DNA of 63,530 nucleotides, the filler included. It is 6 parts of 6 records of this genome, joined end to end, with 100 filler letters (N's around TTAATTAATTAA, not from the genome) between each part and the next. Parts side by side here need not be neighbours in the genome. Positions count along the whole stretch, not along the records: positions 1 to 8,598 come from DRR723986_8394; 5 more parts are not named here. One strand, written 5' to 3'. Below the pieces are notes generated by a model. The model was not told the DNA's origin. It saw nothing but the letters and a program-made list of their open reading frames with translations, and did no database searches. Positions within the stretch are counted from its first letter, which is position 1. Each line of letters starts with the position of its first letter. Positions 1 to 63,530 of this stretch are shown piece after piece. The position numbers and the translations under genes were made by a program.

Positions 1-606
1 GCGCAGGCCTTTCAGGCATTGGTCGGGCAGCGGGCGGATGCCGCCCTCGCCCTGCACGGGTTCGATCATGATGGCGGCCACATCGGGGCGGGCGGCGGCC
101 TGGGCCAGCGCATCGTGATCGCCCCAGGTGAGATGCACAAAGCCGGGCAGCAGCGGGCCGAAACCTTTGGTCATTTTCTCGGAGCCCGCGGCGGCGATAC
201 CAGCGGAAGAGCGGCCATGAAAGGCGCCTTCGAATGTGATGATGTTCACCCGCTCGGGTTGGTTTTTTTCATACCAGTATTTGCGCGCCATTTTCACCGC
301 CAATTCGCAGCTTTCGGTGCCGGAATTGGTGAAGAAAACCGTATCGGCAAAGCTGGCCGCGACCAGGCGATCGGCCAGGGCCTGTTGCTGGGGGATGCGG
401 TAGAGGTTTGACACGTGCCACAGGTTTTGCGCCTGTTCGCTCAAGGCCTGCACCAGGGCGGGGTGCGCATGGCCCAAGGCGTTGACGGCGATGCCTGCGC
501 CGAGGTCAAGAAAACGTCGGCCATCTGCCTCGATCAGCCAGCTGCCTTCGCCCTTGACGAATTCAAGAGGGGCACGGTTGTAAGTGGGCAGAATGCTGGG
601 GATCAT
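1..606 (-). CDS. argD: Acetylornithine aminotransferase (class III PLP), 3' end off the window
   Basis: Hand translation from ATG 606: MIPSILPTYNRAPLEFVKGEGSWLIEADGRRFLDLGAGIAVNALGHAHP; SD AAGGA at 615-619. Missing from the ORF track because the stop lies outside the window. Confidence 0.9.
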   Translation of the reverse strand, partial: MIPSILPTYNRAPLEFVKGEGSWLIEADGRRFLDLGAGIAVNALGHAHPALVQALSEQAQNLWHVSNLYRIPQQQALADRLVAASFADTVFFTNSGTESCELAVKMARKYWYEKNQPERVNIITFEGAFHGRSSAGIAAAGSEKMTKGFGPLLPGFVHLTWGDHDALAQAAARPDVAAIMIEPVQGEGGIRPLPDQCLKGLR

Positions 607-731
607 CGCGATCATCCTTTGATAAAGAGCCTATGTCGTGCCGAATTGGCACTGGCGCGTCAAGTTTTGTGAAAGTGTTTGCGCAAGAGCGGCGCAATGG
701 CAATGGTAAAGGGGCGAATGGCAAAGGGGCG

Positions 732-776
732 TCAGGCGCGGGTGCGTCGACGTCGGGTGCTGGGGATATGTGCCAT
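732..776 (-). CDS. Putative Arg-rich leader peptide MAHIPSTRRRRTRA upstream of argD
   Basis: ATG GCA CAT ATC CCC AGC ACC CGA CGT CGA CGC ACC CGC GCC TGA; 5 Arg in the last 7 residues, two of them CGA; ends 125 nt before the argD ATG on the same strand. Confidence 0.6.
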   Translation of the reverse strand: MAHIPSTRRRRTRA

Positions 777-909
777 AGATACCATGGTGGCGCTTTTACG
801 GCGAGACTGGTGGCGGGGAAAGTGAAAAACGAGGTTTTGCCGCCGGCCTGGCAGCGAAGGTGGCGGGGCGCGTTATTTGTGCAACAGGGCCGGTGGCTGT
901 GCCTGGGCC

Positions 910-1362
910 CTAGCGTGACCAGCGGTTGAGGGCGGTTTCGTCTTCTTCGCGGGCCGCGACCCAGGTGGCGCTTTTGGCGCTATGTTCTTTTTTCCAGAAA
1001 GGCGCGCGGGATTTCAGGTAATCCATCAGGAATTCGGCCGCTTCAAAGGCGTCTTTGCGGTGGCGGGCGGCTGTGGCCACCATCATGATGGCCTCGTCTG
1101 GGTGCATGCGCCCGTAGCGATGCAGCACAAAGGCATCGGCCAAGGGCCAGCGCTGGTGGGCCTGATCGATAATTGCCTCGAGCGCGCGTTCGGTCATGCC
1201 GGGGTAATGTTCGATTTCCATCACATCGAGGCCTTGGGCGATATCGCGCACGATGCCGGTAAAGGTAACAATTGCCCCCGCTTGTGCGCCCTGTTGGCGT
1301 GCCACAAAGGCATTGGCCTCGGCCCCCAGATCGAATGGGGCGTCTTGCACGCGCACCCGCAT
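910..1362 (-). CDS. moaE: Molybdopterin synthase catalytic subunit
   Basis: GAIVTFTGIVR, EHYPGM and LKSRAPFWKKE motifs. Confidence 0.95.
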   Translation of the reverse strand: MRVRVQDAPFDLGAEANAFVARQQGAQAGAIVTFTGIVRDIAQGLDVMEIEHYPGMTERALEAIIDQAHQRWPLADAFVLHRYGRMHPDEAIMMVATAARHRKDAFEAAEFLMDYLKSRAPFWKKEHSAKSATWVAAREEDETALNRWSR

Positions 1363-1363
1363 C

Positions 1364-1612
1364 TCAGCCCCCTGTCATGGGCGGAAAAAACGCCACTTCG
1401 CGGGCACCGGCCAGGGGTGCTGTGAAATCTGTCAATTCTTGGTCTACGGCCACGCGCAGGGCCGCGAGATCTTGGAAGGCGGATGCGTAGCGGGGTTCGC
1501 GCGCGCGCAATTCATCAACCAGCGCCTGAACGGTTTCAGCCTGGGTTTCAACGGTTTCGCGGGGGGTGCCGATACGTTCGCGCACCCAGGCGAAATAAAG
1601 CACGTCGATCAT
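1364..1612 (-). CDS. moaD: Molybdopterin synthase sulfur carrier subunit
   Basis: MIDVLYFAWVRE...VAFFPPMTGG with C-terminal GG; ATGA overlap with the pgsA stop. Confidence 0.95.
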   Translation of the reverse strand: MIDVLYFAWVRERIGTPRETVETQAETVQALVDELRAREPRYASAFQDLAALRVAVDQELTDFTAPLAGAREVAFFPPMTGG

Positions 1613-2274
1613 GGGGTATCCTTTAGATGCGGCAGCGCCTTTTGCAGATAATCGGCGCCGGTCAGCAATGTCAGGGCTGACGCCACCCACAGCAGCGTCA
1701 CGCCCGCGTGCCCGGCCCAGATTGTGCCATGCCACAGCCACTGCTGGCCGGGGAATTCCTGTGCGCCCTCTTGTTTCAGCTCGATCAGCAAGGCCGGGTC
1801 CATCCCGGGGCTGGGCAGGCCCAGGTAATGTTCAAACACGCCTTGCGCAAACAGCATGGCGATGGCCACCATCTGTGCGGTGGTTTTCCATTTGGCCAGG
1901 GGCGTTACCTTTAGCGTGCCGGCTGTATCGCCCAAAAATTCGCGCAAGCCCGAGACAAAGACCTCGCGGAACAAGATAACGGTGGCGGGCAGAACCAACC
2001 AGGGCGACATCGAGGAATAGCCCACAATCACCATCAGCGCGATAACCACCATCGCCTTGTCGGCAATGGGGTCTAGCATGGCGCCAAGCTTGGTTTCTTG
2101 TTTCCACGCCCGGGCCAGATAGCCATCGAACCAATCGGTGACGGCGGCGCTGACAAACAGCACCAATGCGAACCAATCGGCATAGGGGCGGTTAAAAAAC
2201 AAAAACATTACCGCGACGCCGGGTGCAGCGACCAGGCGCAGGGTGGTTAAGATATTTGGCACAGTCCAGTTCAT
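1609..2274 (-). CDS. pgsA: CDP-diacylglycerol--glycerol-3-phosphate phosphatidyltransferase
   Basis: PNILT and DWFDGYLAR...GAMLDPIADK CDP-alcohol motif. Confidence 0.95.
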   Translation of the reverse strand: MNWTVPNILTTLRLVAAPGVAVMFLFFNRPYADWFALVLFVSAAVTDWFDGYLARAWKQETKLGAMLDPIADKAMVVIALMVIVGYSSMSPWLVLPATVILFREVFVSGLREFLGDTAGTLKVTPLAKWKTTAQMVAIAMLFAQGVFEHYLGLPSPGMDPALLIELKQEGAQEFPGQQWLWHGTIWAGHAGVTLLWVASALTLLTGADYLQKALPHLKDTP

Positions 2275-2314
2275 AGCACTTTCCTACCCCGTCCCTTGGG
2301 CGGTGGGAAGGGGC

Positions 2315-3301
2315 TCAATGCCTGGGGCGCATAAGTTGGGCCGAGGCCAGGCGCCGCGCGCGCAGGCGTTCGCGCAAAAACACAAACAACCCCGAGCCCA
2401 TGATCAACAAAATGCCCGCGCTTACCGCCGCATCTGGCCATTCAGACCACAGCAGCCAGCCCCAAAACACCGCCAGGGGCAGGCCCACATATTCAAAAGG
2501 CGCGATTGTGGCGGCATCGGCCAGGCGATAGGCCTGGGCCAGGCTGTAGCCGATGATCGCCGAATTCAGCCCCAGGCCCAGAAACAGCCAGATATCATTG
2601 CCCTGCGGCCAGATCCATGCGCGCAGCAAAAACACCACCGATCCGTTCTCGATACCTTCGGCGTAACGCCCATCGCCGGCAATGACGAAAAAGCCAAGCG
2701 AGACGATGATGAAAAGCCCCTGAATATAAACCGCCATCGCCGAGGCGCGGGTGCTTATGCCCAGTTTGCGGGTCATGATTTGATTAAGCGCATAAAACAG
2801 CGCCGATACCACCGGCAACAGCAGCACCCAGCGCGATAGATCCAACGCGCTGCCGGGCGCCCATGGTTTCATCATCACCACCACGCCGGCAAAGCCCGCC
2901 ACCACAGCGCCCAGCCGCCATGGGCCCACTTTTTCACCCAATAGGGGAATCGACAGCAGGGTGATCATCAGCGGTGCCACGAAAAACAGCGCGGTGGCAT
3001 TGGCCAATGGCATCACCGCCAGCGCGGCGAAATAGGTAAGATTTGAGATCACCACCAAAACCCCCCGCAGCAGGTGCAGCCCGGGCGTGCGGGTTTTCAA
3101 GATGTGCCAGCCGCCCTCCCACTGCACCAAGATCAGGGAAAACACTATGCCAATGGCCGAGCGTAAAAACACCATCTGGTGCAGCGGGTAGCCACCAGAA
3201 AGCTGTTTGATCAGCATGTCATTGATCGAGATTGCCACCACCCCCAACAGCACAAAGCCGATTCCCGCGGCGTTTGCATTATGTGGCATTGGGCTGGCCA
3301 T
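2315..3301 (-). CDS. DMT/EamA family transporter
   Basis: Multiple TM segments, LLGEKVG and APFEY motifs; start chosen from GGAGG SD at 3307-3311. Confidence 0.85.
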   Translation of the reverse strand: MASPMPHNANAAGIGFVLLGVVAISINDMLIKQLSGGYPLHQMVFLRSAIGIVFSLILVQWEGGWHILKTRTPGLHLLRGVLVVISNLTYFAALAVMPLANATALFFVAPLMITLLSIPLLGEKVGPWRLGAVVAGFAGVVVMMKPWAPGSALDLSRWVLLLPVVSALFYALNQIMTRKLGISTRASAMAVYIQGLFIIVSLGFFVIAGDGRYAEGIENGSVVFLLRAWIWPQGNDIWLFLGLGLNSAIIGYSLAQAYRLADAATIAPFEYVGLPLAVFWGWLLWSEWPDAAVSAGILLIMGSGLFVFLRERLRARRLASAQLMRPRH

Positions 3302-3424
3302 GGGGCCTCCTTTCGGGGTGGAAAGCATTGGTTGGGCGGCGCTGTCGGTTTCCCTATGGAAAACCACACGGGCCTTGGTTTACTGTGACCAAACTTGCCG
3401 CCAACACAAGACGAGGATTTTTTC

Positions 3425-3967
3425 ATGGAAATGAAAGACCAGCGTGACATCGCTGCCGACCGTGCCACGCTGTGGGCCGCTATTTTGAACCCCGAGGTGC
3501 TGAAAGCCTGCATTCCCGGCGCACAAGAGGTGACAGGCACGCCCCAGACAGGGTTCGAGGCCACTGTTGTGCAAAAGGTTGGGCCGGTGAAGGCCACGTT
3601 CAAGGGCGCTGTCAGCGTGTCTGACATGGTCGAGGGCCAAAGCCTGACGTTGACGGGCGAGGGCAAGGGCGGGGCTGCGGGCTTTGCCAAGGGTGGCGCG
3701 CGCGTTCATATGGAAGATATCGAAGGCGGCACGCGCCTAAGCTACGAGGTGGATGCCAAAGTGGGGGGCAAACTGGCGCAGCTGGGCAGCCGCCTGATTG
3801 ATGGCTTTGCCAAGAAAATGGCCGATGATTTCTTTTCCCGCCTGCAAGATGCGGTCGAGGCCCCGGCCGATGATGCCGGCGATGGCGACAGCGACAGCGA
3901 GGCTGCGGCCGGTGGTGAAGCAGCCGCCAAAAAAGGCTGGTTCAAACGCCTGACTGGCAAAGACTAA
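3425..3967 (+). CDS. coxG: CoxG/SRPBCC family protein
   Basis: LNPEVLKACIPG, VGPVKATF and VGGKLAQLGSRLID motifs; acidic linker and amphipathic C-tail KKGWFKRL. Confidence 0.85.
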   Translation: MEMKDQRDIAADRATLWAAILNPEVLKACIPGAQEVTGTPQTGFEATVVQKVGPVKATFKGAVSVSDMVEGQSLTLTGEGKGGAAGFAKGGARVHMEDIEGGTRLSYEVDAKVGGKLAQLGSRLIDGFAKKMADDFFSRLQDAVEAPADDAGDGDSDSEAAAGGEAAAKKGWFKRLTGKD

Positions 3968-3977
3968 CCGCGCAGCG

Positions 3978-5285
3978 CTACCGTGCGGCGGCCCCAGTGG
4001 GCTGCTGCGTGGGCTGCTGCGGGGGCAGGCGCCTTTCGGCGCTGCGGGCATGGCCCTCCATGCCCTCCGCGCGGCTGATATTGGCGCTGGCCGCGGCCAA
4101 GGCGGGCAGCGCCTGCGCATCGGCCTGCTGCCATGTGACGGTTTTGAGGTATTTCAGCACCGATAGCCCCCCGGTATGGCGCGCCGCGCCGCTGGTGGGC
4201 AGCACATGGTTTGGCCCTGCGGCCTTGTCGCCAAAGGGCACGGTGGTGTTTTCACCCAAAAATAGCGATCCGTAGTTGCGCAGGCGGTTTTTCCACCACG
4301 CCAGATCGCGGGCCTGCACATGCAGATGCTCGGGCGCGTAGGCGTCTGATTTTTGCGCCATCTCCTCGACCGTGTCGCAGACCCAAACCTCGCCCAGGGC
4401 CTGCCATGCGGCGGCGGCGGCCTGTGCGTTGGGGGCGGGTAATTCTGCGATGCAGCGCGGAATATGGGCCATCACGGCCTGCGCCAGAGGCGCGCTGTTG
4501 GTCACTAGCCACACAGGCGAATTAGCGCCATGTTCGGCCTGGCCCACCAGATCCCATGCCACGGTCAGCGGATCGGCGCTGTCATCAGCCAGCACCAGGC
4601 TGTCGGTGGGGCCTGCCACCATATCGATGCCCACAGGCCCAAACAGCTGGCGCTTGGCCTCGGCCACATAGGCATTGCCGGGGCCCACCAAAATATCGGC
4701 GGGCAAGGCCCCAAACAAGCCATAGGCCATGGCGGCAATGCCCTGCACGCCCCCGATGGCCAGCACCCGCGTGGCCCCGGCCAATTGCATGGCGTAAAGG
4801 ATGGGGGCGGGAATGCCCTGCCCGGGGTGGGGCACCGAACAGGCGGTGATATGGGGCACGCCGGCCACCTTTGCGGGGGTGATCGTCATCAAGGCGCTGG
4901 CGATATGGGCATAGCGCCCGCCTGGCACATAGGCGCCCACGCTGCCCACTGGAATAACCCGCTGGCCCGCGCGCAGGCCGGGGCGCAGTTCGATCTCCAT
5001 CTCGCCAAGGGTGGCGCGCTGGGCCTCGGCAAAGCGGCGGATGTTGTCATGGGCATAGGCGATATCGTCTTTCAGCCCCTGTGGCACTTGATCAGTTGCG
5101 GCGGCGATGGTTTCGGGGGCCACCTCGATCGGGCCATCCCAGCCATCCAGCTTTTGCGCATAGCCGCGCGCCACGTCAGCCCCGCCTTGGCGGATCTCGG
5201 CCAGCATGCGCTGCACAGTTTCAGCCACGTCGTGGCTTTCTTGGGGGGGCAGGCCGGGGCTGGCTTTGAGGGCACGGATGGGCAT
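3978..5285 (-). CDS. HpsN-like (sulfopropanediol 3-dehydrogenase) member of the histidinol dehydrogenase family
   Basis: YVPGGRYAHIASALMT, VGIDMVAGPTDS, QAEHG, APEHL and GMEGHAR resemble the HpsN subfamily more than canonical HisD; GGAGG SD at 5291-5295. Confidence 0.75.
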   Translation of the reverse strand: MPIRALKASPGLPPQESHDVAETVQRMLAEIRQGGADVARGYAQKLDGWDGPIEVAPETIAAATDQVPQGLKDDIAYAHDNIRRFAEAQRATLGEMEIELRPGLRAGQRVIPVGSVGAYVPGGRYAHIASALMTITPAKVAGVPHITACSVPHPGQGIPAPILYAMQLAGATRVLAIGGVQGIAAMAYGLFGALPADILVGPGNAYVAEAKRQLFGPVGIDMVAGPTDSLVLADDSADPLTVAWDLVGQAEHGANSPVWLVTNSAPLAQAVMAHIPRCIAELPAPNAQAAAAAWQALGEVWVCDTVEEMAQKSDAYAPEHLHVQARDLAWWKNRLRNYGSLFLGENTTVPFGDKAAGPNHVLPTSGAARHTGGLSVLKYLKTVTWQQADAQALPALAAASANISRAEGMEGHARSAERRLPPQQPTQQPTGAAAR

Positions 5286-5557
5286 TGGGGCCTCCTTTTC
5301 TGGCCCCAGAAAACGCGCCAAGCCCCACGCCGCGCAAGCGCAATCACCCGCAGGCACGGGCATTTTTCAGTGCCTAAAAGGAGGTTTCGGGAAAGCTGTA
5401 AAAGGGGGCTTTGCGGGGCCTGGCTGCGTGGCGCCTGCGTTTGCGAAAACAGGTGACATTCTAACGTGATTTTCCTGATTTTAAAAAACGCTTGACCTTG
5501 CTTTGGGCGTGAACAATCCTCGATCGAAATATTGTTTTAATTGCAACTTAAGGTGTT

Positions 5558-6244
5558 TTGATTGTGGGCATTCTTCGCCGGTTTTTTCGTGGTCTAATTT
5601 TGGGTGCTATTTGCATTGCAGGCGTCTTTTCTGCAGGGCGTGCCGATGCGTTCAACGTGGGTTCTGTGGCCTATCTTTGCAGCAAAAACACCAAAATGCT
5701 TTGGGTGATCGGGCCAGATAGCTACACGGGCTGTCCGGTTCGCATTTTGCGAAATGCCGGTGGCAGTTATCGTATTCTAGCACATAGTCGTGGCTGTATT
5801 CTGCCGGGGTTTGGTTCGGGGTATCTGAGCCGTGGACAAGAAGCCTGGGTGGAAAGCTACGATTTATGGGGCACCCGTGCCGCATGCGAAAGCCGGGGCA
5901 AGAAAGCCCAAGCCAGCAAGCCAAAAAACTATCCGCTTAAAATGCAGAACTTTTGCAAATACGACATGCTCGGCTTTGTGCGCTATAAGAATTTGTCTGG
6001 TAACTGGGTGAATAGCGATTGGTTCAACCTGCCCGCCGATAGCAAACGCTACAATGTGCGCGGCGTTCAGACGAAGAATTCTACCTTCTACTATTACTTG
6101 GTTTATGCAGAAGGGCCTTATAAGGGTAAAACCTTTGGCCGTGGCGCACCCGATGTCAGGCGCGAGAAAGACGGGAAATCCTACGGTATGCGCGAGTTTA
6201 GATCTGGCTCTAGGCCACCTGGAATTGCCTTTTGCAAAAAATAA
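5558..6244 (+). CDS. Secreted Cys-containing hypothetical protein with DUF1036-like C-terminal domain
   Basis: Signal-like N-terminus ending ADA; NFCKY..FVRYK..GNWVNSDWFNL...NSTFYYY; visibly more AT-rich than its flanks. Confidence 0.55.
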   Translation: MIVGILRRFFRGLILGAICIAGVFSAGRADAFNVGSVAYLCSKNTKMLWVIGPDSYTGCPVRILRNAGGSYRILAHSRGCILPGFGSGYLSRGQEAWVESYDLWGTRAACESRGKKAQASKPKNYPLKMQNFCKYDMLGFVRYKNLSGNWVNSDWFNLPADSKRYNVRGVQTKNSTFYYYLVYAEGPYKGKTFGRGAPDVRREKDGKSYGMREFRSGSRPPGIAFCKK

Positions 6245-6351
6245 TCTGATGCCAGGGGCCAAATAGGCCTGAGCACAGACAGATTGGCGCGGTTATGCGT
6301 AGGGCATCTGCGGCCAGTTTTGGCCGATCCGGGTTTGCGCCGATGGGGTGC

Positions 6352-6786
6352 TTACCCAAGCCGCGCCAGCAGGCCTTTTGCGCAGGTCTCGATCAGGTCT
6401 AGGCAGCCGTTGAAATCGCGGGTGTAATAGGGGTCGGGCACCTGGGTGGCGCCGGTTTCGGGGGCGTAATCGGTAAAAAGATGCACCGGTGTGGTGTTGC
6501 CTTTGGGGCGCTGCGCCTCGATATCGGTGCGGTTTTGCGCGTCCATCGCCAAGATCAGATCGAAGCGGGTGAAATCATCGGGGCTGAACTGGCGCGCGCG
6601 CAGGTCTTGCATGGCAATGCCACGGGCGCGGGCTGCGGCCTGCATTGGGGCGTAGGGCGGCTCGCCCTGGTGCCAGCCCGAGGTGCCGGCGCTGTCGATC
6701 TGCCATTGGGGCGCGATCTGGCGCAGCACCGCCTCGGCGCTGGGGGATCGGCAGATATTGCCGAGGCAAACGCATAAGATACGCAT
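6352..6786 (-). CDS. Low molecular weight protein-tyrosine phosphatase
   Basis: VCLGNICRS P-loop, DSAGT and DPYY motifs. Confidence 0.92.
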   Translation of the reverse strand: MRILCVCLGNICRSPSAEAVLRQIAPQWQIDSAGTSGWHQGEPPYAPMQAAARARGIAMQDLRARQFSPDDFTRFDLILAMDAQNRTDIEAQRPKGNTTPVHLFTDYAPETGATQVPDPYYTRDFNGCLDLIETCAKGLLARLG

Positions 6787-6853
6787 GGGTGTTTCCCCTT
6801 GGCTGTGCGCCTGCGCCAGGCTGCGGGGCCCGGCGCAGGCAGGGCGGTGGCCC

Positions 6854-7354
6854 TTAATCTGATTGTTTCTGCATCGTGCCGTGACCCATGCTGCCGTGGC
6901 CCATGCTGCCGTGATCAGGCTTGCGCTGCAAATCAACCGGCACGGTGACGGCAACATCGCCTGCTTTTTCAAATTCCAGCGTCAGCTGCACTGTGTCGCC
7001 ATCTTGCAAGGGGCGGGTCAGGCCCAAAAACATCACATGGTGGCCGCCGCGGGCCATCATGATATGCCCACCTGCGGGCAGTGCAAAACCTTCCTCGACA
7101 TGGAGCATGCGCATCACGCCCATATCGTCTTCTTTATGGGTGTGCAGTTCGGTCTTTTCTGCCACATCCGAGCGCGCGCCGATCAGGCGGTCGTCGGGGC
7201 CGGTGTTTTCGATCACCATAAAGGCCGCGCCCGAGCTAGACATCATGGCCGACACGCGGGCGTAAGGATCTTTGACGGTGATATCGGCGGCAAAGGCGGG
7301 CAGGGCAAGGCTGGCAGCTGCGAGGGCTGCGATAAATGTGGTTTTCAGCGACAT
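6854..7354 (-). CDS. Periplasmic copper chaperone, PCu(A)C family
   Basis: Signal peptide; ELHTH..GVMRM...GGHHVMF; His/Met tail HGSMGHGSMGHG. Confidence 0.92.
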   Translation of the reverse strand: MSLKTTFIAALAAASLALPAFAADITVKDPYARVSAMMSSSGAAFMVIENTGPDDRLIGARSDVAEKTELHTHKEDDMGVMRMLHVEEGFALPAGGHIMMARGGHHVMFLGLTRPLQDGDTVQLTLEFEKAGDVAVTVPVDLQRKPDHGSMGHGSMGHGTMQKQSD

Positions 7355-7396
7355 TGGCTGATCCTTTCGATCTGTCTGTTGGTTTGGGTGTTTGGA

Positions 7397-7750
7397 TCAG
7401 ACAGTGGGAAAGGGGGGCGCGCGGGCCTGGGCATGGGGCGCAATTTGCCCCGTGCTGCTGCGGCTTTGACTGACAAAGGCCACAGCCTGCCAGCGGCTGG
7501 GGCGCGGTAGCAGGGTTTGCACCGGGCCCAGAGCGGCAAATAACGACAGGCTGCAATCGGGGCAGATATGGCGGGGGCCGATGGGTTGGCCCTGTTCATC
7601 GACCAAAACGGTGATGGGGCCCGTGCCCGTGCACAACACCATACTGCCTGCAGGCCCTGTGGCGCCACGGGCCACGGCCATGGTTTGGCCTGTCAGGGCC
7701 AAAATCACGGCCATCAAAGCGGCCAGAATCGGGCTGCGTAAAAAGAGCAT
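7397..7750 (-). CDS. DUF2946 family protein (CruR/CutF-like)
   Basis: Signal-like N-terminus, VLCTG, ICPDC (CxxC) and C-terminal ARAPP, directly upstream of PCuAC. Confidence 0.75.
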   Translation of the reverse strand: MLFLRSPILAALMAVILALTGQTMAVARGATGPAGSMVLCTGTGPITVLVDEQGQPIGPRHICPDCSLSLFAALGPVQTLLPRPSRWQAVAFVSQSRSSTGQIAPHAQARAPPFPTV

Positions 7751-7795
7751 GGGGGCTTAATAGCCGCTTAGTCTGCGGGTGTCAGGCGCCAAACG

Positions 7796-7832
7796 AAAAC
7801 AGCCCTGCGGCGCGGCACCGCAGGGCTGTTTT
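7796..7832. terminator. Rho-independent terminator downstream of rpmB, bidirectional form
   Basis: AAAACAGCCCTGCGG-CGCGGCA-CCGCAGGGCTGTTTT. Confidence 0.85.
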
Positions 7833-7849
7833 GGTAAAGCACAAAAAGA

Positions 7850-8140
7850 TTAGGCGTTTGCGGCCTGAGCTTTTTGAATTTCTTTTTTCACCTTCAGCGC
7901 GTTGTCCGACAGCTCGGCGTCTTTGGCTTTGGCCAGGAACGCATCCAGCCCGCCACGGTGATCAACCGAACGCAGTGCTGCGGCAGAAATGCGCAGTTTC
8001 ACGCCACGGCCCAGGGTTTCGGACTGCAGGGTGACATCGTTCAGGTTCGGCAGAAAACGACGCCGAGTTTTGTTGTTGGCGTGGCTAACATTGTTACCAC
8101 TCATCGGGCCTTTACCGGTCAGTTCGCAGCGGCGCGCCAT
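7850..8140 (-). CDS. rpmB: 50S ribosomal protein L28
   Basis: [39 protein letters not shown]. Confidence 0.97.
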
Positions 8141-8231
8141 GGTTATTACCTCGTCTGGATCGCGGGGCGAATGCGGCCCCCTCAACATATAAGGGCACCG
8201 CCGACGGCCGTGCCCCGAATTCCGTTCGGGT

Positions 8232-8260
8232 GCATTAGGGGGAATCGCGCGGCGCGTCAA
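8232..8260 (-). promoter_or_regulatory. Putative sigma70 promoter of rpmB
   Basis: Minus strand TTGACG-N17-TAATGC. Confidence 0.55.
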
Positions 8261-8355
8261 GGGCGATATCGGTGCATGCGCCCGTAATTGATGGCCAGCC
8301 CCCCCCTGGCCGCCCGCCCGTCGCCCACCCGCCGCCCACCCGCCGCCCCAATGGC

Positions 8356-8598
8356 TTAGGCGGCTGGCGGTAGAAAGCCGCCCGACTGCCGCGCCCAAAG
8401 CCGGGCATAAAGCCCGCCTTGCGCCAGCAAGGCGCTGTGGCTGCCCTGTTCGATGATGCGGCCCTGATCCAAAACCACGATTTTGTCCATTTGCGCAATG
8501 GTCGACAGGCGGTGGGCAATGGCCAAAACGGTTTTGTCCTGCATCATTGTGTAAAGCGTGTCTTGAACGGCGGCCTCTACCTCGGAATCCAGCGCCGA
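8356..8598 (-). CDS. ABC exporter ATP-binding/permease, C-terminal fragment
   Basis: SALDSEVE...IAHRLSTI...EQGSH; cut by the contig spacer. Confidence 0.85.
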
Positions 8599-8698
8599 NN
8601 NNNNNNNNNNNNNNNNNNNNNNNNNNNNNNNNNNNNNNNNNNTTAATTAATTAANNNNNNNNNNNNNNNNNNNNNNNNNNNNNNNNNNNNNNNNNNNN
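8599..8698. other. Artificial contig spacer
   Basis: N-run, TTAATTAATTAA (stops in all six frames), N-run. Confidence 0.99.
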
Positions 8699-9890
8699 CC
8701 TGCCGCTGGCTACGCAGGTTCGGAATGACAACAACCGGCTGGACCCCCAGTTCGCGTTCAAACTGACGCGCGCTGCGCAGGCGGCCATCGAGAATTTCCA
8801 GCGCCAACGCCGCCGCAACCGCAAGGAACACCACCAGCATACCACCCGCCAGGGCCAGTTTCTTGCGGCTTGTCGACACCGGGTATTCGGGCGGAATGGC
8901 GGTTTCCAGAACCTCGAACCGTTCCGCCTGATTGCGGGTTTCCAGAAGCTGGTTCATCGCGGCCTGCGCCCGACGTTCGGTGATGACGCCCAGTTCGTCC
9001 TGCAACTGATCCAGCTGGCGTTCAAAGACATGGGTCTGGCGTTCAACCTCGGGCGCGGTGGCCAGAACCGCCTCGATCTCGGCGATGGCGTCGGTGACCA
9101 GATCCAGGCGCTGATTGAGCAATTCCTGCTGACGCAGGCGCGCCTCGGCCAGCAGCCGACCGCTTTCGCTTTCCAGCTCGATGATCTGTTCTTCAATGTC
9201 GATCCGGCTTTCCTCCAGCCGCGACAGCTGTGTGCGCTGCGAGGCAATCGCCGCAGGAAGCGCGCCGGAATTTGCCTGGCGGAATTCCGAATAAGCGAAT
9301 TCCATCTCTTCGATCTCGCCGGTCAGGCGGGCCTCCTCGACCTCCAGAAACTCCAGTGTCCGCGCCGTCCGACCCGAGGTGCGTTCCTGCGCTTCCTCCA
9401 GAACCCGGTCGAGGAAGGTGTTGGCAATCGCTGCGGCAATGTCGGGATCGGAAAGACGCACGGTGATCACCAGACCGGATGGCTGGACGTCCGGGCGCCA
9501 GGCCTGTTCAGGGTCGATCAGTTCGACGATCTGCACCGCACGGCGCAACAGGGCCACGCGTTCCGTGACCGAAGGAATACCTTCGAACAGCCCGAACTGG
9601 TCCAGAATGGACATGACATGGTCGCGCGACATGAGTTGCTGTTCGATCAGCTCCAGTTCGCTATTCGGGTTGAGCGTTCCACTTGCGGCCCCGCCCCCGG
9701 TCTGACTGGTCAGCCGTTCCACCACCTGCGCCGCCTCGATCTGCACCACGGCAGTCGCTTCGTAAACCCGAGGCTGGCTGAGCGCATAGAGCAGGACGCC
9801 GGGAATCCCCACGACCAAGATGAGCGTTATCACCCACATCCGGCGCAGCAGGATGCGTGGGATATCCCAAATTGACGATATTGGACCCAT
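8699..9890 (-). CDS. Wzz/GumC polysaccharide chain-length determinant, C-terminus truncated
   Basis: N-terminal TM with YEATA, long coiled coil, AIPPEYP and a second TM. Confidence 0.85.
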
Positions 9891-10041
9891 GGGGGCAGTC
9901 CTTCCGGTTGATAATTCCTGGTGCCTGTCGGCAGATTATTGGCGAAGCCCGATAGGCAGGGTTTCAATCAAGGCAGCAACCGCCCCCGCGTTGCCATTTC
10001 CTTGCCTCAATTTAGATGAGTTTTGGTCAAATTTCCAAGGT

Positions 10042-10773
10042 TTAGGCGGTTTCCGGCTGGAAACACTCCATTTCCATTTCGGCATTTCGGGCCACATTTC
10101 CGCCACATTCCCCGGACAGCGGCAGCGCCACAAGGGTGCAGATCAGACCATCGCGGCAAAACAGCTGCCCTTGCAGGCGGCCCCCTGCCTTGTAGGGGCC
10201 AAACGGGATGCACAAATGCACGGTGAAACGGTTCCGGGCCAGATCCGGAACGATCTCCATCGCGTCGAACCCCACAACCCGGCGGATCTGCGGGTAAAGC
10301 GCCTTGTAGGTCGCTTCCTTGGCGGAAAAGATCATCTGTGCATAGCCACCGCGCAAGGGCGCAGCTTGTGTAGAGAGCCAGGCCCGATCCGCTTCGGTCA
10401 GCACGGTTGGCCACAGGTCTTCGGCCAAAGGGTCCATCGCGGCAAGGTCGAGGCCGAGACCGGCCAGCGACGTGCGTCGGGCCGCGACCGCGATACAGCG
10501 GCCTTCGTGATGGGTGATTGAACCCACAAGTCCCGAGGGCCAGACCGGCGCCCGATCCACCCCCATCGGGATTGCAAAGGGCACCATGCCAATGGCACGC
10601 AAGGCCCGGCGCGCAGCAGCGCGCCCTGCCGCGAACTCTGCCTGCCGCGCCGGGGTGGCGCGGGCCAAAGCACGGGATTCTCCGGGCCAGAAATCATGGC
10701 CCTCACCCACACGTGCCTCTCCAAAGCCAAGTGCGCCGCCCCGCCAACCGGTAACGATCAGATCACGAAACAT
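10042..10773 (-). CDS. 4'-phosphopantetheinyl transferase, EntD/Sfp type
   Basis: RQAEFAAGR, PVWPSGLVGSITH and FSAKEATYKA motifs. Confidence 0.9.
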   Translation of the reverse strand: MFRDLIVTGWRGGALGFGEARVGEGHDFWPGESRALARATPARQAEFAAGRAAARRALRAIGMVPFAIPMGVDRAPVWPSGLVGSITHHEGRCIAVAARRTSLAGLGLDLAAMDPLAEDLWPTVLTEADRAWLSTQAAPLRGGYAQMIFSAKEATYKALYPQIRRVVGFDAMEIVPDLARNRFTVHLCIPFGPYKAGGRLQGQLFCRDGLICTLVALPLSGECGGNVARNAEMEMECFQPETA

Positions 10774-10775
10774 GC

Positions 10776-13700
10776 CTATCCCCTTCCCATACGGGCCGCG
10801 CGCATCTGGCGGCGACGTGACATGGCCTCGGCCCGATTGATCGCCCGATCTGGCGCGCTGGCTGGCTTTGGCGTTTCAGGTTCCGGCAAATTGCCCCGGG
10901 TCAGCCGGTCAACCTCTGCCGCCAGCGCGGACAGCACCGGGAAGCGGAAGATATCGGTGATCGAGAGCCGATCTGCCCCCAGATCCGCGCGGATATCGCG
11001 ATGCGCCTGCACCGCCAGCAGCGAGTGGCCGCCTAGATCAAAGAAATGATCCTGCGGGCCGATGCCTTCGACGCCCAGAATACGGGTCCAGATCGCGGCA
11101 ATGCGCCCGGCGGTGCTGGCCGCCTGCGTGATCGGGGTGACATTGGTGGGCGTCGCTGCACGGGCGCGCGGCGCGGGCAGCGCCTTGCGGTCGATCTTCT
11201 TGTTCGGCGTCAGCGGGAAGGCGTCGAGCCGCACGAAATGCGCAGGCACCATATGCGCAGGCAGCTCCGCCGCCAGATGATCGCGGATCCTGGCGGGATC
11301 AACCGGCGCCGTTTCCAGATAATAGCCCACAAGCTGCACATTGCCCGGCGTATCTTCGCGCGGGATGACCACCGACTGGCGCACGCCCGGCACGGCGTCG
11401 ATCCGGGTTTCGATCTCTCCCATCTCGATCCGGTAGCCGCGCAGCTTGATCTGGTGGTCCGCCCTGCCAAGGAAATCGAGCCCGCCATCGGCGCGCCAGC
11501 GCACCAGATCGCCGGTTCGATAGATGCGGTTGCCGGATTTGAACGGATCGTCAAGGAACCGCTCTGCCGTCAGGTCGGGCCGCTGCCAATAGCCGCGCGC
11601 CACGCCTTCACCGCCGATGAAAAGCTCTCCCGGAACGCCAATCGGCACCGGCTGCATCGCTTCGTCCAGCACGTAGACTTGTGTATTGGCAATCGGCGTA
11701 CCGACCCCGGTGATCCCCTCGCCGCCCGTGGCTGTCTGGGTCGTGGACCAGATCGTGGTTTCGGTCGGGCCATACATGTTTTCGATATGGGCGTCTGTTG
11801 CGGCCTGAAGCTCCGCCACCAAAGACCCCGGCAGAGCCTCGCCGCCCACCATCAGGTGGTTTACGCGGGCCAAGGCCATGCGCGCCTCATCGTTCCCCAC
11901 CAGCATCCGCGCCATCGAGGGCGTGCATTGCAGATGCGTGACGCCATGGCGAATAATCTGCGCCGCGATGGAAAAGTCATCCTCGGCCAGCGCATCGCCC
12001 TGATTGGCGCGTTTCAGCACCTCGGCCACCGGCTTCAGCCCCTCCAGAACCTTCTGCCGCTCAATACCATAGTCGATCAGGCAGGCGATCTCATCCACAC
12101 CGATCCGCTTCAACTGCTCCACCCGGTCCAGCGCATCCTCGACCGTGCCAAAAAGACCGCTGTCATTGAAATAGCGCTCGAATGCGAAGTCGAGGATCGC
12201 TTCCAGCTCCTCCTCTGACAGCACTCCAAGGTCGAGCTGCATCGGGTTCGACACGCCCTTGGGCTTCTTGAAGGCCGGGAAGGCCCAGGCAAACTGTTTG
12301 ATCAGCCCGGCGGCCGAGCGCAGATAATCCTTCATCGGACCGCGCGCGACCTCTCTCGCCTCCTCGCGGTCCTGCGCAAGATAGGAATGCAGCATAAGCG
12401 TGACGGTGTGATCCGCCGGATCGCGGCCTGCGTCGCGCAGGGCCTGATGGTAGATCTTGATCTTGTCGCCGACCTCATCAACCGACTGGCCCAAAAGGTG
12501 CGTCAGCACATTGGCCCCGATCTCTCCGGCTTCGCGCCAGGTGTCGGGGTTGCCTGCGGTGGTGACCCAGATCGCCAGTTCCTTGGACACCGGGCGCGGC
12601 TGCGTCAGCACCTTGTGTTCGGACCCGTCCGCCATGGGGAAGGCCACTTCCTCGCCCCGCCACAATGCGCGCAGCTTGTCGATTGCGTCATACATGGCAG
12701 GCTTGTTGTTGGGTGGCGTGTTTTCAGGGCGCAACACGAAATCATGCGGCTGCCAGCCGCTGGCGATGCCAAGTGCCGCACGTCCATTTGTGAGGTTGTC
12801 GATCACCGCCCATTCCTCGGCGATCCGGGCGGGATGGTGCAATGGTGCTACGACAGACCCCGACCGCACGCCGATATTCTTGGTCACGGCGGCCACGGCC
12901 GCCCCTGTCACCGAGGGGTTCGGGTAAGGCCCACCAAAGGCGTGAAAATGGCGTTCGGGCGTCCAGACCGCACAAAACCCGTTCTGGTCGGCGAATTTCG
13001 CGCCGTCCAGCAGCATTGCGTATTTATCCCGGCCCACACCGTCGTCATTGCCCCAATAAAACAGGGAAAATTCCATGCCCCGGCCGGTCTGACCGATGCG
13101 GCCATTGCTGACCAGTGTGCGGTTTTCATCGCCGGAAATCACGACCGTGAACCCACGCGCGAGGGTCCAGAACAGCTCCAACACCGAGATGTCGAAGCTG
13201 AGGCTGGTCACCGCCAGCCAGACGCCGCCCGTTTCATGGTCAATGCGCCCATCCATGCCGGTAAAGAAATTCGAGACGTTGCGATGCTCGATCATCACGC
13301 CCTTGGGCCGTCCGGTGGACCCGGAAGTATAGATCAGATAGGCCAGATCCTCCGGCGTGACACCGCTGTCGGGGTTGGAATCGGGGGCCGTCGCGATCCG
13401 CGGATCGCGGTCGATCTCCAGCACCTGGGCCTGATGCGGCGGCAGATGCGGGGTCAGCGCGGCCTCGGTCAGGATCACCTTCGCGCCGCTGTCTTCAACA
13501 TAAAGCGCCACCCGGTCCGCCGGATAGTCGGGGTCGAGCGGCACATAGGCACCGCCCGCCTTGTGAATGGCGATGGCCCCGATCAGCAGATCGGCAGAGC
13601 GGCGGATATTGAGCCCCACAAGGTCGCCCCGACGCACCCCAAGCCCGGCCAGCACATGTGCGACGCGGTTTGCGCGGGCATTCAGCGCCGCATAGCTCAG

Positions 13701-15341
13701 ACGTTCGCCCTCAAAAATCAGCGCGGTCGCATCCGGCGTCTTTGCGGCTTGCGTTTCAAACATCTGGTGGATGCAATGGGCGCGGTCAAAGCCCGTATCC
13801 GTGGCGTTCCAGTCGTGGATCAGCTTTTTCCGTTCGCAATCTGGCACGATGGACAGCTCTGCAACCGGCGTTGCCGGATCTGCGGTCAGGACGTGTTCCA
13901 GCCGGGCGGCGATCAGGTCCAGTTCCTGCTCGGTCACCTGTGCGGCATCCGCCACGAGGGTCTGCCCGTCTTCCGACAGGGTCAGGGCCGCGCCCGGAAC
14001 CGGGTCAGTCCCGATGGCAAAGGAGGGCACCGTCAGACCGGACATCCACGGAATACGGGCAGGCAGGTCGCACGCAAACGGGCCTTTCGCACGCGCCGCA
14101 TCAAGGCGCGCCGCGAACCGCTGTTCTGCCTGTTCGAGACTTCCGTCAGGGTCAATGGTCACCGGCACCCAAGGGGCGATGTATCCCGGTGCCGCAGCTG
14201 GCATCTGCAACGCCAGATCGACGGCTTCTCCTTCGCCCTTGCGAAGGGCGAGCATTGCGAACCGCGCCAAAGCCTGCCGCGCGCTTATGCCATCGGGAAG
14301 CGAAACCCGCCGGGTCGCTGTGCCTTCCCCCGATCCGGGGTGGAAGGCAAAGCTGGCAGGAACCATCGTTTCAAGCCGCTTGCGCCAGAAAGGATCGCTC
14401 GGGGCAACGGCGGCCATTGCGTCCGTGATCTCAGATCGGTTCTGGTCCGTGGGCAGCTGACGGCCAGCGGCAAGATGATCTGCAAGGACCAAAGGCGCGC
14501 CATCGGCGGCACGAAACCGACTGAACCGCACCGCGCCATCGGCCACCGCGATGGTGGCAGTTCCGCCGGTGACCTCCAGCACAGTTCCGGGCGCGCCGGT
14601 GCCATCGGCCGGTTCCGCATCGCCGACAAGCAGAATTTCGGTGCCGGTATCCAGCTTGGGACAGGTCAGAGGGTTCCAGTAATCGCCATGATCCAATGCA
14701 TGAACTATGCCCGTTATCTCATTGAGATTACGTTTTACATCAATCAATCCGCCAGCATCAGGCCGCTGGTCCCGCGCATAGTAGCTGCGGCGCGACAGGT
14801 CTTGCGGTGTTCCCGCTGCGCGCCCTTCCGCCAGCGCTGCAATGACCTCAGCAAAGCTGTCCAGCGCCGCCGCATAGCACTTGGTGTTCAGCGTCAGGGC
14901 GGTTTCGCCCGGTGCGATCTCCACGCGCCGCTGCGACAGGATATTGCCCTCGTCCACGCCGCCTGCAATCCGGTGCCAGGTGATGCCATGGGAGGTTTCG
15001 CCATTCAGCAACGCCCAGACCGGGGCATTCAGACCGGCATAGGCGGGCAAGGGGCCGTCATGGAAATTGACCGCGCCCTGACTTGCCTGCGCCAAGACCC
15101 CGTCGGGGATGATATCGAGGTTGGCAATCGACAGTATCCATTCAAAATCAATGCCCTGAAGGCGGTCTACCAAACTCGCACCCGGTTCGATCAGGGGCAA
15201 TCCTTCGGCCTCGGCCCAAGCACGAAATTCGGGGCAGCGGCTGACAATGGCGCGGATCGGATGACCCGCCCCGGCTAGCATCTTGGCGCAGTTCAGCGCC
15301 AGCGTGTCGTGACCGATAATGAGAGAGGAAAACTGGGCCAT
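10776..15341 (-). CDS. NRPS-like protein: formyltransferase, degenerate linker, adenylation domain interrupted by a MupA/Atu3671-type luciferase-like monooxygenase, PCP
   Basis: NFHDGPLPAYAG (formyltransferase); YTSGSTGRPKG and FDISV; VWTPERHFH (LLM); GGEAL, YGPTETT and YRTGD; FFDLGGHSL (carrier). Confidence 0.92.
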   Translation of the reverse strand: MAQFSSLIIGHDTLALNCAKMLAGAGHPIRAIVSRCPEFRAWAEAEGLPLIEPGASLVDRLQGIDFEWILSIANLDIIPDGVLAQASQGAVNFHDGPLPAYAGLNAPVWALLNGETSHGITWHRIAGGVDEGNILSQRRVEIAPGETALTLNTKCYAAALDSFAEVIAALAEGRAAGTPQDLSRRSYYARDQRPDAGGLIDVKRNLNEITGIVHALDHGDYWNPLTCPKLDTGTEILLVGDAEPADGTGAPGTVLEVTGGTATIAVADGAVRFSRFRAADGAPLVLADHLAAGRQLPTDQNRSEITDAMAAVAPSDPFWRKRLETMVPASFAFHPGSGEGTATRRVSLPDGISARQALARFAMLALRKGEGEAVDLALQMPAAAPGYIAPWVPVTIDPDGSLEQAEQRFAARLDAARAKGPFACDLPARIPWMSGLTVPSFAIGTDPVPGAALTLSEDGQTLVADAAQVTEQELDLIAARLEHVLTADPATPVAELSIVPDCERKKLIHDWNATDTGFDRAHCIHQMFETQAAKTPDATALIFEGERLSYAALNARANRVAHVLAGLGVRRGDLVGLNIRRSADLLIGAIAIHKAGGAYVPLDPDYPADRVALYVEDSGAKVILTEAALTPHLPPHQAQVLEIDRDPRIATAPDSNPDSGVTPEDLAYLIYTSGSTGRPKGVMIEHRNVSNFFTGMDGRIDHETGGVWLAVTSLSFDISVLELFWTLARGFTVVISGDENRTLVSNGRIGQTGRGMEFSLFYWGNDDGVGRDKYAMLLDGAKFADQNGFCAVWTPERHFHAFGGPYPNPSVTGAAVAAVTKNIGVRSGSVVAPLHHPARIAEEWAVIDNLTNGRAALGIASGWQPHDFVLRPENTPPNNKPAMYDAIDKLRALWRGEEVAFPMADGSEHKVLTQPRPVSKELAIWVTTAGNPDTWREAGEIGANVLTHLLGQSVDEVGDKIKIYHQALRDAGRDPADHTVTLMLHSYLAQDREEAREVARGPMKDYLRSAAGLIKQFAWAFPAFKKPKGVSNPMQLDLGVLSEEELEAILDFAFERYFNDSGLFGTVEDALDRVEQLKRIGVDEIACLIDYGIERQKVLEGLKPVAEVLKRANQGDALAEDDFSIAAQIIRHGVTHLQCTPSMARMLVGNDEARMALARVNHLMVGGEALPGSLVAELQAATDAHIENMYGPTETTIWSTTQTATGGEGITGVGTPIANTQVYVLDEAMQPVPIGVPGELFIGGEGVARGYWQRPDLTAERFLDDPFKSGNRIYRTGDLVRWRADGGLDFLGRADHQIKLRGYRIEMGEIETRIDAVPGVRQSVVIPREDTPGNVQLVGYYLETAPVDPARIRDHLAAELPAHMVPAHFVRLDAFPLTPNKKIDRKALPAPRARAATPTNVTPITQAASTAGRIAAIWTRILGVEGIGPQDHFFDLGGHSLLAVQAHRDIRADLGADRLSITDIFRFPVLSALAAEVDRLTRGNLPEPETPKPASAPDRAINRAEAMSRRRQMRAARMGRG

Positions 15342-15345
15342 AGGA

Positions 15346-16344
15346 CTACACTCCTGTCATGCGGGGGGCTGGATTACCCCCTTGGGCGGCCCCGGACGGG
15401 GTCTGTTTGAATTCATGGGACAAAAGACTGCGCAGAAAACGCGGCGGGTCAGCGGGTTTGCGCCCGGTTAGACCACAACGCAGCCGGTGCAAGATCCCGC
15501 CCGCCAGATGCGACAGCGTCGCCAGACGCGCATAGGCGCGGCCGTGGGTCTTTTCGAAATAGTGCCTGCGAGAGTCGAACCAATAGCCCGGAACCTCTTG
15601 CCATTCTTTCATGCCGGTAGAGACTGATCCGATATGTGTAACAGAACTTTCCCGCACAAAATCAGTTGGATATCCGGCATTTTTCGCGCGATGACACAGG
15701 TCCGTTTCCTCGAAGTAGAGGAAAAATCTCTCGTCAAAAAGCCCGATCTCCTCCAACGCCTCCATCCGCATCATCAGGCTCGCGCCAGCCAGCCAGTCGA
15801 CGCGGGTCGTCTTGTCGGGGATCGGCACCGGAACGGCCTGATTGCGAAGCCAGCGGCTGATGGGGCCAAGCCGAACCGCGCCCTCGAACTCGCTGGCGAT
15901 GGTCGGAAAGCGAAAGGTGGTCAGGTGCGGGTCACCATCGGGGCCGTGAATATAGCTGCCCGCAAACCCGGTGTCGGGATGCGTTTGCAAATGGTCGAGC
16001 AGCGCCCGGATCGCGCCGGGATCGGGAAAGGCGTCGGAGTTCAGGATATAGACATAATCCGCGCGGGCACCGTCTGACAGACCTGCCCGGATGCCGACGT
16101 TGTTGCCCGCCCCGAAACCGCCATTGCGGCCCGATTGGATCACGCGGGTGCGCGGCCAGCCACGGTCGGTCACGATCCGGGTCATCTGTTCAAACGAGCC
16201 GTCCTGAGAGTCATTGTCGACAATCACCAGTTCCCCGGCGATACCCTCCATTTCCCGCAACGCCGTTTCAGCGGCGCGCAGGGTCATGTCTGCGGTGCGC
16301 CAGTTCAGCAGGACCGTCAGCAGCTTGGGATCACTCGGCGGCAT
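15346..16344 (-). CDS. Glycosyltransferase family 2
   Basis: VDNDSQD, NGGFGAGNN, LNSDA and FDERFFLYFEETD motifs. Confidence 0.92.
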   Translation of the reverse strand: MPPSDPKLLTVLLNWRTADMTLRAAETALREMEGIAGELVIVDNDSQDGSFEQMTRIVTDRGWPRTRVIQSGRNGGFGAGNNVGIRAGLSDGARADYVYILNSDAFPDPGAIRALLDHLQTHPDTGFAGSYIHGPDGDPHLTTFRFPTIASEFEGAVRLGPISRWLRNQAVPVPIPDKTTRVDWLAGASLMMRMEALEEIGLFDERFFLYFEETDLCHRAKNAGYPTDFVRESSVTHIGSVSTGMKEWQEVPGYWFDSRRHYFEKTHGRAYARLATLSHLAGGILHRLRCGLTGRKPADPPRFLRSLLSHEFKQTPSGAAQGGNPAPRMTGV

Positions 16345-19300
16345 GGCTGCCCTCCCATGCCTGCGCAACCTGATGCGCCCGGTCGGCGGCCTCGATCACT
16401 TTGCCCATGCGGGCGGCCAGAACCCGTACATTGGGTTCCAACACCATGGAATCGTGGTCGCCCGGCACCTCGAAGACCAGCAAGTCAGGCGCCCATTCGG
16501 TCCAGTCATTGTCCGGCGTCACATAGGCGCGCTCAGAATTCACCAAACGTCCGCCGCCCAAGCGCCATTTGCCGACCAGCGGCGGGCGGAACAAGGTCAG
16601 CGGGCCTTGCCAGGGTTGCAGATGATAGCCCGCGACAGATGCCAGGAACGCGGCCTCAATCGCGGCGTTGTGGAAGACAGGGCTATCCCCATCGTCGTCC
16701 ACGTTCTGACGGCGCTTGGCAATCTCCCACCGGATGCGGCGCGCAAGCCACTTGAACGGATAAGTGAAGCCGCCGGCCTTCAGTTCCTGCATCTGGATGG
16801 CGATCCGGTCTGCGCGAGACAGTTCCCGGCGTTGCGGCAGCGGCGTGTCGAGCATGACAAGTGCTGCCACCTCTTCGCCCGCCTCGGTCAGTTGCTGTGC
16901 AATCTCGTATGCGGTGATACCACCACCGGAGAACCCGCCAAGCATGTAGGGCCCGCGCGGCTGAACCTGCCGGATTTCCGCGATGTAGTCGCGCGCGGCC
17001 TCTTTCACCGAACGGTGCGGATCGTCATCGCCGAACAGCCCCTTGGCCTGCATTCCGTAAAACGGCCGGTCGTGGCCCAAAAGATGCGCAAGGTGGCGCA
17101 GGTTCAGCACGTTTCCGAACATGCCAGCGACAAGGAAGAAGGGCGTTTTCGGCCCGCCTTCGCCCTGATGCATCGGCACGAGATGGGTGAACCGGCGCAC
17201 CGGGTCGTCCCGTTTCGGCGTGTTTTCCTCTGCATCAGTGCTGATGCCCTGATCTGCAATCAATGCCGCGATCTTGCGGATCGTGGGGGCCTCGAACAGA
17301 ACGGAAATGGGGAACTCCACCGCCCATGTTTTCTTGATCATGGCAAAGAGCCGCACGGCGATCAGGGAATGACCGCCCAGATCAAAAAAGCTGTCCTCGG
17401 CACCCACTTGCGCGACGCCCAGAAGGTCGCGCCAGAACCCGGCCAATGTTTCTTCGATCGGGCCGTCAGGGTCCACGAAGTCGCTGTCCAGGTCTGGCCG
17501 CTCAAAGCCTTGGCTGGCCTGCGCCTCTTCCGTCTCGGTCCCCGCCTGCGCAATCAATGCGTCGAGGTTGAGCGAGGAAATCAGCACCTGCGGCAGTGGG
17601 CTGGCCAATGCCTTTAGGAAAGCCTCGGCCCCTTCTTCCGGGCGGATGCCCTGGGCGATGTTGTGGCGCAGGCGTTCCTCGGCAGGCGACAGCGGACGCG
17701 GGCCATCGGTCTCGGCCTTTTGGGCGGGGGCCGCAGCGAAGGCGATATCGCCCACGAGGCGGCGAATGGTGAAGCCTGCGATTTCGACACAGACGGTGCC
17801 ATCGGGGGCCCCAAGGGTGATGTCAAAACATGCCGTCTGATCGCCCGCGCGGTTGTCAGCGGCATTGCGGATGTATGAAACGATCTCGGCTGGCAACGCC
17901 TGAAAGACCTTCACAGAAGCGTAGTTCACCGGCACCCAAAGCGCCTGCGCATCATAGCCTTCAATCAGCTTCATCGCCCATCCGGTGGCAAGGTCCATCA
18001 ACCCCGGCGACAGGCGCCAGCGGGGATCGTGACCGTCCAAAGCAAGACGCGCTAGCCCCTCACCGGTCCCCATCCGCGTTTCCCTCAGGACACGCCAGTT
18101 CGGGCCAAATTGCAGATGTGCCTCTTGCGGAGAGGTCAGCCATTGCCCGGCCTCGGCGCGGGCAGGCTCGCCCATGCGGGTTTCCAACGCCGGGATGTCC
18201 AGCCGCGCGGGCGGGTCCATCGGCAGCAAGCGAATGTCGGCCTCGGCATTCACGTCCCAGCCTGCGCCCTCCGGGGCACTTTCGACGCGGAAACCATAGC
18301 CTTGGTCGCTGCGCGGCAGGGTCAGACGAATGCGGGTGGTCTGACGGTCCTCGGTGCGCAGGGGGCGCAGGAACCACAGGTCGCGGATCTCGAACGGGCG
18401 GTCCTCGCCCTGCCCGTCCAGCGCCTCGGCCACCAGTTCCAGATAGCCGGTTCCGGGCAACAGGGCGTCGCCCGCCCTGGTCCGGTGCTGGTCCAGAACC
18501 CACCGGCTTTCGGGGCGCCACGCGGCCTCGAACCGGCGGTTGCCATCGGCGTCGAACCCTGCGGCATCCAGCAACGGCAGGGACACGGGCATCGGCGCGG
18601 GCGGTTCTGCCTCACGCGCCTGCATCGCCTCGGCGGCCATGCCGACGCCTGACCAGATGCCCCAGTCGATGGCGCGCACACGGGTTGCGCCACCTGCCCG
18701 TGCCTTGGCAAAGGCATTGAGGTATTCGTTGGCGGCCACATAGTCGACCTGACCCGCAGGCGCGGTTGCGGTCGAGCTGGAGGAGAAGAGCACCATCCAG
18801 TCAAGCGACCCGTCCGGGAACAAGGTATCCAGCACCTGCGTGCCGTGGATCTTGGGCGTGAACACCTCTTCGATGGACCCCGGCGCTTTCGCCAGAATGG
18901 GCGCGTCATCAATCACGCCCGCTGCGTGGATCACCCTGGCGATCTTGCCGAAATGCGCCTCAGCCTCGGCCACGGCGGCGCGCATGTCTTCGATATTGGA
19001 CACATCGGCAGCCAGCGGCAGAACCTCGCCACCGGCCGCCTCCAGCCGCTGGACGGCGCGGATGCGGGCGGCGGTGCGGTCGGTCGGGGCGGCATTGGCC
19101 AACAGGCTGTTCCAGCGGTCGCGTGGCGGCAATCCGGTCCGGGACACCAGCACGATGCGCGCCTTGTGGCGACGGATCAGTTCCTCGGCCACGCTGGTGC
19201 CGATACCGCCATAGCCGCCGGTCAGCAGCACGGTTGCACCTTCACGGATGTGAAGCGTATCGGCATCAGGCAGATCCGTGCGTTTCCAGCCCTGTTCAAA

Positions 19301-22300
19301 CCGTTTGCCCCCACGGATCGCGGAAACACGGTTGGCGGGGTCTGACAGCATCTCTTCCAGCACCGGCGCGGGGTCGGGCGTGTCCACGTCCAGCACCGCG
19401 ACAGTCACGGAGGGGAATTCACGCGGGATCACCCGAGCCGGGCCCATGATGGTGGATTTCGACGGGTATGGCAGCGCCTCGGCCCTGACCTGCGCGGCAC
19501 CGTTGGTCACCACGTCGATATGGAGCCTCCCGGTGCCCTCATCGGCCCAGGCCTGCGCAAGGTAGAACAGCGACCAGAACCCCTGTTCCTGCATCCGGTG
19601 GAAAAAGCTCGAACCCGGACGGTGATGTTCACCCTCGGTCAGCAGCCACAGATGCGCGATCCGGGTGGGCAAGCGCCCGTCCTCGGCCAGGGCGCGCAAC
19701 AACTGGTCATAGCCCTCTCGTCCCCGTTCGGGCGGCAGGACGAACCCGGACTTCGTGCGTGCGAAGGCATCGCCGGGGTGAACCAGCGTCACGGACTGAC
19801 CCGCGCCGGACAAACGGTCCGCCAGAGTTTTCGCGACACCGGCCTCATCCGCGAAGATCAGCCAGCTTTCCTGCGCAGCGTCGGACAGATCGCCCGCAAG
19901 GTCCACCTCGCAGGGCGCATAGGTTGGCCGCCAAACCGGTTTCCAGCCCCATTGCGCGCTGTCTTCCTCGCGCATCAGCCAATCCGTGTCAGGCGCGGCC
20001 TGCGGTTCGGCGCGCTCGATGAAATAGGGGGATTTCTGGAACGCATAGGTCGGCAGGACAACGCGGTTTCTGCGCGCCTCGCCCCAATACTGGCCCCAGT
20101 CAAAGCTGCCTCCCACGGCCCAGATCCTTCCGAGCGTGGCCAGGAAATAGGCGTCATCCGCCGTCGAATCGTCAGGATGACGAAGCGAGTTGATCACCTG
20201 GTTGGCGTCGATGGCCGGATGCTGACCGGCAAGCGAGGTCAGCGCCTTGCCGGGGCCGACCTCCAAATAGACGCGGGACGGGGTTTCCGCCAGCGTTGCC
20301 AGCCCGTCGGCAAAGCGAACCGCGCCACGCAGGTGGCCCACCCAGTAATCGGGGCTTGTCGCCTCGGCATCGGTCAGGATCTCGCCGGAACGGTTGGAGA
20401 TGATCGGAATTTCGGGGGCGTGCAGTTCAATCCCGCGCAGGTAGTCGCCAAAGCGGTCCAGGATCGGGTCGAGCAGCCGGGAATGGGCGGCGATGTTGAT
20501 GGCAATGCGTTGGCAATGGATATCCTCGGCCTTTAGGCGATCCGCCAACCGGTCCAGCGCCGCATCGGGGCCGGAGGCGACTGTCAGCTCGGGGCCATTG
20601 ACCACGGCGAGGTCGAGAGTGTCGCCCAGATAGGGGGCCAATGCCTCTGACGACAGCGCCACGGACAGCATCCCCCCCGGTTCCACCGAATCCATCAACT
20701 GCCCGCGCAGATGCACCAGCCCGATACAATCCTCGAACGACATCACACCGGCCAGACAGGCAGCGGTGTTTTCGCCCATGGAATGGCCAATCAGCGTCTT
20801 GGGCGTGACGCCCCAGCTCATCCACAGCTGCGCCAGCGCGTATTCCACGATCATGATCAGCGGCAGCTGGATGGAGGGTGTTTTGAGCCGCTCGTTCGCG
20901 GCCTTCTCGTCTCCCGGCTCCGGCAGCCACTGCGCCCGAATGTCGAAGTCGAGCTTGGGTTCCAGAACCTCGAGCCCGCGATCCATCCAGTCGGCAAAGA
21001 CCGGTTCAGTTTCATAGAGATCACGCGCCATGCCCGCGTATTGCGCGCCGCCACCGGGGAACATGAAGGTGATTTCGGGCGCGTCGCTGACGACCGTGTG
21101 GGTGAACACCCGGCGCGGATCGTTTTCACGAAGCGCTGCGGCGGCATCCTCGGGCGTTTCGGCCACGACCACCCGACGGCGTTCAAAGGCGCGGCGACCT
21201 TCCTTGAGGGTCCATGCCACGTCTGCAAGATCATCGCCGGAACTGGTCTCCAGATGGGTCGCCAGCAGTTCCGCGTTGCCCTCCAGCGCCGATTTGCTGC
21301 GCGCCGACAGACACAGCAACTGGAACGGCCAGTCGGATTGTTCACTTTCTGCGCGTTCGGGCGCTTCTTCCAGCACCACATGCGCATTTGTTCCGCCCAC
21401 GCCGAGCGAATTGACCCCGGCGCGTGCCGGGTGATCCCTGCGGGGCCAGTCGGTCAGGCGGTCATTCACCACGAAGGGGGATCCGTCGAACCCAATCGCC
21501 GGGTTCGGCTTTTCATAGCCAAGCGAGGGCGGGATCTGTTTGTGATAGAGCGCCATCGACGCCTTGATCAGGCTGGCCACCCCGGCGGCCGTATCGAGAT
21601 GCCCGATATTGGTTTTCACGGACCCGATCCGGCAGGTGCCCACGGCGTTCGTCGTCTTGCGGAAAGCATCGGTCAGGGCGGCAACCTCGATCGGGTCGCC
21701 CAGATAGGTGCCGGTGCCGTGGCATTCGACATAGTCCACCGTTTCGGCACTGATCCCCGCCAGCGCCTGCGCCTCTGCAATCGCCTGCGCCTGCCCGCCA
21801 ACCGAGGGCGCCAGGTATCCCGCCTTGTCCGCGCCATCATTGTTGATCGCAGAGCCCTTGATTATGGCCCAAATATGGTCGCCGTCGGCAATCGCATCCG
21901 CCGCCCGGCGCAGCACAACGCAGCCCGCGCCAGACCCGAAAACCGTGCCCTCGGCCCTGTGATCGAAGGCGTGGCACTGACCGTCGGGCGACAGGATTTC
22001 CCCCTCTTTGAACAGATAGCCACGCGCGTGCGGCAACTCGATGGTGACACCGCCCGCCAGCGCCATGTCGCATTCACCCATCAACAGCGCCTGCGCCGCA
22101 TAATGGGTCGCCACAAGCGAGGTAGAACAGGCCGTCTGCATGTTGATCGAGGGGCCACGCAGATCGAAGATATGGCTGACGCGGGTGGCCATGAAATCCT
22201 TGTCGTTGCCGGTATGGCGCAACAGGAACATGCCGGTCTGATCCACCAGATCGCGGTTGGAACAGACGTTGAAATAGAAATAGCTGCCCATGCCGCAGCC

Positions 22301-22684
22301 CGCGTAAACCCCTATATTTCCATCGAAATTGTCGGGTACATGCCCCGCCTGTTCCATCGCTTCCCAGGCCACTTCAAGGAAGTGACGGTGCTGCGGATCC
22401 ATGATCGCGGCTTCTTTAGGTGACAGCCCGAAAAAGTCGGCGTCGAACCGTTCGAACCCGTCCAGAACGGCGGCGGCGGGCACGTAGTCGGGTCGGTCGA
22501 TCAGATGCGGGGCCTCGCCCGCGGCCAGCAGATCCTCGCGGTTCAGCCTGCGGATGGATTCGATTCCGTCGCGCAGGTTCTGCCAATAGGTCTGCACGTC
22601 CTCCGCCCCCGGAAGATGCGCGGCCATGCCAACGATGGCGATATCGTTTTCCCCGATCTCGGGGCTCGTGTCTGCTCGGGTCAT
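16331..22684 (-). CDS. Type I polyketide synthase, KS-AT-KR(DH)-ACP-TE
   Basis: TACSTS, HGTGT and KTNIGH (KS); GHSMG and AAHS (AT); TGGYGGIG and YVAAN (KR); HRTRAGDALLP (DH); GGHSL (ACP); GFSGG and GDHDSM (TE). The start could instead be 22750. Confidence 0.93.
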   Translation of the reverse strand: MTRADTSPEIGENDIAIVGMAAHLPGAEDVQTYWQNLRDGIESIRRLNREDLLAAGEAPHLIDRPDYVPAAAVLDGFERFDADFFGLSPKEAAIMDPQHRHFLEVAWEAMEQAGHVPDNFDGNIGVYAGCGMGSYFYFNVCSNRDLVDQTGMFLLRHTGNDKDFMATRVSHIFDLRGPSINMQTACSTSLVATHYAAQALLMGECDMALAGGVTIELPHARGYLFKEGEILSPDGQCHAFDHRAEGTVFGSGAGCVVLRRAADAIADGDHIWAIIKGSAINNDGADKAGYLAPSVGGQAQAIAEAQALAGISAETVDYVECHGTGTYLGDPIEVAALTDAFRKTTNAVGTCRIGSVKTNIGHLDTAAGVASLIKASMALYHKQIPPSLGYEKPNPAIGFDGSPFVVNDRLTDWPRRDHPARAGVNSLGVGGTNAHVVLEEAPERAESEQSDWPFQLLCLSARSKSALEGNAELLATHLETSSGDDLADVAWTLKEGRRAFERRRVVVAETPEDAAAALRENDPRRVFTHTVVSDAPEITFMFPGGGAQYAGMARDLYETEPVFADWMDRGLEVLEPKLDFDIRAQWLPEPGDEKAANERLKTPSIQLPLIMIVEYALAQLWMSWGVTPKTLIGHSMGENTAACLAGVMSFEDCIGLVHLRGQLMDSVEPGGMLSVALSSEALAPYLGDTLDLAVVNGPELTVASGPDAALDRLADRLKAEDIHCQRIAINIAAHSRLLDPILDRFGDYLRGIELHAPEIPIISNRSGEILTDAEATSPDYWVGHLRGAVRFADGLATLAETPSRVYLEVGPGKALTSLAGQHPAIDANQVINSLRHPDDSTADDAYFLATLGRIWAVGGSFDWGQYWGEARRNRVVLPTYAFQKSPYFIERAEPQAAPDTDWLMREEDSAQWGWKPVWRPTYAPCEVDLAGDLSDAAQESWLIFADEAGVAKTLADRLSGAGQSVTLVHPGDAFARTKSGFVLPPERGREGYDQLLRALAEDGRLPTRIAHLWLLTEGEHHRPGSSFFHRMQEQGFWSLFYLAQAWADEGTGRLHIDVVTNGAAQVRAEALPYPSKSTIMGPARVIPREFPSVTVAVLDVDTPDPAPVLEEMLSDPANRVSAIRGGKRFEQGWKRTDLPDADTLHIREGATVLLTGGYGGIGTSVAEELIRRHKARIVLVSRTGLPPRDRWNSLLANAAPTDRTAARIRAVQRLEAAGGEVLPLAADVSNIEDMRAAVAEAEAHFGKIARVIHAAGVIDDAPILAKAPGSIEEVFTPKIHGTQVLDTLFPDGSLDWMVLFSSSSTATAPAGQVDYVAANEYLNAFAKARAGGATRVRAIDWGIWSGVGMAAEAMQAREAEPPAPMPVSLPLLDAAGFDADGNRRFEAAWRPESRWVLDQHRTRAGDALLPGTGYLELVAEALDGQGEDRPFEIRDLWFLRPLRTEDRQTTRIRLTLPRSDQGYGFRVESAPEGAGWDVNAEADIRLLPMDPPARLDIPALETRMGEPARAEAGQWLTSPQEAHLQFGPNWRVLRETRMGTGEGLARLALDGHDPRWRLSPGLMDLATGWAMKLIEGYDAQALWVPVNYASVKVFQALPAEIVSYIRNAADNRAGDQTACFDITLGAPDGTVCVEIAGFTIRRLVGDIAFAAAPAQKAETDGPRPLSPAEERLRHNIAQGIRPEEGAEAFLKALASPLPQVLISSLNLDALIAQAGTETEEAQASQGFERPDLDSDFVDPDGPIEETLAGFWRDLLGVAQVGAEDSFFDLGGHSLIAVRLFAMIKKTWAVEFPISVLFEAPTIRKIAALIADQGISTDAEENTPKRDDPVRRFTHLVPMHQGEGGPKTPFFLVAGMFGNVLNLRHLAHLLGHDRPFYGMQAKGLFGDDDPHRSVKEAARDYIAEIRQVQPRGPYMLGGFSGGGITAYEIAQQLTEAGEEVAALVMLDTPLPQRRELSRADRIAIQMQELKAGGFTYPFKWLARRIRWEIAKRRQNVDDDGDSPVFHNAAIEAAFLASVAGYHLQPWQGPLTLFRPPLVGKWRLGGGRLVNSERAYVTPDNDWTEWAPDLLVFEVPGDHDSMVLEPNVRVLAARMGKVIEAADRAHQVAQAWEGSHAAE

Positions 22685-22905
22685 GACAGCTTTTGTCCAG
22701 CTTTTTTCGCATGTTGATTGCTTGTCAGACTGCCCCCCCATCTTGGTCATATTAGGGCGAAGGCGCGGATCGGCTGTGAAAAATGAAGAGAGCCTGCGAC
22801 GACCGGCGTCACGCTGCGCCGGAATGTCCGGCCTTCGCGTCTTACGCACCTTTTCATCGGCCCCGAATCTTCTATGGTGGAGCCATCTGGACTGGGATGC
22901 TGCGG

Positions 22906-23394
22906 ATGACTGACGAACCTTCCGAATCCATTGCCTATGGGCGCCTGATGCACCGCGCGATGCGGGGCCTTATTCAGACCGTTCTGGAAGGCGTGGCGGA
23001 AACCGGCCTGCCGGGTGAACATCACTTCTTCATCACCTTCGACACCCGTCACCCCGATGTGGATATCGCCCCCTGGCTGCATGATCGCTATCCGGGCGAA
23101 ATGACCATTGTCATTCAGCACTGGTTCGACGATCTGCGGGTGGATGATGACGGGTTCTGGGTCACGCTGAATTTCGGCGACAGCCCCGAACCGCTGCGCA
23201 TCCCCTTTGATTCCATTCTGACCTTCGTCGATCCCTCGGTCGAGTTTGGGCTTCGGTTCGAGACCCAGGTCGTAGAAGACCCCGACGATGAACCGCCCGG
23301 TGATGACGGGGACGATGCCGAAAACGGGTCGATCGACCAGCCGCATCACGATGCCGAGGTCGTTCGGCTGGATACGTTCCGCAAGAACCACTGA
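22906..23394 (+). CDS. sspB: ClpXP adaptor SspB, alphaproteobacterial type
   Basis: LPGEHHFFITF, YPGEMTIVIQH, FVDPSVEFGLRF and C-terminal VVRLDTFRK. Confidence 0.9.
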   Translation: MTDEPSESIAYGRLMHRAMRGLIQTVLEGVAETGLPGEHHFFITFDTRHPDVDIAPWLHDRYPGEMTIVIQHWFDDLRVDDDGFWVTLNFGDSPEPLRIPFDSILTFVDPSVEFGLRFETQVVEDPDDEPPGDDGDDAENGSIDQPHHDAEVVRLDTFRKNH

Positions 23395-23493
23395 CAGGAT
23401 CTATGACGCTTTCACGACGCGCGTCCTTGTCCCTTGCGCGGGGACGCAGGGCGTGGCTTATGACGCGGGACAACGCGATTTTGAGGAAGCATT

Positions 23494-24054
23494 ATGTCCG
23501 GCGATCTTGGTCTGTTCATCACCCAGCTTTTGAAGAAACCCCATCAGGTGGTGGCGCTTGCGCCCTCGTCGCGTGCCCTGTCGGCGGAAATGGCGGCAAC
23601 GCTCGATCCGGCTGGTGGCCCGGTGATCGAGCTTGGCGCGGGCACGGGCCGGATCACGCAGGCGATCATTGATCGGGGGGTTCCGGTCGAGATGATCCAC
23701 TCGATCGAGATGAACCCGGTATTCTGCGACCGTCTGCGGGCCGATTTTCCGGGGCTGAATGTCTACCAGATGTCGGCGGGCGATGTTGGTGATCTGCCGG
23801 TCGAGGGCGCGCAGGCTGTGGTGTCTGGCCTGCCGCTTCTGTCGATGCCATATGATTTGCAGAACGCCATCCTCGGCGGGACATTCAAGCAGGTGGGACC
23901 GACCGGCAGCTATATTCAGTTCACCTATGGCCCCAAGCCACCAGTCAAGGCCGAGATCCGAGACGCCATGGGCCTGACCTGGACCACCAGCCGCAAGATC
24001 TGGGGCAACCTGCCCCCCGCACGCGTCTACCGCTTCGCCTGTCCCAACGTGTGA
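23494..24054 (+). CDS. pmtA: Phospholipid N-methyltransferase-like SAM-dependent methyltransferase
   Basis: APSS..L, VIELGAGTG, SGLPL, QFTY and NLPPA motifs. Confidence 0.75.
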   Translation: MSGDLGLFITQLLKKPHQVVALAPSSRALSAEMAATLDPAGGPVIELGAGTGRITQAIIDRGVPVEMIHSIEMNPVFCDRLRADFPGLNVYQMSAGDVGDLPVEGAQAVVSGLPLLSMPYDLQNAILGGTFKQVGPTGSYIQFTYGPKPPVKAEIRDAMGLTWTTSRKIWGNLPPARVYRFACPNV

Positions 24055-24183
24055 TCCGGGCGGGAAATTCCTTGCAAGGAATTTGAAAGGATCTTCGAAG
24101 ATCCTTCCCCGCGCCCGTCTTGCATGTGGTTGTACAGCGACGGCGCTACTCTTAGCATTCCTCTGATCAGCACGAGGGCGCGA

Positions 24184-24882
24184 ATGATGAGGAAAACAAT
24201 ACTGGTCACCGGAGGCGCGCGCGGGATAGGCAAGGCCATTGCGGCGGAATTTTCTGCGGATCACAACCTTGCCATCACCTGGCTTTCCTCCTCCCCCGTG
24301 GATCTTTCATCCTCTGTGCTGGCCGTGCAAAGCGATCTGACACAGCCCCGGGCGGCACAGGGAGTGATCGACGCGGTGATCGACCGGTTCGGACGGCTCG
24401 ATGTCATCGTCAACAACGCAGGTCAGGTCGCGTCTTCGCCGGTTGAAACACATGACGCCCCTGCCTTGCGCCATATCCTCGACGTGAATCTGCTGGCTCC
24501 GGACGCTCTCCTGACTGCCGCCCTGCCGCATCTTCAGCCCGGCGCGACCATTGTGAACATCTCGTCCGTCAATGCGGTGCTGCCGCCCATGGGGGCCGCG
24601 ATCTATGGGGCCAGCAAGGCGGCCCTGAACCTGTGGACCCGTGGGATGGCGAAAGAACTCGGTCCGCGCGGCATTCGCGTCAATGCCGTCGCGCCCGGCG
24701 CCGTGAACATCCCGGAAGAACCGCGCCCCGACGATCTGACGGCCCTTTTCGTGGAACAAACCGCGCTTGGCAAACTGGCGGAGGCCGCGGATATCGCGCA
24801 GGCGGTGCGGTTTTTGGCAAGTGATGCAGCGCGCGCCATCACCGGCGAGGTTCTGACTGTCTCAGGCGGCTACCGACTATAG
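24184..24882 (+). CDS. SDR family oxidoreductase
   Basis: TGGARGIG, NNAG and YGASK motifs. Confidence 0.92.
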   Translation: MMRKTILVTGGARGIGKAIAAEFSADHNLAITWLSSSPVDLSSSVLAVQSDLTQPRAAQGVIDAVIDRFGRLDVIVNNAGQVASSPVETHDAPALRHILDVNLLAPDALLTAALPHLQPGATIVNISSVNAVLPPMGAAIYGASKAALNLWTRGMAKELGPRGIRVNAVAPGAVNIPEEPRPDDLTALFVEQTALGKLAEAADIAQAVRFLASDAARAITGEVLTVSGGYRL

Positions 24883-24910
24883 ATTACATAAGCTAATCGA
24901 GACGCGCTGC

Positions 24911-25357
24911 TCAGAAATTTTCCGAGACTTTTCTGGCGCCACAACCGGTACAGACATAATGCGCGCGCGGGTATGTTTTATCAGCCCCGGTATGGGTCAA
25001 CCGCCAACTATGCTGGTGTCCGCTTCCCGACAAATCTGGACGTCTTTTAATTGTTTTGGACGGTTTCTGTTGCGAATCCAGATCACACATGAAGATCCCA
25101 GCCGGCCTAGAATAGACTCGACGGGTCCATGTTTCATCACCGCTGAATTTCGATCCAGAGATAGATGTCCATGCTTTCCCCTTCCCGTTGCACATACTGC
25201 ACTTGATCGCCCTGCCGCCGTCAGGAATGATTTTTCCGGTGTCATCCAACACGCTCCGATGGCCCGTTCCGAGGCATGAGCCGCACCAAGTGACCACACG
25301 ACCTCCACCGCCAGCGAAGTATTCCTTCTGACCAATTGTCAAACTCCAAAAACCCAT
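24911..25357 (-). CDS. Orphan 148-aa zinc-ribbon protein
   Basis: AAGGAG SD at 25365-25370; CGSCLGTG, CSMCNGKG and CTGCG motifs. Confidence 0.6.
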   Translation of the reverse strand: MGFWSLTIGQKEYFAGGGGRVVTWCGSCLGTGHRSVLDDTGKIIPDGGRAIKCSMCNGKGKAWTSISGSKFSGDETWTRRVYSRPAGIFMCDLDSQQKPSKTIKRRPDLSGSGHQHSWRLTHTGADKTYPRAHYVCTGCGARKVSENF

Positions 25358-25557
25358 GACCCTACTCCTTTTTGCCATTCTTCGCGAAAATAGTCGGGAA
25401 ATCCGAAGACGACTAGACAACAAGCAGAAGAGGTTACTGATCGGAGCAGACGCCTCAATGACTGCGGCTGTTTGCGCCAACATCGCGCGGCGATGATTGC
25501 CCCCGTGTCGCTTGCGCCTTATAGCCTGTCGCAACCCGTTTTGCAGGAGGCCAATCC

Positions 25558-25832
25558 ATGACCGCAACCCGCACCGAGACCGACAGCTTCGGACCTCTGG
25601 AAGTTCCCACCGACAAGTACTGGGGGGCGCAGACGCAACGCTCCATCATGAACTTCCCCATTGGCTGGGAAAAGCAGCCCGTCGCCATCGTGCGCGCCCT
25701 TGGGGTGATCAAGCAGGCCTGCGCAATGCGCAACAAGGAAACCGGGGCGCTCGATGCGCGGCTGGCGGATGCCATCATTCAGGCGGCTGGCGAAGTCATC
25801 GAGGGCAAGTTCGACGACAACTTCCCGCTCGT
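25558..25832 (+). CDS. fumC: Fumarate hydratase class II, N-terminal fragment
   Basis: [32 protein letters not shown]. Confidence 0.95.
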
Positions 25833-25932
25833 NNNNNNNNNNNNNNNNNNNNNNNNNNNNNNNNNNNNNNNNNNNNTTAATTAATTAANNNNNNNNNNNN
25901 NNNNNNNNNNNNNNNNNNNNNNNNNNNNNNNN
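25833..25932. other. Artificial contig spacer
   Basis: N-run with TTAATTAATTAA. Confidence 0.99.
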
Positions 25933-26490
25933 CAGGTGGTTGGTGGGCTCATCCAGCAACAGTACGTCGGGGTCAGAAAACAGAGCCTGTGCCAGCAGCA
26001 CACGCAGTTTCCAGCCCGGCGCCAGAGCACTCATGGGGCCGTTGTGCTGCTCCAGAGGAATATCCAGGCCCAGCAGCAACTCACCGGCTCGGGATTCCGC
26101 GGTGTAGCCATCCATTTCGGCAAACTGCACCTCCAGGTCTGCCACGGCCATACCGTCTTCCTCACTCATCTCTGGCAGCGAATAAATGCGGTCCCGCTCT
26201 TTTTTCACATTCCAGAGTTCTTCGTGGCCCATAATCACAGTGTCCATCACTGAGCACTGTTCATAGGCAAACTGATCCTGACGGAGCTTACCCAGCCGGG
26301 TATTCGGTTCCAGCATGACCTGGCCCGCCGATGGCTCCAGATCACCACCCAGAATTTTCATCAGGGTGGATTTACCACAACCATTCGCCCCGATCAGGCC
26401 GTAACGGTTGCCGTTGCCAAATTTGGCCGACACATTTTCAAACAGGGGCCTGGCCCCGAACTGCATGGTGAGATTGGCGGTGGAGATCAA
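25933..26490 (-). CDS. ybiT: ABC-F family ATPase (YbiT-like), N-terminal fragment
   Basis: TTG start giving (M)[27 protein letters not shown] and [10 protein letters not shown] motifs. Confidence 0.85.
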
Positions 26491-26670
26491 GAAACAAACC
26501 TGTCGAAGTAGAGGCCGACGAGAGCCGGCGAAAAGAAAGCCGGCATTGTACAGGTTTGCACCAGAGACTGTGAGGCCGCAGAAACACGGACAAAAACCAC
26601 TTGCCTCAGGGCGCCGCTGCGGGCAGCATTCCGGTCTGTGTTCCATTCACCCAACGACAGGAAATTGATC

Positions 26671-26949
26671 ATGGCACAAGCAACCGCACGCCACATTCTG
26701 GTAGACAGTGAAGCCAAGTGTGAGGAACTGAAGAAAGCTATCGAAGGTGGCCAGGATTTCGCCGAAGTCGCCAAGCAGCACTCATCCTGCCCTTCCGGCC
26801 GTAACGGCGGCGACCTGGGTTCTTTCGGGCCGGGCCAGATGGTTCCGGAGTTCGACAAAGCCGTTTTCAACAGCGAGCTCAATACTGTGATCGGCCCCAT
26901 CAAGACCCAGTTTGGCTACCACCTGCTGGAAGTCACCAGCCGCAGCTGA
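26671..26949 (+). CDS. ppiC: Parvulin-type peptidyl-prolyl isomerase
   Basis: ARHILV, HSSCPSG..GGDLG and TQFGYH motifs. Confidence 0.93.
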   Translation: MAQATARHILVDSEAKCEELKKAIEGGQDFAEVAKQHSSCPSGRNGGDLGSFGPGQMVPEFDKAVFNSELNTVIGPIKTQFGYHLLEVTSRS

Positions 26950-26962
26950 TCCGATGATCGGC

Positions 26963-26998
26963 CCGGCCGGTGTTCGGAATATCTCCGACGCCGGCCGG
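26963..26998. terminator. GC-rich hairpin between convergent genes
   Basis: CCGGCCGG...CCGGCCGG stem, no U-tract. Confidence 0.45.
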
Positions 26999-27006
26999 AG
27001 TGCGTC

Positions 27007-27834
27007 CTATTCCGACCCCGCCGGCGGTGCCATAAACCTCGATATCTGCCGTCCTATGCTTTCCACCGGCTCCATGATCGCCTGCTGAATACTGCTGGTC
27101 ACAACCTGAGAAAACTGCTTACCAGCGGGGCTTTCGAGGAACTCCAGGTACAGTGCCAGCTCCTGGGCGCTCATCTTGTCGTAGGTATAAAGATAGCTGT
27201 CGTAGACCTGCTGGCCAACCACACCCCGAAGCATTCCTCGCTGGTTTTCGATACGGCGCTCCAACTGCTCGTAGTGCATTGATTCGCTGCTGAGCGCCGA
27301 CATGGCAGTGGCCAACCCCAACTGAACAGCAATGGTGGTATCCACCGCGCTTTCGGTTGCCCGGGCGGCCCGGTCGAATCGATCGAACATCTCGGCTTTG
27401 GGAGTGCCTTTGTACTTTCGATTCAATTCCGGCGCGCTGGCCTGTATCTGCGGCCAGGCTTCCGGCGCCGAGGCGGCAATCTCTGCGCTCGAAATTTTTC
27501 GGGCGACGGGTGTCCGGTACCACTCACTTACCGCCTGAAGCTGTTCGTCCGTGAGCTGTGCTTGCAGATCGGTAATGATCTGCTGCTCAATTTTGTCGGC
27601 GCTGAAACTGCTGCTCACAACATAGCCAACGGTATCCGCCACCATGGGCGGCACCTGACCGCGTTGTTTCAGCCCTTCCCGAATACCCTGGCTTAGCATC
27701 GCCGGGTATTGCTCAACAATGTCGTCAATCGGGGAGGCTTCGAGCACGCTGGCGGCATCCGGGGCCGCCTGAGCTGAGCCCACGCCAAGCATGGCAACGA
27801 CTAAAACAGGTTTAACTAGGGCCAATCGCTTCAT
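27007..27834 (-). CDS. Secreted DUF2059-like protein
   Basis: Signal peptide; repeated L..WYRTPVARK and L.FLESPAGK motifs. Confidence 0.6.
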   Translation of the reverse strand: MKRLALVKPVLVVAMLGVGSAQAAPDAASVLEASPIDDIVEQYPAMLSQGIREGLKQRGQVPPMVADTVGYVVSSSFSADKIEQQIITDLQAQLTDEQLQAVSEWYRTPVARKISSAEIAASAPEAWPQIQASAPELNRKYKGTPKAEMFDRFDRAARATESAVDTTIAVQLGLATAMSALSSESMHYEQLERRIENQRGMLRGVVGQQVYDSYLYTYDKMSAQELALYLEFLESPAGKQFSQVVTSSIQQAIMEPVESIGRQISRFMAPPAGSE

Positions 27835-27858
27835 TTACCTATCATCCTGACTAATGCA

Positions 27859-28653
27859 ATGACTCTCTTATGCCATGGGCCCAAGGCTGGCAGCAAGCAA
27901 TCCAGGGGTTCAGGAGATGACAGTTTGGTAGGAATACGCAACAGGTCAGGCCGAAAGAAAAAGAGCCGCCATAAGGCTGAAAAAGCACGCTGGCTTCGCC
28001 TGGCCAAATGGTATGGGCCACCGGTGGCCGGCCTACTGATCGGGATCTGGGCCACGCTCCGCTTCAGCCTGCTGGCTCCGGATCCCCCGGCGAGACCGGA
28101 AAACCTTTGCGACATTTTCCGGGAGCATCCGGTCTGGTACGACTATGCCAGCGCGTCACAACAACGTTGGGGAACCCCCATTGCCACCCAGATGGCCTTT
28201 GTCTATTACGAATCATCGTTTCGAAGCCATGCCAGACCACCGCGTACCCGGCTATGGGGTCTGATTCCGTGGGCAAGACCAACCACAGCCTTCGGATACG
28301 CCCAGGCCCTTGATCCAGCCTGGCAGGAATACCTGGCAGCAAACGATGGTGACTGGCTGACGGTGCGCAGCGATATGCAGTATGCCCTGGATTTCGTCGG
28401 CTGGTATAACCGCCTGAGCCACCAGCAACTGGGTATCCCCTATACCGCCCCGAGGGAACTGTACCTGGCCTACCATGAAGGCAGAACCGGCTATGCCCGG
28501 CGCTCCTTCGACCGCAAGCCGCAGCTTCAGGCCCTGGCCAGCCGGGTCCGGGCCAGGGCTTACCGCTACCACAACCAGTTGCAGCAGTGCGAAGCGGAGT
28601 TCCAGTGCTGGCGCTGGTACCAGTTCTGGCCGTTCTGCTCGGCTGAAGACTGA
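27859..28653 (+). CDS. Membrane-anchored lysozyme-like/SLT transglycosylase
   Basis: NLCDIF, YESSF, AFGYAQA and LYLAYHEG motifs; start uncertain. Confidence 0.7.
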   Translation: MTLLCHGPKAGSKQSRGSGDDSLVGIRNRSGRKKKSRHKAEKARWLRLAKWYGPPVAGLLIGIWATLRFSLLAPDPPARPENLCDIFREHPVWYDYASASQQRWGTPIATQMAFVYYESSFRSHARPPRTRLWGLIPWARPTTAFGYAQALDPAWQEYLAANDGDWLTVRSDMQYALDFVGWYNRLSHQQLGIPYTAPRELYLAYHEGRTGYARRSFDRKPQLQALASRVRARAYRYHNQLQQCEAEFQCWRWYQFWPFCSAED

Positions 28654-28654
28654 G

Positions 28655-29554
28655 CTACAGGGCTCCCGAAATCTCGATCACCGACTCCAGACCCTGCAAG
28701 CGCTCTACCAGAAACTCCATGACCATTCTGACCCGGGCCATCTGCTGGGTATCCTGGTTTACATGGAGCCAGAGGTCGATGCTTTCGCCCTCCAGAGGAT
28801 CGGACAGCCGCCGCAATTCCCTGGTGGCGTCGCCCAGGTAACAGGGCAGCACCGCCAGGCCTGCCCCGGCCCGGGCAAGGGCATGCATGGACTGCAGGCT
28901 ATTGCAGCGAATCACCGACGTGACATTTTTCAGCTGTTTGCGGTACCAGCGCCCCGTTGCCAGGTGGCTGAAGGATTCGTCTGGCAGTATCCAGGTACAG
29001 CCTTCCGGCTGATTCTCAATATCCATGTTCCGGTGCCGGCGGCAGTATTTTGCTGCGCCATAGACCGCGGATTCGATTGCGGCAATCCGTTCACCCTCCA
29101 GCGTTGCCTGGGGCTTGTTCTCCGGCCGAAGGGTAAGGTCGGCTTCCCGGTGGCTGAGATTAGCCACATCGTTATCGGTGAGAACTTCCAGCTCAATCTC
29201 GGGATAGGTGCGCACCATCTCGGCCAGAATCGGGCTGAGCAGTTCATTCATCATCACGTCTTCAGCGGCCACACGAACCTTGCCAACCGGTGCGGAATCA
29301 TCCCCCACCAGTTTGCGCTCAAGGTTTTCCATATCGGTAGCCAGCCGTTCAGCCTCCCGAAAGGCCATTTCTCCCACGGGGGTGAGCTGCAATCCGCTCT
29401 GGTTACGCTCAAAAAACTGCACCCCCAGCGACTCTTCCATCTGATCAAGTCGCCGTAAAACAGTCGTTTGGTGAACACCCAGAATTTCACCGGCTTTTGC
29501 AAGCGTTCCGCCTATTGCAAGGGCCCTTATATATCGAAGATAATCCCAGTCCAT
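28655..29554 (-). CDS. LysR family transcriptional regulator
   Basis: MDWDYLRY..GGTLAKAG..LGVHQTTVLRRL HTH. Confidence 0.92.
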   Translation of the reverse strand: MDWDYLRYIRALAIGGTLAKAGEILGVHQTTVLRRLDQMEESLGVQFFERNQSGLQLTPVGEMAFREAERLATDMENLERKLVGDDSAPVGKVRVAAEDVMMNELLSPILAEMVRTYPEIELEVLTDNDVANLSHREADLTLRPENKPQATLEGERIAAIESAVYGAAKYCRRHRNMDIENQPEGCTWILPDESFSHLATGRWYRKQLKNVTSVIRCNSLQSMHALARAGAGLAVLPCYLGDATRELRRLSDPLEGESIDLWLHVNQDTQQMARVRMVMEFLVERLQGLESVIEISGAL

Positions 29555-29595
29555 AATCACTGCATATTTGCAACAAGGGTACGGATTTTAACGTA

Positions 29596-29624
29596 TTCAA
29601 GCTGCAAAAAAGAATCCTTAGAAT
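29596..29624 (+). promoter_or_regulatory. Putative sigma70 promoter divergent from the LysR gene
   Basis: TTCAAG-N17-TAGAAT; T-N11-A box TGCATATTTGCAA at 29561-29573. Confidence 0.5.
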
Positions 29625-29681
29625 TGAACGTAAATTAAAGATAGATCGCTAACAATCCACCAGATGAAGGAGGAAGGCGCT

Positions 29682-29876
29682 ATGACTCAGAACCATATCG
29701 CAACCGTTAAACCGCTGCCGTCCAGTATCCTCCACAACAGTACTGAGGTCAGGCGCCAGTATACCCGCGCTGCCGCAAGGCAGGCGATGCAGTTTATCAG
29801 CCGCAAGGTGCGAATTTTCAATCGCAAGGCGGTAGCCGTGGCGCAGGATATGCCCCAGGTTCAGGGCGGCCACTAA
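29682..29876 (+). CDS. Small basic hypothetical protein, 64 aa
   Basis: Strong SD AAGGAGG, upstream promoter and downstream terminator. Confidence 0.55.
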   Translation: MTQNHIATVKPLPSSILHNSTEVRRQYTRAAARQAMQFISRKVRIFNRKAVAVAQDMPQVQGGH

Positions 29877-29908
29877 AACAGACTGCACGCCTTTCGGGGT
29901 TGCTGAAT

Positions 29909-29944
29909 AAAAAACGCCGGCATGTTTCCATGCCGGCGTTTTTT
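29909..29944. terminator. Bidirectional Rho-independent terminator
   Basis: AAAAAACGCCGGCATG-TTTC-CATGCCGGCGTTTTTT. Confidence 0.92.
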
Positions 29945-29961
29945 TGTTCGCTTGTACTTGG

Positions 29962-31644
29962 TCAGAATTCCCAGATCACTTTGCGTTTCTGCTCAAACCA
30001 CTCGTCCATCTTGCGGTTGTAGAAATCCTCGATGACATTGCGTTTGATCTTCATGGTGGGTGTGAGCATACCGTTTTCCATGGTCCAGGGTTCACGCACC
30101 ACGACGACAAAAGCCACCTTTTCGTGGGACTCACATTCCGCATTCACGGAGTCCAGTTCCTCCGCCAGCTCTTGTTCCAGCTCGCTGCGACTGCCTCCCC
30201 GCTCCAGTTCATCGCGGGCCTCCTCGGAAAGCAGTACCATCAGGCACGGCTGGGGCTGGTTGGCACCGGCCACACACACCACTTCCGCCTTGGGGTGATT
30301 GAACCGGTTCTCGATAGGCACCGGCACCACGTATTTCCCCTTTGAGGTTTTGAACAGGTCCTTAACCCGCCCGGTAATGCGCAGGCATCCATCACGGTCA
30401 ATTTCACCCATGTCACCGGTTTTGAGAAAACCGTCATCCGTCAGGTCTTCCCGGGTTTTTTCCTCGTTCTTGTAATAACCGAGCATCTGGCCCGGGCTCC
30501 TCACCTGAACTTCGCCGCCCTCCCCAATCCGATGTTCAACACCCGGGTTGGCCATTCCAACGGTGCCCACCTTGGCCTGGCCCGGACGGTTGGCATGGGA
30601 ATAGCCGAAGTTCTCCGACATGCCGTAGACCTCCAGCAACTCCAGACCAAGGCTTCGGTACCAGCCGATGATCTCTGCCGAGAGCGGAGCCGCACCGGTG
30701 AGTGCCGCCCGGCAATGATCCAGCCCCAGCTGTTTGAGCACCTTTTTCTTAACCAGCGTGTTCAGAATCGGGATATTGAACAGCAGTTTCTGCTTCTTGG
30801 GCGGCAACTTCGCATTCACCCCCAGGTAGAATTTCATCCACAGGCGAGGCACCGAGAAAAACAGGGTTGGCCGGGCCCGCTGCAGATCCTCCTGGAAGGT
30901 ATCCAGCGAATTGGCAAAGTACAGATGGAAACCGTAATACAGTGACTGGGTCTCCACCGCCGCCCGTTCGGCCACATGGGCCAGGGGCAGATAGGACAAC
31001 ATACGTTCGCTGGCCGACACCGGGAATAGCTGCTGCAGCCCGTCGGCAACCGAGATCATGGTCCGGAAGCTGTGCATCACGCCTTTCGGCCGCCCGGTAC
31101 TGCCGGAGGTGTAAACAATGGTGGCCAGATCATCGGGATCGGGCAGTTTCGGTTTCGCCGGGGACTGCTCGGCGATAATGTCCTGCCATTTGGGCGTGTC
31201 GTCCCGAGGCGATAGCGGCAGCGAGATAATCGGTAATTGCTCGGGAATATGGCCCTTGATGTCATGCCAGCCATCGGCCGTGCCGTCGAGTTTGCCGAGA
31301 AACAGCATCTGAGCTTCACTGTGGTCCAGAATATAGGCTGCGGTCTCGCCATTCAGAGTTGGATAGAGCGGCACGCTGACGTGCCCTGCTGCCCAGATGG
31401 CCAGATCGGACAGAATCCAGTGGGCGCTGTTTTTGCCCAGAATCCCGATATTGCTTCGCTGAGGCAACCCCAGCGTGTTCAGGTGAGCGGCCATGCGCGA
31501 CACCTGGTCGGCGGCTTCACGCCAGGTAATATCTTCAACGCGCCCGTCGGGGTATGGCTGGGTCAAAAAAACGTTGTCGGGAGTATGCTCTGCCCAGTAA
31601 TAAAGGCAATGCAGCGAAGTCTGCTTGTTCGGATCTACGGCCAT
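29962..31644 (-). CDS. Long-chain acyl-CoA synthetase (AMP-binding)
   Basis: YTSGSTGRPKG, LPLAHVAE, YGMSE, KTGD and TPTMKIKR motifs. Confidence 0.9.
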   Translation of the reverse strand: MAVDPNKQTSLHCLYYWAEHTPDNVFLTQPYPDGRVEDITWREAADQVSRMAAHLNTLGLPQRSNIGILGKNSAHWILSDLAIWAAGHVSVPLYPTLNGETAAYILDHSEAQMLFLGKLDGTADGWHDIKGHIPEQLPIISLPLSPRDDTPKWQDIIAEQSPAKPKLPDPDDLATIVYTSGSTGRPKGVMHSFRTMISVADGLQQLFPVSASERMLSYLPLAHVAERAAVETQSLYYGFHLYFANSLDTFQEDLQRARPTLFFSVPRLWMKFYLGVNAKLPPKKQKLLFNIPILNTLVKKKVLKQLGLDHCRAALTGAAPLSAEIIGWYRSLGLELLEVYGMSENFGYSHANRPGQAKVGTVGMANPGVEHRIGEGGEVQVRSPGQMLGYYKNEEKTREDLTDDGFLKTGDMGEIDRDGCLRITGRVKDLFKTSKGKYVVPVPIENRFNHPKAEVVCVAGANQPQPCLMVLLSEEARDELERGGSRSELEQELAEELDSVNAECESHEKVAFVVVVREPWTMENGMLTPTMKIKRNVIEDFYNRKMDEWFEQKRKVIWEF

Positions 31645-31841
31645 TGTGCGTCCTTGTTATTGTTTTCTTCCTCTCCATACTAGCCAACTTTCCGACTCCC
31701 TCAATAGCAATAACAATCCCGGTGATTGGCCGTTTAGCTCGAATCTGAGACCTGTCACTCAAAATACTTCGTGACATCCGTCAAGTCTGGTCTAGATTGA
31801 AAGTTGCAGCGTAAAGATTGTCATCACCTCAGGAGGTCGTT

Positions 31842-31949
31842 ATGAAATCGTCAACGCGCTCTGTTCTGATCTTTCCGGCCTGGGCCCTGATTCTGGTCGG
31901 TTCCGGTGCCTTTCTCTACAGCGCCTGGGCAGGCATGCTCGGTTCCTGA
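31842..31949 (+). CDS. 35-aa single-TM small protein MKSSTRSVLIFPAWALILVGSGAFLYSAWAGMLGS
   Basis: AGGAGG SD at 31831-31836; hydrophobic helix; fills an intergenic gap; too short for the ORF track. Confidence 0.65.
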   Translation: MKSSTRSVLIFPAWALILVGSGAFLYSAWAGMLGS

Positions 31950-31959
31950 CCGTTAAACG

Positions 31960-32388
31960 CTAACGTTTGAAGCGGGTTTCCAGCACGACGGCTGAGTTGG
32001 TTCGTTCGACGCCTTCGAGATTGCCGATGTCGTCCAGCACCTTACTTAACTCCTCCAGAGTACGGGCCTGGACAATCGCTATAAGGTCATATTCCCCGCT
32101 CACGGCAAATAACTGTGCCACCTGGCTGATACGCTCCAGTTCCGTGTTGGTTCTGGCGGTCAGCTTCTGCCGGACCTTGATAGACACGTGGGCTTCCACC
32201 TGCCCTTCCAGATAATCCCCTCCCAGAATCACTGAATAGCCGCGAATGACGCCGCTGGCCTCCAGCCTGGCAATACGATTCTGAATCGTTGATCGGGACA
32301 CGTGCAGTGCCTTGGCCAGTTCGGTCACACTCGTACGGGCATTGCGCCGGAGCAGGGCAAGCAGTTTCTGATCTCGACTTTCTGTCAT
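31960..32388 (-). CDS. Lrp/AsnC family regulator
   Basis: LRRNARTSVTELA..RIARLEASGVIRGY and VSGEYD motifs. Confidence 0.92.
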   Translation of the reverse strand: MTESRDQKLLALLRRNARTSVTELAKALHVSRSTIQNRIARLEASGVIRGYSVILGGDYLEGQVEAHVSIKVRQKLTARTNTELERISQVAQLFAVSGEYDLIAIVQARTLEELSKVLDDIGNLEGVERTNSAVVLETRFKR

Positions 32389-32503
32389 TTTGACCCCCAA
32401 ACCTATCATTTCAACAAAACAATAGATCATTTCGAACATTCTGACACTGCAAATCGGCGGCTTACGCACTCATACTGATAAAAAACAATTTTGAGGTGCC
32501 GCC

Positions 32504-33604
32504 ATGATTATTCGCCCGGTTCGTCATGACGACCTGAACGATCTGTACGAGATAGCCTGCGAGTCCGGCCCGGGATTTACTTCCCTGATGCCGGACAAAG
32601 ACCGGCTATCCCGAAAAATTGAGGGCTCGATTCGCAGCTTCCGCTCACAGGCCGTCGACCACAGCGAACAACGCTACCTGTTTGTGCTTGAAGAGGAGAC
32701 TTCCGGGCAGATCATGGGTACAACCGGCATTACCTCTGGAACCGGCCGGTCGCAACCGCTTTACCATTTTCGCCACAGCACCCTCACTCATCACTCCAGA
32801 GAGTTGGGGCTCCGGCGCTCCGTGGGCGCGCTCACCCGCTGCGTGCACTACCGGAACTGTACGGAGTTCTGTTCACTGTATCTGCGCCCGGCTTTTCGCC
32901 GCGCCAATGCCGGCAAATTACTCTCCAAAGTCCGCTTCGCCTTTATCGCCCAACATCTGGACCGCTTTCCGAACCTGGCCATTGCCCAGATGCGGGGTGT
33001 GGCTGATGAACACGGCCAGTCGCCCTTCTGGGACTGGCTGCGGGATCACTTTATTGATCTGGATTTCAGCCAGGTCACGCAACTGGCGGGTGCTGGTTCA
33101 CTGGACTTCGTCGAGGACCTGATGCCTTCATTACCGCTCTATACTCATTTAATGAGCAATCCGGCCCGGGCTGTCATCGGTCAGGTGCATCCGGACACCA
33201 GGCCCGCGCTGGCGATGCTCAAGGCAGAGGGGTTCCGCCATCGGGGGCTGGTGGATCTGTTCGATGCCGGCCCCACCGTTGAATGCCGGACAGATGACAT
33301 CCGCAGTGTCCGGGAAGCTGCACTGATGTCGGTAGAGATCAGCACAACCGGAAACCAACACCTTACAGACACAGGCCGCCCGGTGCTTGTGACTAATACC
33401 GGGCTCGAGGGCTTTCGCGCGATGGTTGTGAATACAGACACTCACGCCCTGGCCAGCGGCCGGATCGAGCTTTCAACCAAGCAAGCCGATGCGCTGGACC
33501 TCAGTGTGGGCGCATCAGTACGAGCCCTGCCCCTGGGCCAGCAAGCCATTCCGGCGGCCTCAATCCATGTCACAGATTCTGCGGAGGTTCACTATGCACT
33601 CTGA
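32504..33604 (+). CDS. astA: Arginine N-succinyltransferase-like protein
   Basis: SGPGFTSL, LLSKVRF, QMRGV...SPFW, IGQVHPDT and DLFDAGP motifs. Confidence 0.85.
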   Translation: MIIRPVRHDDLNDLYEIACESGPGFTSLMPDKDRLSRKIEGSIRSFRSQAVDHSEQRYLFVLEEETSGQIMGTTGITSGTGRSQPLYHFRHSTLTHHSRELGLRRSVGALTRCVHYRNCTEFCSLYLRPAFRRANAGKLLSKVRFAFIAQHLDRFPNLAIAQMRGVADEHGQSPFWDWLRDHFIDLDFSQVTQLAGAGSLDFVEDLMPSLPLYTHLMSNPARAVIGQVHPDTRPALAMLKAEGFRHRGLVDLFDAGPTVECRTDDIRSVREAALMSVEISTTGNQHLTDTGRPVLVTNTGLEGFRAMVVNTDTHALASGRIELSTKQADALDLSVGASVRALPLGQQAIPAASIHVTDSAEVHYAL

Positions 33605-34394
33605 CGTCGACACCCTGTTTCGCGCGCTCTGGGAAGACTACCGGGCCGTAACACCTTCGGCAGACCGCATTCATGCCCTGCTGGCCGAGCGCGAGAACAC
33701 CGCCATCGTCAATGATCATATCGCCCTGAGAACCTTCAACCTGGCGCCGGTGGGTCTGGACGCCCTGGCTGCGCATTTCCTGGCTTTAGGTTACCAACCC
33801 GGTGGCGAATACCATTTTGAAGCCAAGAAGCTCTATGCCCGGCATTACGAGCACCCGGACCCGGAGGTGCCAAAAGTGTTTATCTCCGAACTGCTGGTCG
33901 AACAATGCTCAGACCAGCTGCAAGCGGTGGTGCAGGGTCTGGTAGACCAGATCGACCCGAAAAGAGTGCAGGCTGATGACTTTCTCTACTCAGGTCGACA
34001 CTGGCATCTGGATTACTCAACCTATCGACAGTTGCTTGAGGAAAGTGAATACGCCGGCTGGCTGGCAGCCTGGGGCTATCGCGCCAACCACTTTACCGTG
34101 AGCATAAACCACCTGGACACGATTCACTCGGTACCAGACATCAACACGCTGCTGAAAGAACAGGGTTTTTCCGTGAATGCCAGTGGTGGAGAAGTGAAAG
34201 GTTCACCGCAGGACTGCCTGGAACAGTCGTCCACTATGGCCGACCGTGTTACCGCGCACTTTACCGACCAGGACGCAGTCATTCCGAGCTGCTTTTACGA
34301 ATTTGCCAAGCGCTACCCATTGGCCAACGGCAAACTCTATAGCGGTTTTGTTGCCGCCTCCGCCGATCGGATTTTCGAGAGCACCCATAGTTAA
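33594..34394 (+). CDS. DUF1338 family metalloenzyme (2-oxoadipate dioxygenase/decarboxylase-like)
   Basis: NDHIALRT, KVFISEL, ESEYAGW, NHFTVS, LEQSST and FYEF motifs. Confidence 0.85.
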   Translation: MHSDVDTLFRALWEDYRAVTPSADRIHALLAERENTAIVNDHIALRTFNLAPVGLDALAAHFLALGYQPGGEYHFEAKKLYARHYEHPDPEVPKVFISELLVEQCSDQLQAVVQGLVDQIDPKRVQADDFLYSGRHWHLDYSTYRQLLEESEYAGWLAAWGYRANHFTVSINHLDTIHSVPDINTLLKEQGFSVNASGGEVKGSPQDCLEQSSTMADRVTAHFTDQDAVIPSCFYEFAKRYPLANGKLYSGFVAASADRIFESTHS

Positions 34395-34406
34395 ACCAGG
34401 GAAGGC

Positions 34407-35066
34407 TTAAGGCCAGCCTTCCTCACCCAGCAGCGGGACAAAGCGTACATCGCCGTAGCTCGCCTGCTCATACTCGGAATCCGACAGCCGGGTGATGCAG
34501 AGCAGTTGCTGAAGGCCGCCCTCTGTGCCCACCGGAATCACCAGCCGCCCGCCGACCGCCAGTTGTTGCTTGAGGGCCGCTGGCACCGCAGGGGCTCCGG
34601 CAGCCACGCAGATGCCATCAAATGGTGCTGCCTCTGGCCAGCCTAACGTACCGTCTGCGCATTTCACATGCACCTGGGTGAAGCCTGTTCGGTCCAGATT
34701 TTTGCGCGCCTGGGCCGCCAGTTCCGGAATACGCTCAATGGAAAAAACTTCCAGAGCGAGACTGGCCAGGACGGCGGCGGCGTAGCCCGAACCGGTGCCA
34801 ATATCGAGCACTCGCTCGCGGCCCTTGAGACACAGAGCTTCTGCCATCAGGGCAACGATGTAAGGCTGAGAAATGGTCTGACCCTGGCCAATGGGTACCG
34901 GGTGGTCCTCATAAGCCTCGAAGCGCAGATGTTCGGGAACAAACTGCTCTCTGGGCACACGCTCCATGGCCTCCAGCACCCGTCCATCGGAAATACCCCG
35001 AGGCACCAGCTGGCACCGGACCATGGCCCGTCGGATATCACTCAGATCCTGTCCGTCTTTGTTCAT
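34407..35066 (-). CDS. pcm: Protein-L-isoaspartate O-methyltransferase
   Basis: QTISQPY, DIGTGSGY, APFD and VRFVPL motifs. Confidence 0.93.
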   Translation of the reverse strand: MNKDGQDLSDIRRAMVRCQLVPRGISDGRVLEAMERVPREQFVPEHLRFEAYEDHPVPIGQGQTISQPYIVALMAEALCLKGRERVLDIGTGSGYAAAVLASLALEVFSIERIPELAAQARKNLDRTGFTQVHVKCADGTLGWPEAAPFDGICVAAGAPAVPAALKQQLAVGGRLVIPVGTEGGLQQLLCITRLSDSEYEQASYGDVRFVPLLGEEGWP

Positions 35067-35242
35067 AAGGCGTCCCTCCTCATGCTTACCTGGCGTTACA
35101 AAGGCATAACTTTTTTACAACAGTGCGAACACCCGGGACTGACTACTTTTTAACCATAGGTTACTCCCGATACCGACACAGGAGAACCAGACAACAACAA
35201 AAAGATCAGGGCCCATAAACCGGCCCGAATGGAGCGCAGACC

Positions 35243-35908
35243 ATGTCAACATCCGTCGATCATCTTCAGGAACGTACCCAGGACGCCAGCGACCTGCTAA
35301 CGGACATCGTACCCTCGGCCATTACGCTCGCCACCATGCTACGCCACCGGAAAATGGCGGCCTGGTTGCGGGAAGAATTTGATGGCTACACCGACAAGGA
35401 CAAGGCCCCGCCCTACCGACGCGATCTGCCCGGTCACATTGTTGCAAAATCACCCCAGTACGGCTGGATTCCAGCGCCGGTGGATGAGCGCCAGACCGCG
35501 GAATACGGTCACCTGGACCTTCCGGAGGGCATCAAGTCCCTGGAGCAGGTGTGCCTGAACTGCAAGAAAGGCAATGGTCATCGGGCATTGCTGGACAAAG
35601 ACGACATGGCCCATGTGCAAAAGCAAATCAACCTCAAGGCGGAACTGGCGATCAATCTCAGCCGTGAAGTTTACTGCCGCCTGCTGCGCACCATCCGCTC
35701 GGCGATCTACCTCTGGACAGAGTCCCTGGCCGACGCCGGCATGACCGGGGAACACAATCATTACAGCCCGGAAGAACGCAAGGCCGTGGAGCACCTGGAC
35801 ACTCCTGAAGTTTTCTGGCGCCAGGCCATGGAGCAGGTGGATGAACTGCCTGTGCCCGATGTCAGGGAACTGGGTTTCCTTGAACGTATGTTTGGGCGCG
35901 CCGGCTAA
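35243..35908 (+). CDS. AbiTii-like domain protein
   Basis: A..LA..L....M.AWLREEFDGY.....PPYRR...G....SPQYGWIP pattern. Confidence 0.6.
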   Translation: MSTSVDHLQERTQDASDLLTDIVPSAITLATMLRHRKMAAWLREEFDGYTDKDKAPPYRRDLPGHIVAKSPQYGWIPAPVDERQTAEYGHLDLPEGIKSLEQVCLNCKKGNGHRALLDKDDMAHVQKQINLKAELAINLSREVYCRLLRTIRSAIYLWTESLADAGMTGEHNHYSPEERKAVEHLDTPEVFWRQAMEQVDELPVPDVRELGFLERMFGRAG

Positions 35909-36069
35909 GCCCCGCCATTGCCGCCCGCAGCGTCGGGCGGCAGAAGCCAACCGCGATTTGCCCCTACCGGGATTGAACGATCAGGCTATACTGCCGTCAG
36001 ATAGACTGCCCAGGCATTACGGACACCACAGGGACAGCCTTTGATCGTACACCGCAATGGAGGCGCAGA

Positions 36070-37752
36070 TTGCAGGAAGCTCGTTACCCACTCACCCTGT
36101 ACTGGCTTCTCCTGGCTCTGGTGCTTGCGGTTCCGGCCAGGGCCCAGGGCAATGATGGACTGATCAACCGCATTGAAGCCCTGCAGGCTGGTTACCCGGT
36201 ATCGGTGCTGGAATCCCGGCTATATGCCAAGGAAGCACTGACGCGATTCTACGAAGCCAGAGGGTACACGCTGGCCTGGGAGGACCCGAGCAATCGCAGG
36301 GAATTGCTCGAAGCCATCCGGGCAGTGGCCGGTGACGGTCTCAACCCCCGCGACTACCACTACGACACCCTTGCAGCACTCGCCCTGAAAGACCTGAATG
36401 ACGGCGCCGAGGAATTACAGACCGACCTTGACCTTGTGCTCTCGGATGCCTTCCTGCTACTGGCGTCCCACCTGCACCACGGCAAGGTCAACCCCACAAC
36501 CATCCATGCGGAATGGACCGCCAACCGCCAGCAAAGGGAGATGCAGTCGGTCTTGGCCGAAGCCCTGGCCAGCGGCACCGTCTACTCCACCCTGCAGGAT
36601 CTCAAACCCCGCTCTGCGGCCTACCATCAACTGGTACAACGACGTAAAGCGCTGGGTGAGCTGATCGGCGCAGACTGGCCGGCTATCGTTTCGGGACCAA
36701 GTATCCGACCAGGCGATACCGACAGCCGCATACCCGACATTCGTCGCCGCCTGGCACTGTTGGGCGACCTCTCCGACGACTCACCAGAAGCCTCGAATCA
36801 CCAACACTACGACGACGCCCTGGCCACTGCGATCCCGTTATTCCAGGCCCGACACGGCCTGGAACCAGATGGAATCGTCGGCCGGGACACTCTGACAGCG
36901 CTGAACCTGTTGCCCCTGGAACGGATATACCGCCTGGACGCAAACCTGGAACGGTGGCGGTGGTTACCGGAATCCCTGGGAGAAACCTATGTCGTCGTTA
37001 ACATCGCCGGTTTTGAGCTGGTTCTCGTAGAGAGCGGCGAGCAGGTCCATCGCCAACGGGTAATTGTTGGCAGGCCATACCGGCAGACGCCAGTATTCAG
37101 CGATCGCATTCGCTACCTGGTTTTCAATCCGACCTGGACGGTACCCCGGAAGCTGATGATCGAAGACCAGCTACCGATCATACGGTCAGATCCGGAGTAT
37201 CTGGAGCGCCTGGGCTTCAAGGTTTTCAGGGGCTGGGGCGCAAACCAGAGCGAAGTCGATCCAGCAGAAATCGACTGGACGGAACTCTCGAAGAACAACT
37301 TTCCCTACCAGCTGATTCAGCAGCCCGGTCCCCAGAATGCGCTGGGCCAGGTCAAATTCATGTTCCCGAACCAGTACGATATCTACCTCCACGATACCCC
37401 GGCGCAATCGTTGTTCAGTCGGCTGGAGCGAACCCTGAGCTCCGGCTGCATCCGTCTGGAACGCCCCTTTGAGCTGGCCGAACGATTGCTGGCAAACACC
37501 AACGGATGGAACAAAAAGCGAATTGAGCAGACCCTGGCAACCGCCGAACCGGCAACCGTAGTGCTATCGGAACCGGTGCCTGTGTACCTGCAATACTGGA
37601 CCACCTGGATTGATCCGGCCGGCGTTCTCCAGTTCCGGAACGATGTGTATGATCGTGACCGCCGTTTGCTGCAGGCACTGCGTGCAGATTCTGAGGGCGG
37701 ACAGTCACTTACACCCAGAGCTGATAATCGTCCCACGGCACGCACGGACTAG
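36070..37752 (+). CDS. L,D-transpeptidase, YcbB/LdtD-like
   Basis: PG-binding FQARHGLEPDG; NLERWRW, NALG.VKF and IYLHDTP...SSGCIR motifs. Confidence 0.92.
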   Translation: MQEARYPLTLYWLLLALVLAVPARAQGNDGLINRIEALQAGYPVSVLESRLYAKEALTRFYEARGYTLAWEDPSNRRELLEAIRAVAGDGLNPRDYHYDTLAALALKDLNDGAEELQTDLDLVLSDAFLLLASHLHHGKVNPTTIHAEWTANRQQREMQSVLAEALASGTVYSTLQDLKPRSAAYHQLVQRRKALGELIGADWPAIVSGPSIRPGDTDSRIPDIRRRLALLGDLSDDSPEASNHQHYDDALATAIPLFQARHGLEPDGIVGRDTLTALNLLPLERIYRLDANLERWRWLPESLGETYVVVNIAGFELVLVESGEQVHRQRVIVGRPYRQTPVFSDRIRYLVFNPTWTVPRKLMIEDQLPIIRSDPEYLERLGFKVFRGWGANQSEVDPAEIDWTELSKNNFPYQLIQQPGPQNALGQVKFMFPNQYDIYLHDTPAQSLFSRLERTLSSGCIRLERPFELAERLLANTNGWNKKRIEQTLATAEPATVVLSEPVPVYLQYWTTWIDPAGVLQFRNDVYDRDRRLLQALRADSEGGQSLTPRADNRPTARTD

Positions 37753-37766
37753 CTTCTTGCGGTCAT

Positions 37767-37792
37767 AAAAAAACACCGGGCAAAGCCCGGTG
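37767..37792 (-). terminator. Rho-independent terminator of tctA
   Basis: CACCGGGC-AAA-GCCCGGTG preceded by A7 on the + strand. Confidence 0.8.
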
Positions 37793-37838
37793 CAAAGACT
37801 GACAAAGGCAGCTCGTCAGAAAAGCCTTAAAGATATGG

Positions 37839-39088
37839 TTAGTCGCTGACAGGGGACTCTTTGATCGCCGCATTCATTCTGCGGCGAAGTAGTGGCCCCA
37901 CGAGATAAGGCAGTACCAGGCCAAGGCCGGCGACAGTCCATAACCCGATGGCGAGAGGACTCCCCCAAAGAATGCTCCAGTCGCCGTCCGACAGGACCAG
38001 GGCATGTCCCAGGTTTTTCTCCATTTCCGGCCCCAGCAACAGGCCCAGAATGATGGGAACCAGAGGAATCTCAAGTTTGCGCAGAAAATAGCCGGCAATA
38101 CCGAAGGCAATCATGAAATACAGATCGAAGGTGCTGTGGCTGATCGAGTAGATCCCGACAAACGCGACCATCGTGACAATTGGCAGCAGATACATCGGCG
38201 GCACAGACAACAACCTTACGAAGAATCCCACCAGCGGAATGTTCAACACCAGCAGGAGGACGTTGCCAATCAGCAGCGCGGCAATAACGCCCCACACAAT
38301 GTCGGCATTCTGGGTAAACATCAGCGGGCCCGGTGTGATGTTCAGCGAAATCAGCATCGCCAGCAGGACAGCGGTCGTGCCGCTGCCCGGCACACCCAAT
38401 GTCAGCATGGGGACCAGGGCACCCGAGGATGCCCCGTTGTTACCGGCCTCGGGCGCAACAACGCCCCGAATGTCACCTTCACCAAAACGGCCTTTTTTGC
38501 CGACCACCTGTTTTTCCAGGGTGTAGCTGATAAAACTACCCAGAGAAGCACCCGCCCCCGGCAGCACACCGGAAATAAAGCCGAGAATCCCGCCGCGAAG
38601 CTGTGTTGGTATGGTCGTTACCAACTCCTTCAGGCTCAGGCTGAGCTTGCCAACCTGCATTTTCTCTCGCCCTTCCCCCATGCGATGCTCCACGAAAAAC
38701 AACAACTCGGAGATGGCAAACAGACCCACAATGGCCAGAATGAAATCGATACCTTCATAGAGTTCAAGCACACCGAAGGTATAGCGCTGGGTTCCCGTGG
38801 AAATATCGATACCCACCGTGGAAATCATGATCCCCAATGCCGCCGCAATAACCGTCTTCATGGGGTTCTTGCCGGTGATCCCGCCCAATGTGGCAAACGC
38901 CAGCAGAAACAGCGCAAAGTACTCGGCAGGGCCGAAGGTAAGGGCAAACCTGGCCAGCACGGGCGCCAGCATGATCAACCCGATGGTCCCGATCAGACCA
39001 CCCGAGAAAGACGCGATGGCAGAAACCGCCAAGGCATCAGCGGCCCTCCCTTTACGGGCCATCGGGTAGCCATCCAGGCAGGTCATCA
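37839..39088 (-). CDS. tctA: Tripartite tricarboxylate transporter large subunit, N-terminus truncated
   Basis: LDGYPMA, FGPAEYF, LPGAG, APEAGNN and LTLGVPGS motifs. Confidence 0.93.
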
Positions 39089-39188
39089 NNNNNNNNNNNN
39101 NNNNNNNNNNNNNNNNNNNNNNNNNNNNNNNNTTAATTAATTAANNNNNNNNNNNNNNNNNNNNNNNNNNNNNNNNNNNNNNNNNNNN
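39089..39188. other. Artificial contig spacer
   Basis: N-run with TTAATTAATTAA. Confidence 0.99.
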
Positions 39189-39393
39189 GGTCAAACGCGC
39201 GTTGGAACTGAACGCGACGGCCCTGATCTTGGTGCACAACCACCCCTCGGGCGACCCGACGCCCAGTCAGGCAGATATCGACATGACGGGGCAGATCCAG
39301 CGCGCCGCCGACAGTCTTGGCATCACGCTGCACGATCACCTTGTCATCGGCCGCTCGCGCGAACTCAGCTTCCGCGCGGAAGGGCTGCTGTAA
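39189..39393 (+). CDS. radC: RadC (JAB domain), C-terminal fragment
   Basis: [12 protein letters not shown] and LHDHLVIG motifs. Confidence 0.92.
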
Positions 39394-39429
39394 CGGGCCC
39401 GGCCGGACGATCACCCAAGGCAGCGGTCC

Positions 39430-40989
39430 TCAGTCCACCCAAACCTCGACCCGGCGGTTGACCTGTCGCCCCCATGCGCTGTCATCGCAGGCCATGGGCA
39501 TGGCCTCGCCGTAGGCCTTGGTAGAGAGGTCAATCCGCGACAGGTCTGCCGTGTCCGCCGCCTGTTGCACCGCATCCAGCACCGCCCGCGCCCGGCGGTC
39601 GGCGATCGTCAGATTGCCTTCCGCCGGTCCCGCCCCATCGGAAAAGCCGACGAAGAGCAGCGCCCGCCCGTCGAAGCTTCCCGCCTCCAGCGCGCTGGCC
39701 AGCTGCATCACGTTGGAGCGTGACTGAGCGTCCAGCCGCGCCGAGCCCGCTTCGAACCGAAACGACAGGGTCAGCCGCTGCTTCCGTTGCAACGCGCTTG
39801 CCATGTCTTTCAGGGCGTCCAGCCCACCAGCCTCTTCGGCCACGAGCACCGCATTGGTCAGCCGGTCGCCCTGCAGGTCCATCGGCACGGCCTCGGGTTC
39901 CTGATCGACGAACCCCGCCCGCCGGATCACGATCTGCGCCGGAGAGCTGCGCGTATAGGTCAGAAAGTCTCGCCCCAGCGCCGGAAGGCGACGGGCCGGC
40001 ACATACAGGAACATCGGCGCGGTCAGCGGGTAGTCCTCTGTCTTGATGGTCCGGCGGGCGGCCCGCAGTTGAAAGCCGCAAGGCCCGGTGAGCACCAGCG
40101 GCTTGGTCAGCCCCACCTCGGAAAAGCTGGCGAGCCCAAGCCCGAAAGGGTCCTTCGCGACCGCCGCGGCCAAGGCCTGATTGCTGGCATGGCGCAGCAC
40201 CGATGCCTCCAGTTCGACGCGGGCCGGCCGCAGGAGACGATCCTCCATCGCCTGAGACAGCCCGGATTGCGCCCCCCGAAGATGCACCGTGATCGGCGCG
40301 TCCGGGCCGCCGAAGGCCGCCCAGTTGTCGACCTTCCCCGCCAGCACCCTCACGATATCCGGGATCGACAGGGCCACCACGGGGTTGCCCGCCTCGACGA
40401 TCGGAACCATGGCATCCAGCGCGATCACCCGCGAGCGCCGGGCGTCCGTCATGTCCCCAAGTCCGGCCTCTTCTGCCTGCCTGACCTCCTCGGGCCGGAT
40501 TTCCCGCATCGCCATGACGATGTCGGCCTCGTCCGCCAGCAGGTCGGCAAAGCCTTCGTCGGTGTTCGAGACGTGGAAGTGAAAGCGCCCCACCGGCTTG
40601 CCGCCATCCGTCAGCACATAGGTGAACCGCGCCGGATCGGCGCCGTCGGGCAGCCGTTCCGAGCCCAACCCGTTGCGCAGCGCGAAGCCTTCGATCAGCG
40701 CGGGCATCAGCACCCGCCCGATGGTGGCGGAGCCGGAGACGGAGATCTCGGCGACGAAATCGATGAGCGAGGGGCAACCGAGGCCGGTGCAGTTGACGCC
40801 CGAGCCGTCGACGGTCAATTCTCCGAACTCGGTCTCGACGCGGTAGAATTCCCCGTCGAAGCCCAGAAGCGTACCGACGATCTCGATGGAGCCATCCCGG
40901 GATCGCAGGGTCACGTCCTGCGCTGCCGCCCCCAAGGCCCCTATGGCCAGAAAAAGTGCGGCGAAAATCGCCGCACGCAGATACGCCAT
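39430..40989 (-). CDS. PstS-like substrate-binding domain fused to an OmpA-like peptidoglycan-binding domain
   Basis: SGSATIG, ALDAMVPIV and YPLT (PBP); GFSD..G....NL..ADRRA and NRRVEVW (OmpA C-terminal). Confidence 0.85.
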   Translation of the reverse strand: MAYLRAAIFAALFLAIGALGAAAQDVTLRSRDGSIEIVGTLLGFDGEFYRVETEFGELTVDGSGVNCTGLGCPSLIDFVAEISVSGSATIGRVLMPALIEGFALRNGLGSERLPDGADPARFTYVLTDGGKPVGRFHFHVSNTDEGFADLLADEADIVMAMREIRPEEVRQAEEAGLGDMTDARRSRVIALDAMVPIVEAGNPVVALSIPDIVRVLAGKVDNWAAFGGPDAPITVHLRGAQSGLSQAMEDRLLRPARVELEASVLRHASNQALAAAVAKDPFGLGLASFSEVGLTKPLVLTGPCGFQLRAARRTIKTEDYPLTAPMFLYVPARRLPALGRDFLTYTRSSPAQIVIRRAGFVDQEPEAVPMDLQGDRLTNAVLVAEEAGGLDALKDMASALQRKQRLTLSFRFEAGSARLDAQSRSNVMQLASALEAGSFDGRALLFVGFSDGAGPAEGNLTIADRRARAVLDAVQQAADTADLSRIDLSTKAYGEAMPMACDDSAWGRQVNRRVEVWVD

Positions 40990-41010
40990 GGAAGCTCCGT
41001 CAGTCGCCCG

Positions 41011-42000
41011 TCACCGTTCGGCGATATTCAGGTCTTCGACGAGGTTTTTCAACACCAGAAAGTCACCGAGATCCTCGCATTCCGGCATGTCGAGCACCAG
41101 ATCCCGCACCCGCAGCCCCGCGCCGTCGCGAATCTCCAGCGTCTGGGCCTCGACCTTCTGGTTGCAATTCTTCGCCGTCACCTCGGCCTCGACCGTCATG
41201 GCGACGTCGCCCGCCTGCCGCGCCGTTCCGCTGGGGAAGGAATAGACCTCGGCCACAAGGGCCTCTGGCGCGTCCATGCGGCCAAGGCGCATCAGGAAGC
41301 CGCCCTCCCCCCGCGCCGCGGCGCCGAGGTCGCCGGCACTGGCGGACCAGACGTGGCCGGTCTGGAAGTAGGCCGCGCCGTATTCCCGGGCATGGAGTTG
41401 AAGCCCCGCCTCCCCCTTCCACTGCACCGCGACCCGGTCGTAAAAGGGCAAGGAGGTCACGTCCGCCACAGCCGTGGCGCCCTCACCTCCGGGGAAGGAG
41501 ACCATGAAACTCGCCCGCTGGGCAAAGGCCGGAACCGTTACGGTCAAAGAGCCGTCGGGCTGCATGATCTCGGTGAACATCAACCCCTGATGGTGGATCG
41601 TGACCCGTTCACTGGCCTGGCAGGGCGCCTCCAACGTCAGCGCGACCATGGCACCGGCGATCGTCTCGGCGGTCATGGCGATGTCACAGGCAAAGCCGGG
41701 GCCCGCCTCTTCATCCGGCAGTTCGACCGCGAAGGGGTCGGATTCGGCGCCCAGCATCGGCCCTTCGACCGCGGCGGGCGTCACCGAAACCTCCGGGGAA
41801 CCAAGCGAAGCAACCTCGCCGATATCGACGGGCATCAGCGGGATCACCGCCGCCGAGGACGTCGGCGTGATATCGGTGACCTCCAGCGTGGCGCCACGGG
41901 CCTTTTGCTGGCCGGGCAGCCCGTACTGCATGACGTAGCCGATACCCAGCGCACAGGCGAAGGTCGCACCACCCATGATATAGCTTCTGATCCGCGACAT
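41011..42000 (-). CDS. Membrane-anchored hypothetical protein
   Basis: GGAGG SD; N-terminal TM, acidic linker and beta-rich Cys-containing domain (LQLHAREYGA.Y...GHVW). Confidence 0.7.
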   Translation of the reverse strand: MSRIRSYIMGGATFACALGIGYVMQYGLPGQQKARGATLEVTDITPTSSAAVIPLMPVDIGEVASLGSPEVSVTPAAVEGPMLGAESDPFAVELPDEEAGPGFACDIAMTAETIAGAMVALTLEAPCQASERVTIHHQGLMFTEIMQPDGSLTVTVPAFAQRASFMVSFPGGEGATAVADVTSLPFYDRVAVQWKGEAGLQLHAREYGAAYFQTGHVWSASAGDLGAAARGEGGFLMRLGRMDAPEALVAEVYSFPSGTARQAGDVAMTVEAEVTAKNCNQKVEAQTLEIRDGAGLRVRDLVLDMPECEDLGDFLVLKNLVEDLNIAER

Positions 42001-42294
42001 GGCGGGCCTCCTGATCCATAAGGTCAGGAAACACTGTGTTGGGGAATCAAGGCGCTGATTTGACGGCCCGGCGGAGTCATTGGGACGATTGCCCGGCCGC
42101 GCATGGCTGACGGGGGCGCCAGAAGACGCCCCCTGAGGAACTTGGAGAAGGTTGTCCTGTGAGCCGGACCTACCCGGATCCGCGCGATGAATTTTACAGC
42201 CTCCAAGCGTCCCAAATCCAACGAGGTGAAGATTGTCCCGAAACCTGGGGAAGTTAGTCCAGAACCCAAGCCTCCCCACAATCTGGAAACGACA

Positions 42295-42317
42295 AAGGGT
42301 CCGCAGTGCGGACCCTT
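42295..42317 (-). terminator. Terminator-like hairpin
   Basis: AAGGGTCCGC-AGT-GCGGACCCTT. Confidence 0.6.
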
Positions 42318-42430
42318 GGCAAATTCACGGAACCGGGACGACTTTACGCGGCGCGGATCGCCAGAACTTCAGCCACTGGCATGACCACTGCTGCCACCCC
42401 GGTTGACTTGGGATTCCGGAAAGCGGGCAG

Positions 42431-43098
42431 CAGCACCGGCATCAAGTTCCTTGGCGACGGAGAATGGCAAGCCCGCAAGCATGGCGTTCAGAGCCGCCGC
42501 CAATGGCGCAAGGTGCATCCGGCCATGGACACCGCCACCTCGGACGTCCGGGCCGTCCCTTGCCCGTCAGGCGATTTGCACTGCAAATCTGCCGAGAGGA
42601 AGTTCGCCCCCAGTCGGGAAGATGACCGCCCCGTCCTGCCGGACCTGTTGGGCCAGATCCCCAAGGATGAGGACATCGGCACTGTGACCGCGGATGGCGC
42701 CTACGACACCCGCCGCTGCCACGGCGCCGTCATTGCACGCAGCGGTACGGCTATCACACCGATCCGAAGGAACGGCCGGGCTTGGAAAGAGGACTGCCCG
42801 GCTGCGAAGGCGCGCAACGAAACCCTGCGCGCCACGCGTCAAAGCGGTCGGGCATTCTGGGAGCGGTGGACCGGGTACCATGCCCGCAGCCGCGTAGAGG
42901 CCAGGATGCCATGCCTGAAGGCTTTCGGTGAACGCATCACGGCGAGGGATCCCGATCGCCAAACCGCCGAAATCCATATCCGGGTCGCCCTTGTCAACCG
43001 CTTCAACGCGCTCGGCACTGCCGAGCTCGTCCGCGTGGTTTGAGCCTGAACGGCAGAGGGCCACTCACGCCTCAGGCCGCCCTTCCGATCGGAACGCC
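42431..43098 (+). mobile_element. Truncated IS5-family (IS903-like) transposase remnant
   Basis: STGIKFLGDGEW..RKHG...RRQWRKVH, TADGAYD and GYHARSRVE motifs; N-terminal part and first catalytic Asp (DSTG) lost; degenerate right end ..AACGCC. Confidence 0.85.
42558..42599. repeat. 42-bp palindromic element inserted in frame in the transposase
   Basis: CCTTGCCCGTCAGGCGATTTGCACTGCAAATCTGCCGAGAGG; core GATTTGCA-C-TGCAAATC; adds PCPSGDLHCKSAER. Confidence 0.65.
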
Positions 43099-43105
43099 CA
43101 AAGGA

Positions 43106-44008
43106 CTATGCGTCAGAGGTCGCCGAAAATGTGTCGTACAGGAACGCACCCGCGGGTCCCAAGGCACCGGACTTCAGTTTGGCGACCACGACCCTCAAGC
43201 TTGGCATCACATTGGAGGAGCCCCATTCCCCAGGGTGCAGTTCCACAAGGGTGCCGCGCTTCAGATCAGCCTCGACCATCGGCCTTGGCATGGACCCCCA
43301 GCCGATGCCCTGTTTTATAAGATCGTGTCGCAAACGCATCTCGCTGACATGCCATTGGTTCACGCCGATCACGGCGAAGTCTTTGGCGTTGCTGGGGGCC
43401 TTCGGGTTTGAGACCACGATTTGAAGATGATCGCGCATGGCCTCTTTCGGGAATTGCGGTGGCAATTGTGCGAGCGGATGATCCGGTGTGGCCACGGCGA
43501 CGAGATCCATCTTGGTGACCGATCGGCTTTGCAGCTCAGGCTCTGGATGGGGTGACTGCAGGAACAGGCCAAGATCAGCCCGGTAGTCGGTGAGATGCTG
43601 GGTTGCCGTTTGCGGCTGAACGGCGATGATCCGCAGTTGTACCATCGGGAATTCCGCGTGAAATCGGCGCAGCGGGTCCGCGAACATCGACAGTGTCAAA
43701 AACGTTTCCACCAACAGGGTCAGTTCGGCTTCGACTCCTTTGGAGACGGACTGCGCCTGCACGCGAAACTCTGCCAGATCATCCATGATGCGGCGCACGC
43801 GGGGCAGCAGGGCGCGGCCTTCTTCCGTCAGGGTGGGGCGATACCGGGTCCGGTCGAACAAGACCACGCCTGTTTGATCTTCGAGCTTTTGAACGGCGTA
43901 GGTCACAGCCGACTGCGCGCGCCCGAGCTTGCGGGCGGCGGCGGCAAAGCTGCCTTCCGCAACGATGGTCAGGAAGACCGTAAACTGATCCAGGGTGATT
44001 GCGTCCAT
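43106..44008 (-). CDS. LysR family transcriptional regulator
   Basis: GSFAAAARKLGRAQSAVTYAVQKLE HTH. Confidence 0.93.
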   Translation of the reverse strand: MDAITLDQFTVFLTIVAEGSFAAAARKLGRAQSAVTYAVQKLEDQTGVVLFDRTRYRPTLTEEGRALLPRVRRIMDDLAEFRVQAQSVSKGVEAELTLLVETFLTLSMFADPLRRFHAEFPMVQLRIIAVQPQTATQHLTDYRADLGLFLQSPHPEPELQSRSVTKMDLVAVATPDHPLAQLPPQFPKEAMRDHLQIVVSNPKAPSNAKDFAVIGVNQWHVSEMRLRHDLIKQGIGWGSMPRPMVEADLKRGTLVELHPGEWGSSNVMPSLRVVVAKLKSGALGPAGAFLYDTFSATSDA

Positions 44009-44116
44009 CTCTATCAGATTATCAGAACATGATCTTCTAAACTATCCCAGTATTCTTGCAGGTCGTGTGCGCCTAGATCACTGGCACATCGCAAACACAG
44101 TCAAGAAGGCTTCCCT

Positions 44117-44542
44117 ATGGCGTATGCTTCCACCACCACAGCCCCCGTCTCGAAGGGCGCAAACATCGGCATTTGGGTCGCGCAGGTTCTGGGCGCGGGT
44201 CTGTTCATCATGTCCGGCGTGATGAAAACGATGACACCCATTCCGGAACTCTCGGCCATGATGCCCTGGGCCGGCGAGTATTCCGCGACCTTCGTGCGCT
44301 TTATCGGCGTGATCGATCTTGCCGGTGGCTTGGGTCTTCTTTTGCCCTCGCTGACACGCATCCTGCCGCGACTGACTGTGATCGCCGCGGCGGCCTGTGT
44401 GCTGCTGCAAATTCTTGCGATCGGGTTCCACGCCATGCGCGGTGAATTCGAAGTCCTGCCGTTGAACGCAGTCTACATCGGCCTCGCGCTGATTGTCCTT
44501 TGGGGCCGTGGCCTCAAGGCACCCATCGAAGCGCGCAGCTGA
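44117..44542 (+). CDS. DoxX-like membrane protein
   Basis: WVAQVL...SGVMK, IGVIDLAGGLGLLLP and FH motifs. Confidence 0.85.
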   Translation: MAYASTTTAPVSKGANIGIWVAQVLGAGLFIMSGVMKTMTPIPELSAMMPWAGEYSATFVRFIGVIDLAGGLGLLLPSLTRILPRLTVIAAAACVLLQILAIGFHAMRGEFEVLPLNAVYIGLALIVLWGRGLKAPIEARS

Positions 44543-44615
44543 TCACGCGCCGTATCGCAGGATCGGATTGCGATACGGAAAGGACCTGCATCACGGCAAA
44601 CAAGTGGTAATATTC

Positions 44616-45274
44616 ATGACCGGCACGCTCCCTACCTACTTTATCTCCCATGGCGGCGGCCCTTGGCCCTGGGTGCCGCCGATGCGGGACTTCTTCGCCC
44701 CGCTCGAGGCCTCCTTGAAAGAGCTGGTCGCAAACCTGAGCGAGACGCCCAAAGCGATCCTGATGATTTCGGGCCACTGGGAAGAAGCGGACGTGGCCAT
44801 CATGGGCGCTGCCAAACCGCAAATGATCTATGACTATTCCGGCTTCCCGCCGCACACCTATGAAATCGAGTACAACGCCCCCGGCGCGCCCGATATTGCC
44901 GCCCGCACGCTGGACCTGCTGAGGGCGGCTGGGATCAAAGCCCATATCGACCCCGCACGCGGCTATGACCACTGCCTCTATGCCCCGATGGAGGTGATGT
45001 ACCCCGACGCGGACATGCCGGTCTTTCAGGTGTCGATGCTGAAATCCTATGATCCCGCGGATCACATCGCCATTGGCCGCGCCCTCAGACCGCTGCGGGA
45101 CGTAGGCATCCTGATCGTCGGGTCTGGCCTCAGCTTTCACAACCTGCGCCTTCCGCGTGGGGTCGGCAAGGAACCGTCCGCCGAATTCGACGCTTGGCTC
45201 TCCGACGCAATGAACGCAGCCCCCGAGGCACGGCGTGACGCCATGTTGAATTGGGAAACCGCCCCCGCAGCCCT
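44616..45274 (+). CDS. DODA/LigB-type extradiol dioxygenase, C-terminus missing
   Basis: FISHGGGP, ISGHWE, YDYSGFP, RGYDH and GSGLSFHN motifs; the expected HP.E.H segment is absent. Confidence 0.85.
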
Positions 45275-45299
45275 TGTAATCCCCCCGTTTTTGCAGGGG
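45275..45299 (+). mobile_element. Possible IS3-family terminal inverted repeat at the contig end
   Basis: TGTAATCCCCCCGTTTTTGCAGGGG begins with TG where dioxygenase similarity stops. Confidence 0.4.
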
Positions 45300-45399
45300 N
45301 NNNNNNNNNNNNNNNNNNNNNNNNNNNNNNNNNNNNNNNNNNNTTAATTAATTAANNNNNNNNNNNNNNNNNNNNNNNNNNNNNNNNNNNNNNNNNNNN
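45300..45399. other. Artificial contig spacer
   Basis: N-run with TTAATTAATTAA. Confidence 0.99.
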
Positions 45400-46161
45400 C
45401 TGCAGGGCCATCTTGTCTTTGGTCAGGTCAACGCCATGCTCTTTTTTGAACTCATCCGCCAGATAGTTGACGATGCGCATGTCGAAATCTTCGCCACCCA
45501 GGAAGGTATCGCCATTGGTGGATTTCACCTCGAACAGGCCATCGTCGATTTCCAGAATGGTCACGTCGAACGTGCCGCCGCCCAGGTCGTATACGGCGAT
45601 GGTTTGGGTGTTTTCTTTGTCCAGACCATAGGCCAAGGCGGCTGCGGTAGGTTCGTTGATGATGCGCAGCACCTCTAGCCCGGCGATTTTACCGGCGTCT
45701 TTGGTGGCCTGGCGCTGTGCGTCGTTGAAATAGGCGGGCACGGTGATCACGGCTTGGGTTACTTCTTCGCCCAGATAGCTTTCGGCGGTTTCTTTCATCT
45801 TGCCCAGGATGAAAGCGGAAATCTGGCTGGGGCTGTATTTATCGCCCTTCACCTCGACCCAGGCATCGCCATTGCCGCCATCGATCACCGAATAGGGCAG
45901 GTTTTTCTTGTCTTTCGCCAGGTGCGCATCGTCCGCGCGGCGGCCAATCAGGCGTTTTACGCCAAAAACGGTGTTGGCGGCGTTGGTCACGGCCTGGCGT
46001 TTTGCAGCCTGGCCAACAAGGCGCTCGTTATCTGTGAAACCCACGATCGAGGGGGTTGTGCGCGTGCCTTCCGAGTTTTCAATAACTTTTGGCTGCGAAC
46101 CATCCATGATGGCAACGCACGAGTTGGTGGTACCAAGGTCAATACCGATCACTTTAGCCAT
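45400..46161 (-). CDS. dnaK: Chaperone DnaK, N-terminal part
   Basis: [18 protein letters not shown] and DLGGGTFD motifs. Confidence 0.99.
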
Positions 46162-46270
46162 TTTTCGATCCCTTTCTATTCAAGGCGATGACACGAGACG
46201 ACAGACCCGTTATGGCATCCGCGCCCCGATCCTTTGCATGTGCCAAAGCCTGGCAGCATGCTTCCCGGCG

Positions 46271-46300
46271 TATATAAGGAGCGGAAAATGGGGCTGCAAG
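46271..46300 (-). promoter_or_regulatory. RpoH (sigma32) promoter of dnaK
   Basis: Minus strand CTTG-N17-CCTTATATA, matching the alphaproteobacterial RpoH consensus. Confidence 0.7.
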
Positions 46301-46699
46301 CGCCTGCACCGGCACCAAGGTGCGATTGTGCACAGATTTCCTGCAAAACAGGCTTAAATTTTTACTCAGACCTGCGGAATTGTTAAAATTGCGTATGTTT
46401 ACCGCCTGTAAACACCTGTTGCACCATTCTGCCTTTGGGTGAGTATAAAAGGTGGTGGAGATGAGTGCGCAGTCAAATGCGGCTGTAACCATTATCAAAC
46501 GTAAGAAAGTTATTGCAGGCGGGGGCCACCATGGGGGCGCCTGGAAAGTGGCTATGGGATCAGGTCCTTTGGTCGGCGGGCTTTTATGCCCGGTTGGAAT
46601 GGGTGCCTAACCGGCAATTATGTCTTCTGACATGTGCGCCCCGTTTGTATCGGAACCGCGCCACCTGCTTGGTGCCTGCCCAATTTGCCCGCCAAAAAC

Positions 46700-46716
46700 C
46701 TAAAAGAATGCTAAAC
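46700..46716. promoter_or_regulatory. CtrA-like box downstream of flgN
   Basis: CTAA-AAGAATG-CTAAAC versus consensus TTAA-N7-TTAAC. Confidence 0.4.
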
Positions 46717-46758
46717 CGCGTATTCTATATCCTGCCAGTTTGAGGCGAATTTTTCCTA

Positions 46759-47097
46759 TCAGGCGCGGCGTTCCAGCTTACCTGATTTGCCATGATAGAT
46801 GGTTTCGCGTTGGCCGTTTTCTGTGTAGGTTTGCAAGCCGTTTTGCGCGCTTTGCAGGTCTTTCATGCGATCCAAAAGCGCGCGAATCCCTTGGGCGGCG
46901 CTATCAAACAGCCCCTGGTTTCGGGTGGCCAGCTGCCGCAACCGGGCCAGTTCAGCGGGGCTGGCACCGCTTAACTTTTGGCTCAGATCCAGCTTTTGTG
47001 CAGATAGCGCCAGCGCGTCATTAATTTGGCCGCGCATCAGGGCATTGGCCTCGCGCTCTAAAACTTTATGCAAATTGGCTGCAACTTTGTGCTTCAT
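46759..47097 (-). CDS. flgN: FlgN-like flagellar chaperone
   Basis: RNQGLF..A..GIR...LQTYT..G..LERRA; coupled to flgJ by an ATGA overlap. Confidence 0.7.
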   Translation of the reverse strand: MKHKVAANLHKVLEREANALMRGQINDALALSAQKLDLSQKLSGASPAELARLRQLATRNQGLFDSAAQGIRALLDRMKDLQSAQNGLQTYTENGQRETIYHGKSGKLERRA

Positions 47098-47369
47098 TCC
47101 ATGCCTCCTTTGAGCGATTTGAAAAGATGCTCGGCCAGGCCAATGCCGCCGTTTTTGGCCATGGCCCGGGCTTGCTCGGCCAATAAGAACGAGGTGAACT
47201 GATCTTCGCCTGTGCCGCCGCTAAACCCAGTGGGTGCCTTGCCTAACCCGGCTGATTTTAGCATTTGCGCCAAAAACACGGCTTCGAATTCGGTGGCCAG
47301 TTTTTGCAAATCGGCGGCTTTTGCGCCGGGTTTGTGGGGCAAAGCCGGCTGATGGGTGATAGGATCCAT
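47094..47369 (-). CDS. flgJ: Rod-binding protein, short FlgJ
   Basis: FEAVFLAQMLKSAG...GEDQF.SFL...GGIGLAE. Confidence 0.88.
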   Translation of the reverse strand: MDPITHQPALPHKPGAKAADLQKLATEFEAVFLAQMLKSAGLGKAPTGFSGGTGEDQFTSFLLAEQARAMAKNGGIGLAEHLFKSLKGGME

Positions 47370-47415
47370 AGGTGCCTTCAAATTGAGCTATTTTTTCCGA
47401 TGCTGCCCGATTTGG

Positions 47416-47432
47416 GTAAAGAAGCGGTAACC
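47416..47432. promoter_or_regulatory. CtrA-like box between divergent flgJ and fliK
   Basis: GTAA-AGAAGCG-GTAACC. Confidence 0.5.
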
Positions 47433-47474
47433 AACGCACTGTTATCACACCCCGGCATCCAGAACGGAGGTGTC

Positions 47475-49529
47475 ATGACTTTTCCTGCAATCCCCATCGC
47501 TTTTTCAGGGGTGCCGCTGCAGCGCCCAAATGTAGATTTGCCGCAAATTGCAGGCCCCTCTGGCGTGGCTGTCCACACGTTTGGCGCCCTTTTGGCGGGC
47601 CTTGCCCCGCATCCAGACCAGCGCGCACCGCACCCTGATGCAGCCATGTTGGGTGCCGACCTGGTGCCGGAAACCCCACCGCCAGACCCTGATGATCTGG
47701 CCCAATCGGTGACTACATCTGGGGGGTCTGCGCCCATAGAAGATGCGGAAAACACCCATCTTTTTCAGGGGTTTGATGGGCCAGAGGGGGCAGAAGCCGC
47801 AGCCAGCTCTGCACCTGATTTTTCTGTAGCTCTGGCGCCCAGCACTGTAAATTTGGCTGTGCCTGCCCAACCGCAGCAGCCCCTGCCTGATGCAGCTGTG
47901 AAAGATGCAGCCATGCCCCAAAACCCACAGCTTGGCACAGTTATGCGCCCGGTGGTGGGGGCGGCGCCAGTGGTTGAAATGCCTGCCATGCAGGTGCCGG
48001 GCGATGGGCCAGGCCTTGCGCAGCCATCCATGCCAGCGCCCGCCTCGATAATTGTGGGTGGTATTGGGTGGGCGCCGCTTACCCCCGTCGTGATGGCCCC
48101 TGTTCTTGGTGATGCGCAGGCGCTGGGGGCTTTGGTGCCCATGGCAGATGCTGATACCACCCAGCCCCCGCCGCCCCCTGTGGCCCCTGCGGCCGGCACC
48201 AGCCCACACACAGCGGGCCAGTGGCCCGCAGACGTGGTTACGCCGCAGCCCGGTTTGCCCGCAGCAGCCATGCCCAGCTTTGCCACACAGGCGCAGGGTT
48301 TGGCGCAACCAGCGCCCGGGCCTATGGCCCCAGCGCCGTTAATGGCAGCCGCCCCCGCTGTTGCGCCCGCGGGCAGCCCCGCAGCCGTGCTGGGGCAGGG
48401 CCATTCAGACCATACCGATGGTGCCCAAATTCTGATCGCAAAATCGCCAGATCAGGCCGATGCGCGGCGCCCCCCTGCACCGGTGGCAACCGTGCCAGCC
48501 TATTTGGCGCGCTTGCCGCTTGATCAGGCCGCCCTGCCGCTGCCGGCCCCCCAGCACGACGCGCAGCACAGGCCTGTGCTAACGCCCACGCAGCTGCCGC
48601 CCCCGATGGCACAGGAAAGCGCCCCCGCATTGCCCCCCAACATGGCGCCGGCTGTTGCATCTGACCCACAACCAGCGGCTACAGCGCCACGCCCGGGCCA
48701 AACAAACGCCCCAGCAGCACAGCCCATGGCTGTTGCGCAGCTGGTCTCAGCCCCTGCGGCCCCCGCACCCGCTGCAGAGCTTGGGCAAATGCCGCAACCG
48801 ATAACGCCACAGCCCGCGATGCCACCCTTGATGCCGCCGCTAACGCCGCCACATGCCGCGGTGCCCCCACCGCCTGCGGCTACCCCGGCGCCCACCTCGG
48901 CGGCGCCCACCCCTGCGTTGCCTGACCGCCAGCCAGTTGCCATGCAGGCCCTGGCGCCGGCGCAGGCGGTGCAGGCTAAGGGCATGCCGGCCCCAGTGGC
49001 CAAGCAACCGCTTAAACAGCCCAGCGTTTCCTTTCCCCTTCCTGCCGATGGTGCGGCCGCCGCACCCCCCCGCCTGGCCGAGCTGGCCCTGCCCCACGCC
49101 CCCACGGCCGAGGCCCCGCGTAGCCCCGCCGATGCACAGGCCGTGATCCGCCAGATTGTGGCGCATGGGCCACAGGCAGGGCAGGGTGATTTGGAAATTA
49201 CCCTGCGCCCCGAAGAGCTGGGCCGCCTGCGCCTGGTGGTGCACGAGCATGCCGGTCAAACCAGCCTGTTTGTCACCGCCGATCGCCCGGAAACGCTGGA
49301 TCTTTTGCGCCGGCACACAGATTTGCTGGTGCAAGAGTTCCGCAGCCAGGGGTTTGGGGCGTTGAATGTGTCGGTTGGTGGGGGTGCCCCGGGCCGTGGC
49401 TTTGGCCAAGGCCAACACAGCGATAGCGCCGCCGCAGCTGATACAGCCAGCGGGCCCGCCGTGCCCGTTCAACCCAACCTGCCCGCGCGTTTGGCCAATG
49501 CTGGCCAAGGTATGGATTTGCGTTTGTGA
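47475..49529 (+). CDS. fliK: Flagellar hook-length control protein
   Basis: GGAGG SD; Pro/Ala-rich ruler region; LRPEELGRL..ADRPETLDLLRRH and C-terminal MDLRL. Confidence 0.88.
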   Translation: MTFPAIPIAFSGVPLQRPNVDLPQIAGPSGVAVHTFGALLAGLAPHPDQRAPHPDAAMLGADLVPETPPPDPDDLAQSVTTSGGSAPIEDAENTHLFQGFDGPEGAEAAASSAPDFSVALAPSTVNLAVPAQPQQPLPDAAVKDAAMPQNPQLGTVMRPVVGAAPVVEMPAMQVPGDGPGLAQPSMPAPASIIVGGIGWAPLTPVVMAPVLGDAQALGALVPMADADTTQPPPPPVAPAAGTSPHTAGQWPADVVTPQPGLPAAAMPSFATQAQGLAQPAPGPMAPAPLMAAAPAVAPAGSPAAVLGQGHSDHTDGAQILIAKSPDQADARRPPAPVATVPAYLARLPLDQAALPLPAPQHDAQHRPVLTPTQLPPPMAQESAPALPPNMAPAVASDPQPAATAPRPGQTNAPAAQPMAVAQLVSAPAAPAPAAELGQMPQPITPQPAMPPLMPPLTPPHAAVPPPPAATPAPTSAAPTPALPDRQPVAMQALAPAQAVQAKGMPAPVAKQPLKQPSVSFPLPADGAAAAPPRLAELALPHAPTAEAPRSPADAQAVIRQIVAHGPQAGQGDLEITLRPEELGRLRLVVHEHAGQTSLFVTADRPETLDLLRRHTDLLVQEFRSQGFGALNVSVGGGAPGRGFGQGQHSDSAAAADTASGPAVPVQPNLPARLANAGQGMDLRL

Positions 49530-49539
49530 AAGGTATCAA

Positions 49540-50217
49540 ATGACCACTATTGCCCCCCTTTTTGGCGCCAGCAGCCCCTTACCGCAGGGTGCGGCCCCAT
49601 CAGCCAGCCCCCCCGCGAATGCAACGGCGCTGAGTTCAGATTTCGAAACATTTCTGAAAATGCTCACCGTTCAGATGCAAAACCAAGACCCGCTAAATCC
49701 GATAGATTCCACCGAATATGCCATGCAATTGGCCACCTTCTCTTCGGTCGAGCAGCAGGTTCTCACCAATGATTTACTGCGCCAGATGATGGGTGGGCAA
49801 GGGGCCCAGCTGCTGGATGCGGCGCGGTTGATCGGCCAACAGGTGGCTTTGGCGGGGCCAGTGCCGTTTCAGGGCGCTGCGGTGCAGATGTGGGCCAGCC
49901 CCCAGATTGACGCCAGCCGCGCCGAATTGGTGGTGCGCGATATCACCGGCACCGAGGTGGCGCGCCAAGCTGTGGCGCCCGACCAAGGGCTGCTGGAATG
50001 GAACGGGCGCACCAGCACCGGGCAGCAGGCCATGGCGGGCAACTATTCCATGACGGTCGAGGCCTGGGCCGGCGATGTGCCACTGCCAGCACAACCCGCA
50101 CAGGCCTATGCCACCGTGACCGAGCTGCGCGACAGCGCCCTTGGTGTGCAGGTTGTTACACAAACCGGCGCGGTGGCCGCGCTGTCTACGGTGACGGCCA
50201 TTCGCCAGGGTGGCTAG
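49540..50217 (+). CDS. flgD: Flagellar hook capping protein
   Basis: FETFLKMLTVQMQNQDPLNP..QLATFSSVEQ. Confidence 0.93.
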   Translation: MTTIAPLFGASSPLPQGAAPSASPPANATALSSDFETFLKMLTVQMQNQDPLNPIDSTEYAMQLATFSSVEQQVLTNDLLRQMMGGQGAQLLDAARLIGQQVALAGPVPFQGAAVQMWASPQIDASRAELVVRDITGTEVARQAVAPDQGLLEWNGRTSTGQQAMAGNYSMTVEAWAGDVPLPAQPAQAYATVTELRDSALGVQVVTQTGAVAALSTVTAIRQGG

Positions 50218-50303
50218 GGGCTGGCCGCGCCAGCGCCCCTTGCCGCGATTGCCGCGCTGCACTAGCCTTGCCCCTGCAAATTCAAAGGGCTGTTTGGCGC
50301 GTA

Positions 50304-51197
50304 ATGTCACCCGTTTCCCATATTGGCGCAGCCCAAGCGGGCAAACCGGGCGCAGCGCAGGCCGCACAGTTGGCACTGCTGCCCCAGTTGCGGGCTTTGG
50401 TGCCCCAGGCCATGCCCTGGCATCCTTTGCAGGGCGGCAAAACCAACCTGCTGTGGCGGGTGGGCGATGTGGTGGTCAAACTATATAGCCAGCCTGGGGT
50501 GAACCCATTGTTTCCCAACCAGCCCGATGCGGAAATTGTGGCTTTGCAGGCCTTACAAGGGCACGGCCTGGCGCCGCAATTTCTGGGCCAAGCGGCCACG
50601 CCTTTGGGCCGCTGCGTGGTGTATCGGCATATGCCCGGCCAGCCGGGCAGGGCGGGCCCTGCGCAGGTTGCAGCGCTATTGGCGCGGTTGCATCAGCAGC
50701 CGCGCCCAGCCCAAAATTTGCGCCAGGTGTCCGCCTCGGCCGACGCGGTGATGGCATCGGCACAGGCGATTTTGGCGCAGTGCCGCGACAGGGCTGCTTT
50801 TTCTGACCCGCCCGATATGGGCCCAGCTGTGGCAATGCCGCTGCCGGCGCCCGTGTTTTTGCATGGCGATCCGGTGCCAGCCAATATTGTACACGCGCCA
50901 CATGGGCCCTGTTTGATCGATTGGCAATGCCCTGGCTGGGGGCCTGCGGCGCATGATCTGGCCATTTATCTGTCGGCGGCGATGCAGCTGCTATACCTTG
51001 GGCAGCCGCTGCCGCGCCGGGCGCAGGCGCAGGTTTTGGCGGCCTATCCAGATGCGGCGGCTGTGGCCCATTATCGCGCGTTGCGGCGTCTTTTTGCGTG
51101 GCGCATGGCGGCCTATTGCCAATGGCGGCTGGAACAGGGGCAGGCTGATTATGCCGCCGCGCGCGATGCGGAACTGGCCAGCCTAGTGCAAGACTAA
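50304..51197 (+). CDS. APH/choline kinase-like phosphotransferase
   Basis: GGKTN, HGDPVPANI and LIDWQ motifs; start uncertain. Confidence 0.8.
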   Translation: MSPVSHIGAAQAGKPGAAQAAQLALLPQLRALVPQAMPWHPLQGGKTNLLWRVGDVVVKLYSQPGVNPLFPNQPDAEIVALQALQGHGLAPQFLGQAATPLGRCVVYRHMPGQPGRAGPAQVAALLARLHQQPRPAQNLRQVSASADAVMASAQAILAQCRDRAAFSDPPDMGPAVAMPLPAPVFLHGDPVPANIVHAPHGPCLIDWQCPGWGPAAHDLAIYLSAAMQLLYLGQPLPRRAQAQVLAAYPDAAAVAHYRALRRLFAWRMAAYCQWRLEQGQADYAAARDAELASLVQD

Positions 51198-51525
51198 ATG
51201 GGCAAATTCGGCAGCCGCCGCGCCGATCACCAGCCCCAGGCCCAGCCATGCCAGCGCGCGCGCGCGGCTTGGGCGTGGCGGCGGCGGGGCGTCTTGGCCT
51301 TGTTTGACCAGCACTGCCTCTACCATGCCCGGCAACCGTGGCCCGAACCGTGCCAGAACCATGGCGGTTTTGCCCAGATCGCGGGCCAGCGCGGCCGGGC
51401 CAATGGATTGGCGGATATAGTTTTCCACCACGGGTTGGGCGACTTTCCAGATGTTGATATGCGGGTTCAGCGAGCGGGCCACGCCCTCTACCACCACCAT
51501 CGTGCGCTGCAACAAGATCAGCTCG
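51183..51525 (-). CDS. ubiB: Ubiquinone biosynthesis kinase UbiB, C-terminal fragment
   Basis: ELILLQRTMVVVEGVARSLNP.INIW. Confidence 0.88.
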
Positions 51526-51625
51526 NNNNNNNNNNNNNNNNNNNNNNNNNNNNNNNNNNNNNNNNNNNNTTAATTAATTAANNNNNNNNNNNNNNNNNNN
51601 NNNNNNNNNNNNNNNNNNNNNNNNN
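51526..51625. other. Artificial contig spacer
   Basis: N-run with TTAATTAATTAA. Confidence 0.99.
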
Positions 51626-51911
51626 TGTTGTTCTCCACCGGGCCGAAGTCAACAAAGCGGACCCGCTGCCAGGCCAGGAAGGCATCGAGCCAGGCATCGT
51701 TCAGGGCCGGTCGGCTGTCGGACGTCGGTGCGTTGCAGTAGCCGACCGCCGCCGATGCCAGTTGTTCGGTTTTGGTTGCCAGCGATTCGTAGCCGTTTTG
51801 AATTGCGCCATGCCACTGTTCGCGGGCCTGGGTATCGGCGTTGGCCCCGAGTGCCGCCGTAGTGCAGACAAGCAGGGCGGAGGCGAAGAACAGTCTGGTG
51901 ATCGGTTGCAT
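51626..51911 (-). CDS. Imelysin-like (M75) protein, N-terminal fragment
   Basis: Signal peptide, AW..A..AWQ....DFGP motif and operon context. Confidence 0.75.
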
Positions 51912-51920
51912 AGTGGATCC

Positions 51921-53330
51921 TCAGAGTGAATTCAGAAAATCGATCAGGGCGCTGCGCTCCGACTCGGCCATCTGACGATAGCGGTCAGCTGCCGGCCGGG
52001 CTTCGCCACCGTGCCAGAGAATGGCTTCTTCCAGCGTGCGGGCGCGGCCGTCATGCAGAAAACCGGACTGGGGGTTAACCACCTGGGCCAGGCCGATGCC
52101 CCAAAGCGGTGGCGTGCGCCACTCGTTGCCGTCAGCGAGGAACTCGTCCCGGCCGTCTGCCAGGGCCGGGCCCATGTCGTGCAGTAAAAGGTCGGTGTAG
52201 GGCCAGATGGTCTGGTTGCTCAGATCCGGGCGGTCGGCCACTTCTCCGGTCTGGTATTTCGGGGTGTGGCAACCGGCACAGCCGGTTTCATTGAACAGCC
52301 TGGCGCCTTTCTGCACGGATTCAGCGCCCAGATCCCGACGGGCAGGTACCGCCAGACTCTTGGCGTAGAAGGTGACAAAGTCGGCGACCTTGTCGCTCAC
52401 TTCGGGCTCACCACCGTGAGTAAACCGTTCGCACTGTTGTTCCGGGGTGCAGTCGGTGGTGGGTTTGATGGACGATGTCAGGCCCATATCGCCGGCGAAG
52501 GCGCCCATGCTTTGCTGGTGTACATCCGGTTCCGCGGCTTTCCAGCCAAACCGGCCCGGCAGCGTTTGCTGGCTGGCGACATCCCACACCTGATTAAGCT
52601 TGCCGGAAATCCCGTTGTTGTCGGTATCTTCCGGATCGGCCAATGCCTCAAGATCGGCAATAGGGATGGCTTCCAGCAGTCCCATGCCGATCATTTGTGG
52701 TGCCACCCGGGGAGAGACCAGCAAATTTGCCGGCATAGGACCATAGTTGGGGTTCTCGATGCGATATTCCGGTTTGCGCAGTTCAACCACCGTTCCATCC
52801 CCAAGTATTTCCTGAACGGGCTCCCAGTCAATCACCAGATCCGCTTCCGGTTTTGCGGCCGGCAGGGCCGCAGTCTGCAATTGACTGCCGTAGACCGGTG
52901 CGGGTTTGAAACCGTGCTTGCGCAGGAGTTCTGCATCCTTGACCGGATCGGCGGGTACTGCCAGCCGCAGGAACAGGGAGACAGGCGGTTCATCAACGCC
53001 GGGCGGGTGTCCACGGCCATCCTTGATGTGACAACCCTGGCAGGAGTTGGTATTGAACAGGGGGCCCAGGCCGTCCCGGGCATCGGTGCTGGCCGGTGCT
53101 TCCACCCAGGGATTGCGGAAGAAACTGTTGCCAACGCTGAAATCCAGGCGTTTGGTCATGGACAGGTTGCCCTGGGGCAGCGAGTAGGCGTTGGTGTCGG
53201 CCTGATTGACCGTGCCTTCACCGCCTGTGGCCGGTGTAGTTTGTATCGGGTAACCAGCGTGAGTCTCTGCAATCAGGGGTTGAGTGCTGAAGGCCAGCGG
53301 CAACAGACAGAAGATGAGTGCTCGTTTCAT
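51921..53330 (-). CDS. Di-heme oxidoreductase family protein (DUF1111)
   Basis: DGLGPLFN; CQGCH and CAGCH heme motifs; WRTPPLWG and LHDGRA. Confidence 0.9.
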   Translation of the reverse strand: MKRALIFCLLPLAFSTQPLIAETHAGYPIQTTPATGGEGTVNQADTNAYSLPQGNLSMTKRLDFSVGNSFFRNPWVEAPASTDARDGLGPLFNTNSCQGCHIKDGRGHPPGVDEPPVSLFLRLAVPADPVKDAELLRKHGFKPAPVYGSQLQTAALPAAKPEADLVIDWEPVQEILGDGTVVELRKPEYRIENPNYGPMPANLLVSPRVAPQMIGMGLLEAIPIADLEALADPEDTDNNGISGKLNQVWDVASQQTLPGRFGWKAAEPDVHQQSMGAFAGDMGLTSSIKPTTDCTPEQQCERFTHGGEPEVSDKVADFVTFYAKSLAVPARRDLGAESVQKGARLFNETGCAGCHTPKYQTGEVADRPDLSNQTIWPYTDLLLHDMGPALADGRDEFLADGNEWRTPPLWGIGLAQVVNPQSGFLHDGRARTLEEAILWHGGEARPAADRYRQMAESERSALIDFLNSL

Positions 53331-53355
53331 AACTACTCGCGTTTCAGAATGGAAG

Positions 53356-53449
53356 AAGCCATGGAAAATCGACCTTCGTGCATAAAGGAGGGTTTTCCAT
53401 GGCTTGTTCTTGTTAGCAGGATACCGGGAGTTTCTATCTCCCGGTATCC
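53356..53449. repeat. Two intercistronic hairpins
   Basis: AAGCCATGGAAAA..TTTTCCATGGCTT (53356-53405) and GGATACCGGGAG..CTCCCGGTATCC (53419-53449). Confidence 0.7.
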
Positions 53450-53469
53450 GTTTACTGCAACCGGATCAA

Positions 53470-54765
53470 TCAGAATGAATGGCCGGCGTCGTCCGGGGAC
53501 AGGGCTTGAATGCCCAGTTGCCGTGCAGCCTGCTCGATAGAGCCGGTCTGCTCAACCAGCGCCATGATAGCACCGTTGACAATGCGGGTGCCTTCCGCGT
53601 TGCCCGGGGCGATCATGGTGTCAAAGGCCATCGGGTTCTGGCTGCTTTCGGCGCGGGCTTTCATGAGCGCCAAGGCTTCCATTGACGCGTCCAGCTGACG
53701 GTTCAGGCGAACATCCAGCTCCGGGTTGGTCTGCTCAACCAGGTCAGACAGGGACGGGCCTGAAACCACAGAGCCATCTACGCGACGATAGGTGCCGGTA
53801 TACACGTTCTGGATGCCCTGGCCGTTGTAGTAGTGCGAGTTGTGGGTGTTATCGCTGAAGCAGTCGTGTTCGTCTTCATAGGAGTTGGCTTCCAAGGCAA
53901 CTTTCATGCGCTCACCGGCCAGCTCGCCGAGGGACAGGGAACCCATACCGAACAGCATTTTCTGGATGCCCTCGTCGGCGTTTGCGGACGTCAGCTGGGA
54001 ACGGTAGTTGTCTGAGGTGCCCGGGGCCCACTGGGCAACCATCCACTCCAGATCCTCGACCAGCAGATCAGTCACGGCATCCAGATACTGGGCACGGCGC
54101 TCACAGTTGCCGTTGGTGCAGTCGTTGCCTTTGGCGTAGTCAGTGACCGGGCGCTCGCCTGCGCCACCTTCAAAACCGTGCAGATCCTGGCCCCACAGCA
54201 GGAATTCGACCGCATGGTAACCGGTGGCTACGTTGGCTTCGGAACCGCCGACTTCGTTCAGGTCGGCCAGCAGTTCAGGGGTGAGTGTTGCCACATCCAG
54301 AGTTTCCCCGCCGACGTTAATGCTGTTGCTGGCGACGATGTTGGCGGTTGCACCGGCATTGCCGAGTTCGTGCTGGTAGTCGTCGGCTTTGACGTAGTCG
54401 ATCAGGCCTTCGTCCAGTGGCCAGGCGTTCAATTGGCCTTCCCAGTCATCCACGATGGCATTGCCGAAGCGGAAAACTTCTGACTGCTGGTAAGGAACCC
54501 GTGAGGCCAGCCAGGCTTCTTTTGCCGCTTTGAGGTTGGCTTCGGTGGGGTTGGCAATCAGGCGGTCAGTAGCCTCGTCCAGCGCACGCGCAGTAATCAG
54601 GGCATCCTCGTAGGTGGCATGGGCCAGATCGGCGTAATGGGTTACCACCGATGCTTTGGTGGCCGGCGCACTTTGTTCGGCGGACCAGGGCGCGTTTGCG
54701 CAGCCCGCGGTAAGGGCTGTGGCAATGGTCAGTGCCAATGGGGCTGGGCGAAACAGGTTTTTCAT
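53470..54765 (-). CDS. Imelysin family iron-regulated lipoprotein (IrpA/IcmP-like)
   Basis: Lipobox TAGC; NAWPLDEGLIDY, GYHAVEFLLWGQD and EHDCFSDNT motifs. Confidence 0.9.
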   Translation of the reverse strand: MKNLFRPAPLALTIATALTAGCANAPWSAEQSAPATKASVVTHYADLAHATYEDALITARALDEATDRLIANPTEANLKAAKEAWLASRVPYQQSEVFRFGNAIVDDWEGQLNAWPLDEGLIDYVKADDYQHELGNAGATANIVASNSINVGGETLDVATLTPELLADLNEVGGSEANVATGYHAVEFLLWGQDLHGFEGGAGERPVTDYAKGNDCTNGNCERRAQYLDAVTDLLVEDLEWMVAQWAPGTSDNYRSQLTSANADEGIQKMLFGMGSLSLGELAGERMKVALEANSYEDEHDCFSDNTHNSHYYNGQGIQNVYTGTYRRVDGSVVSGPSLSDLVEQTNPELDVRLNRQLDASMEALALMKARAESSQNPMAFDTMIAPGNAEGTRIVNGAIMALVEQTGSIEQAARQLGIQALSPDDAGHSF

Positions 54766-54794
54766 TTCAAACTCCATGTTGATGAGGTCTTTTT

Positions 54795-54813
54795 GTAAAT
54801 AAGAAATATTAGC
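54795..54813. promoter_or_regulatory. Fur box
   Basis: GTAAATAAGAAATATTAGC, 12/19 match to GATAATGATAATCATTATC, upstream of the iron operon. Confidence 0.65.
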
Positions 54814-54934
54814 GTTCAGATTATGGGTTTGGAAACCCTACATGGCAAGGGGTTTTTGATATAGGTGATTGTCGGGCCGCTTGCGTGGCCAAGGTGACTG
54901 CGGCTTAATGGGCTCCTGATTCCGGGAGCCTTTT

Positions 54935-55777
54935 ATGCTGAGTTATCTTCACGCCTTCCACGCCGGCAACTTTGCCGATGTTCAGAAGCATGCTGCACTG
55001 TCACTGGTGCTGGCCATGATGCAATCCAAGAAATCTGCCATAGCCTGTTTTGACACCCACGCGGGCAGCGCCCGTTACGATTTGGGCAGCGAGCGGGCAA
55101 GAAAAACCGGCGAAGCTGATACTGGTGTTCAGGCCTTGTGGCGGATCCGGGAGCAACTGGCCACCGGCGACTGGCAGCCGGTTCTGGAGGTATTGGCGCG
55201 GTACAACCCAGGCAATGGGCCGCTACGGACGTATCCGGGCTCGCCGGCATGGTTTGCGGAATTTTGCCGTCCGGGTGATTCCGTCACCGCTTTCGAGCTG
55301 CACCCTTCGGAAGAGCGTCAGCTGGCTCAGTGGGCTGATGAAGTGGGGGTGAAGGTGCGCCATGAGGATGGCCTGAAAGGGCTCCTGAAATGCTTGCCGC
55401 CGGCACAGCCACGACTGTTGGCGCTGATTGATCCTTCTTACGAAATCAAAACCGATTATGAGGCCGTAGCCCGGACATTGATGGACGCGTGGAAAAAATG
55501 CCGCCATGGCGTCTATCTTATCTGGTATCCCCTGTTAACCAGTGGCCTGGAACAAAAGCTGATGGATTCGCTGAGGGCGTCCGGTTCGGTGCGCAAGATT
55601 CTTCAGTGCGAGGTTATGCTGGATCAGCCGCCCGAACGGGGCATGGTGGGTTCCGGCATGCTGATTGTGAACCCGCCCTGGGGGTTCGATGAACGTTTTG
55701 CGGCCATGATGTCGGATCTGACCGGCCCCGATCGGCTCGGTCTGTCGCCTGCCATGGATTGGCTGGTGCCTGAATAG
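54935..55777 (+). CDS. rlmJ: 23S rRNA m6A2030 methyltransferase
   Basis: MLSYLHAFHAGNFADV.KH, DTHAG, YPGSP and IDPSYE motifs. Confidence 0.95.
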   Translation: MLSYLHAFHAGNFADVQKHAALSLVLAMMQSKKSAIACFDTHAGSARYDLGSERARKTGEADTGVQALWRIREQLATGDWQPVLEVLARYNPGNGPLRTYPGSPAWFAEFCRPGDSVTAFELHPSEERQLAQWADEVGVKVRHEDGLKGLLKCLPPAQPRLLALIDPSYEIKTDYEAVARTLMDAWKKCRHGVYLIWYPLLTSGLEQKLMDSLRASGSVRKILQCEVMLDQPPERGMVGSGMLIVNPPWGFDERFAAMMSDLTGPDRLGLSPAMDWLVPE

Positions 55778-55793
55778 GCCCGGAGTATCGCCT

Positions 55794-57005
55794 TTGACTG
55801 ACAACAACCAAGCTGATCACCCATGCCTGCCTGGCGGGCTGATTCCTCTGGAGCAATGGCGGGTTCCGGAGACCTCCGTCCGCAGAACCATTCGCACTGG
55901 TCTCCGGGATATTCTGGATCAGTTAAAAGCGGGCATTCATCCTGACGAACAGGCGTTCAGAAGTCTGGATGATTTGCCTACCCTGTCGGAACGCCAGATT
56001 CAGGACTATGCCCCGGTACCGGATCGTGAAGAACTTGCCCGGGCTTTATTGAACGAGCTGGAACAGTTGCGCCGGTCAGGCGGGCAGTCACGCAAGGCCA
56101 GTTTTCTGGTGGCACCACCATTCTCAGGTATTGCCGAAGCTTTGGGGGCCTCGGGGCGGCGGGTGATCGCCCCGCCGGACAATCTGTTAATGCCTGAAAG
56201 AGACATTACCGGCTGGTGGGATCACCAGCTTCAGGACGATGACTGGGTAATACCGGAACTGGCAGATTTCTGGCTGCGACACCGGTCCGGTCTTGGCTTG
56301 TTGCGTGAATTATTCGCGCGCCTGGCGCGGGATAAAGTGGGTGAGGGCATCATTGGCTGTTCCAGCTGGTGTTGGCAGTTCTGGACTCAGTACCTGCCAG
56401 AGCTCCACCTGGCCCCATTGACCCCCAGCCCTTTGTCGGGGGATCGTCTTACCAACTGGCTTGGACATCTGGCGGGGGAGCGCTCGCAAGGACCACTGAC
56501 GGCGAGAATGACCCAGGATGGCCTGTATGTACTGCCGGCGCCAACCGGGGACGACGAGCGAAAATACAGCCTGTTTACCCGGGATCTGGCCACTTTGGCT
56601 CGGGGAAATCCGGGGGTCGCCCTGGCTATCTGGCGCCGAACTCTTCGGGCACGGCCCGAGGATGAGGCGCAGCAGCAAGGGGAAGGGGATGCACATCAAG
56701 AGGGCCGCCAGTGCTGGGTGGCGCCACTGGATCAGCTGAGTTTGCCTGCCGTGCCCCAGAGTTCAGCCCGGCGGTCCGGCTACCTGCTGCATGCGTTGTT
56801 GATGCATGGCGGCCTGAGCCTGGGGCAGCTGGAGCTGACGTCGGGGTTGCCTGGCGAGGAATTGCGGATAGCGCTGTCCCGGCTGGAACGAGCCGATGTA
56901 GTGACCGGGGATGAGCAGGAAGGCATCTTTCGGGTGCAGGCATTGGCGTATCCGGCTGTGCGGCGGTATCTGCAATCCAAAGGGTATCCGGTGGACAGCT
57001 TCTAG
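55794..57005 (+). CDS. Hypothetical protein, possibly a degenerate P-loop NTPase with a C-terminal winged helix
   Basis: LVAPPFSGIAE (Walker A-like without Lys), ARGNPGVA and LLMHGGLS...LSRLERA. Confidence 0.55.
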   Translation: MTDNNQADHPCLPGGLIPLEQWRVPETSVRRTIRTGLRDILDQLKAGIHPDEQAFRSLDDLPTLSERQIQDYAPVPDREELARALLNELEQLRRSGGQSRKASFLVAPPFSGIAEALGASGRRVIAPPDNLLMPERDITGWWDHQLQDDDWVIPELADFWLRHRSGLGLLRELFARLARDKVGEGIIGCSSWCWQFWTQYLPELHLAPLTPSPLSGDRLTNWLGHLAGERSQGPLTARMTQDGLYVLPAPTGDDERKYSLFTRDLATLARGNPGVALAIWRRTLRARPEDEAQQQGEGDAHQEGRQCWVAPLDQLSLPAVPQSSARRSGYLLHALLMHGGLSLGQLELTSGLPGEELRIALSRLERADVVTGDEQEGIFRVQALAYPAVRRYLQSKGYPVDSF

Positions 57006-57016
57006 GAGAAACGGTT

Positions 57017-57826
57017 ATGGGCGATTTCGGTATCAAGGACGCACTGTCTTCAATTACCTCCGAGGCTTTGCTGGAAGCCCTGGCGGTCATCGTTGCGGCT
57101 TCGTTGCTGATCCTGATGGTTCAGAAAGCAGTTCCGGTACTGGCTGCGAAACTATCGGGAAAACCGAGGCTGTACCTTCTCGCATCCGTTCCTCTTTTCC
57201 GGCTTCTGGTCATTGTTCTGACGATCATTGTGGTGGTGCCCATTCTGGTGGAACCCTCATTCGAGAACATGATTGCCATCTTCGGTGCCCTGGGTCTTGC
57301 CTTGGGTTTTGCGTTCAAGGACTACGCCAACAGCCTCATTGCAGGTATCGTTACGCTCTATGAAATGCCTTACCGACCGGGTGACTGGATCGAAGTGAAC
57401 GGTCGCTATGGTGAGGTGCGGAGTATCGGTACCCGGGCCGCAGAAATCGTGACGCTGGATGATACCGTGATTGTGATTCCCCACAGCCTGCTGTGGAATA
57501 CACTGCTGGCCAATGGCAATGACGGCACGGATAACCTGATGTGCGTGGCCGAGGTTTTTCTGGACCCGAACCACGATGTCGGCCGGATGCTGGGCCTGTT
57601 CCGGGATGCGATCTTTGCCTGCCCGCTCACCAAAACCTACCAGCCGGTGCTGGTCACGGTTGCCGCACGGGAAGCCGGTATGTGCTATCGGTTGAAAGCC
57701 TACCCGCTGGAGCCCAGAGAGCAGGCGCGTTTCATTTCAGACCTGACCGCAAGGGCCGCGGAGATCTGTGGTGACGAGGGTGTCCCGATGGTCTCCTACC
57801 CTTATCTGCAGGCTCAGAAAGCCTGA
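57017..57826 (+). CDS. mscS: Small-conductance mechanosensitive channel
   Basis: GLALGFAFKD..LIAG...PYRPGDWI..GEV..IG; AGGAG SD. Confidence 0.88.
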   Translation: MGDFGIKDALSSITSEALLEALAVIVAASLLILMVQKAVPVLAAKLSGKPRLYLLASVPLFRLLVIVLTIIVVVPILVEPSFENMIAIFGALGLALGFAFKDYANSLIAGIVTLYEMPYRPGDWIEVNGRYGEVRSIGTRAAEIVTLDDTVIVIPHSLLWNTLLANGNDGTDNLMCVAEVFLDPNHDVGRMLGLFRDAIFACPLTKTYQPVLVTVAAREAGMCYRLKAYPLEPREQARFISDLTARAAEICGDEGVPMVSYPYLQAQKA

Positions 57827-57841
57827 TCCGGGCAGGGCTGA

Positions 57842-58903
57842 TCAGTCACCCGCAATCGACGTTGCCCGCTGAATCAGCGCCTGGCCTTTCTCTCCGGTCA
57901 GTTCGATAAAGCGTTGCCGGGCGGGCAGGCTCGCATCGCGGAAGGCCGCCCTTTCAGCTTCCGTCAGCCGTACGACCCGGATACCGCCCTGTTCCAGTAT
58001 GGTCTCCAGCCGCTCCTTGTTCAGGTCCTCCTGGAGAGTCCAGGCTTCCTCGGATAGCTGTGCAATGGTTTCCTCCAGCCATTTCCGTTCCTGCGAGGGG
58101 AGTCCTTCGAACCAGTCCTCATTGGCCACAACAGATGCGATAAACCGTGAGGCCCTGGCCATGGTCATGACGTTCTGGACTTCATGGAACCCCATTTCCT
58201 CAATAGCAAACACCGGGTTGCTCTGGCCGTCGATGTTGCCGAGCTGGAGATCGCTGTATACCTGGGCGAAAGGCGTCTGTACGGGGTCAGCACCATAGCT
58301 TCGGAAAGCCTCTGCTGCGGTTTCCGAGGTCATGGTGCGAAATCTTAACCCCTGGAAATCGGCGGGGGTTCTCAGGGGGTTGTTGGCCGTCCAGGTCATC
58401 CAGCCTTCCGGCACGAACCCCAGCAGTTGCAGGCCAGCGTTGTGGTAGGCCGGTTCAAATGCGGAAATAAACGCGGGCGCCTCCAGAAGGCGACGGGCCG
58501 GTTCCTGTTCTTCCGGAAGCAGGAAGTGAAGATTAAAAAGGCCGGTTTCCGGAACGGTATCGGCCAGGTGGCCGGGCGAGGCAAAGGCCAGGTTGACTGA
58601 GCCGTTGCGAGTCAGTTCTGTCAGTTGGGCCGAGGTGCCCAAAGAGCCATAAGGAAAGACATCGACCTCAATCCTTCCACCAGACAGCGCTTCGACCTGT
58701 TCCCTGAACTGCTGTGCGTAAAGATGCTGAACACTGCCTTCAATCTCTTCCAGGGCAAAGCGCCAGGTGACCGGATACTCTGGTTTGCCGTCCGCCGAAC
58801 TCTGCGCGGCTGACGAGGAGCCATTGTCGGAGCAGCCGGTCAGCAGCATCACTGCCGCAGTGGCAACGAGGCTGAAGCTGAGAAGCGGGTGGCGTTTGGT
58901 CAT
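57842..58903 (-). CDS. dctP: TRAP transporter substrate-binding lipoprotein (DctP/TeaA-like)
   Basis: Lipobox LTGC; WRFALEE, DFQGLRFRTM and VYSDLQLG.IDGQSNP motifs. Confidence 0.85.
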   Translation of the reverse strand: MTKRHPLLSFSLVATAAVMLLTGCSDNGSSSAAQSSADGKPEYPVTWRFALEEIEGSVQHLYAQQFREQVEALSGGRIEVDVFPYGSLGTSAQLTELTRNGSVNLAFASPGHLADTVPETGLFNLHFLLPEEQEPARRLLEAPAFISAFEPAYHNAGLQLLGFVPEGWMTWTANNPLRTPADFQGLRFRTMTSETAAEAFRSYGADPVQTPFAQVYSDLQLGNIDGQSNPVFAIEEMGFHEVQNVMTMARASRFIASVVANEDWFEGLPSQERKWLEETIAQLSEEAWTLQEDLNKERLETILEQGGIRVVRLTEAERAAFRDASLPARQRFIELTGEKGQALIQRATSIAGD

Positions 58904-59008
58904 TGTATTCAGGGCTCCAGAATCCGGCGCATTTGAGTCTAGAGGGAAAAGGTAACACAACAGACCGAGGAGAAAAGGCCGATGTGTAAACGCCAGACGA
59001 ACAGCCAC

Positions 59009-59032
59009 AAAAAAGCCCCGCCAAAGCGGGGC
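59009..59032 (-). terminator. Rho-independent terminator
   Basis: GCCCCGC-CAAA-GCGGGGC with A6 on the + strand. Confidence 0.8.
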
Positions 59033-59058
59033 CAGACGACGAACCGGATGCAGGAAAT

Positions 59059-59448
59059 TTACATCAGAGCGTCAACGCGGTTGCGTACCTTCGGCTCACT
59101 GCTGTAAGCGGTGGCAATGGCGTTATAGGTGGGGATATCGATACCCACGTCTTCGATCACCGAGACCATTTCATCATTGGCTTCCATCTGCAGTTCCTGG
59201 GCCTTCTGCTGAGACTCGGCTGATTCGATCTTCTCGATGTATTCCTCTCGCACTTCCATAACACCGGATTGTGCCTCAATGAATTGTTTCAGCTCAGCAT
59301 CGCTGTAATTGGTGCTTTGGCTGCCTGCGGCGGCGGGGTTGCTGTAACCCGAGCCCTGTTCGGCCGGGGCCGGGTTCTGTTGTGCTATCACCGGTGCGGT
59401 TGCCAGCAGTGCCAGAGATGCGGTGATGGATACAAGCAGTTTGTTCAT
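59059..59448 (-). CDS. Secreted DUF4168-like protein
   Basis: Signal peptide; SDAELKQF...IEDVGIDIPTYNAI; AGGAG SD. Confidence 0.75.
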   Translation of the reverse strand: MNKLLVSITASLALLATAPVIAQQNPAPAEQGSGYSNPAAAGSQSTNYSDAELKQFIEAQSGVMEVREEYIEKIESAESQQKAQELQMEANDEMVSVIEDVGIDIPTYNAIATAYSSEPKVRNRVDALM

Positions 59449-59520
59449 AGCTTTACTCCTGGTTTTAATGAGGCCGGCTCGGTCGTCCAGCCACAAACTT
59501 GTGAATGTCGATGTGACAAT

Positions 59521-59536
59521 AGCGATTCCCGTGCCA
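59521..59536 (-). promoter_or_regulatory. Sigma54 (-24/-12) promoter
   Basis: Minus strand TGGCACGGGAATCGCT. Confidence 0.75.
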
Positions 59537-59612
59537 GGTTTTAATTTCTCTATAAAGGCAATAAAAACAGTGGTTTATGGATTTTCTATGGTTAAAGCTC
59601 AGTAATCTGTCT

Positions 59613-59629
59613 TGTGGCAAAATGCCACA
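59613..59629. promoter_or_regulatory. Putative enhancer (UAS) for the adjacent sigma54 activator
   Basis: Perfect palindrome TGTGGCA-AAA-TGCCACA, with related half-sites at 59630-59660. Confidence 0.6.
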
Positions 59630-59669
59630 TGTGGCAGAAAGGCTGTGACATTTCTGCAGAGTGGTGTTT

Positions 59670-61142
59670 ATGGCGTTGATGGGAAAACGGGTGGGAGCAC
59701 TGTTCCGGTCGCTGCAATTAACGTTGGTGCTCAGTATTGTAGTGCCGCTGCTGCTGTTCAGTGGCATTGCTATCTACATTGGCATGGGGGCGGTAGAGCG
59801 CGCTCTGAACGATCGCCTTCGTGAAGACCTGGAACTGGTGGCGCGAGCGGTCAGCGGGCCGGTGAGTAAGGCGCTGGCCGAAAGCGATGAACTGGTCCTG
59901 GGCGAATCCCTGAAATCCATCTTCCAGATCGGGCGCATTTCCGGGGCCTCGGTGTTTGACGCAGAGGGTGACCGGGTGGCCAGTCTCGGTGTTGCTGACT
60001 CCGATGTCACCAATAGCGCCAGCGCCGAAAAGGCAATCGCCAGTGGTGAGCTCGGGGGCGCGTTTCGTTGGGTGGATGGCGAGTCGGTGTTTTCCCAGTT
60101 CACGCCGCTGGTTGCGGAAGACGGGCGGATTCAGGGTTTGTTGCAGGTAACGCGGCAACGCAGTGATTTCCATGATCTGGTAGCCACCAGCCGTTGGTGG
60201 GCAGTGGTGATCTGGTCGATGATTGCGGCCACCATCATCCTCGTTGTCGTTCTGGGGCATTACCGCACCGTGGGGCGACATGTGAACCGTTTGCTGGAGA
60301 GCATGGCCTCTCTGCAACCGGGCGCCTGGCGGTTGGAGACTCCGGAGGCAGGGCCACAGGAGCTGCGCCAGATCCAGCAGGGCATTCGTGCTCTGGGCGA
60401 ACGAATGGCCGAGGCCGAGGCCGAAATCGAAGACAGGATTGCCCGGGAACGGGCGCTGGCAGAACAGCTGGAATACCAGGAGAAAGTGGCGATGATTGGC
60501 CGGGTCGCAGGCGGGGTAGCTCACGAACTGGGGGCGCCTCTGAACGTTATTCAGGGCCGGGCCCGCATTCTGGCCAGGGCCGGGCTGGAGCAGGAGCAGC
60601 AACGGCATCTGGATGATATCGAACATCAGGTGGACCGGATGACCATGATTATCCAGCAACTGCTGGACTGTTTCCGGCATGTGCCCGAGTCCCGGCGACC
60701 CGTAAACCTGGCAGACATTCTCGAGGACGTCGTTACCCGCGCCCGTGAAGACAGGCGCTGCCAGGCGGTTTCGCTGCAAGCCGACGCTTTTGACAGGCCG
60801 ATGCCGACACGGGCAGAGCCGCTCCGGGTTGGCCTGGCGTGTCTGAATGTGGTGAGAAATGCCTGTCAGGCTGGCCGGAAACAGGTCGCGCTCTCTGTCG
60901 GCGAGACCGGGGAGTTTTGGGTGTTCCGGGTCGAGGACGATGGCCCTGGTATACCGGCGGAGCATCACGCCAGGGTTTTCGAGCCGTTCTTCAGCACCCG
61001 CCCGGCCGGCGAAGGCACAGGGTTAGGGCTGGCAGTGGTTCAGAGTGTCATGAAAGAACATGGGGGATCCGTTGAGGTGATTGATAGCGAGTTGGGTGGT
61101 TGTGGTATGGCGCTGTATTTTCCGAAAGAGGTGGGCCAATGA
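59670..61142 (+). CDS. Sensor histidine kinase
   Basis: Two TM segments, HAMP, VAHELGAPL, NACQA, DDGPG and GTGLGL; start uncertain. Confidence 0.92.
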   Translation: MALMGKRVGALFRSLQLTLVLSIVVPLLLFSGIAIYIGMGAVERALNDRLREDLELVARAVSGPVSKALAESDELVLGESLKSIFQIGRISGASVFDAEGDRVASLGVADSDVTNSASAEKAIASGELGGAFRWVDGESVFSQFTPLVAEDGRIQGLLQVTRQRSDFHDLVATSRWWAVVIWSMIAATIILVVVLGHYRTVGRHVNRLLESMASLQPGAWRLETPEAGPQELRQIQQGIRALGERMAEAEAEIEDRIARERALAEQLEYQEKVAMIGRVAGGVAHELGAPLNVIQGRARILARAGLEQEQQRHLDDIEHQVDRMTMIIQQLLDCFRHVPESRRPVNLADILEDVVTRAREDRRCQAVSLQADAFDRPMPTRAEPLRVGLACLNVVRNACQAGRKQVALSVGETGEFWVFRVEDDGPGIPAEHHARVFEPFFSTRPAGEGTGLGLAVVQSVMKEHGGSVEVIDSELGGCGMALYFPKEVGQ

Positions 61143-62524
61143 GCAGCCGGCCTGTCACCATCTTGCTGGTAGAAGATGACGCCAGCCTTGGCCAGCTGCT
61201 GATGGAGGAGTTGGAAGTGGATGGTTACCGCGTACGCAGGGTCAGTATGGTGGCCGAGGCGCGGACTGCTCTGACAGACGAACGCCCGGGCCTGATCGTG
61301 TCGGATCTGCGCTTGCCCGATGGTGACGGTCTGGAGATTCTGTCGCTTCAGCAGGCCGAGCATCCAGGTATTCCCTTTATCGTGATTACCGCGTTTGGGA
61401 CGGTGGACCAGGCGGTCGATGCTTTGAAGGCCGGCGCTGATGATTTTCTGACCAAGCCGCTCTCAACGGATCATCTCCGGTTAAAGATCAAACGGTTGCT
61501 GGCCCAGGCAGATCTGAACCGGCAGTTGGCGGAATATCAGTCCGGGCGCGGCGGCGATGAAAACATGGGCTTGATCGGCGGCAGTGCGATGATGGATCGC
61601 CTCAGGTCAGACATTCGCCAGGTTGCCCGCAGTCAGGCCGCGGTTCTGATTAATGGCGAAAGTGGAACCGGGAAAGAACTGGTTGCGAGGGCAATCCACC
61701 AGCAAAGTGAGCGCTCAGCACGGCCGTTCCTTGCGGTGAATTGTGCCGGTATACCGCCAGACTTGATGGAAAGTGAATTCTTCGGTCACGAGGCTGGTGC
61801 TTTTACCGGTGCACGGCAGGCCCGTAGGGGGCTGTTTGCAGAGGCGAACGGTGGCACCTTGCTGCTGGACGAGATTGGTGAAATGCCATTGGCGCTGCAA
61901 GCCAAACTGCTTCGGGTGTTGCAGGAGGGCTGCATCAAACCAGTGGGGGCTGACCATGAGGAAATGGTGGATGTTCGCATTCTGGCGGCAACGCATGTGG
62001 ATTTGCTTCGGGCTGTTGAGCAGGGCCATTTCCGCGAAGACCTGTATTATCGTCTCGAAACCCTGTCGTTAACGGTGCCTCCCCTGAGGGAGCGGGATGA
62101 GGATGTTGAATTGCTGGCCATGCATTTTCTGGGTGAGGCAGCACGTCGTCACAGCCGGGGGTTCCTGAAGTTCAGTGACGTCACGTTAAGGATACTCCGC
62201 GATTATCCGTTTCCGGGCAATGTGCGTGAGCTGTCCAGTGCGATTGAGAGGGCGGTCACTTTTTGTGAAAGCGATACCATACAGCCCGAGCATTTGCCCG
62301 AACGCATCCGGAAGCGCCAGGGCGGGATTGTTCAGGCTGCCGTTGCCGCTTCGCCCGGGAAACTTTCCGAATGGCCCACCTTGGAGATGCTCCAGCAGGA
62401 TTACGTGCGCCGGGTCATGGCTGCCGTTGATAGTAATAAACGCCGGGCGGCCCAGATACTCGGCATTAATCGCAGAACACTGTATCGCTGGCTGGAGTCG
62501 GATTTGGAGCATGGGCATGACTGA
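61139..62524 (+). CDS. NtrC-family sigma54-dependent response regulator
   Basis: REC domain, GESGTGKE, GAFTGA, FPGNVREL and Fis-type HTH. Confidence 0.95.
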   Translation: MSSRPVTILLVEDDASLGQLLMEELEVDGYRVRRVSMVAEARTALTDERPGLIVSDLRLPDGDGLEILSLQQAEHPGIPFIVITAFGTVDQAVDALKAGADDFLTKPLSTDHLRLKIKRLLAQADLNRQLAEYQSGRGGDENMGLIGGSAMMDRLRSDIRQVARSQAAVLINGESGTGKELVARAIHQQSERSARPFLAVNCAGIPPDLMESEFFGHEAGAFTGARQARRGLFAEANGGTLLLDEIGEMPLALQAKLLRVLQEGCIKPVGADHEEMVDVRILAATHVDLLRAVEQGHFREDLYYRLETLSLTVPPLRERDEDVELLAMHFLGEAARRHSRGFLKFSDVTLRILRDYPFPGNVRELSSAIERAVTFCESDTIQPEHLPERIRKRQGGIVQAAVAASPGKLSEWPTLEMLQQDYVRRVMAAVDSNKRRAAQILGINRRTLYRWLESDLEHGHD

Positions 62525-63422
62525 TCAGAAACAGGCCATGATGTACGGCCTTGCCACGGTGCTACTGTGGTCGACCGTTGCTACCGCCTTCAAATTGTCA
62601 CTGGCGGATCTTGCGCCGGTTCAGATGCTGCTGGTGGCCTGTACCGCATCCATCGTCGTGATGGCGGCTATCCTCATGCTACAGGGGCGCTGGGGACTGG
62701 TGTTCCGTTTGCGGCGTGGCCAATACCTGCAGTCCATGCTGATGGGGCTGATCAATCCCTGTCTGTATTACTTTCTGCTGTTTGGCGCGTTCGACCGTCT
62801 GCCCGCCCAGGAGGCCCAGCCTCTGAACTACACCTGGGCACTGGTGCTGGCCTATCTGTCGGTGCCGTTTCTGGGGCAGAAACTGCGCAGGATCGATATT
62901 CTGGCGGGGTTGGTGTGTTACGCCGGAGTGGTAGTGATCGCCACCCGCGGTGCGGTAACCTCGCTCTCATTCTCGGACCCGCTCGGTGTCTCGCTGGCGT
63001 TGGGCAGCACGCTGGTTTGGGCGTCTTACTGGATTATTGCCACCCGGGATACCCGGGACCCGGTGGTTGGCCTGTTTCTGAATTTTCTATTTGGACTGCC
63101 GGTCATTGTGCTGGTGTGCTGGCAGACGGCGGGGTTGGTCATGCCGGTCGGGAGTTCGATGGCCGCTGCGGTTTACGTCGGCGTTTTTGAAATGGGCATA
63201 GCCTTTGTGCTGTGGTCCCAGGCCATGAAAAAAGCAGAAAACACCTCGAAAGTGAGCAATCTGATTTTTATCTCGCCTTTTCTGTCCCTGGTGTTTATCT
63301 ACTTCATTCTGGGCGAAGTTATTCTCACCTCGACCTACGTCGGGCTGGTGCTGATCATTGCGGGATTATGGCTGCAGCAAAAGAAAGTCCGTGACCGGGA
63401 GCAGGCGTTGAACCATGGCTGA
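62517..63422 (+). CDS. DMT/EamA family transporter
   Basis: [19 protein letters not shown] and multiple TM segments. Confidence 0.88.
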
Positions 63423-63530
63423 GAACTGGTATCTGTACCTTGTTCGCACCGCATCGGGTAGCCTCTACACCGGAATTGCCACAGATGTGGAGCGGCGGTT
63501 TGCCGAGCATCAGGCGGGGGCACCTAAAGG
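63415..63530 (+). CDS. GIY-YIG nuclease (YhbQ-like), N-terminal fragment
   Basis: [35 protein letters not shown]. Confidence 0.85.

Follow-up and report, generated by a model that had tools for sequence, protein, structure and literature searches.

In the leaders trpL, hisL, leuL, thrL, pheL and ilvL, a short ORF with a run of codons for the cognate amino acid near its end precedes a biosynthetic operon. To our knowledge, textbooks present attenuation by leader peptides for the trp, his, leu, thr, ilv and phe operons and leave arg out, arginine biosynthesis being their standard example of repression by ArgR. A different use of a short ORF is found at E. coli tnaC, where a ribosome held at the end of the ORF beside a C-rich Rho site decides read-through into tnaA; TnaC senses free tryptophan by means of a conserved peptide and the stall occurs at the stop codon. 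The accessible part of a study of mycobacterial polycysteine short ORFs describes a stalled ribosome that frees a downstream ribosome-binding site (Canestrari et al., 10.1101/834739). In the Salmonella speF leader, pausing at consecutive arginine codons of orf34 reports low arginine and Rho-dependent termination takes part as well, with an RNase G-sensitive RNA structure as the output, according to the available sections of that report (PMC6386406). The Sinorhizobium trpL leader RNA, rnTrpL, acts in trans once terminated, as set out in the portions available of two accounts (10.1101/606483, PMC7968998). Within the Rhodobacterales, comparative genomics has uncovered the uORFC-8-2 motif before cysS, a conserved uORF that was interpreted as a case of ribosome-mediated attenuation; it belongs to the same order as the leader described here, with a different gene and different codons, and we found no argD motif in the accessible part of that survey (PMC8632094). 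Our literature search, supplements aside, returned no published arginine-codon leader before arginine biosynthesis genes, and the available text of PMC4344238 and PMC3616915 has no bearing on such a leader.

The leader that we describe upstream of argD resembles the enterobacterial attenuators in its codon run, in a hairpin that joins those codons to bases just after the stop codon and in a leader start that would later be sequestered. It differs from them in its amino acid, arginine, in being apparently leaderless, in having no Shine-Dalgarno (SD) sequence, U-tract terminator or antiterminator, and in the promoter-like box that lies inside it. Unlike tnaC, argD leaders conserve the codon run only, and starvation is the presumed signal. 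With the mycobacterial cysteine ORFs, as far as the accessible account goes, the argD leader has in common a predicted leaderless start, a run of a single kind of codon, pathway genes downstream and the ribosome as the putative sensor, but SD-masking pairing is not supported at argD, and both the phylum and the amino acid are different (10.1101/834739). The available description of orf34 sets it apart in that it serves polyamine synthesis and has two arginine codons in a 34-codon ORF with an SD of its own (PMC6386406). The argD leader and the rnTrpL unit are both alphaproteobacterial leader-peptide elements; in the portions available, however, rnTrpL is a tryptophan system with a classical terminator and antiterminator, and its action in trans, demonstrated there, would be speculation for argD (10.1101/606483, PMC7968998). 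Our reading of the argD leader is that of an arginyl-tRNA-sensing leader peptide of non-classical build.

An arginine-codon ORF conserved upstream of argD

The window, that is the whole 63,530-nucleotide stretch of DNA analysed, begins with DRR723986_8394 (positions 1 to 8,598), in which both the leader and argD lie on the minus strand. The 5′ part of argD (1..606) runs off the window; its 202 aa match the acetylornithine transaminase model NF002325 with 307.8 bits, and the gene opens with an ATG at 606, a second in-frame ATG being present at 615. In one relative (L040) argD is complete (624 bits) and is followed by the gene for ornithine carbamoyltransferase, argF (378.7 bits). From 776 to 732 the minus strand reads ATG GCA CAT ATC CCC AGC ACC CGA CGT CGA CGC ACC CGC GCC TGA, a frame encoding MAHIPSTRRRRTRA whose stop codon (734-732) lies 125 nt before the argD start. 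The preliminary description was therefore accurate in placing a 14-codon arginine-rich frame 125 nt before an arginine biosynthesis gene. Its frame and its stop at 732 stand, but its start at 776 gives way to an in-frame ATG at 785, most likely the true start, which lengthens the ORF to 17 codons plus stop (MVSMAHIPSTRRRRTRA, 785..732), as judged from sequence and conservation. The arginine run CGA CGT CGA CGC occupies 744..755 and a further CGC lies at 740-738. No Rfam covariance model matched at 600-800 (E<=10, window positions 1-3000 searched).

Taken alone, the ORF is not beyond chance: the window has 2 places where an ATG-initiated ORF of 8-26 codons carries RRRR near its end, and 20 shuffles give 1.0 on average, so that conservation, and not window statistics, decides its significance. 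Counterparts are present at 72 of the 81 close loci and, in an even draw of 150 genomes across the Rhodobacterales (the order sample), in 115; a conserved arginine-run ORF in relatives was the test that the preliminary description had itself set. The arginine frame is what comparison singles out. CGACGNCGACG occurs 66 times upstream of argD in the 150 loci of the order sample, and its arginine-reading frame is bounded by ATG and stop as a short ORF in 65 of these 66 cases, against 7 for the other two frames. The 12-mer of the run is not enriched genome-wide (39 matches in five Rhodobacterales genomes); among the 30 of these matches examined, only the argD copies sit in an ATG-initiated short ORF before a gene, and there is no other copy of the leader motif at arg genes. 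Outside the run the leader peptides diverge widely, both in the close loci and in the order sample, and a conserved peptide sequence beyond the run was not found, the run being all that leaders have in common. This fits a codon sensor rather than a functional peptide. The N-terminal MIK and the C-terminal A of the peptides coincide with paired nucleotides.

Codon choice, compared across leaders, is distinctive. Among 560 arginine codons in 120 leaders there are 235 CGA, 256 CGC, 43 CGT, 21 CGG and 5 AGR, so that CGA, CGC and CGT make up 534 and CGA alone 42%, whereas the argD comparison set of 623 arginine codons holds 76 CGA (12%) and 130 CGG. Runs of two codons are often CGA-CGA (8 cases). 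The run ends 0-5 codons before the stop, and arginine is the last residue in 51 of the 120 leaders. The synonymous variation that had been expected within the run proved to be small: it is nearly fixed as CGA-CGY-CGA-CGC, and CGACGCCGACGC, a direct repeat, is almost invariant as nucleotides and exact in 57 of 120 leaders. Part of the constraint could therefore act on RNA or DNA rather than on codons.

A predicted leaderless start and a second promoter-like box

A profile of 115 leaders anchored on the ATG at 785 and its counterparts predicts a promoter, P1, directly upstream of the ORF. In the window its -35-like hexamer is CTTTCC (817..822) and its -10-like hexamer GTAAAA (794..799), 17 nt from the former and 8 nt before the ATG. 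Of the 115 leaders 87% have T at -35 and 63% have it at -34, and in 91 of the 107 that carry a TA at the -10 the T of this TA is 12-13 nt upstream of the first base of the ATG; C directly precedes the ATG in 75%. Of the 115 leader ATGs only 12 have an SD-like 4-mer upstream, whereas 110 of the 115 argD ATGs have one (AAAGGA, 615..620, in the window), which agrees with the earlier remark that the leader has no evident SD. This geometry, which recurs from genome to genome, makes it likely that transcription starts on the A of the leader AUG and yields a leaderless mRNA, which would account for the absent SD. Together with the bounded frame, it also lends indirect support to the presumed translation of the ORF.

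A second promoter-like box, P2, lies between leader and argD (635..663) and consists of TTGACG (663-658), a 17-nt spacer and CACGAC (640-635), preceded by an A/C-rich stretch. TTGAC is found 40-100 nt upstream of argD in 81 of 81 close loci and 45-80 nt upstream in 133 of 150 loci of the order sample, with CA 17-18 nt past it in at least 90%, and the box is also present in loci that have no leader. We think that the box is quite probably a promoter. Since it lies between leader and argD, argD need not depend on P1; P2 thus bears on the objection that argD transcription might begin downstream of the ORF, although its use as a promoter is a prediction from sequence. Reading GGCAC-N5-GGGC in this region as a sigma-54 site was rejected: its GG is not conserved, TTGAC is.

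RNA contigs from four runs of four studies span argD continuously up into the leader ORF. The leader-side ends of the argD-joined contigs lie at 772, 765, 743 and 971, three of them inside the ORF, which is a weak hint of a nearby start because contigs reveal neither strand nor ends. Contigs X1 (203-971) and X2 (746-946) extend onto DNA upstream of P1, and read-through from moaE or library DNA may therefore contribute. Nothing follows from the absence of contigs over parts of the window, for example 744-891 in run X4.

Structure and composition of the leader RNA

Four structural elements are predicted in the leader RNA. The first, HP1 (730..752), appears in minimum free energy folds of the window and of relatives and pairs the arginine codons (CGTCG, CGC) with the end of the ORF, the stop codon and the next bases (GCG, TGACG); in relatives of the TAA type, as their folds read, the partner strand differs (GCCGACGC with GCGT..CGGC). 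The second, a closing stem, joins the 5′ end of the ORF to a post-stop segment and has its 3′ strands at 697..723: TACCAT (708-703) is complementary to ATGGTA (785-780), and TGCCAT (723-718 and again 702-697) to ATGGCA (776-771). In the order sample the opening 12 nt of the ORF can form a contiguous helix of at least 6 bp with the post-stop segment in 72 of 115 loci (shuffled sequences 34%, non-cognate pairings 27%), and the 56 distinct helix sequences give this predicted stem many compensatory variants.

The hairpins TTGCGC..GCGCAA (697-679) and GTGCC..GGCAC (652-638), both of which had been pointed out before, are present. The former, HP2 (TTGCGC-CGCTCTT-GCGCAA, 679..697), is seen in sequence and fold, and its arms vary in relatives (GCGC/GCGC, GTGCC/GGCAC, GGCCGCG/CGCGGCC). 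The latter is the inner stem of HP3 (629..656), which has an outer GCC/GGC stem, covers the spacer and -10 of P2 in the predicted fold and is followed by the tail TCTTTATC (628-621). Both hairpins beat shuffled sequences only where a leader is present. For HP2 the fold z-score is -1.10 where a leader is present (72 loci) and -0.07 where it is absent (8 loci), and the order sample gives -0.85 and -0.13; for HP3 the corresponding values are -1.50 against +0.16 and, in the order sample, -1.10 (n=106) against -0.51 (n=27; MWU p=0.009). HP3 is seen only where leader and P2 box co-occur. A likeness of the HP2 loop CGCTCTT to boxA was considered and dropped, as the loop is not conserved in relatives. 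RNAalifold found zero consensus pairs on a TTGAC-anchored alignment because the stems shift register, and with 13 full leaders it recovered no more than HP1, a portion of HP2 and a GAUC/GAUC pairing whose meaning is doubtful.

The C-rich, G-poor tract noted after the ORF is a general feature by comparison. In the window the segment from the stop to TTGAC holds 40% C and 13% G, and for the spacer in the order sample the figures are 37% and 21%, the median C/G over 115 loci being 1.71. The C/G ratio of the leader RNA is 1.4-2.6 from the start of the ORF to +110 past its stop, and 1.0 upstream of P1. Such a composition is what a Rho-type mechanism needs, and in it the argD leader agrees with the Rho-dependent leader-ORF attenuators of the tnaC, mgtL and speF orf34 kind.

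How the leader might act

A conserved frame of arginine codons on the argD-argF transcript probably reports arginine supply via the ribosome, and we regard it as very likely that the leader senses arginine codons in cis. The scheme as a whole, in which a leader peptide of non-enterobacterial build gauges charged arginyl-tRNA in cis for argD-argF, we judge to be slightly better than an even bet, and Rho as its output is a tentative proposal to which we give rather less than an even chance. Transcription from P1 would start at the A of the leader AUG, the 17-codon ORF would be translated from the leaderless mRNA and the ribosome would reach the CGA-rich run close to the end of the ORF. With ample arginine it would complete the ORF and depart, whereupon the 5′ AUG region could pair with the post-stop segment and the arginine codons with the stop region, and the closed RNA would block new rounds of leader translation. 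In this closed state most P1 transcripts would end in the C-rich, G-poor leader near HP3, most likely by the action of Rho, with HP3 as a pause site or weak terminator, and argD would be made from the internal promoter P2 only. When arginine is short, ribosomes would be held on the run, the closed fold would be barred and more P1 transcripts would enter argD. The sign of this response derives solely from the logic of a biosynthetic operon. When a stall is modelled, with ribosome-covered bases counted as unpaired and steric masking by the ribosome left out of the model, the 40 nt downstream of the stop codon become more open, their unpaired fraction going from 0.42 to 0.50-0.53; at face value this would promote Rho loading in starvation, contrary to what the operon requires.

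Several other readings were weighed against this one. Classical attenuation of the trp/his type, in which P1 transcripts would terminate intrinsically at HP3 and a stall would favour an antiterminator, draws on the nine pairs of HP3, its mean dG of about -10.9, its T-enriched tail and its restriction to leader loci, and also on the likeness of HP1 to the trp 1:2 hairpin, which has the regulatory codons in strand 1 and a strand 2 just past the stop. We consider it unlikely, since no pairing competes with HP3 (6.0 expected pairs free and 6.2 stalled over 106 loci with ribosome-covered bases blocked; only 4 of 106 lose more than 2 pairs), its 8-nt tail averages 3.0 T and has at least 5 T in only 16 of 106 loci, and in the window the minus strand has no terminator-like site between leader and argD, just as the preliminary description had noted the lack of a U-tract terminator. 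Nor is a terminator made of HP1 and a U-rich closing strand general: only 25 of 115 loci have a hairpin after the ORF with dG <= -8 and a tail rich in T, the frequency in shuffled sequences being 8%. Masking of the argD ribosome-binding site unless a ribosome stalls, one of the two outputs first proposed, is suggested by a build like that of the mycobacterial cysteine sensors, a leaderless short ORF with a codon run, as far as the available account describes them (10.1101/834739), and in the window both CCCCTTTG and CCCCTTTA can pair with CAAAGG. In predicted folds of 72 loci, however, the SD pairs locally, mostly with the argD start or nearby bases, and never chiefly with the arginine run. 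Over 110 loci, duplexes between the middle of the ORF and the SD (-6.05 cognate, -6.21 shuffled, -6.17 non-cognate) and between the post-stop segment and the SD (-9.87, -10.05 and -10.24, respectively) are no better than their controls, so that the suggested CCTTTG/CAAAGG pairing is not conserved, and the presence of AUAUC in the ORF shows no association with GGAUGAU at the SD; sequestration of the SD is accordingly very improbable. A nascent RRRR peptide might instead sense free arginine or an intermediate in the exit tunnel and stall the ribosome near the stop when arginine is high. The fungal arginine attenuator peptide (AAP), TnaC and SpeFL are all cases of nascent-peptide arrest near the stop, the position of the run (0-5 codons from the stop, with terminal arginine in 51 leaders) would suit such an arrest, and the sign would be right if the stall exposed Rho sites. 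Against this, the peptides are not conserved outside the run, one leader (L071) keeps the AUAUCC motif in a different frame, which argues for constraint on nucleotides rather than on peptide, and a pure peptide model gives no reason for the preference of CGA, CGC and CGT over CGG and AGR; we hold this reading to be a long shot. That there is no sensor at all, the 12-mer serving as the DNA-binding site of a P2 regulator or the ORF being a by-product, seems to us barely credible. The near-fixed repeat speaks for it, as does P2 itself with its perfect -35 and poor -10, a combination often typical of activator-dependent promoters. But the spacing from run to TTGAC varies widely (stop to argD 69-169 nt, TTGAC to argD about 54-70 nt), the distance from the P1 -10 to the ATG is fixed, the arginine frame is bounded by ATG and stop almost without exception, and the helices connect the two ends of the ORF.

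It is also conceivable, if rather unlikely, that the P1 unit is itself the regulator and not a source of argD mRNA. It might do so in trans, with a P1 RNA that ends at HP3 and acts on other arg mRNAs in the manner of Sinorhizobium rnTrpL, or by interference, with P1 transcription hindering P2 until a stall exposes a bipartite Rho site (post-stop strand, HP2 and linker) that brings relief. The confinement of HP3 to loci with both leader and P2 box suits this idea, as do the predicted form of the free leader RNA (paired 5′ end, internal hairpin, C-rich single strands and 3′ hairpin), the right sign of C-rich RNA exposed by a modelled stall, and the failure to find ArgR or another copy of the leader motif at arg genes. 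On the other side, RNA contigs pass from the leader through HP3 into argD in four of four runs, the minority of leaders without P2 must use P1 for argD, and the likely Rho release zone, 60-100 nt past the start of the C-rich stretch, falls on P2 and not before it. In its boldest form this would make the argD leader a master arginine sensor, the reverse of the textbook arrangement: with ample arginine the ribosome would run off the ORF, the RNA would fold shut and the P1 transcript would stop at HP3, giving a stable, C-rich small RNA of ~160 nt, paired at its 5′ end, which would repress scattered arg genes in trans and perhaps also the argD mRNA made from P2, and in starvation the stalled ribosome would open the bipartite Rho site, no small RNA would be made and the regulon would be released. 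All of these steps together we regard as decidedly improbable. As a side remark, the reverse scheme employs every conserved part of the leader and yields the right sign. For a trans-acting leader RNA there is the precedent of rnTrpL, in the portions available of its description (10.1101/606483, PMC7968998).

Arginine control in the Rhodobacterales

The preferred reading, a leader peptide that senses charged arginyl-tRNA in cis, concerns an order in which the textbook regulator was not found. ArgR (PF02863) scored above cut-off in 0 of 101 Rhodobacterales genomes, but it was recovered from 8 of the 14 named genomes that served as control. About three quarters of an evenly drawn Rhodobacterales sample carry the argD arginine-codon leader, and arginine sensing in abundant marine bacteria thereby becomes a testable question. 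The build is unusual in that a probably leaderless ORF, a stem between AUG and post-stop segment and a promoter-like box inside the leader occur together with neither terminator nor antiterminator, and its output is not predicted by known rules. A minority of leaders, of the MSKRRARIIRR type, have neither P2 nor HP3, so that one output mechanism may not suit all leaders.

Window positions 500-960 had no counterpart in genome G001 and its genus (1 of 61 genomes matched, over 30 nt only), and in G001 and four genus mates the 12-mer occurs at unrelated sites only. What G001 and the window have in common is mobile DNA rather than kinship.

The leader ORF and its locus

The argD gene begins on the minus strand at the ATG at 606 (615 has another ATG in the same frame) and runs off the window; pgsA, moaD and moaE (1362..910, minus) are its upstream neighbours, with a gap of 304 nt between moaE and argD on the minus strand. 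The Arg-rich ORF of the preliminary description (776..732) matches the window letter for letter, reading ATG 776 ... CGA CGT CGA CGC ACC CGC GCC TGA 732, and from an in-frame ATG at 785 it comprises 17 codons encoding MVSMAHIPSTRRRRTRA. Several further features described there were recovered, namely the C-rich, G-poor tract (40% C and 13% G between the stop codon and a TTGAC box), both small hairpins (697-679 and 652-638) and the lack of either a U-tract terminator in the window or an SD before the leader ORF. No Rfam family matched at the leader. Judged on the window alone the leader ORF is unremarkable, since the window contains two sites with a short ATG ORF that ends in RRRR, versus about one in shuffled sequences.

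Besides the leader, RRRR near the end of a short ATG ORF is found in the window only at 9787-9710 (minus; MRSASLGFTKRLPWCRSRRRRWWNG), probably by chance. Between moaE and the predicted promoter of the leader, a hairpin at 855-825 (minus; GCTGCC-AGGCC-GGCGGC then AAAACCTCGTTTTT), which is absent from the list produced by the terminator scan, might weakly terminate the pgsA-moaD-moaE transcript. Positions 25933-39088 and at least 51626-60000 match pieces of contig 2 of G001, the genome offered as nearest to the window, at 99-100% identity, and positions 1-20000 have no counterpart there except two short weak matches. The relation therefore points to recently moved DNA rather than kinship, and a mobile element, integrative or of another kind, is likely.

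Conservation across Rhodobacterales

Comparison with relatives, proposed in the preliminary description as a check, revealed that a short Arg-run ORF before argD is conserved in Rhodobacterales. In a close set of 81 sequences (80 Rhodobacterales argD loci, each with 1.5 kb upstream, plus the window), 72 carry an ATG-started ORF of 10-21 codons with RR to RRRRR near its end; the script flagged 74, two of them falsely (L075, and L078, where the match falls on the end of the preceding gene). The nine loci without a leader are L004, L048, L062, L064, L068, L075, L076, L078 and L066, the last on a contig that stops 69 nt upstream of argD. To offset best-hit bias, 151 genomes were drawn evenly from the order; all encode ArgD, and the upstream DNA was read for 150. 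An ORF with at least three Arg in its last nine residues and a stop 60-175 nt before argD was found in 115 of these 150 loci, the remainder comprising five with two Arg, four with candidates rejected on position and 26 with none.

The same result emerged independently of any ORF call. Upstream of argD the order-sample loci contain 66 copies of the motif CGACGNCGACG, and in 65 of these the Arg-reading frame runs between an ATG and a stop (other frames do so in seven). The 12-mer is not common elsewhere: its genome-wide counts equal those of a reversed control, and of the 30 of 39 matches examined in five Rhodobacterales genomes, those before argD are the only ones within a short ATG ORF that precedes a gene. 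In one relative (L040) argF, encoding ornithine carbamoyltransferase, follows argD. ArgR (PF02863) scored above cut-off in none of 101 genomes sampled from the order, a control search being positive in 8 of 14 named genomes.

Outside the Arg run the leader peptides are highly varied (e.g. MMTRATSTIRRRR, MIKRAHIQLLRRRRLSA and MSTLTPILPNRRRH). The Arg codons themselves show little of the synonymous variation that had been expected. The 560 Arg codons of 120 leaders, set against the 623 in the first 200 codons of argD, are divided among CGC (256 versus 305), CGA (235 versus 76), CGT (43 versus 100), CGG (21 versus 130) and AGR (5 versus 12); CGA almost always comes first in the run, and two-codon runs are frequently CGA-CGA. 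CGU, CGC and CGA are decoded by one inosine-bearing tRNA-Arg, CGA poorly, and the codon choice is therefore consistent with a sensor that responds to that tRNA.

Predicted promoter signals before and within the leader

When 115 leaders were anchored on their ATG, T was found at -35 in 87% and at -34 in 63%, with an A/T-rich patch at -45..-41 and C at -1 in 75%; of the 107 leaders with a TA in this region, 91 have its T 12-13 nt upstream of the A of the ATG. This geometry is that of a putative promoter (P1) whose transcript would start on the AUG, so that the mRNA would be leaderless. SD-like 4-mers precede 12 of the 115 leader ATGs, as opposed to 110 of the 115 argD ATGs. In the window, P1 is predicted as CTTTCC (822-817), a 17-nt spacer and GTAAAA (799-794) on the minus strand, 8 nt before the ATG at 785, which makes 785 the likely leader start. 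In four runs from four studies, RNA contigs extend over argD unbroken up to 772, 765, 743 and 971, so that the RNA libraries contain the spacer joined to argD; three of the contigs end inside the ORF. Two also cover DNA upstream of P1 and, as such contigs show neither strand nor true ends, this evidence for a leader-argD transcript is weak but consistent.

A second promoter-like box (P2; 663-635, minus; TTGAC and CACGAC) lies between the leader and argD. All 81 close sequences have a TTGAC 40-100 nt upstream of argD, and 133 of 150 order-sample loci have one 45-80 nt upstream; CA follows it after 17-18 nt in at least 90%, and an A/C-rich stretch lies ahead of the box. Loci without a leader keep the box directly behind the upstream gene. 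Our reading is that P2 would be the ordinary argD promoter. Most Rhodobacter promoters are without the -7 T, so CACGAC, with A at -11, is not disqualified as a -10 element. Seven loci without a leader (L227, L236, L238, L247, L249, L252 and L255), in which argD stands behind a gene ending ...TTCLIM, have two TTGAC boxes 23 nt apart (CTTGAC...GAATTGACTTGG), which may be tandem promoters.

RNA folds of the leader

The 5'-most bases of the predicted mRNA pair with a stretch beyond the stop codon, and the partners of this closing stem co-vary between lineages (UGAUCAAA/UUUGAUC, UGACAAC/GUUGUCA, GAUCAC/GUGAUC and GUUCGC/GCGAAC). A contiguous closing helix of at least 6 bp is found in 72 of 115 loci, compared with 34% for dinucleotide-shuffled and 27% for non-cognate pairs; there are 56 different helix sequences, and these counts carry no probability since kin are not independent. 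The window's own pairs are AUGGUA with UACCAU (708-703) and AUGGCA with UGCCAU. Three near-repeats follow the stop at 723-697 (minus; TTTGCCATT, TTTACCATT and TTGCCATT), one complementary to the ATG at 785 and two to that at 776, so pairing could close both in-frame starts.

Three hairpins were predicted on the minus strand: HP1 (752-730), in which the Arg codons pair with the ORF end, the stop and the next few bases, and HP2 (697-679) and HP3 (656-629), whose arm sequences vary between relatives. The HP2 and HP3 windows fold better than shuffles at loci with a leader and not at those without (close set HP3 z -1.50 in 72 leader loci versus +0.16 in eight without; HP2 z -1.10 versus -0.07), and in the order sample HP3 z was -1.10 (106 loci) versus -0.51 (27, including five weak-leader loci; MWU p=0.009). 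HP3 overlaps the P2 spacer and -10, and the distance from CA to TTGAC stays constant while the HP3 register shifts, which argues for two superimposed signals, one DNA and one RNA. The C/G ratio is 1.4-2.6 over the leader RNA, from ORF start to about 110 nt past the stop, and 1.0 upstream of P1.

Discussion

The preliminary description proposed that ribosomes stall on the Arg codons and thereby control argD by Rho-dependent termination or SD sequestration. The sensor part of this interpretation is supported, and we consider it probable that the leader is an arginine-codon sensor; SD sequestration failed in pairing tests, and the downstream P2 box complicates the picture. Classical attenuation likewise does not fit, there being no U-tract terminator in the window and no predicted effect of stalling on HP3 (6.0 expected pairs versus 6.2 with the bases under a stalled ribosome blocked; 106 loci). 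The 8-nt tails after HP3 average 3.0 T, with five or more in 16 of 106, and a hairpin with a T-rich tail directly after the ORF (dG <= -8) is found at only 25 of 115 loci.

What the sensor would decide is how far the P1 transcript runs, with P2 providing a floor of argD expression and HP3, about 22 nt ahead of the argD ATG, perhaps causing a pause or weak termination. Given the long C-over-G leader, Rho would be the obvious candidate output, an assignment that we make tentatively and hold somewhat less likely than the alternatives taken together. In predicted folds, stalling raises the unpaired fraction of the C-rich post-stop strand from 0.42 to 0.50-0.53 (covered bases counted as unpaired), and this opening, taken alone, would make Rho action more likely when arginine is scarce. 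Steric masking of the Rho site by the ribosome, of the kind that occurs at tnaC, would be one way out; otherwise the sign or target of control would not be the textbook one. The same opening of the post-stop strand would also suit a rival explanation, in which regulation is exerted by the P1 RNA itself.

Our literature search found no arginine-codon leader described for arg biosynthesis. The closest published build is that of the mycobacterial leaderless polycysteine short ORFs, whose reported output is the freeing of a downstream ribosome-binding site (10.1101/834739); such an output is unsupported for the argD leader. The closest signal appears to be the Arg codon pair of Salmonella speF orf34 (PMC6386406). 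A structured-RNA survey that includes Rhodobacterales reports a cysS uORF, and its matching passages make no mention of an argD motif (PMC8632094).

A minority of leaders depart from the common form. This second type (MSKRRARIIRR or MTKRRTIRSRR; L242, L256, L257 and L265, also L264, L266 and L268) carries two CGA-CGC pairs, one of which falls within the 5' strand of the closing stem, and a short (69-99 nt), very C-rich spacer. TTGAC and HP3 are both missing from it, and it may be a minimal form of the switch. Three distant loci (L270, L277 and L279; ArgD 56-59% identical) have no Arg ORF upstream of argD. Their promoter-like box with TTGAC precedes a 5' UTR that contains a GC-rich hairpin and a run of T (as in GCCCGCCGC...GGCGGGC, with TCTTGGCTTTT next), which may be a different leader element.
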